DNA of 45,797 bases, the filler included, from Catajapyx aquilonaris (lineage: Eukaryota): assembly GCA_000934665.2 (NCBI GenBank). It is 2 parts of 2 records of this genome, joined end to end, with 100 filler letters (N's around TTAATTAATTAA, not from the genome) between each part and the next. Parts side by side here need not be neighbours in the genome. Positions count along the whole stretch, not along the records: positions 22,930 to 45,797 come from JYFJ02005802.1; 1 more part is not named here. One strand, given 5' to 3'. Below are positions 1 through 45,797 of this stretch, piece after piece (within the stretch, counting starts at the first letter, position 1; every line of letters begins with the position of its first letter). The notes beneath the pieces are model-generated. The model saw only the letters and a program-made list of their open reading frames with translations. It searched no databases and was not told the origin of the DNA. The position numbers were made by a program, and so were the translations under genes.

Positions 1-28
1 ATATATATATATATATATATAATATATA
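1..28. repeat. (AT)n microsatellite
   Basis: Direct reading of the sequence at the window start. Confidence 0.95.
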
Positions 29-374
29 TTCAAATTCTGTTTTTGGTTTGGTTTACGTATGAAAAAAAGGGAAAGCAAATGTATAAGGAAATTATTTTTT
101 GTTGGTTATGAAATGTATGGAGCCAACCGGGCCTCTGGGAATGGAAATGAATATTTACTCCCTTCACTGTTTCTTTTTGACGCTCCACCTAAATTTGATC
201 TTTTGCGACATTGAGATGAAATCAAAATACCAGATCTGTTGATCAATGGGCCGGTCCACTCCAAAGGTCGATAGCTTTATTATATGTTTCAAAATTACAG
301 GTATTTCTGTCTTTCTCCCCTCTTTCATTTCCATTAACTACATTGTAAAGTGGGGGAAAAAATGCTATATAGTA

Positions 375-774
375 CAGTACCCTGCATTAATGGTCATGCA
401 CAGACATCGCCACCTGTTCAAGAACGAGCGGAAATAGGCGCCGCTGGGGTGCGTCCAAAATACTTGGGACAGCTCAAGATATAGCGGTAGATTCAAACTC
501 TTGCTACAAAGATGGATCACAGCGGATCACAGATATATCTGTGGGATGAATTATAAGGCCATTGCGATTCCTATCAATGTATTGAGGTTGTGAACCAGTT
601 ATTACACGGACCGAGCGAATGCCTGCTAATCCACCGCGATATCTTGAGCCGTCTAGAGCGGACTTGTAAGCAGTCTTGATCATCAAAGTATTTTTGGACA
701 CAGCCCACCAGACGCCTAGTTCCGCTCAATCTGGCCAGATGGCGTCTGTGCATGGCCATTAATGCAGGGTACTG
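375..774. mobile_element. Tc1/mariner-superfamily MITE, copy 1
   Basis: TIR CAGTACCCTGCATTAATGG...CCATTAATGCAGGGTACTG flanked by TA on both sides; second copy at 35306-35788. Confidence 0.9.
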
Positions 775-993
775 TACAATAATAAGACCAAATGTGTCAG
801 TATGTAATATGCAAGCTGTCTAGATCAGTGTCCTCATGATGTGTCATTAAAAATTGTAACCCGACTAGGGGCAACTCCCCCCCCCCCAAAATAGGTATGT
901 GCCTAAGAAAAGGGGTAATAAATAATAATAATAATACATAATAATTTCTTCTTGCTTTATTGTGCACAATATTTTTGACTATATCTTTTCCAG

Positions 994-1616
994 ATTTTAA
1001 GAGAGTTTGAGAGGCTAAACGACGGATTCAAGGAGCCTGGCCTCGATAAGATATTCTTGAATGGCTTACTACCTGCGACGTCAAAACTGCTTGCATTGAA
1101 GAAGAATACGGCAACTCTGAAACTGATGAATGACATGGATGAGCAAAAAAACAAGTGCAGCAGTGTTGAGGAAGCCAAGGGCATTCAAGTGAATACAGCA
1201 TTAGTCATCCTGGCCACCCGGGTTGGCTAGATGACTACCAAGATGTTTGTGAAGGAGGACGAAAAAGTCAGTTCTGCTGTATTGATAAGAAATTTGTATA
1301 AGTCGTACAGAAAATAATGTTGTTGGTTTTTTTTTCAGAGGTAGTCATACCCCGTCATCACGTACAGTGGTAGCAGCCTCCTGAACGCCGAATTCAAAAT
1401 TGAGGTGAGGGAGGAGCAAGTAGTGGCGACTGCACATGACATGACATAACAGAAGCAGTGACCCTCTTGTTCTGTGTGTGTTACGTTTTATGGCTGGAGT
1501 TTCCCGCAAAAGGTAAAACGTTGCTTATGTTTGTTGGGCACTATTTCCTTAGGATGAAGGATTGCCAACCGGGAAGGAAGGCCATGACACTGTGGAGGGA
1601 TCTCCACAGTTTGTAA
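994..1616 (+). pseudogene. Degenerate two-exon fragment of a SAMD3-like accessory protein of the type carried by CACTA/EnSpm elements
   Basis: Acceptor tttccag at 993; reads ILREFERL...KLLAL; GT donor ~1267, acceptor tttcag at 1338; then EAVTLLFCVCYVLWLEFPAKGKTLLMFVGHYFL...stop 1616, with AATAAA downstream. Frameshifted. Confidence 0.5.
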
Positions 1617-2027
1617 AATAATACAAAAATAAATGCATTGTGTCAAAAACAGACACCCTGACTTTCTGAATACCTTGGGCCCTCTGGGCTACATCAGGCG
1701 GAGGGTTCTACCAACTGTGAGACTACGCACTCCGGAATCTTACAATATGTAGTCAGCTCTGCAGCCATATTTTCGAGCCAATGTCAAGGAGATGAAGATA
1801 AGAGACATGCGTGAATACACAGTATCCAGTGACAAAGAGACAGTGGCAGTCAGGTACTCCTTCAGTGGTCGTGAGTAGGCCTACATCAAAATACGAAGTA
1901 TGAGGAAACTACCCCCCACTTTGTCATTTCCTGCACTGTATTCAGAGCCTCCTTGTATCAAATGGGTTAAAAAAGCAGATCTCCTTAAACTTACAAAATA
2001 CCTGCAAAATCCTCAGAACGAAACCTT

Positions 2028-2701
2028 TTACATTAACCTTAGAGCTGACACAGAAGTAGCTCTACACCCCACGACGCGAAGGATCCCAATTCCCCTCAAG
2101 ACGGCAAAGAGGAGCTGGACAGGGTGGTCCAGGACGGGGTGATTGTTCCTGTAGAATGCCCGACAGACTGGTGTGCACCAATGGTTCTGGTGCCCAAGAA
2201 GGGATCCAAGCGTCTGCGGGTATGTGTGGACTTCACAGAGGTAAATAAGGTAGTACGTAGAGAACACCACCCGCTTCCTGAGGTGGAACACACACTGGCT
2301 CAGTTAAGCAAGGCCAAGATTATGTCTAAAATCGACTGCAACTCGGGGTTTTGGCAGGTGCCTCTTACCGAAGCATCATCGCACCTGACCACTTTCATAA
2401 CTCCATTTGGGCATTACAGATTCCTTTGTTTGCCATTCGGAATTTGGTCAGCTCCAGAGACTTATCAGCGGAGGATGTCGCAGCTATTCCAGGGCCTAGA
2501 TGGGGTTGTGTGTCACATGGACGACGTCCTAGTATACAGAGCTAAGCAGGAACAGCACGACGAGCGACTCAGGAAGGTACTGCGAAGGATGTAAGAAGCA
2601 CGCCTCATGGTAAACCCAGCCGAATGCTGTTTCTCAACCCAGGAAATGAAGTTTCTTGGTCACCTATCACGCCACGTGGGATCGAGATGGACCTCAACAA
2701 G
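2028..2701 (+). mobile_element. Ty3/Gypsy reverse transcriptase fragment
   Basis: RRIPIPL, WCAPMVLVPKK, LRVCVDF, KIDCNSGFWQVPL, TTFITPFG, LPFG, HMDD (YxDD variant), KFLGH, GIEMDLNK; stop and frameshifts; no LTR seen. Confidence 0.92.
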
Positions 2702-3048
2702 GGAAGACTGGGCGAGGACGGCTGAAGGAGATGGCCAGGGAGAGAGTGGGCTTGAAGCTGGAGTCCATCTCCAGGGCTCATCGTGTTGGGCCAAAGCTCG
2801 TGGTGAAATTTGACAGTGGGAAGGAACGTGAGGGGATGCTGCGTGAGAAGATCAAGTTGAGGGGCAGCCAAATATATATTGACGTGGACTTTAGTGTCGC
2901 AACCAGGGCTGTCAGGAGGGAGCTCTTCAAGATGGCCAAGGAGTGGCGGGAAGCTGGCACCCTCTGCACAGTGAGGGTTGACAGGCTGATGGCGGACGGG
3001 AGGTGGTACCGGTGGGACGAGGAGAAGAAAGAGGCAGTGCTGGAGTGA
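2702..3048 (+). mobile_element. Non-LTR retrotransposon ORF1 fragment (L1 transposase-like RRM/CTD), copy A
   Basis: ISRAHRVG..VVKF...KLRGSQIYIDVDFS..RRELF...RVDRL..GRWY; paralogues at 8847 and 13634. Confidence 0.75.
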
Positions 3049-3070
3049 CTGGAGGCTGGCTGCAGGAGGA

Positions 3071-3161
3071 CGAGGAGAGGGACGAGGAGAGGGCCGAGGA
3101 AGATCCTACTGAGGTCCCCTCAGTAGGATCTTCCTCGGCCCTCTCCTCGTCCCTCTCCTCG
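3071..3161. repeat. Perfect inverted repeat with 44-bp arms and a 3-nt loop
   Basis: 3071-3114 is the exact reverse complement of 3118-3161. Confidence 0.95.
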
Positions 3162-3599
3162 GGAAGGGGACGGAAGAGACAAATCAAGGTACTGTAACAG
3201 TGATATTAGTTTACTAGAAGAGGCCATTATCTTCCACACCGGCATATTAGTTGTTGCTGAGGGTCAGCCCAGTCCTCTTCTCAGCCTCCATTTCACTTCT
3301 ACAGAACCCAATGACTTTGAACCCCAATCATGTAGTGCCCCAGGGAGTGAACAGGGGGCGAATGAAGGCGATGAAGAAGGGGCGAATGCAAACCAAGGTA
3401 GATTATCATCATTGGTAATATTGTCCTTAAGGGCCGGGTGCGCCATGCACGGTATATAAGGAACTATTGGTTCTTTCCATAAACAACTCACGGCAAGAAT
3501 GGGTTGTTTACCATAATTATACTGTGCGTGGCGCACCCGGCCCTAAGACTGTAAAATACAGTGACGCCACACACTGACACTACTGTCTTTTGGTTTGCT

Positions 3600-3899
3600 A
3601 GAGATTCAGAAGACACGTAAGAGATTTCGTCATGAAGCATCTGACTCGAAAAGAAAACGTCTCCGGAATAGTGGTCAAGATTACGTGAATCGAGCAAAGC
3701 GATCATCAGATGAGATGGTTGGTCATAAATGGATCAGAAATTGTCATATGTTCACCGATGAAGACGAAGAAAGGGTACATAAGTCATTTAGGGATCGTGG
3801 TGACTGGAACCTGCAGAACACGTGGATTTGTGGTCAAGTAGAGGAAACTCTTCCAAAGCGACAGTATCATATCAAAATGAACAACAAAGAACCACGGCG
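3600..3899 (+). mobile_element. Sola1-type transposase N-terminal fragment
   Basis: KRKRLRNSGQDY...FTDEDEERVHKSF..GDWNLQNTWICGQV...PKRQ resembles the N-terminal region of Sola1 transposases. Confidence 0.5.
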
Positions 3900-3902
3900 T
3901 GA

Positions 3903-4587
3903 AGCTGGGTTTACATGTGAGCGAAATAATCAGCGATTTGCATCGCCAGCGATGAAATCCTAACGAAAGCAGTGATTTGGGCCGAAAGTAGCAATCGCGT
4001 TTAAGAAGGGAGGGCCTCGGCGATGACATCGCTCAAGGAGATGGCGACGACATCGTCGCTCACTTGTGGCGTATTCGGGTGGCTGTACTGTGACGGCGTG
4101 TGGTGGCAGAAAGGCACCCGCCTGTTTTCGTTCGATTTCCAACATGGCGTCAGGGGGGAAGAAGCCGCAGATGAAGACGTCATACTTCAGCGCCCAGAAA
4201 GAGGCTCTGATCACGGCCGTGAGTGATCGGAGCCCTCTCTGGGACAAAGGCTCGGCTCAATACCGGGATAGGAACATCAGGGATGTTCTGTGGGAGGAGG
4301 TAGCACAGGAGGTCAATATTCCTAGTAAGTAAAAGTGGGTAGTCTCTTTGCCATTCCAAAATTCGAGCCATAAACAACCCGATCGTCTTTTGTCTCCTTC
4401 CGATAGTCCTTCGCGCGGGCGATGCTGTTGGCATGCCGTGGCGATGCACGTCGCCGGCATGTAAACACACGGGCGATGCTTAAGCGCTATCGCTTGAGTC
4501 ATGACGTCAGAACCGCTACAATTCACGGTCGAAATGCATCGCCGCGATGCATTTCGCTGATCATTTCGCTCACATGTAAACCCACCT
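3903..4587 (+). mobile_element. Non-autonomous PIF/Harbinger element carrying a MADF (Myb/SANT-like) exon
   Basis: TIR AG(C/G)TGGGTTTACATGTGAGCGAAAT at both ends, flanked by TGA/TAA; ORF from ~4144 with EALITAVSDRSPLWD...YRDRNIRDVLWEEVA, ending at a GTAAGT donor. Confidence 0.85.
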
Positions 4588-4844
4588 TAAGATTAGCAGA
4601 CTGTTTTTCCTGCGAAAGCTAGGTAACATTACTGCACTTCAGCTATGCCATTTTCTCAAAATGAGGTTTTGTGGGTTAGCCCACCATTCCTCTAAGAGGC
4701 TCATGTAGGGTCGACACTCGACCATCGGAACGGCTCCCCAGAGGAGCCGCCCGTCCCACGATCGAGTCCCAAACCAGGAAGGTCCGGAGCTCGCCCCAAT
4801 CTCGTCCGACAGGCCTCTCGACTTCTGCCTGGTCACCCAGGCCT

Positions 4845-5197
4845 CCAAATCGTTTTGAACCATCGTTTTCAAGGCATGAATGAAATTTCCGAGTTTTCCG
4901 TTCCTTTGCCCTTCGGCACTTCTTAGTTTATCAGAGAAGGAACTTCAAAAGTGTGTCGGCGACTTTTCAGTGAAATATTCCAGAGGCATTAGTTCACATT
5001 TTGTACGCCAAATTGTTACATTTAGTCACTATGCAAAGGAAGACATGACAAAACTTACGACAATTCGCGAAGTTGCTAGTTTCATTATGGAAAAGGGCTA
5101 TTGTACTTCTTTTCCTGATTTACTCGTATTTACTCAGTGTTTAATCTTCCTTACTTTGCCAGTAACGGTGCCCTCAGCAGAACGCGCATTTTCGAAA
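4845..5197 (+). mobile_element. hAT transposase C-terminal dimerisation-domain fragment
   Basis: LNHRFQGMNEI..F.FL.P, then SFPDL...LIFLTLPVTVPSAERAFSK, cut off directly after SK. Confidence 0.88.
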
Positions 5198-5199
5198 GT

Positions 5200-5898
5200 G
5201 AGCAAGCTGTCACCCAATTCTACAACAACGAGGAAGTGTCACGCCTCTTCCCAGGGAAAAAAGGACTGTGTCGGTGAAAACCCGTGACGGAAGGGAGCAA
5301 CACCAAAAGCGGCTTCTCCTTGCTAATTTAAAGGAACTGCATGAACTATTCAAGGAGAAGCATCCTGAACACAAAATCGGGTTTCGGAAGTTTTGTTTGC
5401 TTCGCCCGAAGTGGTGCGTAAGCGCAGGTTCGCCAGGAACACATTGTGTGTGTGCTTGCACGTATGGTACCATCAAAATTAATGGTGCACGGGGCCAAAT
5501 TGAAGAACCTGTCGAAATATCATCACCTACTGGAAAAACTTTTATGCTCTTTGGAAGATCGGAACTGCATGTTGCCCTAGAATCTACAAGGTGCGAGAAG
5601 GACTACTGGCATCACCAGAACTGTCCGTCAAAGAAGACGTAACCAATGGAACAACTCAGAACGTTAGTGTCTGTTGTAGATACCGCTGATGATTGTGTGG
5701 AGACATTGGCGCATAAACTGCAAACCTTACCTCCCCATCATTTTGCGGCACAAGCACAGCAACGACATTTGTCCAGTGTGGAAGGAAGATAATGCAGGAT
5801 TGTTGTGTGATAATTGCAGATTTCTCAGAAAATTATCACTTCATAAAACAGGATGAGGTGCAGGGATTCCACTGGAACAAGGACCAGGCAACATTACT
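5200..5898 (+). mobile_element. Sola2-type transposase fragment, frameshifted
   Basis: QFYNNEEVSRLFPGKKD, QKRLLLANLKELH.LFKEKHP.HKIGF.KFC.LRPKWC..G..GTH.VC.C, and DFSENY..QDEVQGFHWNKDQATL. Confidence 0.7.
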
Positions 5899-6419
5899 AT
5901 TAGAGCAACAAAGAGATTCAGATGTGCTGAATGCATACCTCAATGATGCTGCATCCCAACGCCTCTATTTTGTTTAGGTGAAGAAACGCATTGCATATAA
6001 AACGATGACGTTAAGTTAGGCTGGGCCGACTATACGCGGCACGTCCTGTAGATGGCTCTGACCGTAGCCACCTGCATGCTCCATGTTATGATATCCAGCA
6101 AGTATATTAAGTACACCCTTTGCTGACATTTCAGTTCTGCATTACAAACGTGAAGTACGTACGTACGTAACAACTTCCCTGCTCTATGAGAGTGTAAGTG
6201 GCTTAAGTACGTACAACCTGACTGTACGACATGGGCCGCAAAAAGAGCACCTGTTTCATGTGGCATGAAGGTATAGCAGGCCGTCGAAGTGTGGGCATTG
6301 GTAGTTGTGTGTACAAGTTTTTGTTTCAAAAGAGTGATGAAGGATGTCAAGATGTGTGCCTGTGTTCTAGATAACACCTGCTCCGGGTGGAGTAAAAACC
6401 CACATAAGGGGGCCATATT

Positions 6420-6810
6420 GCATTATTGGAGGATATGGTCCCATATATTTGAAACTCTAAAATTGTGGAAAGGCGATGTTCATGTTACGGAACAGGTCAA
6501 ATTTATCAAAGTGGTTAATATCGATCAAAGCAGTAATTGATCTTTGGGAGGTATTGTCAGCACTCAACCAGGACCCTTTAGAGCATTTTTTGGTGCAGTT
6601 AGAAAAAACAAGAGAAACAAGAAGCCCACTCCGGAACAATTTTGTGGAGCATACAGAATTCTCTGCATTTGCAGATATTTTTACTCGGCCCTGTAGAGAT
6701 ACTCTTTCCCAAGTGGAGGCCTTTGATTTGTCTTGGGATGAGAGTGACATTGCTCCAAGTGTTGTGGAAGACAATGTGATCATGTACGATCATGTTAATA
6801 TATATGTGGA
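6420..6810 (+). mobile_element. P-element/THAP9-like transposase C-terminal fragment
   Basis: WLISIKAVIDLWEVL...LNQDPLEHF, matching the NQDxLExxF motif around the catalytic glutamate. Confidence 0.7.
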
Positions 6811-6829
6811 GTGTACATGAAAAAGTTGC

Positions 6830-7083
6830 AAAGGCACCTCCTCAGGGGCGGGGACGGCTCCCCTCTCTGCGGCCACTGCCACCAGGCCCCTTCTCTGACG
6901 GTCCAGCACATGCTGCTGGACTGTCCTGCATTGCACCAACTCCGCCTAGACACCGGTCTCCTGCGGGCGGGAGATCCCGCTCCTTCCACCCTCGCTCATC
7001 TGCTGTCCGACTCTGCGGACCCCACTGTTATGTTGGCTCTCTTTTCTTTTTTGAAAAGAACCAACATGTATGGAGATCTATAA
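6830..7083 (+). mobile_element. I-clade LINE ORF2 C-terminus (CCHC zinc knuckle)
   Basis: HLL...PLCGHCH..LTVQHMLLDCPAL...LFSFLKRTNMYGDL-stop. Confidence 0.8.
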
Positions 7084-7970
7084 CCGTTGCATTTTAAAAA
7101 TATACTCGTAACGTTTTGTTTCACTTGTTACACTCTATTGGAATTTTACAGGCACTACTGTAATAAATGCACAGGAGATAGGGCTGGGACTTCCAAACAT
7201 TGGACCTGTGATCCTAAAACTTGAAGGATCACAAGCAATGGAAGGCACTGGACCGGACTACATTTTGTGTTGGATGGTACACGAAATATTCCCACAAATT
7301 GAGCACATGAAGACGTATGAATCTCTGAGAGACGCACTTTTCGGCCAACAACTCTTCTGTGGGGAAGGATATATTGCTATCCTGATGGCGTCCTTTTATG
7401 ATTATGAGAGCCTCGCAATGTACACCCTTGTCATTCGTAAGTATCGCTACATCGATAAATCTCCACATGTTTAATAAGCTCAATGACAATTTCATTTTCC
7501 TATGATTCCATGTATTAGGTGCAACCCCAAGAATTCATGCTAATGCTAATGTCACACAAAATCAAGCGTGCAGTGCCTGAAGAAGAAATCTGATAAGGCA
7601 TAGGCATCAGCCAGCAACAATGCCAAAAGTGCATCGTCAACGCCAGCTTTACCGTCGTGCAAGTAATGAATCCTCTGCAAGCATGGATGCAGCTGGACGA
7701 TAAGCTACATAGCGATTCAGCAGTGTTACCTTTGAAGATGCATCAATGCTGTCAGAATGTTGAAGAATTGTGCAAGTAGTGTATCGTCAGAAAACAATAA
7801 CAACAGACAATAACGAAGACAGCAAGTTAGTCCCCGGATATTGAAACTGGAATTTATCTCTGAAACTATGAGGGTCCAATAAAATATTCTTTCGAGCACA
7901 TTCACTACCTCACATTCCTTTACTCGTCTAGCACATTCACTCCGGGGGCCAACTTGACAGCGGTGAATAG

Positions 7971-8196
7971 CCATGGCATCCAATGACTCCAACATTGCAT
8001 AAGATTCTAACTCATGGGGCAACTGTAATAGAAAACTGCCTTTTGCCTATTGGACAACTCTCCGAAGAAGCGACTGAAGCATGGAACAAGCACTTCCGGT
8101 CATATCGTTTATCCCACTCGAAAGTTTCTTAGGGAGTCATGCAATGTTGATGTCTTGTACAGGCTTCTCTTGACATCAGATCCTCTTTTGACTAGA
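7971..8196 (+). mobile_element. Transib (RAG1-related) transposase C-terminal fragment
   Basis: Manual translation, absent from the ORF track: PWHPMTPTLHKILTHGATVIENCLLPIGQLSEEATEAWNKHFRSYRLSHS...DVLYRLLLTSDPLL. Confidence 0.88.
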
Positions 8197-8224
8197 GGTT
8201 TGGTAATTTTTTTTGCCAACTGGT

Positions 8225-8846
8225 GAGGCGCAACTTGAACAAGGTTCTGAATCTGCAGCTATCTGCTTTGATTTTGAAAAGAACTTACCCCTACCAGTGA
8301 CAAACATTGGACAAGAATACTTCAAAAGGCAACTTGGGTTACACAATCTGGGAATCATTGACTTGGCAACCAAGAAAGCAGTGATGTGCATCTATCCTGA
8401 ACATTACAGTGAAAAAGGTCCAAATGAAATCATTACCATCTTGAAGTGGTTTGTCGAAAACATATTATCGGAGAATAAGAAGCTTCATGTGTTCATGGAT
8501 AATGGATTTGTGCAATGTAAAAACAAGTTCATTTTCGCAATAGGAGCGCAATGCCAGAGAGTTTAAGGCCTAACTTCAAGCGGATCCTCATGCCAAAAAG
8601 TGAAAATCTTACCGTTGACCCAGCCAGCTTGTAAGTTTAATGAGATATGCTTGTATTATCCAATTCCCGGGCATTCATTCATGGCTATCGATCGTTGCTT
8701 TGGCAAGATTGAGCAGTTGCGGAAGAAGAAAAACTATCACTGTACCATCAACATCGGTGAATATGATTCGATAATGCAGTTGCGAAGAAGTTTGTGGTCG
8801 TTTATGTGAAACTTCCAGTCACAATGGAAGAAGATGGTTGTCCTGT
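8225..8846 (+). mobile_element. Sola1-type DDE transposase fragments
   Basis: ICFDFEKNLPLP...YFKRQL..HNLGI, KGPNEI, FMDNG..QCKN, then PGHSFMAIDRCFGKIE; an unrelated ~80 bp stretch sits between the two parts. Confidence 0.75.
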
Positions 8847-9275
8847 TATTCCCGGAGGGACAACCTGGTGGTCAGCGGGATCCCGGAAGAGCCGGAGGGG
8901 ACTTGGGCAAGGACAGAGGAGTTGCTGAAGGAGATGGTGAGCAAGAGGATGGGCCTGACTTTGCGGTCAATCTCCCGCGCACACCGGGTGGGGCCGAAGA
9001 GGTAGGGGGTGGACCGCAAGGTGGTGGTGAAGTTTGATGCGGGGAAGGAGAGGGAGGCTATGCTGAGGGAGAAGGTGAAGCTGAAAGGTACCAACATATA
9101 CATCGACGAGGACTTCTCACTGGCGACCCGGGAGGTGCGCAGGCAGCTCTTCCGGGTAACACGGGATTGGCGAGCCTCTGGAACCCCCAGCACTGTCCGG
9201 GTGGACAAGCTGGTGGCCGGGGGGAAATGGTACGCGTGGGGTGAGGAGAAGCACGAGGCAGTGCTGGAGCAGAGA
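8847..9275 (+). mobile_element. Non-LTR ORF1 fragment, copy B
   Basis: YSRRDNLVVSGIPE...ISRAHRVG...RKVVVKF...LKGTNIYIDEDFS...RVDKL. Confidence 0.78.
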
Positions 9276-9616
9276 AAGGGAAACCAAGGAGAGCGGAGTG
9301 ACCGGGCAACAGGAGGATGGAACCTGCTGTAACCACATGCGGCACCAATGCCAATCCGGCAGTCCGCAAAGAAGACTGCCACGCCTGCGCCTCACGCTGT
9401 GTAAAACAGGGCACGCGCAGTGCCCCCGAACCACCAACCAATGCCCAAACCAGCATTCTATCAGCAATCTCCTCAGGAGACACACCGCTCCGCCTGGAGA
9501 CTGCAAAGCATCCAAACCGGTACTTCTCAGGGCAATTCCCCCACAGAAACAACGGCCTATTAGGAGGCCAACCAGACACCATCATCCCCGCTAACACACA
9601 TTTGTTCCCAGCAGTC

Positions 9617-9806
9617 ATGCCCCAGCTTCCAACATTCACGAACTCAGAGAGGTTCGACATGCTGATGATGTACGCTGATTGTGGGAAGAATGCTGTTCAA
9701 GCTACGTTGGAGTATGCCCACAGATACCATGACTGGAACCATCCTGGTGATAGGTCCATCCGGCGCCTGGTGAAGCAGCTGCGAGAACACGGGTCATTCC
9801 TTCCGG
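9617..9806 (+). mobile_element. Tc1/mariner-type N-terminal HTH (DUF4817-like) fragment
   Basis: FTNSERFDMLMMYADCGKNA..A..EYA.RY....HP...IRRLVKQLREHGSF. Confidence 0.8.
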
Positions 9807-10030
9807 GGGCCCGTGTGGTTCTTTGTGGGAGACGAAATCAACATGCTGACCATTCCAGCATGGACATGTTTGCTCTTTGCCTGCAAACGTCCGCCCTGAC
9901 GGACCCACCACATGAAGTACTGTATGTATCCAATTGGATAAGGACACCCAAGATTACTAAAGTAATATGCAGCAAGTAATAAGTCACCAACCCCAAATGG
10001 TACAGACTGACGTGCACAGTACTTGTGAAA

Positions 10031-10127
10031 ATGTCTGATTTATTATCAAATAGCATCGTCAAGGATTTCAATCCAAATGTGACGCATCTGGTGGCTGCAA
10101 GTTGCACGGGACCCAATAAGTATTTAG
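10031..10127 (+). pseudogene. Possible BRCT-domain exon fragment
   Basis: IVKDFNPNVTHLVAASCTGPNKYL followed by a G/GTAAA donor and AT-rich intron-like DNA. Confidence 0.4.
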
Positions 10128-10587
10128 GTAAAACATCACATTTTACCTGATTTGTCCCAAAGCTGTCATTTGCTTATATACCTTGAGGGGAACTGTATTG
10201 TATCACCTGTAAATTGCACACATGTTGCTGTAACTTCAGAATGTGCCCTACGATTATAATTCTAGATAATTTTTCATATGATGAATCAATTGTATGACCT
10301 TCCTTTGCCGAAACTATATTTTTTTCTTCTTTTCATTAATACCCCAATCATATGTAGTGCATGCCCATTGCTCTGTCTCTTATGCAGTGAAAAGGACCAC
10401 GTATTTATTATTTTTTATCGATCATTGATATTCATAGCCGTTAAATCGTCACTCGAACTAAGGTGTATTGCAAGGCTGATCTATGGGAAGTGCCATTATA
10501 CAGTGTTAATTTTGTTATCTCCCAAGCTAGTATAGGTGTTATTTTTACAAAAATTAATGGATGATCTGCTCTTGTTATCAGGATAAA

Positions 10588-10725
10588 AGTTTTGGGGCCG
10601 ATATGCGATGAACCCGGCCAAACCACGCATTAAGGCCGTACATACAGTGAAGCAGTTGTGGGAGGTTATGCTAGACCCTAGTTGCGAGGTGACATCAGGT
10701 TTACCTGTAGGAGAGAGAACACCTT
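10588..10725 (+). mobile_element. Probable Maverick/Polinton protein-primed PolB fragment (motif B region)
   Basis: SFWGRYAMNPAKPRIKAVHTVKQLWEVMLDPSCEV resembles the NSxWG(K/R) region of pPolB. Confidence 0.5.
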
Positions 10726-11399
10726 CTGCATAACTTCCAACCCCAGAGATGATCTCCCGCAGTCCCATCCATCCACATCTGAATTTTTGACAGGACCACT
10801 ACATTGGAGAAAAGGGCTGCTTTCACCTTCTTTCTCAAGGCAATCAAAGCACGAAATGCACCAGGAAAGTAGGACTGTGAGGAATTTATAAGAAATGATA
10901 AGGAACTTTGCAACAAGGCCCGACAGTAGTGATGAATCACGTATTCGAGGTACACAAAGCTAAGAAATGATCGAAATGAGACACACAAGACAGCAATTGT
11001 CCGAAGGAAATATTTCCCCGACATACCATTTTGTGCTTAATAAGCCGGTTCCATTTTAAATTGTGCATTAGCTGGTACAGAATGTCAATCAATCACCTTT
11101 TTCTGAAAAATATATGTAAAGCACGTGTGGAAAATTATCACACATGGTCCAAGTAGGCTACCTTTTATGTCACATGCAAGGGCTGCTCCAGAGGAGGCAG
11201 ATGTTAACGAGCTGCGCAAGGTCATTGATGAATAAAATCATTGCCGGCCTGCAGGAGGAACTGAATTTTCTCAAACAAGGTAATTTGAATTATGTATGTT
11301 GGACAAATTTAAATGTTTTCTGTGACATTTTGCACGAGCTTGAATTTTTTTAGTAACCTTCACAGCACCTGAAGCTATCACGTTCATGACAGCTTGGAA

Positions 11400-11693
11400 A
11401 GAAGTCATGCAACTATTCGGTTTTAAGATAGCCATAGCACAGGAGCTATTTGATTCCATTCAGCCTGACGACACTTGACACCGATGAGGAAACTTCACCA
11501 CGACCAAAGAAGAAGAATGTCACACCTTTGCCACCACCTAGCCACCACCTAGCCACCGCAAGAAAGGCAATGAACACATGCCGAAGGTAATTAAATTGAA
11601 AACCTTCGGAAAGTGTCGTTAGGCTGGATGCAAAGAAAGGTGAAGGGTCATGTGCAGTAAATGTAATGCGTTTTTGTGTTTGAATGCTGACAG
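11400..11693 (+). mobile_element. piggyBac transposase C-terminal Cys-rich domain fragment
   Basis: MQLFGFKIAIAQEL...RKKGNEHMP...KCR.AGCKER.RVMCSKCNAFLCLN, with internal stops. Confidence 0.75.
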
Positions 11694-12761
11694 GAAGGAC
11701 ACCTGAAAAACCAGTGCTCATGATACTGGATAATCATGACTCACATCTATCAATTGATGTTATTGACTATTGCAAGTCTCAGGACATAGTCATGCTGTCC
11801 CTCCCGCCACATTGCTCTCATAAATTGCAGCCCCTGGACAGAGGTGTATTTGGACCTCTCAAAAAGTTCGTTAACACATCCTGCGATTCCTGTATGAGAC
11901 GAAACCCAGGGAGAGCAATGAGCATTTACGATATCCCGAGTATTTTGAAGGATGTTTTTCCACTTGCTGTAACACCAAGAAATGTTCAGAGTGGTTTTGC
12001 TGTGTCTGGAATCTGTCCATTCAACCCGCTAATTTTTACTGACAGTGACTTCATGCCGTCATCTGTGACTGATCGACCACCACCTGCAGCACCATCTGAG
12101 AATTCTGGGGAACCAATGCCGTCTTCATCTACGGATGCTCCATCATCGATGACCAATGGGCCGTCTACGCGTAATCTGGATGACATTCAAGATGCTAGTA
12201 GGATGCATATTAGCCCAGATATGGTGCGTCCCCATCCGAAGGCAGGACCGAGAAAGGGGAAAGCACAGAACAGAAGAAAAAGAACTACTGCCATCCTGAC
12301 AGACACACCTGTCAAAGAAGCACTAGCAGTACAACATGCTGCAGCAAAAAAGCGCCGTTTGACTTTTGATCAAGGTAAGCCTAAATCCAAGAAGTATAGG
12401 CCTACAGAAAAGGCCAAGAAGACAGCAAACATCCCAACCAAAAATAGGACTCGGAAAACTTTGAACAGTGATGCTGTCACCAGTTCCGAAGAGGAGGAAG
12501 AATGTTTTTGTTTAGTGTGTGGTGAATCTTTTGCTGCTTCACAGCCACGTGAAAAGTGGGTACAGTGCCTTACGTGCAAGATGTGGTCGCATCTTCTGTG
12601 CACGGAAGGAAAAGCTACTTACATCTGCCAAAATTGTGACTCTGACGATGACCTACGATGAGAGAGTATTGATGATTACATTTATACCACATTTCGCCAG
12701 GATCGTTTTCAGCAAAAAATTCTGAAGTGAAATCTGTAACAACTATCCCCGCTCTCCCCTA
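11694..12761 (+). mobile_element. pogo/Fot-like (DD35D) transposase 3' half with a C-terminal PHD finger and a probable right terminus
   Basis: ILDNHDSH...LPPHCSHKLQPLD with 35 residues between the two Asp; CLVC...WVQCLTCKMWSHLLC...YICQNC; stop at 12661; terminal-like CCCCGCTCTCCCCTA at ~12747-12761. Confidence 0.88.
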
Positions 12762-12983
12762 CCATTATTAATTACTTTCATTCATATTGACAGGAAAAAG
12801 TTATGGTAGGTCTTCAAAGTTTGAAGCTGCAATGACCTTATCTCAGCTTCAATTTTTTATGTATAAACTTATGTTATTGTTCCCCCAAGCCCTTCAAATT
12901 TTATATTCATACATCATCATCATCATAATCATCATGTATTGCGACTAAATTGAGATCTTATCCATGTGTCATGCTTAACACAG

Positions 12984-13275
12984 GTTCATATTCCGCAAGG
13001 TGTGGTGCTGTCACCATGCAAAAAAGAAAAAAATACCTGCAAGCAAACGAAATACTTATTGTGAAGCTACCCTAGATGTAAAGATTAAAAAGTGCAATAG
13101 GGATACAAAGCGAAATGATCCATACCTCAGGAGGGATCCACCTCTTCAAGGAGAGAGAAAAATAAAGAGGCATAACCATCCTCTGGACACTTGCGGCGCC
13201 CTGCAATACTTGCGTGTCACAGATTCAACTAAGTCTCTCTTTCACGAGTACTTCAACAGTGGATTGGGCCCAGCT
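12984..13275 (+). mobile_element. Mutator/MULE-like transposase N-terminal fragment
   Basis: Acceptor cacag at 12983; W.CHH...NT.CEATL...HNHPL...AL..LRV..TK..F..YF..GLGP, a WRKY/GCM1-like C-x-H...C...HNH pattern. Confidence 0.6.
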
Positions 13276-13278
13276 ACC

Positions 13279-13423
13279 ATGAAACGGTACATCATGGAGG
13301 CATTCCACGAATCGATCTTTGCGCCCCACTTCGCAGAAAAGAAAACTTTGGAAAGGATCAGGAGACAGTATTTCTGGCCTAACCAGAAAAAGGACAGAGA
13401 ATTTCTGCAGGTCGTGCCAGCTT
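13279..13423 (+). mobile_element. Gypsy integrase HHCC zinc-binding fragment
   Basis: FHESIFAPHFAEKKTLERIRRQYFWP..KKD, then ENFCRSCQL in a shifted frame. Confidence 0.82.
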
Positions 13424-14048
13424 GTAAGTTTAATGAGATATGCTTGTATTAACCAATTCCCGGGCATTCATTCATGCCTATCGATAGTTGCTTTGGCAAG
13501 ATTGCGCAGTTGCGGAAGAAGAAAAACTATCACTGTACCATCAACATCGGTGAATATGATTCGATAATGCAGTTGCGAAGAAGTTTGTGGTCGTTTATGT
13601 GAAACATCCAGTCACAATGGAAGATGGTTGTCCTGTTATTCCCGGAGGGGCAACCTTGTGGTCAGCGGGATCCCGGAAGAGGCGGAGGGGACATGGGCAA
13701 GGACAGAGGAGTTGCTGAAAGAGATGGTGAGCAAGAGGGTGAGCCTGACTTTGCGGTCAATCTCCCGCGCACACCGAGTGGGGTCGAAGAGGGAGGGGGG
13801 GGACCGCAAGGTAGTGGTCAAATTTGACGCGGGGAATGAGAGGGAGGCCATGCTGAAGGAGAAGGTGAAAATGAAGAGCAGCACCATATACATAAACTAC
13901 TCATTGGCGACCCGGGAGGTGCGCAGGTAGCTCTTCCGGGTGGCACGAGACTGGCGAGCCTCTGGAACCCCCAACACTGTCCGGTGGACAAGCTGGTGGC
14001 CGGGGGGAAGTGGTATGTGTGGGGCGAGGAGAAGCACGAGGCAGTGCT
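13416..14048 (+). repeat. Direct duplicate of 8623-9265 (Sola1 piece plus ORF1 copy C)
   Basis: Colinear high identity across the same chimeric junction GAAGATGGTTGTCCTGTTATTCCCGGAGG. Confidence 0.95.
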
Positions 14049-14589
14049 CAATTTTTTTCTAAATGCAGGTTGCAAAATTATTGGGTGCCGATGTGGCTTG
14101 AATAGGTTTGGGTGATCCAGTCACCCCAGAAAAATTCACTGTAGTATCCGCCCACCATTCACGCGTCTGTTAAGAAGATACCAAGATGGCCGACCCTGAC
14201 CCAAGATGGCTGAACACCCCCACAAGATGGTGGACGGAAGGAAGGAGGGAACCACGCTACCTTGATTGACCACCCCTAGCGAACTGAGGCTCAAGTTGAA
14301 CCCAGACAGCATTCCTGTTGAAGTGGGCTACACCAGACGGATTGCTGGCCGTCGGGAAACCAGAGTATTGTGTGTAAGATGTGGTGGTTGAGAAGTTCTC
14401 AGGTGTAAACTTCACTGATTTTTAAATAATTGATGTAATTGTATTGGAAATTTATTGGCTTAATAATAACTTGGTTTTGAAAAGAGCAAACTTGTCGACT
14501 ACATTTCTTCCAACCCTGCATCACTCTTGTCACAACTTTGGTAGGAGGCCACTGGGGACTCTCGACTGTTGTGTGTTTGGTTGTTTGTC

Positions 14590-15595
14590 CCTTGCCTACC
14601 ACAAGAGGCTGTATGTGGACTTCTTCCAAGGTATTGACGATAGGGACATGATACAGCTCCAGTTGACACGTGGAGAGGGACAGTGTATCATACATCCTAG
14701 AAGGGACTCGCAGCTTGATGCCAATGCGATCCTCCTGCAGGTTGAAACTGCTGCACAATCACAGAGAGGTTCCGATGTAATTTCTCCAAGTGACGGGGTT
14801 TTGCACATTCATGTCATCCTTATTTCATCAATGTCTGGGGCTGGTCATACGAAGTACAAATTGTTTAAGAATACCGGTATGAAATTTGAGGAGGTGCAGG
14901 TCATTTGTCTATATCGAAAACAATGATAAATAATCTATGCATACACAAGGCACTTGTCGTGACCAAAGGCCTATTTTGTGAAGGTTTTTGCACAACATGC
15001 CAAAATTCTCCCAGTTGTTCTGGTGCCCCTGACAAATTCGCACTGCAAAACTTGTGCGCGGGATATTCACGGGAAAGAGTGCTTTGAGCGCCACATTAGG
15101 GCTGGCGCTACCTCTCGATCTGTGTGAATAACTCTTCTGCTGTAAAAAAAAAAAAATGTTCCTCACTAGTAGACATGAGAAAGAGAGGTTCCAAAGCTAA
15201 GTACGTGTGTGGGGAGAGGTACTGTAAGGTATGTAAAAAGATGGTAAGAGGTGGTCATCAATGATTTCAATGTTACATACAACCATGCACTACACCTGAC
15301 CATCTTGAGAAATACTTGCCGAAGCATCTGCAGTGAGTAGAGGAGCTTCAGTCTAAGAAGCGTAAAGTAGAGAAAAAAAGAGGTTGACTTCGTGTATATA
15401 TTTTTCGATATAAAGACCACGCAGGACCGAAATCACCCTGACCTCGAACGCACATGGGTTCACAAAGTAAACTTCATAGTTGCACAACAGGTTTGCTCTA
15501 CCTGTGCAGAGGCGATAGATATGCGCTGGTGTCACAAGTGTGGAGTGCGAGAGAATACATTCTGTGGCTCTTCGGCACTGCAAGCATTTGTTCGC
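14590..15595 (+). mobile_element. Maverick/Polinton pPolB N-terminal and exonuclease fragments
   Basis: DMIQL...RRDSQLDANAILLQVETAAQS..LHIHV...GAG; NNLCIHKALVVTK; Cys-rich linker; YIFFDIKTTQ...HKVNFIVAQQVCSTC...CHKCGVRENTFCG (Exo I region). Confidence 0.75.
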
Positions 15596-15889
15596 AACAC
15601 GAAAAGGATTCCACGATAGCTCATGCTGCAACCACGGTCCTCCATCAAAGAGAAGAAGGAGGCAAACATCATTAACCCTTTGAGGTGAGGTGGTCACATG
15701 GTGAAACCTCCTTTTCGATATCATTCACGCATTGCATACATGGCAGAGAGAAGGAAACACGCTCCAGACTTTTGCGTCTTCAATTTACCCTCAACCACAA
15801 CTTTAGCCTGAGAAGGAGGTGGTGGTGGTCATGGAAAAGCTACAGTTACGATGAATGGGGGGGACCTCTATTCAGGTCTCGACTTTGGC

Positions 15890-16214
15890 CAACACAGATG
15901 AAACACCAACGTACAAAGCGTTACCATTCTTTGCACTCTCAGTCCTCAGTTTACCCCATTCGAACGCAGACTGTGAGAGAATTTTCAGTCAAGTCAATCG
16001 CACGAAGACGGATGCTAGGAATTCTCTTCTCACCGAAACTGTTGAGGAGTGCGTTCTGTCGTCGGAGAGGGTTAAGTCGTACCAAGGGTGCTGCTCCCAG
16101 TTTACCCCCACCAAGGAAATGTTGCAGAGGATGACATCATCCACATTGTACCCTAAATGTCAATCTGCGAAGCAGGACGAAACGTCAACAATCAGTGGCC
16201 TTTATGACGAGTGA
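15890..16214 (+). mobile_element. hAT transposase C-terminal fragment, second family
   Basis: YKALPFFALSVLSLPHSNADCERIFSQVNRTKTDARNSL. Confidence 0.9.
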
Positions 16215-18147
16215 CTGAGTGAGAGTGCGGACGAAGATGATAATTAAGCTGGTATCCTCGTGAAAGTTTTCTGATAAATACTGTACACAATTGAGCATAT
16301 ATCAGTGGAAATCGGAGAAAAGGTGATATGTCCACATTTTGCCATTTTTAAGGTGGTATGATGGGAGAGGCAGTGTGCAGTTTAAGGATAGTCATTCAGT
16401 AAAAGTAGATTATTATCAGAGAGGAAAATAATATCAGTAATACATACACTTCCAATAAATGAACAATAACCACCAGTGAGTCTGTTACTAGAGTATGCTA
16501 CATCATTCTTTAATAATATTGCAGTTCCTACTACTTCAGGGGGCAATGCGAACGAAAGTGGAAAGAGTTTTCGAATTCCACCCGGTAGTGTCAGCACAAT
16601 CACAAAGTGTGGCAGTAGTGTTAATGAGTCGACTGCTACTGCTAATGAGACAACTGCACCATTGATGGTATCTGATGAGGGTAACCAAGAGATTGCTTCT
16701 CACAACACAGCATTGGCCGATGGCAGTGGATATGAAGACATGGAGAAGTCAGAAGCAACAATCTATGTTGAATTGATACCTGTGCCGGTGACTCATGACG
16801 ATGAAGGATTTTACAATATGGCTGGTATGGATTACTGAATGTGTGTTCAATGCAAATTTATTGCAAAATGATAATTATTTCTGGTTTTCTGGACTGTATA
16901 CAGTATGTTGTTGAAAATTTATCCCATTCATAATAATTTTTTATATTACTACTTCTCAGATAAACCATCTCACCCTGAGCATGTTGAAGACAGTCTGCTA
17001 TGGTGATGCTCTTGCCAGTATTTGCCATTGCGAACAATGGAAGCCACTAGCAGCTTAGGGTATGACTACCCCGTGCAAGAATCCCCTGGTGGTCGCCACC
17101 ACTACGGGCGAAAAACCGGGCGCCAACCCAAGCGAAAGACGAGTACTCGTGACAGGGGTCAGAGAGAGGCTGATATCAACTGTGAGCATAAACTGATACC
17201 TTGCTGGGAAAAAATCCGAGATGGTCTAGGAACATTGGGAAAACTATTAGAATTTTTGACTGCCACGAGTGACCTATTCAACTTCCTTACTTCCCAGCTG
17301 TGCTCAAACCTTTGCCTAACTTGTCTAAATCAGATTTTCATTTAGAGGCATCATTGCGTGAATATAAAACTACTCGTTCATTAATTCATTCATTGACGCT
17401 GTCAGATTACATTTTTCTCACACACACCTGTCCTCATACTCATTCAACTGTCATTTTTCTCCCAAGAGTTTACTTGCAAGATTTTTTGACTACTTTTTAA
17501 CTGCCATTTCAGCTGGCAATATTCGCAAGAGGGCAGGTAAGCGTGTGTTGCTAATAACTCAAGGACAGTAGGCGTCAGACAGTTCACCAGGTCATGATAC
17601 AACAAGCTATCCTGATCACATTATTGGAGACAGCCACACAAAATCAAGTTCAGCAAGGAGGGCTCAAGGTAGAAATTGCGTCAAATCTTGGCAGAATTGC
17701 CACTGCACTAGATAACCAAGGGAAATAATAATAATTTGCGCGCATTCATTTCCTTCGCTTGATAAACAACAATCCCTTTAGGTATGCTACTGCCTAGGAG
17801 CTCATGAGGTGGGAATTATCTCTGCTGATTAGCACAGTTTAGCACTTCATGATACAAGCTTGCGGTGAGTCCCTGGCGATCATCACACGCTCCCCGCGTG
17901 ATCAACCTCCTGAATTTCTACAAGGTGGAAGATACCCCAGTAACATACGAATTTCACCCCGCCGGATACTTCCTGGCCTCGTGGCTAAGATGAAGAGACA
18001 GGAAATATTGTAGGCTACTTAGTAAAGGTGTGTACATGAGCAAGTGTATTTGCCTTCCACTTGGGCATGTAATAGCTGAAGCTGTAAGTAGCAAGTTGCA
18101 AATGCGAGTGAAGTTGGGGGGACATCTACTTTTGTCATAACCAGCAA

Positions 18148-18230
18148 GTAGGGGTGCAGGGGCCAGTGATAATATGTACTGGCCCAGACTACTATGGTTC
18201 AGTGACTTCAACTCATTCGCCAACAAACAT
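18148..18230 (+). mobile_element. Possible C-terminal end of a MADF domain
   Basis: SRGAGASDNMYWPRLLWFSDFNSF resembles the SG.G..D.Y.P...W....FL tail of MADF proteins. Confidence 0.4.
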
Positions 18231-19837
18231 GAGTCCTAATGTAGGCTCCTGCAAGTGAGGCAAAATTCCTGCAGCTTGGGAAAAGCAATATGGTACAGAT
18301 GGCTCATACAATACACATAGATACAGTAGCGGGTACAAAATTTAGTTCATCGCTTGCAAAGCAAATGGTAGCACTGACAACAACACTGACTGAAAACATG
18401 CATTGTTTGTTGCTGTGCTTTTTGTCCCTTATTTCCAGTCTTAGTAATAACAGGGTGTTCGGTCAGTTGTAACAAAAGCCATCAGTAAGGTGCAGTGCCT
18501 CAAAAGGACCCAGATGGATGAGTTCGCCTTGGACACGGTCTTCATAGGCGAGGATTTTGACCAGAACTTCGGATCAAAGCTGCACCTGGGCATCACAGGT
18601 TGTGGATGGTACGTCTCAGGGAAGACGAGGGCCACAGTTGTTGTTGGTTTATGAAGCCTTAATGCTTAATCAGAGCGTTGTCCCCGCCAGTACCCCGCAA
18701 GGGATCTCTTGATGGTTAGGGGATTGAAGCCCACATCCCACCCCATTGTCCCCAAGGCCTCTTATCTTTATGCTGCCCCTCCAAGTACTTTCAATCAATC
18801 CTCCAGTAGATCTTTTTTGGCTCACGTTCCTGTGACATCACTTGATGCTGGATATGTCCACCTTTCGGCACATTCTTCATGAATGACAACTTGGACCCGA
18901 ACTCCGGATCAAAGCTGCACCTGGTCATCACAGGTCACACACGGTATGTCTTTGGGAAGAAGAGGGCCACAGTCTCATCTGGCTCTCATGGTGCTGACAT
19001 TAAACCAAGCGCCAAAGAGCCAAAATAGGGTATCACTGGAGAGCAACAAGACATCAACCATTTGCTGGAGTATTGCACAGTAGAGAGACTAGGGACGATG
19101 ACGATACATGGAGAGGGTGGCAGGACTGGCATTCCTTTCCAATATAAAGGTGGTGGTGCATCGCAAACCTCATTGTGTATGCCTGTAAAGAAATGGATAG
19201 GTATGAGAAGAAGTACTAGTGATGTGTGCCATGTTATGTGCATCAGTCATGTAAATTAATCTACACAGTGTCTACAACTTGAACACATACATGGGGGACA
19301 GTACCAAACACATCTACAACAGAGGTTGATTCCACATCTGACATCCTTTTTATGTTCCATTTAATTTTTGTCTGTGCAGCAACATGAGAGTGATGGCAGT
19401 TAGGTTTCGGTAATGTGCTATGTGACTGACAGGGAATAAATTTGTCATGCAACTAAGACAAAATGTTTCAGGTTGACCTGACCAACACGAACCCATGGGA
19501 GACTTCACCAGAACACATTTGCCTTCTCACTAGTAAGTTACAACACCTCTCAGCCATATAAGACAGCAAGTCCTGTATTTCAGTCTTGGAATAAATGTAG
19601 AATAAGAAGCACCCTAGAGGAGCATAATGTGGGAGTCAAGCAAAATATCAGATTTCTTGTGAGGGGCACACACCTTGGGTTTATCAGTCAGAGAATGACA
19701 GGCATTTTGTATACAAATTATTATTTTTACAATATACAACATGACTATTCAAAGCAACATTTTTAAAATGTTCCCAGTTTTGAAAAGATATTCCAGCTCC
19801 ATGTGCCCATTGCAGTAAAAATTGAAAATAAATCATA

Positions 19838-20588
19838 CAAGGGCAGAACAAATGAAACCCGAATATGTTGTCTGGACCCGATACTACTTAAGCATGGGTT
19901 TAAAACTGCCTGCACAGGAAGATGGTATCGATACCTCCTATTGGCATGAGTCAGAATCTTCGAGCGCATACCACGCCCACAGCCACAGGCATTCCCAGAC
20001 GACGTGCTCCCTATCTCACATGTTTAAGAAGGATAAATGCATTGTTGTTCCATTTTTGCTGGCGTAAGGCAATACACCGGAGCAAATTTATCGAAGGATG
20101 CTTCTCGTATACAGCAGTAATTGCATGGGAAAGACAACCGTATGGGAATGGTTCAGGACATTCCGAAATGGCAGAGAATCCACGGACGTCCTTCCCCGAC
20201 TAGGCCAGCCTCGCGTGCAAGCAACAAGCTGATAAGGGAGGATCGTCTGCGGATTTTCTGCCATTTTGGAATTTCCTGAACCATTCCCATACGGTTGTCT
20301 TTCCCATGCAGTTGCTGCCGTATACGGGAAGCATCCTCGTATAAATTTGCTCCTGTGTATTGCCTTCGGCCAACAAATATTGAACGACAATGCATTGATC
20401 CCTCTTGGACATGAGATATGGAGCACGCCATCTTGGAATGGCTGTGGCTGTGGTATGCGCTCGAATATTCTGACTCATGCCAATAGGAGGTATAAATACC
20501 ATCTTCCTGTGCTGGTAGTTTCAAACCCATGCCTTATGTAGTATACGGTCCAGACAACATATTCGGGTTTCATTTGATCCGTATCTCA
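19838..20588. mobile_element. Foldback mariner derivative made of two inverted 5' halves
   Basis: ~350-bp diverged inverted arms; both encode the mariner HTH (QCIVVQYLLAEG..QIYTRM..VYGSNCMGKTTVWEWFRKFQNGR); TA at the left end. Confidence 0.88.
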
Positions 20589-20960
20589 TGTTGTCAAATG
20601 AGAATTCGCAAAGGTAACATCACATGTGGGAAGGTCTGCTCTACTTGCTCATATCCACTGTGTGTGTGTGTCACAGGGGTCAAAATATTTGGATGTAAAG
20701 GTGCAATCTGCACTGCAAACAGAGCCTTGGAGTGCAAATCTTGGGACTCCCGTTTGTCCTGCTTTGTTGACATAATTAAGCATTACAAGTAATTTGCATT
20801 TCAGATAATGTCTGGAATGCAAATTTCGCCCCGGGACAAATCGAAATCTTTAAGATTCGACCCCTGGTGACCATTTGCATAAACTCTGGACATGGCCACA
20901 AAATGCAACTTAATGAAAGCTGACACTGATTTTGATCTGCCACAAATGGGCCCACAAATA

Positions 20961-21450
20961 CAGGGTGTATCAGAAGTCAGTACCTATTTTTATTTCCGAA
21001 AATCTTTCCGAGTACACCTACAGAAGTGAAACATGATTCACAATGTGCGGGAATTCATGGGATTTTAGCTGGGTGACACCTTGCTACTGCAGCACTGCTG
21101 GCAAGCGCAGCTTGACACTTCGTCCGTGGTGCTGCTGTTAGTGAGGGCAGCTTTGATCAAAATGTCGGACCACCTGTCTGTGATGTCACAGGCCAGCCTC
21201 GGAACACCCCTACCCCATTCTTATGTCACAGGTAGGTGGTCAGACATATTGTTCAAAGCTGCCCCCGCTAGGAGTGCCACCACAGAAGAAGTGTTAAGCT
21301 GTGCTCGTTAGCAGTGCTGCAGTAGCAAGGTGTTACCCAGCTAAAATCCCACGAATTCCCGCCCATTTCAAATCATGTTTCACTTCCGTAGGTGTACTCG
21401 CTGGAAAGATATTAGGAAATAAAAATAGGTACCGACTTCTGATCACCTGG
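20961..21450. mobile_element. Tc1/mariner-type MITE with ~160-bp TIRs
   Basis: TA-CAGGGTGTATCAGAAGTC...GACTTCTGATCACCTGG-TA; long imperfect arms. Confidence 0.88.
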
Positions 21451-22829
21451 TATGTTGATGCAGGAGTTTCTAATGGTAAAAATTATACATGCCCGAACTA
21501 TTCCTCTAGCAATATTATTTTGAATAACTAAAAATTATGATTGTAGCATCAAAAATGACAAGCAATATTGGAAGAATTATGATACATAGAGCAAGAAAAA
21601 AAATATATTCTTGGCACAGACTCTAATTATTTTCCTTTTTGCATAATGGGTACAGGAAAAACAACGCAATAACAATCCATGCTAGATAGATGTAGAACAC
21701 AATCTGTAGGCTACATGCTGAAATTAAATCTCATTAACTATCTCACCTGCAGAAACAACCTGCTGTGGAATAAGCAATGGAAGTGTGCCTGCTGCATTGC
21801 CATCGCATCGTGCAGTAGGCTCACTGAAGAGCAAAACGTGGTCTTGAAGAAACTTCGCTGGTGACATGGTCCTGGAAATGTACCCAAAATTAGATGCTGA
21901 ACATGTACAAACACAATGTTCTAAAAATTATGCATGGCAAATGAAACGAGTTTGGAACCCGTTATCAAGTGCCATTTCACCCGCTGCGAACATACTCACA
22001 TTCCTAGTAACACTGCATTTGCTAAATTTTTTCTGGTAAAAATGTCTTGAGTTTTTTTTAAGCAAATGGCCAGAAACTAGCTGTTCTCACAATAAATTTC
22101 AAGTCGGAGACTCTCTCCTTTTTTCCCCTAAACATTTTTAAAAAATACAGAATTTTGTACAAATGTTTCAGGCGGAAATTTGGCATAAGAACATAACCAG
22201 TTCCCAGCAGTTTGTGGGGGCGGGGTAGGGGTACTGACTTGCTAACTCTTTTCCTTTCAGCAAAAAAAGTTTCCCTGAAATTGTGACTTTTCAATAAGTC
22301 ATCCAAGAATTAGGGCCGTAATGTCTCCTTTTAGGATTGAATTTAGTAAAAATTGTCTTGTAATATTTTAGCCCTGTTTTCTCCAGGGTTCGAAATTAAC
22401 CGGTCGCCAGTCGCATTTCGCGACTTTAGGTTATCCATTGGCGACTGAATAAAGATGGCTAGTCGCCACTTTGGCGACTAGCTTTCCCTCCCAATACTGT
22501 ATTATTTTCTGCCTCGCATTTTCAATTTAGTTCCTGCAGTGCTGATTCTGTTGGTGGCTCATTATCACGAAGCGCGCCTGGTATTTATTGGGGTCCTCAC
22601 TCCGGGGGTCAAGTTCAAGTTCCAAGTTGGGGTACATAAGGTGGCAGGATAGCAGGAAGGACTCGGCTACGCGGAGTCACAGCCAGATGTAGAGGAGGGG
22701 AAAGCGGGGCAGGATGGACCTAATTAGGAGGAGGGTGGAGGGAACAGGGAAGGTGTGGTGAAGAAGGTCCAAGTTCGATGACCGGTATAAGTCATGCGTG
22801 CATTGAGGCCTTGAGGGTTGAGGGGGAGG

Positions 22830-22929
22830 NNNNNNNNNNNNNNNNNNNNNNNNNNNNNNNNNNNNNNNNNNNNTTAATTAATTAANNNNNNNNNNNNNNN
22901 NNNNNNNNNNNNNNNNNNNNNNNNNNNNN
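22830..22929. other. Assembly gap with artificial linker
   Basis: 44 N + TTAATTAATTAA (stop codons in all six frames) + 44 N, exactly 100 bp. Confidence 0.95.
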
Positions 22930-23643
22930 ACCCTCCTTTTCGGGAACTTCCTCCAGATTTTTCTGGCGGCTGGTGTAATAGTCCCGTGACTCTCTGTCTA
23001 TTTTATTTTTCATGCCAATCCTGACAATATAGTGACAAACGCGGTTGTAGGATTCGGATTCTAACAGGAGTCGCTTCTCAGGCTACGTTTTGCAGATTTG
23101 TTCGCCACCACGGACTACCACTGTTATCTAATTAGAATGGCATCGTGTCTTGTTGTGTGGTATCTTATTCAACAAAGTTTACCTCATTTCCCTCTGCCTA
23201 ATGAAAAAGTATTCTCATATCACGCTCGATTGGTTTACCAATCTCGTTTTTGAGGAGAAAAGTTTAAAAGGAATCACAACCTTTCTGTATTTAAAGTACT
23301 GATTGCCAGCAATGAATGAGACCAAAGTGAATTTTAAAACCAAAGATAAACCTGCATGTAGTCGAGAGTCTCTCTTCTGCAAGCATACGTAAATGGAAGG
23401 ATTTCTCTATATTGGAAAAAAACTGCCTACTTATTAGTATTTATAAGTACCAGATCAGTACTGAAGTACCTGTCACTGTTCAGAGTACTACATGTGTGTA
23501 ACATACACGTATGAAATTGCATGAAAATTGGTGAGGAAAAAGCATTTATTTCTGGCCAAGCACAGAGCCAAAACTTGCTCTGCATAGCCTACACTTGAAT
23601 ATACAAGTATTTCAGGGACTTAATGAGCACATACCAATTTCAG

Positions 23644-23925
23644 GGAAACGGTGCCCAAGAGAATATGAGAAATGGAATGCAGCAAGACACGTACAAAACG
23701 TACAAAAGGAAACGCTTCGGGGGGGGTTGTGTCAGATTTGCAAGAGGAAATTTATATATTAACTCCTTGAGTATGTTGAATTTCCACATGATAACCCACG
23801 CAAAAGAGAAGCCATTCATTTGCCTGGTTTGCAACAAAAGGTTCCCCCCTTTTATGATTCACATAGGGATGGTGAAATATCCTGTGATCAGCCCAAGAAT
23901 GCCACTACTTGGTGCCCCATTTTAA
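23644..23925 (+). pseudogene. Truncated inverted copy of the ZnF terminal exon (unit A)
   Basis: tttcag acceptor then GNGAQENMRNGMQQD; finger 1 scrambled; homology ends after KPFICLVCNKRF. Confidence 0.85.
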
Positions 23926-24689
23926 TATCGAATATCAAACTCCTTCATGAAAAAGTCGCAAACTTAATGAACGCTCCTCTTAGGTAGTGTATACAAGAGT
24001 TAAGAATAGCAAATGGTATGAAATTGTAAAATTATAGTCTCTTCGTGTTCACTCAATCCTCATTTCCTACCCTGTTCTTTTCCTTTCATCAGATTACCAT
24101 ATCTTTCGACACATGATACCACAACCAGCCATTTCATGCCCTCTGTACGGGTCAATGACTTTCTCGGCATTCAAGCTGCTCTCCACAAACTTAAAAGGCC
24201 CCAACTATTTTGCCGACAACACCAATAGTCTACAAACAAGGCACCACAATCGTATATGCCAGAGGTAATTAGGTTCATGTTGGGTTACAGAGTTACGAGC
24301 TGAATACCAGTAGATTTTTTATTTTTTTGCACGCCATGAATATTATTATTGCTATCACGTCGTACCGGACTGCTACAGTCTATGCAAGTGAAATTCAATT
24401 TATGAACTGTACACGTTTAGACATCAACCTGGAAAACAAGTAACTGTAAAATGGAAGGTAATGTAGATGGTTAATAATAATACAGTGAGGATCCAGAACA
24501 AAAAATTCGTGTTGAATTCTTTTTAATGTTTTCATGTAATATTTATTTAACTTTATATTATTTCCACACCAAGGATAACTAAACCCGCAGATAAACCGAG
24601 AAAGACTGTACTGTACTCTCATGCCCATTCTGTCATGTTCACACTGATCAGCCTAATTATGCTTATTTTCCGTTTTCTGAGTACTAAAG

Positions 24690-24912
24690 TCCGGTCGGTA
24701 TCCATGCGAGAGTTTTCTCTTGCCAGAGAAGCCAACTGCGCATGACCGGATCGGAGGAACATCGGAAGAAAAGTATAAAATTTTCATCGTTAATCCCCTT
24801 TCTGAGGGGCGAGAGGGGGCCGGAGACGAAAAATATAGTCAGTCTCGACGTACAAGAGTACAAAATTTCTCGCGCAAGAGAAACTCTTGCGCGGATACCG
24901 CCGATACCGGGC
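24690..24912. mobile_element. Harbinger-type MITE, degraded copy
   Basis: Homologous to 32514-32727 and 29680-29890. Confidence 0.7.
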
Positions 24913-25172
24913 TTAAGCTGAGTCTATTCTGCACAGGCTACATAACATGTCCATACAACCAATGGGAGGGCAACAAAACACAGTTCACATCTCTCTGGCT
25001 TCCAGGCTCTTTGGGGGAGATTGCACCCCTCCTGTCTTTGCTTCAACATCTCTGACATCATCTAAAACCACAATCAAGGTCGCTTCCTAAGCTGTTCATA
25101 AAATCTAGCTATTGCAGCTAACAGAGGATGTGGTGATAACTTGACAGTGTGTGAAATGTGGTCTTACACAAC

Positions 25173-25919
25173 TCACACACTTTTTTTGTGATGAGCTGTT
25201 ATGTGTCTTTCCAAACTTACTGTCCGAGAAAACCCTTCCTTGCAAACCAGGCAACGGTATGGCTTTTCAGCTGCATGTATCTTCGAGTGTTTGGTCAGAG
25301 CCGATGAGCTAATTAACTTTTTGTTGCAAACCTGGCAACAAAATGGCTTCTCTCCCTTATGTGTTCTAGTGTGTCTTTTCAAATGAGTTGAGGCACGAAA
25401 CGCTCTTTTGCACACCTGGCAACTGAATGGCTTCTCTCCCGTGTGCATTCTGGTGTGTCTATTCAAACTTCCTGCCCGACTAAATCTTTTGTTGCAAACC
25501 TGGCAACTGAATGGCTGCTCTCCCGTGTGCATTCGGGCGTGCGCATTCAAATTTTCTCCCTGACTAAATCTTTTGTTGCAGATCTGGCAACTGAATGGCT
25601 TCTCTCCCGTGTGCACTCTGGTGTGTCTATTCAAATTTCCTGCCTTACGAAACTTTTTGTTGCAAACCTGGCAACTGAATGGCTTCTCTCCCGTGTGCAT
25701 TCGGGCGTGATTATTCAAACTTCCTGCCAGACTAAATCTTTTGTTGCAAACCTGGCTACTGAATGGCTTCTCTCTTGCGTGGGTTCTCACGTGGAAATTC
25801 AACTTCCTCAAGGAGTTGAATTTCCTCTTGCAAATCTGACACACATTCCCCCCCAATCGTTTCCTTTTGTACATGTCTTGCTCCATTCCAGTCTTCATAT
25901 TCTCTTGAGCACCTTTTCC
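25173..25919 (-). CDS. C2H2 zinc-finger terminal exon, 8 fingers (unit B)
   Basis: Tandem CxxC-x12-HxxxH with TGEKPF linkers; finger 2 has a C-to-S change; acceptor cccatttcag/ at 25920 gives phase-0 GKGAQENM; AATAAA on the - strand at 24542-24547. Confidence 0.9.
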   Translation of the reverse strand, partial: GKGAQENMKTGMEQDMYKRKRLGGNVCQICKRKFNSLRKLNFHVRTHAREKPFSSQVCNKRFSLAGSLNNHARMHTGEKPFSCQVCNKKFRKAGNLNRHTRVHTGEKPFSCQICNKRFSQGENLNAHARMHTGEQPFSCQVCNKRFSRAGSLNRHTRMHTGEKPFSCQVCKRAFRASTHLKRHTRTHKGEKPFCCQVCNKKLISSSALTKHSKIHAAEKPYRCLVCKEGFSRTVSLERHITAHHKKSV

Positions 25920-26045
25920 CTGAAATGGGTAAGTATGTGCTCATTAAATTCATGAAAATAATACTGTATATGCAAGTGTATGCAGAGCAAATTTTGACTC
26001 ACAACCAACTCACTCTTTTTACCCTCCTAAATTTTGAAAATTTTC

Positions 26046-26543
26046 GGATTTTCTAATTAATATTCTGCTTGGCATATAGTGTTGTGCAAACATCACCTCT
26101 GCTGCTAATTTTCACGTTAACATGGTCAATATATAAATAAGCCAAAATGCGACATTCCGAAGTCACAACACGTGCATCCGGTCACGGGTGGCCGCGACTG
26201 ATATCAGTGATATGTAAACAATTGATTAAACTTGATTCATAAGGGCCAGTTGCACCGGCCTCAGTATAACTTAGAACCACGGGGGGGGGGGGGGGGGNGT
26301 ACAAATCACCCGAGCGATTTGTCAACAATGATTGATGGCAATTCTTGTTATACCCGAGGTTCTAAGTTATACTGAGGCCGGTGCAACTGGCCCTAAATTG
26401 CTACATAAAATTGATTTTGAAGCGTGTGAGGTGACATTTTACTCGTTCGCGCCAACTTAGAGCCCGCAATTTGCCGCAATTAGCAGCAGAGGTGATGTTT
26501 GCACAACACTATAGTGTATAGGCCAAGCATAATTAGAAAATCC
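26046..26543. repeat. Inverted-repeat element with ~65-bp arms hosting a nested MITE
   Basis: GGATTTTCTAATT...TATAGTGTTGTGCAAACATCACCTCTGCTGCTAATT and its reverse complement at ~26478-26543. Confidence 0.75.
26243..26393. mobile_element. PIF/Harbinger MITE
   Basis: Perfect ~36-bp TIR GGGCCAGTTGCACCGGCCTCAGTATAACTTAGAACC with TAA TSD. Confidence 0.92.
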
Positions 26544-27154
26544 CCCAAAAATGCAAAGGGACATCGCACAAAATGTATGGGCGAGTGCCATTCCGTTCGA
26601 TTTGCCTGAAAATGTGATATGTTGTAGCCCAGAACGTCCAGATCAATGTTAGATAGGGACATTTTAAGGTAGGCCCTACAGAAAGCGTGCTAATGACCTC
26701 CGAAGGTAATAGGGGGAGTAGTAGACTACAATAATCATGTCTCCAGGAACTCAATGGTTATTGCATTAAATAATCTATTAATCTTTATTACCTATTCATG
26801 TGGTTCAAATTCTACTCCATGAAGGTTGTCACTTGGAGTTTTCTCCAGCTGCATTTCAACATTCATTGGGTCAATGGAGGGAAGGTTTCTCTTACCGCAG
26901 TCTTCTATCTATGGTATTGAGCATCTTCGATGAATAGCGATTAGCATGCTCACTGTACTGTACGTCCTACCTCGAAATGTCCCCATCCAACATTGATCAG
27001 GATGGTCTGGGCTACAACATATCCAATTTTCAGCCAAATCGAACGGAAGGCCATCGCCCATACAATTTGTGCGATGTCTTTTAGGAGGGTAGAAAGAGCG
27101 TGATTCGAGAAGACTTTTTCGTATTGGGCTGCGGGAAATAATGGTGTCGACATG

Positions 27155-28468
27155 ATCTAATACATATTTCTCGACGTATATCTGTCTGTCTGTCTGTCCG
27201 CTATGCAAATCCGTACGGAGGCCTCGACATACGCCCGAGGGGATTGATTAGGGGTAGTTTTTTTTACCGGTAATGACATAAGCACATTGGAATTGACCTC
27301 CGAGGTCATCCTTGGCCACAGGAGGCGAAAAGAACTTTAGATGTTGGCCCCCTGTTGTTCTAATAATGATGTTTAGTTGCCTTGGAAACCATATTCCTTC
27401 CCTCCCTCCCTCCCTCCCTCACGTTTTGTTCATAATATTCAAAGAGTTCCATATCTTGCTATCCTGGTATCTTATTCCATCTTTATCCCCCTAGACACGG
27501 TGGCACGGTCCAAGAAGAAAAAAAAAGAAAAAAAAGAAGAAGAAAAAAAGAAAGTTTCTTGGTCCCTCATCCTTAGCTGAACTCTGCGTGTATCCAATGC
27601 GCTTCTGCCAGTGCTACTCTTTATGTTTTTAGGCCCATCTTAAAGTTGGTGGGGTGTTGAGAATGTGGAGGTCCAAACGCTAGAAAGTGAAAAAACAAAC
27701 AAATGAAAAAAAGAATGAAAACTGCATGACACATACCTACGTAGGCCACATTATGCCACACCTTATACCTTTATACCACACCTTAAATACGTTAAACCAC
27801 ATCCCAAAACGACTTTTGAATATAGTTACACTGAGAATGTGGAGGTCCAAGATTTACAAAGAGGGAAAAAGCAAATAAAGGCAAAGCGATTGACACAGAA
27901 CGTAACACAGTTCGGAACAGGAGAATTCCGACAAAAAGCACATGACACAGTATACGTAGAGGAAAAGGTATGGCACTGGCAGGAAAAGTACGCCAAGAAA
28001 ATCCCGACAGGCTGCCTGAACAAACAACCCAAAACCGCCATTCTTACATACAGCGCATTTGTATACCACGAGCTCGAACCCTGGGCCTGCCCCGAGGCCG
28101 TAGCTGGACCGTGCCACCGTGTCTAGGGGGATAAAGATGGAATAAGATACCAGGATAGCAAGATATGGAACTCTTTGAATATTATGAACAAAACGTGAGG
28201 GAGGGAGGGAGGAAGGGAGGGAGGGAAGGAATATGGTTTCCAAGGCAACTAAACATCATTATTAGAACAACAGGGGGCCAACATCTAAAGTTCTTTTCGC
28301 CTCCTGTGGCCAAGGATGACCTCGGAGGTCAATTCCAATGTGCTTATGTCATTACCGGTAAAAAACTACCCCTAATCAATCCCCTCGGGCGTATGTCGAG
28401 GCCTCCGTACGGATTTGCATAGCGGACAGACAGACAGACAGATATACGTCGAGAAATATGTATTAGAT
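27155..28468. repeat. Near-perfect ~360-bp inverted repeat with a ~590-bp spacer
   Basis: 27155-27512 versus 28105-28468; differences mainly in homopolymer and CCCT tracts; arms contain (CTGT)n. Confidence 0.93.
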
Positions 28469-28669
28469 GTAGTAATTGTACAGCGTACAACGTGCGTATA
28501 ATAGTTATTTTCATGCAATTGATACGTCCACGTATCAAATTCCATGAAAATTGGTCAGGAGAAAGGATTTATTTCTGGACAAGCACAGAGTCAAAACTTG
28601 CTCTGCATATACTTGAATATACAAGTATTTCATGAACATAATGAGCACGCACTTTCTTACCCATTTCAG

Positions 28670-28945
28670 GGAAAAGGTGCCCAAGAGAATATGAGAAATG
28701 GAATGCAGCAAGTCACGTACAAAAGGAAACGCTGGGGGGGGGGGNGGGGGGATGTGTGTCAAATTTGCAAGAGGAAATTTAACACCTCGAGTAAGTTGAA
28801 TTTCCACATGATAACCCACGCAAGAGAGAAGCCATTCATTTGCCTGGTTTGCAACAAAAGGTTCCTTCATTTTATGATTCATATAGGAATGGTGAAATGT
28901 CCTGTTATCAGCCCAAGAATGCCTCTACTTGGTGTCTCATTTTAA
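28670..28945 (+). pseudogene. Truncated inverted copy of the ZnF terminal exon (unit C)
   Basis: cccatttcag acceptor, GKGAQENMRNGMQQ, one intact finger, same breakpoint and same tail as unit A. Confidence 0.85.
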
Positions 28946-29679
28946 TATCGAATATTAAACTCCTCCATGAAAAAGTCGCGAACTTTATGAACGCTCCTCG
29001 CAGGTAGTGTACAAGAGTGAAGAATAGCAAATGGTATGAAATTGTAAAATTAAAGTCTCTTCGTGTTCACTCAATCCCCATTCGTTTCCTACCCTGTTCT
29101 TTTCCTTTCACCTGATTACCATATCTTTCGACACATACCTAATACCACATCCTGCCACATTTCATGCCCTCTGTGTGGGTCCATGACTTTCTGCACATTC
29201 AAGCTGTTCTCCACAAACTTAAAAGGCCCCAACTATTTTGCTGACAACACCAATAGTTCGCAAACAAGCCACCACAATTAAATGTCAGTAGTAAATTAGG
29301 TTCCTGTTGGGCTAGAGAGTTACGAGACGAATACCATTATAATGTCTTTTATTTTTGTACATCATGAATTATTGCTATTAATATCGTACTCATACCTATG
29401 TCCGACAAGTTCAATTTATGAACCGCACACGTTTAGACATATCCTGGAAAACAACGAACAGTAAAATAGAAGGTATAACAATACAGTGAGTATCCAGAAC
29501 AAGAAATGCGCGTTGAATTCTTTTTAATGTTTCAATAAGATTTATTTAACTTTATATTTTCACACCAAGGATAACTAAACCCACATATAAACCGAGGCCG
29601 ACTGCACTGTACTCTCATGCCCATTCTGTCATGTTCACACGGATCAGCATACGCTTATCTTCCGTTTTCTGAGTCCATG

Positions 29680-29890
29680 CGGTATCCATACGAGTTTTCT
29701 CTTGTCAGAGCGAATGCGCATGACAGGATCAAGGGTACAGAGGAAAAGTAGTAAATATTTTCAACATTAATCCCTCTTCTGAACGGCGAGAGGGGGCCTG
29801 AGGCGAAACACGTCCGTCTCGACGTGAACAGTACAAGGTTTCTCGATTAAGAGGACTCTGACAAGAGAAACTCTTGCGTGGATACCGCCG
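29680..29890. mobile_element. Harbinger-type MITE, degraded copy at the position homologous to 24690
   Basis: Shared by both duplicated cassettes, so it predates the duplication. Confidence 0.7.
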
Positions 29891-30157
29891 ATACAGGGAT
29901 TCAGTTGAGTCTATTCTGCACTGGCTACGTAACATGTCCATACAACCAATGGGAGGGCAGCAAAACACAGTTCACATCTGTCTGGCCTTCAGGCTGTTCG
30001 GGGTCGATTGCACTCCTACCTATCTCTGCTTCCATATCTCTGACATCTAAATCCACCATCAAGATCGCTTCCTAAGCTGTTCATAAAATCTATCTATTGC
30101 AGCTAACAGAGGATGTGGTGATAACTTGACAGTGTGAGAAATGTGGTCTTACACAAC

Positions 30158-31660
30158 TCACACACTTTTTTTGTGATGCGCTCTTCTGTGTCTTTCCAAA
30201 CTTACTCTCCCAGAAAACCCTTCCTTGCAAACCAGGCAACGGTATGGCTTTTCAGCTGCATGTATCTTCGAGTGTTTGGTCAGAGCCGTTGTCGTAATAA
30301 ACTTTTTCTTGCAAACCTGGCAACTAAATGGCTTCTCTCCCGTGTGAATTCTGGCGTGTTCATTCAAATGTCCTGCTTGACTAAACTTTTTGTTGCAAAC
30401 CTGGCAACTAAAAGGCTTCTTTCCCGTGTGAATTTTGGCGTGTACATTCAAATGTCCTGCCCGGCTGAACCTTTTGTTGCAAACCTGGCAACCAAATGGT
30501 TTCTCTCCCGTGTGCATTCTGGCGTGTTCATTCAAATGTCCTGCCTGGTTAAACTTTTTCTTGCAAACCAGGCAACTGTATGGTTTCTCTCCGGTGTGCA
30601 TTCTGGCGTGTTTATTCAAATGTCCTGCCTGGTTAAACTTTTTGTTACAAACCAGACAACTGTATGGTTTCTCTCCGGTGTGGGTCCTCAGGTGAGTTCT
30701 CAATGCAGTTGAAGTTCTAAACTCCTTTTTGCAAACCTGGCAACTAAATGGCTTCTCTCCCGTATGAATTCTGGAGTGTCCTTTCAAATGTTCTGACTGA
30801 CTAAACCTTTTGTTGCAAACCTGGCAACTGTATGGCTTCTCTCCCGTATGTGTTCTGGTATGTATTTTCAATTGTCCTGAATGTCTATACTTTTTGTTGC
30901 AAAACAGGCAACTGAATGGTTTCTCTGCTGTGTGGGTCCTCTGGTGACTTCTCAAGTCAGATGAGGTTCTACACTTTTTGTTGCAAACCTGGCAACTGAA
31001 TGGCTTCTCTCCTGTGTGGGTGCTCAGGTGAGTTCTCAATGCAGTTGAAGTTCTAAACTCTCTTTTGCATACCTGGCAACTAAATGGCTTCTCTCCCGTA
31101 TGAATTCTGGAGTGTGCTTTCAAATGTGCTGACTGACTAAACTTTTTGTTGCAAACCTGGCAACTGAATGGCTTCTCTCCTGTGTGGGTCCTCAGGTGAG
31201 TTCTCAATTCAAATGAGGTTCTAAACGCTCTTTTGCAAACCTGGCAACTAAACGGCTTCTCTCCCGTATGAATTCTGGAGTGTGCTTTCAAATGTTCTGA
31301 CTGACTAAACCTTTTGTTGCAAACCTGGCAACTGAATGGCTTCTCTCCTGTGTGGGTCCTCAGGTGAGTTCTCAATACAGATGAAGTTTTAAACTTCCTT
31401 TTGCAAACCTGGCAACTGAATGGCTTCTCTCCCTTATGTATTCTGGTGTGTATTTGCAAAAGTCCTGACCGACTAAACCTTTTGTTGCAAACCAGGCAAA
31501 TGAATGGCTTCTCTCTTGCGTGGGTTCTCATGTGGAAATTCAACTTACTCAAGAACTTAAAATTCCTCTTGCAAATCTGACAGACATTCCTCCCCAAGCG
31601 TTTCCGTTCGTACATGTCTTGCTGCATTCCATTCTTCATATTCTCTTGGGCACCTTTTCC
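30158..31660 (-). CDS. C2H2 zinc-finger terminal exon, 17 fingers (unit D)
   Basis: 493-aa open frame of tandem fingers; acceptor cccatttcag/ at 31661, phase 0; AATAAA on the - strand at 29541-29546. Confidence 0.92.
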   Translation of the reverse strand, partial: GKGAQENMKNGMQQDMYERKRLGRNVCQICKRNFKFLSKLNFHMRTHAREKPFICLVCNKRFSRSGLLQIHTRIHKGEKPFSCQVCKRKFKTSSVLRTHLRTHTGEKPFSCQVCNKRFSQSEHLKAHSRIHTGEKPFSCQVCKRAFRTSFELRTHLRTHTGEKPFSCQVCNKKFSQSAHLKAHSRIHTGEKPFSCQVCKREFRTSTALRTHLSTHTGEKPFSCQVCNKKCRTSSDLRSHQRTHTAEKPFSCLFCNKKYRHSGQLKIHTRTHTGEKPYSCQVCNKRFSQSEHLKGHSRIHTGEKPFSCQVCKKEFRTSTALRTHLRTHTGEKPYSCLVCNKKFNQAGHLNKHARMHTGEKPYSCLVCKKKFNQAGHLNEHARMHTGEKPFGCQVCNKRFSRAGHLNVHAKIHTGKKPFSCQVCNKKFSQAGHLNEHARIHTGEKPFSCQVCKKKFITTTALTKHSKIHAAEKPYRCLVCKEGFSGRVSLERHRRAHHKKSV

Positions 31661-31970
31661 CTGAAATGGGTAAGTATGTGCTCATTAAATTTATGAAATA
31701 CCGTTCTGTATATGCAAGTGTATGCAGAGCAAGCTTTGACTCTGTGTGCTTGCCCATAAATAAACCCCTTCTCTTCATCAATTTGAATGCAATTTGAGAC
31801 TTGTTATGTTATACGCGATTATACGTATGTAGTACTGTACAGTACTGATAAATACAGATAAGTGTGCAAGTTTTTATCCAATTCAGAGAAACCCTGCCAT
31901 TTACGCATGTTTGCAGAAGAGAGATTTTTGACTATAATTATGTAGGTTTCCAGGACACCAGTCTGTGTGC

Positions 31971-32400
31971 TAGACCTTGGCGGATAGAGTGAACCTGGAA
32001 AACCGGAAGTGGCCGGTCACCCCTAGGTTGACCATGAAATCCATTTAGGGATCCGCAGAATCAGAATCAGAAAACCGTTTGTCGCCATCTCATGCGGTTT
32101 AAGTCCCGATACCTATCCAAGGACGGACGGATACATAGCTGTTCTATAATCCTTTTTTGATGAGAAAAGTCTAGTAGTCTCATAGAACGGCTCTGTGTCC
32201 GTCCGTCCGTCCGTCCGTGGACAAGGATCATGGATTAAACCGCAAGAGTTAGATGACAAATGGTTTCCTGATTCGGATTCAGCGGACCCTAAATGGGTTT
32301 CATGGTCAACTTACGGTGACCGGCTACTTCCGGTTTTCCAGATTCACTCAAACAGTTATCAAGATCAAGATGCACGGCAGTGCATCCGCGGCCAAGTCTA
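31971..32400. mobile_element. Palindromic repeat element with (GTCC)n, DINE/Helentron-like sequence
   Basis: ~180-bp inverted arms containing GATTCGGATTCAGCGG and CACTTCCGGTTTTCC; relatives at 36057-36665 and 39400-39610. Confidence 0.7.
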
Positions 32401-32513
32401 AGCCACTTCCACTGCCACTGACCCGGACTAGCCCCCAAGAAATATTCTTGACTAGCACCGTCTCTCCTTTACTCTTACGTCTCTCGCTGCCGTGCATCCT
32501 TTACTAGAGCTAA

Positions 32514-32727
32514 AAGCCGGTACCGACGTAAGAGTTTTCTCTCATAAGAGGAGCCAACTGCGCATGCCCGGATACGAGGAAAGAGGGAAAGTTGAAAATG
32601 CTCAACTTTAATCCCCTTTTAGAGGGACAAGAGGGGCCCTGAGGCGACAAAGAGTCCGTCTCGACGTACAAGATTTCTCGCGTAAGAGGACTCTTATGAG
32701 AGAAAACTCTAACGTGGATACCGGCTT
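32514..32727. mobile_element. PIF/Harbinger MITE
   Basis: AAGCCGGTA...TACCGGCTT with subterminal AGAGTTTTCTCTCATAAGAG inverted repeat; TAA TSD. Confidence 0.85.
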
Positions 32728-33011
32728 TAACTCGTTCTCTACAGAAATTTTCTAGTTCGGCACAGGAAAACGCTGCAAGTCTGAAATGTTAATACGACAA
32801 TAGGTCACACCCAGGAACCCTACAAATAAATTTTCGTGAAATTTGGACCACTAGGTCCATAGAAATTCAATATGGTTAATATTAAAGTGTCATAATTTCA
32901 AAAAAAAAAAAAAATCATGTCGGGACAATTAATGGGTGGAATTTTCGTCATACTACTACAGTAACTCTAGCTACTGCTAACTTAGCAGTATACCTTTGCA
33001 CTATACTTGTA

Positions 33012-33745
33012 CAGGGTGTCCCTAAATGATTGTCAACTTTTGAAAGCTGCTTAATTTCTATTAGATGCGGTGTGCAATGACAAGACATACATAGAACGAA
33101 AGACCACATTTGGGAGTTTTTATTGCACACAGAAAAGTTGGTTCCGCACTTTGACGCGAGGCACACAGGGCCACTCCACAAAATGGTGTCTCTCGAACAG
33201 AAAACGTTCAGTGTCCTGCAGTTTGCAAAGCTTGGTTCGGTATTTACTGTTCAGCAGTCCTTCCGGCAACAGTACGGACGACGTTACGCCCCTCCCTACA
33301 ATAATTCAACGGTGGTTCCAGAAGTTTCAGAAGACGGGATGCCTTTGCAAGGGCAAGGATCGGCGGATCGGACATGCCGGTCAGCAAGATCTGGTTTTTC
33401 TCCAGTGGCCGCCAAGGTCTCCCGACCTCACCCCATGTGACTTTTTCCTCTGGGGGTATATGTAAAGGACCAGGTCTTCGTACCACGTCTACCTACCAGC
33501 CTGTGTGAGTTGAAACGCAGGATTGTTGCTGCTTTGGAATCAATCACACCAGACATGCTGGCCTGTGTAGAGAATTGGACTATCATGTCGTGTGACGAAA
33601 GGTGCTCATATTGAGCACTTGGTAGTGTGTGCAATAAAAACTCCCAAATGTGCTCTTTCGTTCTATGTCTGTCTTGTCATTGTACACAGCAAATAATAAA
33701 AATTAAACAACTTTCAAATGTTGACAATCATTTAGGGACACCCTG
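33012..33745 (+). mobile_element. Internally deleted Tc1/mariner element (DUF4817 HTH; probably rosa/DD41D type)
   Basis: ~130-bp TIR CAGGGTGTCCCTAAATGATTGTCAAC, TA TSD; MVSLEQKTFSVLQFAK... joined to WPPRSPDLTPCDFFLWGY; nested in an older inverted repeat (~32932-33792). Confidence 0.9.
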
Positions 33746-33834
33746 TACTGCTAAGTAAGAAGTAACTAGTAGAACGACGAAAATTCCACCCATCGTTTTC
33801 AGAAAGGAGACTTCATGAGCAGTAAATTGCTTAA

Positions 33835-35029
33835 AGGGACACTCCACTCAAAAAACAAGTTGACCTCTAAAAATCAGGCAAAAAATCCTGATTCCGGTGA
33901 TACCACGGGTTTTTTTCTACGGCGAACGATAATCCGATAAATAAATGGCAAAGTAGGCCGGCGGCAAACCCCCTGCCCCTCCACCCCCGGCGACACCTAC
34001 CTCGGGCACCTGGCGGCTGCTTCAGGAAGTAGGGATCGTAGCCGCGCGGGTTTGAAATGCAGTTCGGTGGGATATTTCTGGCTGCTGCCAATACTGTCAC
34101 GGAGGTGTTACTTTCCAGACCTCGCCTTTGCTTGGGTACCGGTGGGCTACATCTGTTGCTTACGCATCAGATCCCCATGACTAATAAAGGCCCGGAGGGA
34201 CACATGTTTATGCTTAGCACTAGGGCAGGAGGTGGGTAGGTCCTACGCTTGTCATTTCTGGCTTTCATTCCGGCATATGGTGGAGGGCTCGGAAGAAAGT
34301 AGCATCATGGACGAGAAAGGCACGGAAAGGTAAGGACAAAAGGCCGTCATTCTGGGCAGTGTTTTGCTCCTCACCCTCGCACGGCTCGAATTGATAAGGG
34401 AGGAGCCCATGTGGACTGGGTCGGAGGCAGCCTGGAACTTCGGACTGTTCGGAGCTATCTCCCTCGGCAGCCTCCATGCTAGGTCGCGAACTATCCTTTT
34501 CCATTACCGTACATTCGGGCCCGACAGAATCGCTGGACTGCGCCATCTTGGAATAACCGCTACGCGATTGAGAATAGCAGCTAATATGTGTTAGGGCCAG
34601 AAGATTGCTAATGGCTCTGTTTCAATGACTAATTCCAATTTTACGGGGATCTGATGCGGCAGCAACAGAATGATGTAGCCCACCGGTACACAATTAGGAG
34701 CCAAGCAAAGGCGAGGTCTGGAGAGTAACACCTCCGTGACAGTATTGGCAGCAGCCAGAAATATCCCACCGAACGGCATTTTTTCAAACCCGTGCGGCTA
34801 CGATCCCTACTTCCTCAGGCAGCCGCCAGGTGGCGAGTACCCAACTTCCCCCGGGGGCCGCTGGTCAGGAGGGCGGCTCCACGCTCGATCAGAAGTCGAA
34901 TTTATTCCGACTTTCGTCTCTTCCCCTGTCATTACCGTTCGCCTCAGAGATAAACGGATCGCATTCTCGGAATCAGGATTCCTTGCCTGATTTTTAGAGG
35001 CCAACTTGTATTTTGAGAGGAGTGTCCCT
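33835..35029 (-). mobile_element. Kolobok-type non-autonomous element with long TIRs
   Basis: TTAA TSD, AGGGACACTCC...GGAGTGTCCCT termini, ~350-bp imperfect arms; internal ORF 34546-34265 with a PYQFEP motif. Confidence 0.75.
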
Positions 35030-35176
35030 TTAAGTAAGACCATTGGTGCAGCTTAAATCAATTGGTGAAGGTCTTACGTGCGACTGCCTTGTTTCAGTAC
35101 TTTCTTTCTGACACGAAGGTCTTACTACCCTTTTTTTCACTGAAGGGAATGGTTTTGCTCTTATACATACATATGA

Positions 35177-36055
35177 TGTAAGTGTATGCAGAGCCTGAGC
35201 AAGTTTTGATTCGGTGTGCTTGGCCAGAAATAAATCCTTTCTCCTCACCAATTTTCATGCAATTTGATACGTGTATATTATACGTATGTAGTACTGTACT
35301 ATGTACAGTACCCTGCATTAATGGCTATGCACATACTACATCGCCACCTGTCCGAAAACGAGCGGAATTAGGCGTCGGTGGACTGCGTCCAAAATACTTG
35401 GGACAGCTCAAGATATCGCGGTAGATTCAAACGCTAGCTACAAAGATGGATCACAGCGGATCACAGATAATATCTGTGATCCGCTGTGATCCATCTTTGT
35501 ATCTTTGTACAGTCCAAATTCAGTTTTTGAAATTGCCACTCAAAACACGGTGGGATGAATTATAACGCCACTGCGATTCCTATCAATGTATTGAATTGAG
35601 GTTGTGAAGCAGTTATTACACGGACCACGCGAATGCCTGTTAATCCACCGGTATATCTTGTACTGTCTAGAGCGGTCTCATGAGCAGTCTTGAGATGAAA
35701 GTATTTTGGACACAGCCCACGGACGCCTAGTTCCGCTCAATCCCTCCATGTGGCGATGTCTGTGCATAGCCATTAATGCAGGGTACTGTATGGCACTGAT
35801 AAGTATGCAGCTTTATCCAATACAAAGAAACCCTGCTATTTAAGTGTGTTTGCAGAAGAGAGATTCTACAGATTGACTATACGCAAGTTTCACTTTGGAT
35901 TTGAAAGTTCATTATGGTCTCGTATACATTGCTGGCAATCATTTTTTATACAGAAAAGTTGTGATTCCTTTTAAACTTTCCTCATCAAAAACAAGATTGG
36001 TAAACCACGCGAGCGTGATTCGAGAAGACTTTCGCATTGGGCAGCGGGAAATGAG
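35177..36055 (-). repeat. Third - strand copy of the intron sequence preceding the ZnF exon, lacking acceptor and exon (unit E)
   Basis: Homologous to 31715-31935 and, inverted, to 23180-23600; interrupted by the MITE at 35306-35788. Confidence 0.75.
35306..35788. mobile_element. Tc1/mariner-superfamily MITE, copy 2 of the 375-774 family
   Basis: Same TIR and TA TSD; the paralogous site near 31840 lacks it. Confidence 0.92.
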
Positions 36056-36056
36056 G

Positions 36057-36665
36057 CTGCCCAGGCTGTCGACACGATGCGATTCAAACTGGACAAAACC
36101 CCGACATAGAATGTTGTCAGTCTCATTTCCGGTATCCAAGAAATCCAAGGACACCCGCATGTGTGCTTGACCTTGGCGGATAGAGTGAACCTGGAAAACC
36201 GGAAGTGGCCGGTTACCGTAAGTTGACCATGAAACCCATTTAGGGTGTGCTGAATCCGAATCAGAAAACAGTTTGTCGCTTTCTTTTGCGGCTTAAGCCC
36301 TGATGCCTGTCCACGGACGGACGGACACAGAGCCGTTCTATGAGGTTTTTAGACTTTCTCTCATCAAAAACTGCTTATAGAACAACTCTTTGCCCGTCCG
36401 TCAATGGACAGCATGCTGTCAGGGCTTAAACCGCATGAGATAGCGACAAATGGTTTTCTGATTCGGATTCAGCGGCCCCTGGATGGGTTTCGTGCTCAAC
36501 TTACGGTGACCAGCCACTTCCGGTTTTCCTGGTTCACTCTGTCCGACAATGTCAAGTCCGCAGGCGGGTGTCCTTGGATTCTTTGGCGACTGGAAATGAT
36601 ACTGACAACATTCTATGTCGTTGTTTTGTCCAGTTAGAATCGCATCGTGTCGACAGCCTCGGCAG
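36057..36665. mobile_element. Palindromic repeat element with ~290-bp arms (family of 31971-32400)
   Basis: CTGCCCAGGCTGTCGACACGATGCGATT...AATCGCATCGTGTCGACAGCCTCGGCAG. Confidence 0.8.
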
Positions 36666-37080
36666 TCCGTCCGTCCGTGGACAGGTAGCAGGACCTAAAC
36701 TTGCCTAAACCGCAAGAGATAGTGACAAACGCTATTTTAGGATCCGGATAGTCACAAGAGGCGCTTCTCTGGCTGCGTGTTGCAGATTTGTTCGCCACCA
36801 CGGACTGCCATTGTTATCTAATTAGAATGGCACAGTGTATTGTTGTGTGGTATCGTATTCAACGAAGTAAGTCTCATTTACCTCTGCCTAATGAAAAAAA
36901 AGCTACTGGAATCACGCTAGCGTGATTTTCCTATTTGTTTTATTTTGTTTGGAGTTACAGAATAAGCAACCCATGCATTAGTCAAGGAAAGGGCAATAGC
37001 AAACCCACATTCGTAACAATCATAATCATTTCCATATTTATGTAATACTACTGATTTATAACATTCCAGTCAGGACGTAC

Positions 37081-37217
37081 CTGTACATCCAAAGTGTCCG
37101 TTTCCTCTTCCGCCTCTTTGTCTCCTCCATCATCCAAAGCCAAACCTGCCGGACCGTCGTCGAGATCTTCACCATCACAGCTCAGCTCCTCCTGAGGCTG
37201 ACTAGATTGTAGTCGCA
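37081..37217 (-). CDS. Candidate internal coding exon (acidic linker) upstream of the ZnF exons
   Basis: Acceptor ttttcctcag/, donor CAG/GTACGT, 137 nt, open as RLQSSQPQEELSCDGEDLDDGPAGLALDDGGDKEAEEETDTLDVQ, ends in phase 0. Confidence 0.65.
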
Positions 37218-37876
37218 CTGAGGAAAAGCAATACCGTATTTGACATAATCATCAGCTGTCACTAACCAAATAAAAGCCATAAAGATTAGGCTCTACTGGA
37301 CAAGAATTAATTTGAAACATTATATGGCCATATATTCAGTTGCATAGTACCATGTATGAAAGCACTGCACTTATCACTGGAAATGCCCTACGTGCATTTG
37401 GGATGGCGAATGAAGTGTTGCCGTGTGTACAGTACAGTACATTAGGGATTTGCAGAAAATAAAAGTCCAGTCGGAAATGATTAGCCATATATGCATTGTT
37501 CTGAGCCTCGCTGTACGCCACGCTGAATATCGCAGGCGCACCAAACTCTGGTGGTAGGCGCACCTGGCGAATCCATAAAGATACAAAGGTGTCACGAATC
37601 CGATACTACTGACGAATGAGGAATGGGAGAGGTGTTTTTGACCCCCCCCCACCCTATGGGCACCCCCCCCCCCCCGTGGACCTTGCACGTTGTCCGATTA
37701 CCATGCGAGTTCGAGACCCATGATTACCACGCTGCAGGTCACAGTGATTGTCGCACCTGGATCAAATTACTATGGTACCGTAACATGCGCGTTCACTGTG
37801 ACAAATAAGGTTTTCAGATTTCACTCCCACTATTATTTTAGCTTTTTGACAGACACCCACTCATGTGATACCTATA

Positions 37877-38272
37877 CAGGGTGGACCAACTTCAAGCGTC
37901 GTTTTATAACGGCGATTAATAGCAGTGATTTTGCGATGACGTAGCAGCGACGTGTAAAATGTCCCACTTCGGCACCATCGAAAATATTAGCTGCCAATAG
38001 CAGCACACATGTAATCAACCCTGCTGCTGGGTTGACCTGGAAAAAAGGAGGTGCACACATGACCTGCGATGCGCATGGGTGAAATGGGTGACGCCCAAGG
38101 CACCAGATGGACCTGTAATGCAAGGGGGAACTCGGAGATGCCTGCAAACGAAACACAGCTAATATTTTCGATGGCGCCGAAGTGGGCCATTTTACACATT
38201 GCTGCTACGTCAATCGTAAAGCGCTTCTATTAATAGCCGTTATAAAACGACACTTGAAGTTGGTCCACCCTG
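37877..38272. mobile_element. Tc1/mariner-type MITE
   Basis: TA-CAGGGTGGACCAACTTCAAG...CTTGAAGTTGGTCCACCCTG-TA with ~115-bp arms. Confidence 0.92.
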
Positions 38273-39089
38273 TATAGTAGCAAGAGCCAGTAACGCGGGA
38301 AAATGTTTTTGCCCTACGTTGACCGAGGTCAGGACAATCATATGGGGCTGTCGCGAAAAGTGCTCCCATACCGTGGCATGATTTTTTTCCGAAGTCGCAC
38401 TTACCCCGATTCGGCACTTGCCCCGACTCACCTTAATAATAATTCTGGGTAGTGCTTTCACCAGCTGTCTAGTGTGGTCAGCCTAAGCCAATTTTGAAAT
38501 GTACGAGCCCGGAGCCTCAGTACAGTGCAGGGGTCAGATAAAACCAAAAATGGGCCGGCCCAACTCCTAAAGCACAAAATTTATGAGCCGCATTCCGAAA
38601 TAACCTCAAAAGGAATCAGTCGAAAGGTACGTACTGTACAGGCATCATAAAGTCAACTGCATGGGTTTGTGAATATGGCAACCTTGCCACCCCATCCTCC
38701 CTGGTCGCTGTTGTCCTCTTCCTCTTTTCCTCCAGGCAAAAATACCCTCACCACCCGACACCCCGACTCCACACACTACACAAGAAGTTGGCTTCACCAA
38801 CTGGTAGATAGCATAACTGGCACCAGAAATGCAGTCACATTTTGACAAAATTATTATTTACCACGCAATTGTCTCCGTATCAACATTCCACAACTTCATA
38901 GTGAGTTACCAAGAAAGGCACACAGAAATCCCTACTCCTTGTGGGTTGCTACTAAAGAGATGTGGCTATGTGAATGGGTGATTAGAGCAGAGTGTTTGTC
39001 TTACCCTCATCTGGTTGTGGTGCATGCTCCCTTCCATCCTCTTCCTGTTCTGGTTCCACCTCCATGGGCCTGGCCATCCCCTCCAGGAT

Positions 39090-39276
39090 CCCTGCCACCT
39101 TCCCCATCCTCTTCGTCTTCACAAGCGGGACCAGCTTCCTCTGGGTCTTCCCTGCCACCTTCCCCATCCTCTTCGTCTTCACAAGCTGAACTAGCTTCCT
39201 CTGGGTCTTCCCTGCCACCTTCCCCATCCTCTTCGTCTTCACAAGCTGGACCAGCTTCCTCTGGGTCTTCCCTGCC
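39090..39276. repeat. 60-bp tandem repeat, about 3 copies, in exon-like GC-rich sequence
   Basis: Unit CCCTGCCACCTTCCCCATCCTCTTCGTCTTCACAAGC..ACCAGCTTCCTCTGGGTCTT. Confidence 0.95.
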
Positions 39277-39399
39277 TGGGTGAGGTTGAGGTGGAGGAGG
39301 TCAATGATGACCCTTGCCCAGGAGGGTGGCTCCGGGTGCTGGTGGCAGGGGCAGGGGCACTGATGCTGCCCCCACAGTGTACGACTTCCCTCCGAATCG

Positions 39400-39610
39400 A
39401 ATCTTACGGTTTGACCATGGGAACCTGGAAAACATGAAGTGACCGGTCACAGTAAGTTGACAATGGAACCTATTTAGCGTCTCCTGAATCCGAATCCGAA
39501 ACCGTTTAGTGCTATCTCTTGCGGTTTATGCCCTGATACCTGGCACGGACGGACTGACGGACGGACATGGCTGTTCACCCATTCTATGAGACTTTTTGAG
39601 GAGAAGTCGA
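39400..39610. mobile_element. Single arm of the (GTCC)n palindromic family
   Basis: GAACCTGGAAAACATGAAGTGACCGGTCAC...GAATCCGAATC...GACGGACGGAC. Confidence 0.7.
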
Positions 39611-40482
39611 AAAGCTCGGGTAGCCTACAACATGACAATGCTGTCCTACTTGCGGCTATAAGCTATAATCCTCTTATTCCTTTTATTGGCTTGGTCTTCC
39701 ACTTTAAGGAAAATTTCACTTTTCCAGCAGGGTCGGTGGCTCGACCGTGTCAGAATTCGATACCAAATTCATGTGAGTAGTACACTTCATGCATGCGCCT
39801 ACAGTCTTCTCTATGAGAATGGTCTGACGTCACGTTCATCTGCCCCCATCCGGCTCTTCCCTCCAATCACGTCCCAAGTCCCATAAAGTATGCAGAGTCG
39901 GTTGCCGACGCGATTAGCAACATGAAGCAGCATAATAAATTCTGCCTCACATTGTAGCCTACATAATATTATGCGATATCGATAATAGTCTGATGTGGCT
40001 TCGGAAAGGGCTTCGGCATTTTAAAAAGGGGGGTTCCACACGACATATACGGAGGTTACTAGTTACTTTTATTCATTAACAGAGAACGGATTTCTAGGGT
40101 TTTACCACGTTTTTACCTGTACTTTTTCATTTCGCATGCAGAACCCTAGAACCAGAATACATATCCGTTTCGTGACACAAGGACCTCAAAAATCGTAGTT
40201 TTATAGAACCTAAAAATGCCTATTTCGGGTGTTGGAACCTAAATGGCCTATGAGTGCCTATTTAGACCTTTTTGGCGCCATTTTGTAAGATTTTCGAGAG
40301 TTCTGCGGGTTTTCCGCTCAAGGAATCCCTCCCACTTCAACCTGTGACGAGCGAAGAAGCGGTTGATGTAGGATGGCGGGTAATATGACGTTAACCGTCA
40401 TTGCGACTCGAAACAACAGTTATTAATAGCCGTTAAATAAGCTGCTACATTCGGCCCGATAGCTATTCTATCGGCCATAATA

Positions 40483-41054
40483 CAGTAAAACTTTGGTAAA
40501 ACTTCTATAAGTCGAACTTCCCTAAGTCGAAGTTCTTCATAAGTCGAAGAAAATGATGAGCTTGTTGGTCACAATGTTAAAGAATAGGAAATAAACTTCC
40601 CTAACTCGAAGTGCTGGCAGGGCCTTACGATGGGATATCAATGCATTTTTCAGTCTCTCTAAGTCGAAGTTCACGTTGCCGAGTACGGAAAATTGTCTCA
40701 TTTCCCAGCTGAAGGGTCGAGAGTAGGCCACATGTACAGAAAGGCTCAATTTCCTGATCTCCGTCTACCAGACGTACCGAAAGAAGTTTTTGTCTCTACT
40801 GTGACAATTGAATCCTTGAATCTATAAGAGTAGGCAAATGTCCATCACGGAGCTTTTTTTTTTTTTTTTTTTTTACAACAAATCAACGAGGAACATTATA
40901 GGTGTGATAGTGGCAGTTATTTTTAAGTTTTGAACACCTTTCGTCGCAGGATATAAAGGTAGGCTTCCTTAACTGTGCTTTAAAAAATCCAAACTTCTCT
41001 AACTCGAAGTTTTTCCCCGGTCCCATGGAGATTCGACTTATAAAAGTTTTACTG
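40483..41054. mobile_element. pogo/Tigger-like MITE, nested in an older IR-bounded element (~40075-41315)
   Basis: TA-CAGTAAAACTT..ATAAGTCGAA...TTCGACTTATAAAAGTTTTACTG-CA with repeated subterminal TAAGTCGAA motifs. Confidence 0.8.
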
Positions 41055-42295
41055 CATTGGCTCCCCATGAGGGAGGATCTTAACTGTCGCCGAATAACTG
41101 CGATTAACCAACGCAAACATGAAATAACTGCTAGTTTGTTACTGTGCTGCAAAATTCCATGGCCAGAAATAGCCTGTAATGTGTGCAAAAATTAAAATAA
41201 CTTAGAACCAGCTTGATTTATAGTATTTAAGAGCCTATTTTGGCTGTTTTCAGGGCCTAACTGCCTACCTATTTGAGGTTTTTTTTTAGAACCTAAACAT
41301 CCGTTCCTTATTTATTAACGATGAGGAAAAACACTTGGCCGAATTTTCGTCTTTTTATGAGCCACTATTAGTCACTGTTTAGAGGTTCTATTATCTCAGG
41401 ACAGGCGGAATTTTCGTGCTTCTGATTAGGCACTACATGGAACTGACAAGGGAAGTGTAAGTGTTGTCCGTGGAGTTTCTGAATGAAACTTGGCACAATA
41501 ATATAGGCAGGTAAGTTATTAAAGAAAATGCAAACAATTTAGGCGGATGCCCACAAGGTCAAAAGTTATGACCTCTCGAACTCACAAGGGGGTGATTCCA
41601 TGGCAAATCAGGCAAAATAAATTCAAGATGCAACCCTCATGTTCGCTATGTCCATGATATTTGGATTGTGATATTGGAATGGGATATGAAGAAGATCTAA
41701 CGTGGAAAAAATGACACATGTGTCACAGATGCTGAGTAGCCACGTGACCTAGAATGTGTGAAATAGCGCGGTACCCCTACATAAATCAATTGCTGTACAA
41801 GTTAACAATAATTTTTAAGAAATTCTTTTGGCCTTCTTGTATACTTAACCGCGAAGGGTGTCTAATACATGCCAGATAATATTTTTATCTCAAAAATAGC
41901 TATACTGTTTTGAGGTCAAAATATTTGACCTTTGACCTGAGGTGTGTGGACATCCATAGAAAAATTCTGAAAAAATTACACATATCCCTCTACCCATTTC
42001 ATATCTGACGGCCAAGATTCCACGATGTAGTAAATTTTGTTTTCCCGGAAAAAAATCTGACGTGAACACGTACACGGCCGCTCAGCTGGTAGGAGTTGGG
42101 TTATGAGGGGATTTTCCACTCCCTGTTCCCGCGCTTGGTGACTCGTATGAACTACCCGTATTCGCCGAGATTGTGCGAAGGTAAGTAGCATATAGAAAAT
42201 GGAGATGAACAATTATTCCAGTCCACATACCAGGAAGAGCATTCAGGTTACCAGGTAAGGTCTAAGGTGCCCTAGAGTCAGGTCGACCTACACCT

Positions 42296-42656
42296 AGGGG
42301 TCGTGCAAATACCACGTGACCTTTTAGGCCACCTTTTGACCACCCGTGACCGACCGTGGTATCCATTGGACCCCCCCCCCCGTTTTTCACGTGGTTTTTT
42401 AAAATGTCAATGTAATCAGAAAAAACTCGATCGAAAATGGTAGCTCCTCAACTAAACTGTTTAAGCACGTAAAAAACATGTCTTCCCATGTTTTCGGGGT
42501 CGCTGATTTCGAAATTTAGGTTATTTTGAACCCATGTGCATCTGTAATAGCTCCNCCCCCCCCCCCCGACCCCCCGTGACTAACCGTGGTATATCCAAGG
42601 GTATATCAGCAGGCCCCCTCCCCCCAAAACGGTCACGTGGTATTTGCACGACCCCT
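42296..42656. mobile_element. MITE, probably Harbinger-type
   Basis: Perfect 26-bp TIR AGGGGTCGTGCAAATACCACGTGACC. Confidence 0.85.
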
Positions 42657-43199
42657 TAAGAAGTCCTCCTGAAGAAGTTCTCAACATTGACAAGGAAGTG
42701 CTGTGATCCCTTCAAAATATTCCTGAGGCAATTCGTACGAAAGGACTAAGGGCTGTCGGTGACGCTTGGTACGAGAAGTTGAAGAATGTAGCACCTTCTG
42801 CAATACCTGGGCAAAAGATCTGCGCCTAATGTGCTATCAAAAAAAAAAAAGACTATGGTAATATGCAGAATTACTGTTTTAATAGGTTTGACAAATTTTT
42901 TTCTGTTATGAAATTTACTACATGCTGGAAACTTGGTAATCGCGTCTGTGGTACGTAGTTGCACATGCATATTTATTTTCATAATTTTCCATGGAACACA
43001 CGTGTGACGATTCATATGATAATTATGCTACATTAGTGTTTTAATAGGTGGGATAATTTTTTTCTCTGTTTTAAAAATTACTGCATTTTGGAAACTTGGC
43101 ACCCACGTTTGGAGTACGTCATAGTTCGCGTCTATTTATTTTCAGAATTTTCCATGGATGTCCACACATAAAGGTCAGAGGTCACGAACTAGACATTAA

Positions 43200-44145
43200 G
43201 GCCGGAATCGTGGTGGCTCGCGTAAGTCTGCAGGGGCATAAATTGTGACGTAACTCCCATACGGACGACGGACGACACCGTGGTGAAAAGTTACGGGAGG
43301 CGCGCGATTGAAAACATCCTGTAAATCCACGGGACCTCTCCAGATTCCGTAGGACTTACGGGAGTGTTGGCCCTGGGCTTTTTCAGGCCCCCAGGGAGTT
43401 TTGGTGGGGCAGGGTTTGCTTCAGGTTGCGGGGGAGAGTGCCCGGGGGAGGCATGGGGCTTGGGGCGGCCCCGGGGCCTTTTCGGATGTGACTTCCGTCA
43501 GGTCGGATTTTACATCGCCTCACCAACCAAATGCAATGAAATCGCGTGGAGTGAGGACCGGGACGGATCGTGGGTGTGGGCGGACCGTGGCTAGGGGCGG
43601 CCCCGGGGCGGTCCGGGGCCACTTTGAATGTGCGCTCTCAGTTCTGTAATGTCGGATTTATCACCACATCCCCAACCGAATGCAATGCAATGGTGTGGGG
43701 TGCACCCAGGGCGCCAGGGGCAGCCCGAGGGCCAGTTTGGATGCTCATTGTATAGTCGGGAAGGATATGCACCGCCCGCCGGCCACATGGTTCACATTGC
43801 GCACCTAGGGCCCTACGCCGATGATTGCCACCCTACCCCCCAACCTTGACAGAGAAACCCCCACCTCCACCCTTGCCCCACCTACACACACCCCACATGC
43901 AACCCGCGCGAGAAGCCTGTTCCGGGATTGGCTGTTAGAGCCCATTGCGTCACGGATACCAGGCTTTGCAATTAGTGATATCTGGGGGTTGCGGGGGGGT
44001 TAGTCCGGCCGATTAAAGAGCCGATAAGCTAGTTCACCACGATGGACTTCTCCTTTAGTTATAAGGCTCCTTTACCGGCCGCCATGTTTACAGGCGTCAC
44101 GTGACTTGCAGGAGCATACATGTGGGAGACACCGCGATTCCGGCC
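43200..44145. mobile_element. PIF/Harbinger-type non-autonomous element with a GC-rich interior
   Basis: TIR GGCCGGAATCG(T/C)GGTG, TAA TSD; internal ~150-bp diverged direct repeat. Confidence 0.8.
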
Positions 44146-44462
44146 TAAGAAACTATGTTCTGTTTAGACATTTTCAAAACTTTTGTGCATACTCATATGA
44201 CGATTGGGATGTTTTGCACCTGTGAAAACAAACTTTATATCTACATCGTGTATATTTGGTATAAATTCCTTTCGGAGACCCTGTTATGATTTTCCCCTGA
44301 AATTAGGCAACACTTTTTCAGTTGACCTATGAACTGAGAGTAAAACAAAAAATTGCATAGGTATCATGTCACCATGACTATGTCACTCACCAATTTTCAT
44401 TGAGAAAAAAAAATGGTGGGGTTGCATGCTTTGCCTGGGGACACTTTCCAAGGTCTCACCGA

Positions 44463-44728
44463 TTTTCTTGAAATTCGGTACATTGGTAGGCCCCCCCAAG
44501 GGATTAAAAATAAAAACGCACCTAAAGTGACCTGCTCAAAATAACCCGGTGACCCCTTTTTGGGGGGGGAGATGTCAAGTCTTAAATGCCGAAAACTCAC
44601 CAATTTTCTTGAAATTCGGTGCATTGATAGCCCCCAAGAAGGGGTCACCGGGTTATTTTGAGCAGGTCACTTTAGGTGCGTTTTCCATCCCTTGGGGTGA
44701 CCTACCAATGTACCGAATTTCAAGAAAA
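44463..44728. repeat. Inverted repeat with ~105-bp arms
   Basis: TTTTCTTGAAATTCGGTACATTGGTAGG...ACGCACCTAAAGTGACCTGCTCAAAATAACCCGGTGACCCC and its reverse complement. Confidence 0.9.
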
Positions 44729-45797
44729 GCAGGCCTATGAAATGGGTGAGCTAATGTTGCATTTTTGTGAATCATATAGTTTCATTAAGGGCGCATTTTT
44801 GAGGGAATTTTATTTTTTGGGGCGAAACGCACCGTTAATCGGAAAAATCACGACGAAGGTGCCCTGGGCAAAGGTTTGGGCTTTACTGGGGTACCATACT
44901 CGATATGATTGCATTAAAATTGTGGACATACGGGCGCAGAAGCGTTCCCGACTTTGTCGCGTTCCTGCCGCCATATTATTCAAATGGGCTTCTCGGGAAC
45001 GCCATTTTCCTTGATCACTTCAACTCGATGAAAAGGTCACTTCTAGGCCGAAAATGGTAAAATGACGACGAAGGTGCCCTGCGCCAGATCGTGTCCTATT
45101 TTTTGGTGTAATTTTTGTGTCCATTGCTCCATTTTTGCGGCGTATACGGCCGCAGAAGCGTAGACATGTCGAATCCCCATATGCTGTCCATGCAGCATAC
45201 GCGAGTTTGTTTACGTGGTCGCCAAGGGCTCGCATTGTTACCGATTGTTACCGTATTTTTTTTGCTAATGCGCCCGCTTAAGGTGGTTGGGTAGTTATGG
45301 CCACATCCTAAGTAGTTCATGAAAATTGCACGATTTACAGAAAAAAGTGTGCTCTTTAAAATAAACCCATAAAAAAGGGTACTTACCGGTCAATTCATTG
45401 AACCCCCGACACCTAAACAGCTAATTTTTGGCCTTATGGAAAAACGGCCAGAAACAGCAAAAAAAGGCCAAAAATCTTACTTTAAAATCCTAACATATGT
45501 ACAAAAAACTATTCTCTTGAAAGCTTGAACTGTGTAGAGTTAATTAGTCGCAGAAAATCGCAATGTTACCGGCTCCGTTCAGCAGTAATTATCAATTAAC
45601 TGGACGTAGTGCGGTAGCGGGATGTACGAAGCGGCAACGCCGCGCCGGCAGAGGGGGTGCCGTATCGATACGCAGATTATCGATATGTGTTAATAATATT
45701 CATCTAATATATATAAAGCCCCACGCCGAGGAGGAGGATATAGGATGAAAAAGATTTCGCACTTCCCGGGGTCGGAGAGACGTCGGACTTACGCCGT

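Follow-up and report, generated by a model that had tools for sequence, protein, structure and literature searches.

How did a patchwork of dead transposon pieces, running in the same orientation throughout, come to fill about 2.0-16.2 kb of this Catajapyx aquilonaris DNA? In this part of the window, i.e. the whole stretch of 45,797 nucleotides analysed, internal fragments of elements meet directly, with no element ends between them, and the first-pass annotation had favoured templated capture as their origin. Our preferred reading, to which we assign a probability of roughly 0.5, is a one-strand array of decayed transposon remnants grown by insertion, deletion and local recombination, possibly acting as a putative piRNA source.

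All nine well supported remnants between 2.0 and 16.2 kb lie on the plus strand (two-sided binomial p 0.004, independent pieces counted). With the weak remnants included the count is 13 of 13 (two-sided binomial p 0.0002), a bias of the kind that marks one-strand (flamenco-like) piRNA clusters. The Pfam scan took in 134 ORFs of at least 50 residues on both strands; a recount for the array interval gave about 68 on the plus and 69 on the minus strand. Transposon-type matches at E 0.01 or better were obtained for eight ORFs, all on the plus strand, and tblastn matches of the LINE ORF1 copies were confined to this strand, too. Pfam gave no match for 107 shorter ORFs (45 plus, 62 minus). Weak minus-strand matches, both far under cut-off, were Tnp_DNA_bind (E 0.15, 6033-6422) and Claudin_2 (E 0.0094, 12373-12618).

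Gypsy, LINE, hAT, pogo, DUF7869-type, Tc1/mariner-type and MULE-like families are represented in the array. Gypsy-type pieces are restricted to a reverse transcriptase and an integrase, at most 2 of the 13 remnants, the others being DNA transposon or LINE parts; the Gypsy/ERV enrichment that drives the bias in flamenco-like clusters was not found. The remnants show light to moderate decay, with disabling lesions roughly once per 150-200 codons, and paralogues of at least 80% identity are missing for the single-copy pieces. Few lesions together with this lack of paralogues fit an archive of lost families, and also capture of rare or foreign sequence. Minus-strand C2H2 zinc-finger genes are located at 25176-25940 and 30161-31681; the array lies downstream of them, and its remnants are antisense to their direction of transcription. 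An Rfam and tRNA scan of the window returned no matches.

The six abrupt joins reported by the first-pass annotation are real, each lying within about 35 bases of where it had been placed (three-frame reading, Pfam, tblastn). It had further described them as free of TIRs, LTRs and TSDs, and this held as well: a search for inverted and direct repeats gave no ordinary terminus or target duplication coinciding with any of the six. All transposon pieces described in the following are on the plus strand. At the left end, a Gypsy-type reverse transcriptase fragment (1990-2701; Pfam RVT_1 E 1.6e-21, profile 1-176 of 205, ORF 2049-2591) can be read up to 2701 through one stop and one frameshift (three-frame reading), where it is cut off after the motif GIEMDLNK. 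ORF1 similarity begins at 2702-2721, and belongs to a LINE ORF1p fragment (copy 1, 2702-3045; repeat families, tblastn, profile) comprising the RRM and the C-terminal part with its natural stop. It matches the C-terminal ~100 residues of relatives 250-330 residues long. The ORF1 family profile matches human LINE-1 ORF1p 2YKO (E 1.4e-13), while the Atlas offered unnamed clusters only (0.91). A perfect palindrome built of a GA-rich 12-mer (44-base arms, 100% complementary, 3-base spacer) is found at 3071-3161.

The second join falls within 5198-5225. A weak hAT C-terminal dimerisation fragment (4880-5224; Dimer_Tnp_hAT E 0.018, under cut-off; motif SAERAFSK) ends there at profile position 66 of 84 and is followed by decayed transposase remnants at 5225-6830, putatively Sola2 in the first-pass annotation, which have single-copy depth and are covered by one contig spanning 4850-6889. 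Within them, a weak P-element-type match (TNP-like_RNaseH_C E 0.0017) was detected on ORF 6541-6693, and a PDB sequence search with ORF 6461-6817 gave no match. The third join lies left of 8846, where it had been placed: a DUF7869-type transposase fragment (copy A, 8207-8790; E 7.3e-4, profile 7-80 of 192, with a continuation of E 0.065 over profile 90-124) ends inside its domain, the match stopping near 8740, with similarity to ORF1 from 8787-8838 onward. This second ORF1p fragment (copy A, 8791-9322; tblastn of P0124 residues 147-283 on 8838-9248, E 6e-32) lacks about 125 N-terminal residues and has paralogue contigs at a depth of about 220-290. A protein search with the ORF1-B ORF for longer relatives returned none. 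Such joins do not look like a LINE-mediated chimeric retrocopy; the partner is ORF1, and neither a 3' end with a tail on the right nor a target duplication around the chimera was seen.

At the fourth join, a Cys-rich tail, the putative piggyBac C-terminus (CSKCNAFLCLNADR; 11530-11690, three-frame reading, no Pfam match), ends near 11690 and a pogo DDE_1 part begins at 11690-11705, which in relatives of 520-557 residues corresponds to residue 168-229. This 5'-truncated pogo transposase (11690-12661) comprises the second half of DDE_1 (E 1.8e-10, profile 74-130 of 177) and a C-terminal PHD-like finger (E 8.3e-4) up to a natural stop, and is open over 325 codons with zero disabling lesions at single-copy depth. 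It has 716 relatives with a best identity of about 50%; no terminal repeat was seen after its stop codon. At the fifth join, a weak MULE/FAR1-type zinc-finger fragment (13050-13269; ZSWIM3_N E 0.0064, under cut-off, match ending at 13242; motif HNHPLD) meets a Gypsy-type integrase fragment of about 46 residues (13270-13415; Integrase_H2C2 E 1.7e-10, profile 2-42 of 59, beginning at 13270). At the sixth, similarity to 8623 onward begins exactly at 13416, and GCCAGCTT at this point is the transposase-side sequence in copy A. A protein search with the 157-residue ORF spanning the MULE, integrase and transposase parts returned nothing, so that the integrase side of this join is without a comparator. 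The last recognisable remnant of the array is a second hAT dimerisation fragment (15855-16211; Dimer_Tnp_hAT E 1.1e-07, profile 28-79 of 84).

Among the family names originally proposed, those of the reverse transcriptase, pogo, integrase and ORF1 pieces are supported. The others are weak or motif-level: Sola1 corresponds to a DUF7869 match under the Pfam cut-off, Sola2 to a weak Atlas lead (0.77) to a cluster with DUF7869 in 35% of its members, piggyBac to a motif and MULE to the weak ZSWIM3_N match. The notion that informative coding parts had been retained looks like recognition bias, since, summed over the listed parts, about 43% of 1990-16211 is left without a labelled remnant, and the reading frame is kept at two of the six joins, which is the chance rate. 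There appears to be no selection for translation of the array, which supports the remnant-array reading. An element divided into a left and a right half by an insert was demonstrable at none of the six joins; the deletions there are therefore inferred rather than seen. The N-terminal half of the pogo gene is absent anywhere in the window, and this counts against insertion plus deletion.

Ordinary transposition, which the block had been thought to lack, is present inside it. A high-copy element at 3902-4588 (depth 800-1900, single copy being about 30-40) has 45-base terminal inverted repeats (91% complementary) and half a MADF domain (MADF_DNA_bdg E 4e-06); no clear target duplication was found for it, and other copies skip 4013-4472. 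Directly after the half domain there is an apparent intron donor, indicating that this element came from DNA. The 5'-truncated 3' end of a high-copy LINE (6835-7148; depth 600-900; zf-RVT E 0.12, weak) is the sole LINE 3' end in the array and a simple insertion. Loose ends of other copies lie exactly at both of its borders, 6835 and 7148, and AGGCAC occurs on both sides (6832-6837 and 7150-7155), a kind of 6-mer pair also obtained in 507 of 20000 random placements. Furthermore, a high-copy element with a Tc1/mariner-type helix-turn-helix starts within the array (9333-9880; DUF4817 E 2e-09; depth 430-615; loose ends before 9331-9333); for its 3' inverted repeat there was only a weak 19-of-25 match at 10079-10103. 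Right of 19.8 kb, intact MITEs had been reported, and intact inverted-repeat elements with TA flanks are indeed present, e.g. at 33009-33748 and 37872-38277.

A different origin is indicated for 13416-14049 (patch B), a stretch of 634 bases that is a 93% copy of 8623-9268, an already chimeric source 4.8 kb upstream, and carries the older transposase/ORF1 join. The joins of this type at about 8800 and about 13600 are thus copies of one event, not two. Both ends of patch B are abrupt in the alignment and have no flanking repeat, and both neighbours are unrelated and truncated: the left one is the integrase fragment and the right one a repeat reaching past 14064 in other copies. The integrase does not continue right of patch B, as a three-frame reading of 14050-15100 showed no core and no Pfam rve domain was found. 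Judged from its sequence, patch B is evidently copied from DNA and not transposed; it may equally be a local duplication or a gene conversion. Its identity to the source is 97.6% in the first 168 bases and 91.0% in the remainder, with 0 and 28 transitions, respectively (Fisher p 0.0002). This uneven divergence points to later gene conversion, so that the present borders may not be original. Only 13416-14049, at one of the six joins, has a donor elsewhere together with ends free of element termini and target duplication.

Copy number was assessed by depth, with about 30-50 corresponding to a single copy and paralogues included down to 80% likeness; the low depth at 1635-2268 was disregarded. 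Single-copy depth was observed in the bins 2269-2902, 5439-6706 and 11779-13680, and the joins at 5198 and 11694 are bridged by single-depth contigs. Such contigs match without difference over 4850-6889, 9376-10771 and 10747-13006, although they may be the assembly's own source and not an independent check on misassembly. Since most of the array is single copy, it is not the cargo of a multicopy Helitron or Pack-type element, the outcome that had been named as fatal to the capture idea. The composite was not seen in many copies; the transposase/ORF1 join alone occurs twice, both times in the window. No inverted or direct repeats bounding the composite were found in the repeat search, Helitron ends being too short for a reliable search. 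Nothing was found in support of such cargo or of an assembly chimera, and the single-copy depth and the contigs without difference make either highly improbable.

Three other explanations have to be weighed against the remnant array. Templated capture at DNA breaks, by SDSA with ectopic templates, filler DNA or replication template switching, would make the joins repair junctions formed at arrival. Retrotransposon cDNA or filler DNA is captured at repaired chromosome breaks, as in yeast Ty1 capture and templated insertions, and patch B resembles these products in being a terminus-free piece without target duplication between unrelated sequences. The small size of several pieces (146, 220 and 634 bases), which recalls complex repair products, and the six joins without termini would fit as well, and copying without transposition, as the first-pass annotation favoured, is directly supported at the join at 13416. 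However, a template is visible for one patch only, and a local one, whose borders may have been shifted by the later gene conversion; the ordinary insertions lie in the same block; and the single orientation is not accounted for unless selection is added. Break-repair capture events are scattered and in either orientation and are not known to make ordered one-strand arrays. As the origin of the joins in general, capture is therefore unlikely, and the proposed likeness to CRISPR spacer uptake found no specific support.

Chimeric cDNA, made by a LINE or Gypsy reverse transcriptase switching among transposon RNAs and integrated as a few multi-piece molecules, would account for why the pieces share a sense orientation on one strand, why terminal repeats are missing and why coding sequence is in excess. 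Two independent joins, RT/ORF1 and transposase/ORF1, have LINE ORF1 on their right-hand side, and Gypsy pieces occur at two joins. Against this, the LINE contributed ORF1, its 5' part, while chimeric retrocopies are expected to finish in a 3' end with a tail, as in human U6/L1 chimeras. No poly(A), LTR pair or duplication surrounds any group of pieces, the TIR element with its apparent intron donor came from DNA, and the divergence among ORF1 copies is wide (71-79% between copy 1 and copy A, compared to 91-98%), so that they do not go back to one event. We consider this origin very unlikely, even though virus/LTR hybrids lying on the same strand in Aedes unidirectional clusters have been proposed to arise by template switching between LTR elements and other RNAs (10.1101/127498). 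A functionless repeat graveyard is somewhat unlikely: here the layout would be due to chance, or would follow from a position within a long intron of a minus-strand gene or downstream of it, where sense insertions are disfavoured. The visible array is short (about 14 kb) and zinc-finger gene clusters are rich in repeats, but chance is opposed by the 13 of 13 pieces on one strand, and intron orientation bias is modest for DNA transposons.

The remnant array can be compared with known one-strand loci. Flamenco-like clusters are defined by remnant arrays on one strand, and those of Drosophila span 200-1000 kb with a bias driven by Gypsy elements only (PMC10643416). As in the flamenco and flam-like clusters described there, the remnants are truncated, mostly on one strand, near protein-coding genes and from families with few or no other copies (PMC10643416); in contrast, the present array, known from DNA sequence alone, consists mostly of DNA transposon and LINE parts over about 14 kb visible. 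That DNA transposons share the bias here, with Gypsy pieces so few, is less easily explained by selection against sense insertions and weighs against our preferred reading. Mosquito core piRNA clusters are situated downstream of genes, and read-through from these transcribes them (10.1101/2022.08.22.504762); our array is likewise downstream of genes with remnants antisense to their transcription, and its likeness to them is one of layout. The mosquito clusters are noted there for viral remnants, of which none were seen in our array. The Aedes unidirectional clusters contain virus/LTR-retrotransposon hybrids (10.1101/127498); foreign pieces beside Gypsy-type pieces on the same strand of a one-way array are common to both, whereas the array here has no LTRs, two short Gypsy pieces only and other transposons instead of viruses as partners. 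Searching the literature for piRNA clusters that had formed from transposon fragments through template switching or break repair yielded a single unrelated review.

A deletion-worn remnant array explains most of what is seen. Ordinary insertions would have built it, later deletions would have trimmed them, and local duplication or gene conversion may have reshuffled the result, the joins being scars of deletion and repair and not the work of a system dedicated to uptake. What would preserve the one-way layout is transcription of the locus, presumably on the minus strand; the zinc-finger genes at 25-32 kb run in this direction, and their transcription may continue into the array. Like one-strand piRNA clusters, the locus would then putatively give rise to antisense small RNAs (piRNAs).

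It is decidedly unlikely that the array was fed, at least in part, by non-transpositional copying of internal transposon sequence, as break-repair DNA or template-switch cDNA with one orientation kept. The accepted acquisition route of piRNA-type loci is trap-by-insertion; such copying, if true, would be a second route by which they acquire 'memory', with patch B as a caught example. Uptake by templated repair would matter much more, its present basis being one local 634-base copy. Should small RNAs confirm the remnant array as a source, a non-model animal would have a one-strand piRNA-type locus whose bias takes in DNA transposons and LINEs as well as Gypsy elements, which would be relevant to the shaping of these loci outside Drosophila.

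All recognisable remnants of the transposon block (about 2.0-16.2 kb) are on the plus strand, which is its most striking feature. A Pfam scan covered 134 ORFs of at least 50 residues (about 68 on the plus and about 69 on the minus strand in an interval recount). All eight ORFs with transposon-type domains were on the plus strand, and the sole minus-strand match (Claudin_2, E 0.0094, far under the cut-off) is antisense to the pogo-like ORF. An additional Pfam scan revealed a second hAT piece, which lies on the plus strand, too. The 107 shorter ORFs scanned (45 plus, 62 minus) gave zero matches, nine long minus-strand ORFs scanned at loose stringency yielded Tnp_DNA_bind (E 0.15), ICE2 (E 0.053) and nothing else, and ORF1 matches are on the plus strand without exception. 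Counted as independent pieces, 9 of 9 well supported remnants (p 0.004), or 13 of 13 including the weak ones (p 0.0002), share this orientation. The first transposon domain on the minus strand follows at 20203-20520.

The six abrupt joins without terminal repeats described in the first-pass annotation were borne out when all three plus-strand frames were read and compared with Pfam and with relatives from protein libraries. At the first join, an RVT_1 match (E 1.6e-21) continues past one stop and one frameshift, the peptide GIEMDLNK ends at 2701, and likeness to other ORF1 copies begins at 2702-2721. At the second (about 5198), a weak hAT dimerisation match (E 0.018) breaks off at 5224, at profile position 66 of 84, and on the right side a different reading frame opens with a transposase-like N-terminal stretch. 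The third join lies somewhat left of 8846, since a DUF7869 match ends at about 8740 and ORF1 similarity starts from 8787-8838. At the fourth (about 11694), a Cys-rich tail ends at about 11690 and is followed by a pogo transposase from mid-DDE_1, entered at residue 168-229 of its 520-557-residue relatives, with the natural stop and a PHD-like finger kept. The fifth and sixth joins (about 13277 and 13416) are contained in one 157-codon ORF comprising a weak FAR1/MULE-type finger, a 46-residue integrase H2C2 domain (E 1.7e-10) and a DUF7869 piece. No join of the six coincided with an inverted or direct repeat found in 1.5-17.5 kb. The idea that informative coding parts had been retained looks like an effect of what can be recognised, because about 43% of 1990-16211 is without a labelled remnant (summed from the parts list) and the reading frame is kept at two of six joins, which is the chance rate. 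There is no sign that coding content was the reason why these parts survive; they are the parts that recognition picks out.

The family names given to the fragments are backed in part. ORF1 is well founded: a 40-sequence profile, built from the window fragment together with 39 relatives, hits human LINE-1 ORF1p (E 1.4e-13). These relatives are proteins of 250-330 residues whose C-terminal third is the matching part. 'Sola1' stands only as a DUF7869 match under the Pfam cut-off, and the labels 'Sola2', 'piggyBac' and 'MULE' are based on motifs or weak matches. The truncated pogo ORF (11684-12661, plus strand; ATG start, 325 codons open) encodes the second half of DDE_1 and the PHD-like finger and lacks the region of the first catalytic Asp. 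The N-terminal half of this gene was not found anywhere in the window. The piece has 716 protein-library relatives, all at about 51% identity or less, and its best relative among 5.8 billion proteins reaches about 50%; by depth the ORF is single copy. Either a lost family left this remnant recently, or the piece is under selection. A 936-residue protein from another genome in the representative library (P0226) carries ORF1-like parts at both ends as well as Tc1/mariner DDE_3 and integrase H2C2 in one orientation, and looks like a gene call spanning a comparable same-strand transposon mosaic.

Copy number was assessed by aligning contigs of at least 80% likeness to 1001-20000; one sample supplied three runs (X1-X3), and a second sample a single run of low coverage (X5). 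Single-copy depth (about 30-40) was found in the bins 2269-2902, 5439-6706, 11779-13680 and 16217-18118. Single-depth contigs matched 4850-6889, 9376-10771 and 10747-13006 without a difference and bridged the joins at 5198 and 11694. Since the assembly itself may derive from X1-X3, this agreement does not check it independently. X5 agrees fully with the window in parts of 16.5-19.2 kb and is too shallow to inform on the block. For most pieces no paralogue reaches 80% identity; the ORF1 fragments do have such paralogues, in contigs of depth about 130-400. Given the single-copy depth and the single-depth contigs across two joins, the block is not cargo of a multicopy element such as a Helitron or Pack-type element. 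Read depth thus speaks against multicopy cargo or misassembly as the origin of the mosaic, which we consider hardly credible.

The block had been regarded as free of ordinary transposition, which is not so. A high-copy LINE 3' end is located at 6835-7148, and its other genomic copies break away from the window sequence precisely at these two borders. It is bracketed by AGGCAC at 6832-6837 and 7150-7155; a 6-base pair of this kind occurred in 507 of 20000 random placements. The element at 3902-4588 has 45-base terminal inverted repeats and a depth of 800-1900 compared to about 30-40 for single-copy sequence; a target duplication was looked for at this element and not found. According to the depth analysis another high-copy element begins at about 9333. 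An ORF resembling a transposase N-terminus (3565-3901, plus strand) reads directly into the left-hand terminal repeat of the 3902-4588 element, perhaps with a continuation at 4589-4700 (plus strand); the element would then be a plain nested insertion. Furthermore, 25 bases past the stop of the first ORF1 copy, 3071-3161 forms a palindrome made of a GA-rich 12-mer. Its 44-base arms match perfectly around 3 spacer bases, which suggests that fold-back or snap-back copying took place recently.

The joins near 8800 and 13600, counted as separate, go back to one event. The segment 13416-14049 (copy B) aligns as a copy of 8623-9268 (copy A); the transposase/ORF1 join was thus duplicated as part of a larger stretch. 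In copy A the transposase frame extends upstream of 8623, indicating that copy B is the derived, shorter one. The first 168 bases of copy B are 97.6% identical to copy A (four transversions and zero transitions); identity falls to 91.0% over the other 468 aligned bases (29 transitions in one count and 28 in a per-site list, 13 transversions, several indels; Fisher p 0.003 for all changes, 0.0002 for transitions). The step in divergence, from 2.4% to 9%, falls at about 8810. Transitions make up the whole of the excess, and CpG sites account for only 4 of the 28 listed ones. At 9158, 9159 and 9167 copy B has the letters of high-depth paralogue contigs and copy A differs. The simplest reading would be later gene conversion between the two copies or with other LINE ORF1 copies. 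The locus would then be subject to templated recombination, and the present borders of copy B need not be original. On its right, 14 bases separate it from a repeat whose other copies extend further left; copy B thus lies between two unrelated truncated pieces and not within otherwise continuous older sequence.

The window, of animal origin, has a G+C content of 45%. Inverted-repeat elements are indeed present right of about 20 kb, where MITEs had been noticed. On that side, too, a 5-kb tandem duplication (23750-25950 and 28750-31700, minus strand, 90-94% identity) contains C2H2 zinc-finger ORFs at 25176-25940 (255 residues) and 30161-31681 (507 residues), both with 84-base finger repeats. Two runs of 44 N at 22830-22929 separate the array from these genes, so that continuity of the two parts is not fully assured. 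A C- and T-rich 60-base tandem repeat (three copies, 96-99% identical) is located at 39089-39276.

In sum, any explanation has to cover joins between element interiors, the shared orientation, pieces that are for the most part single copy and interspersed with ordinary insertions, and a single patch that was copied. We favour, with a probability of about 0.5, a one-strand remnant array: transposons would insert in the ordinary way, deletions would trim them, local duplication or conversion would reshuffle the remnants, and minus-strand transcription of the array, as a source of small RNAs, would keep the orientation uniform. Both transcription and source role are presumed here. A functionless graveyard, in which 13 of 13 pieces on one strand must be chance or a by-product of position in a gene, is unlikely. 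Capture of internal pieces by break repair has copy B in its favour and leaves the orientation unexplained, and appears distinctly unlikely. A chimeric cDNA arising through template switching, as proposed for same-strand virus/LTR hybrids in Aedes (10.1101/127498), would account for orientation, absent termini and coding bias. However, the LINE partner is ORF1 and not the 3' end, and tails, LTRs and flanking duplications are absent, making this origin very doubtful.

The layout of a one-strand remnant array resembles the flamenco-like clusters of Drosophila, where strand bias comes from Gypsy elements alone (PMC10643416); here, in contrast, it is common to DNA transposons and LINE parts. It also resembles mosquito clusters that are transcribed by read-through out of upstream genes (10.1101/2022.08.22.504762). 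In the direction of such read-through the zinc-finger genes of the window would lie upstream of the array, a likeness of layout alone. That the array is fed in part by capture of internal transposon sequence seems quite improbable. One-way remnant arrays are already known, and the make-up of this array is somewhat unusual.

What the first reader, a model, noticed from the sequence alone, without database searches (positions are those of the whole stretch)
25173..37217. One upstream exon, two ZnF cassettes: candidate alternative terminal zinc-finger exons
Seen: both ZnF ORFs have the same acceptor (cccatttcag/GGA AAA GGT) 21 nt before the ORF-track ATG, in phase 0, and each has its own downstream AATAAA. 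I found no exon between them, while 37081-37217 is a clean exon ending in a phase-0 donor. Known: arthropod lola, broad, fru and mod(mdg4) swap C-terminal DNA-binding exons onto a common N-terminus. Inference: one gene makes 17-finger and 8-finger isoforms, diversified by tandem duplication of the last exon.
Basis: partly seen in the sequence, partly recalled or inferred. Interest (0 to 1): 0.75.

Follow-up and report, generated by a model that had tools for sequence, protein, structure and literature searches.

The report
Duplicated zinc-finger terminal exon cassettes
The last exon of an animal zinc-finger gene has been copied several times within 14 kb, leaving two intact versions (17 and 8 fingers) behind a single candidate upstream exon, so one gene may make two DNA-binding forms, but no RNA data could be obtained to show it.

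Summary
Two minus-strand C2H2 ORFs share an identical acceptor, and an ATG lies 21 nt inside each. Each has a homologous AATAAA, 611 or 625 nt past its stop. A 137-nt AG...GT interval at 37081-37217 has a phase-0 donor.

The locus is richer than described. There are at least five copies of the cassette's 5' end:
- two intact cassettes: 17 fingers, and 7 canonical fingers plus one lacking a cysteine;
- two truncated inverted heads on the plus strand;
- one remnant with no finger exon.

The two intact ORFs have no frameshifts and keep 31 of 32 and 68 of 68 zinc ligands. Their 3' flanks differ by 12.6% with 22 indels. Both therefore look selectively maintained.

No second copy of the acidic exon exists in the window, so sharing it is the most economical way to express the 8-finger copy.

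Nothing shows splicing. No RNA run was listed, no genome is held, and no protein relatives of the leader or the acidic exon were found. The exon itself is only weakly better than chance (about 0.1 expected in the relevant stretch).

Verdict: plausible but untested small lola-like arrangement. The scan reported a similar case elsewhere in this genome (e1-7682556). Interest is modest.

The parts
37081..37217 (-). Candidate internal coding exon: 137 nt, 45 codons plus 2 nt, 16 of 45 residues D/E, no ATG in frame, acceptor phase 1, donor phase 0
   Evidence: Sequence; frames. Only strict splice-scan candidate in the window. GC 0.53 against 0.35-0.39 in the flanks. Unique in the window. No Pfam match.
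39005..39227 (-). Weak candidate first coding exon: ATG, 74 codons, donor AGG|gtaaga in phase 1, which fits the acceptor at 37217. It contains a 60-nt x 3.1 tandem repeat.
   Evidence: Joined models are open. Shuffles give 3.3 comparable candidates per window in any phase. No Pfam match.
30158..31660 (-). ZnF-17 cassette, coding part: 24-residue leader plus 17 canonical C2H2 fingers, stop at 30158-30160
   Evidence: 68 of 68 zinc ligands intact.
31661..31934 (-). Intron tail upstream of the ZnF-17 acceptor (piece Z and beyond), shared with the other cassette copies
29541..29546 (-). AATAAA 611 nt after the ZnF-17 stop
25173..25919 (-). ZnF-8 cassette, coding part: leader, 7 canonical fingers and one unit lacking the first Cys, stop at 25173-25175
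   Evidence: 31 of 32 ligands intact.
25920..26000 (-). Intron tail kept upstream of the ZnF-8 acceptor. Homology to ZnF-17 ends 81 nt upstream.
24542..24547 (-). AATAAA 625 nt after the ZnF-8 stop, homologous to that of ZnF-17
28529..28863 (+). Inverted truncated head c: intron tail, acceptor (first exon base 28670), leader, finger 1 and half of finger 2. It then breaks off and is convergent with ZnF-17.
23359..23843 (+). Inverted truncated head a: first exon base 23644, finger 1 destroyed by indels, same breakpoint as c, convergent with ZnF-8
35140..35299 (-). Remnant Z5: fifth copy of the intron tail, ending in a degenerate cccttcag, with no finger sequence after it
   Evidence: tblastn finds no fingers there.
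27155..28468 (.). Young element with about 360-nt terminal inverted repeats (97-100% alike), inserted between the upstream sides of ZnF-8 and head c
26013..27098 (.). Insert bounded by 19-nt inverted repeats, with nested inverted repeats, directly upstream of the ZnF-8 intron tail
31952..37080 (.). Putative 5.4-kb intron, mostly repeats: palindromic element copies at 31952-32349 and 36057-36665, a mariner-like remnant at 33009-33748, an inverted-repeat element at 33827-35037, and a repeat at 35302-35790

Best explanation
A terminal-exon cassette of a C2H2 zinc-finger gene was copied at least five times within 14 kb by local segmental and inverted duplication. The cassette holds the intron tail, acceptor, 24-residue leader, finger array and a 3' region with AATAAA.

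Two copies stay intact and selectively maintained: ZnF-17 (proximal) and ZnF-8 (distal). Two are truncated inverted heads, and one is a remnant without a finger exon. Only one candidate upstream coding exon exists, the acidic 37081-37217, perhaps preceded by 39227-39005.

Most likely that exon splices to the ZnF-17 acceptor. By skipping ZnF-17 and its poly(A) signal, it would also splice to the ZnF-8 acceptor. This would give two proteins with a common front and different finger arrays.

Shown: the duplication, the intact ORFs, the identical acceptors, the fitting phases, the AATAAA signals and the absence of a second upstream exon.

Inferred: that 37081-37217 is an exon, that either junction is used, and that both proteins are made.
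For: - Block homology: 28529-30759 against 23506-25774, 82% over 2317 columns, plus further head copies.
- The 3' flanks of the two cassettes differ at 12.6% of sites, with 22 indel events in 1.1 kb, 18 of them not multiples of three.
- Neither ORF has a frameshift. 6.0 and 12.2 frame-breaking indels per lineage are expected at the flank rate, giving P(0) of 0.002 and 5e-6.
- Zinc ligands are 31 of 32 and 68 of 68 intact, against 5.1 and 10.8 losses expected.
- Differences between orthologous fingers lean towards the recognition helix: 7 of 21 sites against 8 of 63, Fisher p 0.048.
- The acidic exon peptide hits only itself in the window at E below 0.1.
- The crude scan finds no phase-0 first-exon or internal-exon candidate between the two cassettes.
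- Joining the upstream exon to either cassette keeps the frame open: 545 and 293 codons, or 620 and 368 with the candidate first exon.
- The exon is the only strict splice-scan candidate in the window. It is a GC peak between AT-rich flanks.
- An earlier scan note reports a promoterless downstream zinc-finger copy spliced to an upstream gene elsewhere in this genome (e1-7682556). This was not checked here.
Against: - No transcript evidence of any kind was obtained.
- The exon is weakly supported. Shuffles give 0.62 equal candidates per window. It has no relatives: one search found 4 hits at E up to 0.001. The three fetched are unrelated bacterial repeat proteins, and the fourth was not fetched.
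- The acidic exon has no ATG in frame, and the candidate first exon is a young tandem repeat that is open in all three frames.
- Each cassette has an ATG 21 nt inside with A at -3, so it could be translated on its own.
- The shared acceptor is also kept in the decayed heads, so it carries no weight.
- dN/dS over the 108 orthologous codons is 0.71, with only 6.5 synonymous changes, so it is not clearly purifying.
- Gene conversion among fingers could help keep the frames open.
- The remnant Z5, 1.9 kb below the exon, suggests the exon's original finger exon was lost.
Confidence: 0.4

Rival explanations
1. Two separate transcription units. Each finger exon has its own start site or first exon, either unrecognised or transposon-derived. 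Alternatively each is translated from the ATG 21 nt into the exon, as a fingers-only protein. In this reading 37081-37217 is not part of these genes, or is at most a 5' untranslated exon.
For: - ATG with A at -3 in all four heads.
- In ZnF-17 an ATAAAT-like string lies about 31 nt before the CAG. It is not kept in the other copies.
- The exon is only weakly above chance.
- The region upstream of ZnF-8 is filled with inserted elements that could supply a promoter.
- Read in frame 0, the exon holds an ATG whose 39-codon frame ends in a TGA overlapping the finger-exon ATG. That is what a leader exon with an upstream ORF would look like.
Against: - The crude scan found no candidate first exon between the cassettes.
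- A partial copy without a promoter would have had to gain one before decaying, yet the ZnF-8 ORF is intact at 12.6% flank divergence.
- The acceptor has a good pyrimidine tract and fits the upstream donor in phase.
Confidence: 0.3
2. Only ZnF-17 is expressed, with or without the acidic exon. ZnF-8 is a silent partial duplicate that has not yet visibly decayed, or that gene conversion from relatives keeps open.
For: - ZnF-8 has lost one zinc ligand, and a conserved Phe is Leu in its seventh unit.
- It retains only 81 nt of the upstream intron.
- It sits behind the ZnF-17 AATAAA.
- The last two fingers and the first 130 nt of 3' flank are 93-94% alike, against 78-90% further on. This suggests conversion.
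Against: - No frameshift or stop in 747 nt, although 6.0 frame-breaking indels are expected at the flank rate.
- 31 of 32 ligands are kept against 5.1 expected losses.
- Its middle fingers are only 83-88% like any ZnF-17 finger, so they are old and yet intact.
Confidence: 0.12
3. mod(mdg4)-style trans-splicing. The cassettes, including the plus-strand heads, are transcribed from their own promoters and are joined in trans to the upstream exon.
For: - Intact acceptors on both strands.
- In mod(mdg4), variable 3' exons lie on both strands, have independent promoters and are joined by trans-splicing (PMC13490949, abstract and passages read).
Against: - The plus-strand heads are truncated after about 1.5 fingers, and one is scrambled by indels.
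- No BTB exon and no conserved intron motif could be tested.
- The two intact cassettes are on the same strand as the exon, so cis-splicing suffices.
Confidence: 0.03

Closest known systems
Drosophila longitudinals lacking (lola)
   Same: Common 5' exons would join to one of several alternative 3' terminal exons. Each of these encodes C2H2 fingers, has its own acceptor and poly(A) signal, and arose by local duplication. lola's mixed cis/trans splicing is stated in PMC13490949 (passage read). The exon layout is recalled.
   Different: - Only two intact cassettes, against about twenty in lola.
- Arrays of 8 and 17 fingers, not finger pairs.
- No BTB domain found within the 8.6 kb upstream.
- No transcripts seen.
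- The cassettes carry inverted truncated head copies.
Drosophila mod(mdg4)
   Same: Constant exons plus many variable 3' exons, some on the opposite strand (PMC13490949). Here, acceptor-bearing heads also lie on the opposite strand.
   Different: mod(mdg4) uses FLYWCH-type ends (recalled) and obligatory trans-splicing from independent promoters. Here the opposite-strand copies are truncated fragments, and nothing shows trans-splicing.
Read-through or conjoined transcripts in vertebrate KRAB zinc-finger clusters (for example ZNF559-ZNF177)
   Same: Upstream exons of one cluster gene are spliced to the finger exon of a downstream neighbour or partial copy, in a young, transposon-rich, tandemly duplicated zinc-finger cluster.
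   Different: No KRAB or other known effector domain here. The nature of ZNF559-ZNF177 is recalled: only shows that the name occurs in two papers (search listing).
Earlier scan note e1-7682556 (same genome, other locus)
   Same: One complete zinc-finger gene is reported as spliced onto the finger end of a promoterless partial copy downstream.
   Different: It is a different sequence family. Look-ups with this locus's exon and head found no look-alike among the scanned windows. That note's evidence was not visible to me.

Membership tests
C2H2 zinc-finger proteins (Pfam zf-C2H2 PF00096, zf-H2C2_2 PF13465) | Tandem C-x2-C-x12-H-x3-H units with TGEKP-type linkers | tested here: met
   PF13465 E 1.4e-50 and 1.3e-114; PF00096 E 9.8e-36 and 2.3e-77; 17 canonical units, and 7 canonical plus one degenerate.
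lola-type loci (BTB genes with alternative 3' terminal DNA-binding exons) | Two or more same-strand terminal exons, each with its own acceptor, DNA-binding domain, stop and poly(A) signal | tested here: met
   This is at the sequence level only.
lola-type loci (BTB genes with alternative 3' terminal DNA-binding exons) | Common 5' exons that encode a BTB/POZ domain | tested here: not met
   42 minus-strand ORFs between 37.3 and 45.4 kb were scanned against Pfam: 40 and 2. That is not all of the 52 ORFs of 45 aa or more that one search lists there. None matched a BTB, ZAD, KRAB, SCAN or THAP family. The gene could start beyond the window end.
lola-type loci (BTB genes with alternative 3' terminal DNA-binding exons) | Transcripts that join one common donor to each alternative acceptor | not testable with these tools
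No transcript-derived protein was found.
mod(mdg4)-type trans-spliced loci | Variable exons with independent promoters that are joined in trans, with functional opposite-strand exons | tested here: inconclusive
   Opposite-strand heads exist, but they are truncated or scrambled. Promoters and trans-splicing cannot be tested.
Lineage-specific zinc-finger clusters with a shared N-terminal module (KRAB, ZAD, FiNZ, or the acidic-front-end clusters noted earlier in this genome) | Each paralogue has its own copy of a family-wide N-terminal exon | tested here: not met
   One acidic exon serves five cassette copies. The exon has no look-alike among the scanned windows of this genome, and no informative match was seen in 1.84 billion representatives (three of four hits fetched, all unrelated).

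The most novel reading that the evidence does not exclude
The inverted head copies that sit downstream of each intact cassette may act as RNA selectors. In a minus-strand read-through transcript, the antisense of head c can pair over about 300 bp with the ZnF-17 acceptor and leader. This would mask that acceptor and loop out the exon. Alternatively it can pair over about 240 bp with the ZnF-8 head. Competing long-range pairing would then decide which finger array is joined to the common exon, or the double-stranded RNA would feed small-RNA silencing of the family.
Probability: 0.05. Interest if true: 0.65.

Novelty: new member of a known kind. Interest (0 to 1): 0.3.

Why it matters
If both junctions are used, the locus would show how partial gene duplication creates alternative DNA-binding ends on a scaffold that is not BTB. 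One intact proximal and one intact distal cassette, plus three decayed copies, would record that history.

That would add a young example to the lola-type class. It would also fit a similar case already noted elsewhere in this genome.

If the junctions are not used, this is an ordinary, transposon-riddled cluster of zinc-finger gene fragments. Either way, no long-standing question hinges on it.

Tried and rejected
- RNA evidence: no RNA holder was listed for window:25100-32000. The tool's answer says a holder needs a twentieth of the words, so a single-gene query would have been the better choice.
- Own genome: none is held.
- Protein relatives:
  - The ZnF-17 array gives only generic zinc-finger proteins. 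6102 of the 8000 scored candidates had E up to 1e-30. Of the 120 listed, the best identity is 58% and none is near-identical.
  - Leader plus finger 1: one word-sharing candidate among proteins of 275-875 aa, with no score. No candidate among proteins of 30-274 aa.
  - Acidic exon against 1.84 billion representatives: 4 hits at E up to 0.001. The three fetched are bacterial-type repeat proteins without fingers. The fourth, P0121, was not fetched.
- Earlier-findings look-ups by place, relatives, sequence and words gave nothing for this locus.
- Pfam on 12 ORFs of the intervening repeats and the candidate first exon found nothing above cut-off.
- The cassette as a mobile element with terminal inverted repeats was considered, because each intact copy is bracketed by inverted heads. 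It was rejected because the outer ends of the homology differ between copies: 81, 142, about 273 and about 460 nt upstream of the acceptor.
- The 3' flank piece at 32529-32723 was considered a trace of a third cassette. It is only 74% alike and partly palindromic, so it is more likely a dispersed repeat.
- The pieces X (36719-36941) and Y (35795-36056) were considered ancestral intron. Their ends are inverted repeats of each other and recur at 27096-27139, so they are probably transposon parts.
- Two nearer first-exon candidates for ZnF-17 (33586-33497, inside a mariner-like remnant, and 32497-32423) pass only a relaxed donor threshold. They were not pursued.
Full report
**What is there.**
- The window is a transposon-rich animal sequence. 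It holds reverse transcriptase, DDE transposase, integrase and mariner-like pieces. No whole genome is held for it.
- On the minus strand lie two long C2H2 zinc-finger ORFs: 30158-31681 (507 codons stop to stop) and 25173-25940 (255 codons).
- Both are preceded by the same string, cttacccatttcag|GGAAAAGGTG. The first exon bases are 31660 and 25919, and an ATG lies 21 nt inside.
- TAA and TGA stand in frame just upstream of the AG. The reading frame therefore has to enter by splicing or start at that ATG.
- The long ORF has 17 canonical fingers. The short one has 7 canonical fingers and one unit that lacks its first cysteine.
- AATAAA lies 611 and 625 nt after the stops, at homologous positions.
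- At 37081-37217 a 137-nt interval is flanked by ttttcctcag| and |gtacgt. It is open only in the frame that gives a phase-0 donor. It encodes 45 residues, 16 of them D or E, and has no ATG in that frame.

A self-comparison and an alignment show five copies of the cassette's 5' end, not two.
- Besides the two intact copies (b = ZnF-8, d = ZnF-17), there are two truncated heads on the plus strand: c (28529-28863, first exon base 28670) and a (23359-23843, first exon base 23644).
- Each head has the intron tail, the same acceptor, the leader, finger 1 and half of finger 2. Both break off at the same point. Head a is scrambled by indels.
- Each head lies convergent to, and downstream of, an intact cassette.
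- The block 'inverted head, spacer, finger exon' was copied as a unit: 28529-30759 against 23506-25774, 82% over 2317 columns.
- A fifth copy of the intron tail (Z5, 35140-35299) ends in a degenerate cccttcag and is followed by unrelated sequence and a repeat. tblastn with the ZnF-17 protein finds strong finger matches (E 1e-18 or lower) only at a, b, c and d. The remaining rows are the antisense frame of b (E 0.004) and three chance-level hits (E 1.7 or higher).
- The four heads are 88-91% alike in all pairs, so the copying events were close in time.
- Homology between b and d stops 81 nt upstream of the acceptor. Beyond it lie an insert bounded by inverted repeats (26013-27098) and a young element with 97-100% identical 360-nt arms (27155-28468). 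Then comes the upstream side of head c.

**Are both cassettes alive?**
- The 3' flanks of b and d differ at 12.6% of sites. They carry 22 indel events in 1.1 kb, 18 of them not multiples of three.
- At that rate, 6.0 frame-breaking indels per lineage are expected in b and 12.2 in d. None is seen (P about 0.002 and 5e-6).
- Zinc ligands are intact at 31 of 32 and 68 of 68 positions, against 5.1 and 10.8 losses expected.
- The middle fingers of b are only 83-88% like any finger of d, so they are old and yet intact.
- Over the 108 codons that are clearly orthologous, dN/dS is 0.71. It is 0.36 for the leader plus finger 1, and 1.9 for the last two fingers, with only 6.5 synonymous changes in all.
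- Amino-acid differences lean towards the recognition helix: 7 of 21 sites against 8 of 63, p 0.048.
- I read this as constraint on the fold and frame of both copies, with divergence of DNA-contact residues. The numbers are small, and gene conversion could contribute.

**Is 37081-37217 an exon, and is it shared?**
- A crude scan used a recalled generic splice consensus. It finds this interval as the only strict candidate on either strand of the window.
- Block shuffles give 0.62 phase-0 candidates per window. 40 of 100 shuffles have at least one.
- That is about 0.1 expected in the 14 kb of minus strand upstream of ZnF-17. This is suggestive, not decisive.
- The interval is a GC peak (0.53) between flanks of 0.35-0.39. 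It lies in unique sequence.
- The peptide matches nothing else in the window at E below 0.1. No Pfam family matches it, and no scanned window of this genome resembles it.
- No informative match was seen in 1.84 billion representative proteins. There were 4 hits. The three fetched are unrelated bacterial repeat proteins, and one was not fetched.
- A possible first coding exon lies at 39227-39005. It has an ATG and the donor AGG|gtaaga, and its phase fits the acceptor at 37217.
- With it, models ending in ZnF-17 and ZnF-8 would be open for 620 and 368 codons.
- That candidate consists largely of a 96%-identical 60-nt tandem repeat that is open in all three frames. Shuffles give 3.3 comparable candidates per window.
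- 42 upstream minus-strand ORFs were scanned against Pfam. That is not all of the 52 ORFs of 45 aa or more that one search lists there. None matched BTB, ZAD, KRAB, SCAN or THAP.

**Weighing the readings.**
- ZnF-8 appears maintained by selection.
- The window holds no second copy of the acidic exon.
- The crude scan found no candidate first exon between the cassettes.
- A freshly made partial copy can be expressed at once only by read-through from the gene upstream of it.
- This favours the shared-exon reading, to which I give 0.4.
- It is not shown.
- No annotated or transcript-derived protein resembles the leader or closely resembles the array.
- The main rival (0.3) is that each cassette has its own start site and is translated from the ATG 21 nt inside. 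Read in frame 0, the 137-nt interval holds an ATG whose 39-codon frame ends in a TGA overlapping that ATG, as a leader exon with an upstream ORF would.
- A silent ZnF-8 (0.12) and trans-splicing (0.03) remain possible.

**Comparison with what is known.**
- The arrangement would work like lola, with common 5' exons and alternative terminal finger exons.
- mod(mdg4) has variable exons on both strands with independent promoters, joined by trans-splicing. lola mixes cis and trans splicing (PMC13490949, abstract and passages read).
- Membership in that family fails on the BTB feature within the window, and it cannot be tested on transcripts.
- Read-through transcripts in vertebrate KRAB zinc-finger clusters are a second analogue. 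This is recalled; one search gave only a listing.
Other notes describe zinc-finger clusters there that share an acidic first exon (e1-7506650). I could not check these notes, and this locus's exon does not resemble anything indexed.
- That the animal is an arthropod comes only from those notes.

**Most novel reading not excluded.** In a read-through minus-strand RNA, the antisense of head c can pair over about 300 bp with the ZnF-17 acceptor and leader, or over about 240 bp with the ZnF-8 head. Duplex energies are -460 and -389 kcal/mol, against -111 for shuffles. Such pairing could steer acceptor choice or feed small-RNA silencing. I give it 0.05.

**Verdict.** The one-gene, two-isoform part is plausible and untested. 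This would be a new member of a known kind, of modest interest.

Noticed in passing
window 37081-37217 with 31660 or 25919 (minus strand): Read in frame 0, the candidate exon has an ATG at exon nt 43. After the proposed splice, its 39-codon frame ends in a TGA that overlaps the finger-exon ATG (ATGA). This is the layout of a termination-reinitiation upstream ORF.
   Followed up: partly
window 28529-28863 against 31476-31803, and 23565-23843 against 25735-26000: Each intact cassette is bracketed by an inverted copy of its own head, 1.9-2.6 kb away. A read-through RNA could therefore form 230-300 bp of double strand over the acceptor.
   Followed up: partly
window 39089-39276: A 60-nt unit is repeated 3.1 times at 96% identity and is open in all three minus-strand frames. 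One frame is strongly acidic and one strongly basic. It lies inside the weak first-exon candidate.
   Followed up: partly
window 27155-28468: A young 1.3-kb element with about 360-nt terminal inverted repeats, 97-100% alike. It has no recognisable protein domain.
   Followed up: partly
window 31952-32349, 36057-36665, 39421-39593: A family of palindromic, MITE-like repeats. The arms at 36057-36303 and 36419-36665 are 87% complementary. The copies are scattered through the putative introns.
   Followed up: no
window 2049-2594, 9302-9979, 11684-12661, 12979-13452: Transposon protein pieces on the plus strand: reverse transcriptase (E 1.6e-21), a DUF4817 helix-turn-helix, a DDE_1 transposase with a PHD-like end, and an integrase zinc-binding domain.
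   Followed up: no
window 22830-22929, 26298, 28745, 42555: Two 44-N gaps, and single N's inside long C or G runs. One is within head c and one is just upstream of ZnF-8. Local assembly is therefore uncertain there.
   Followed up: no
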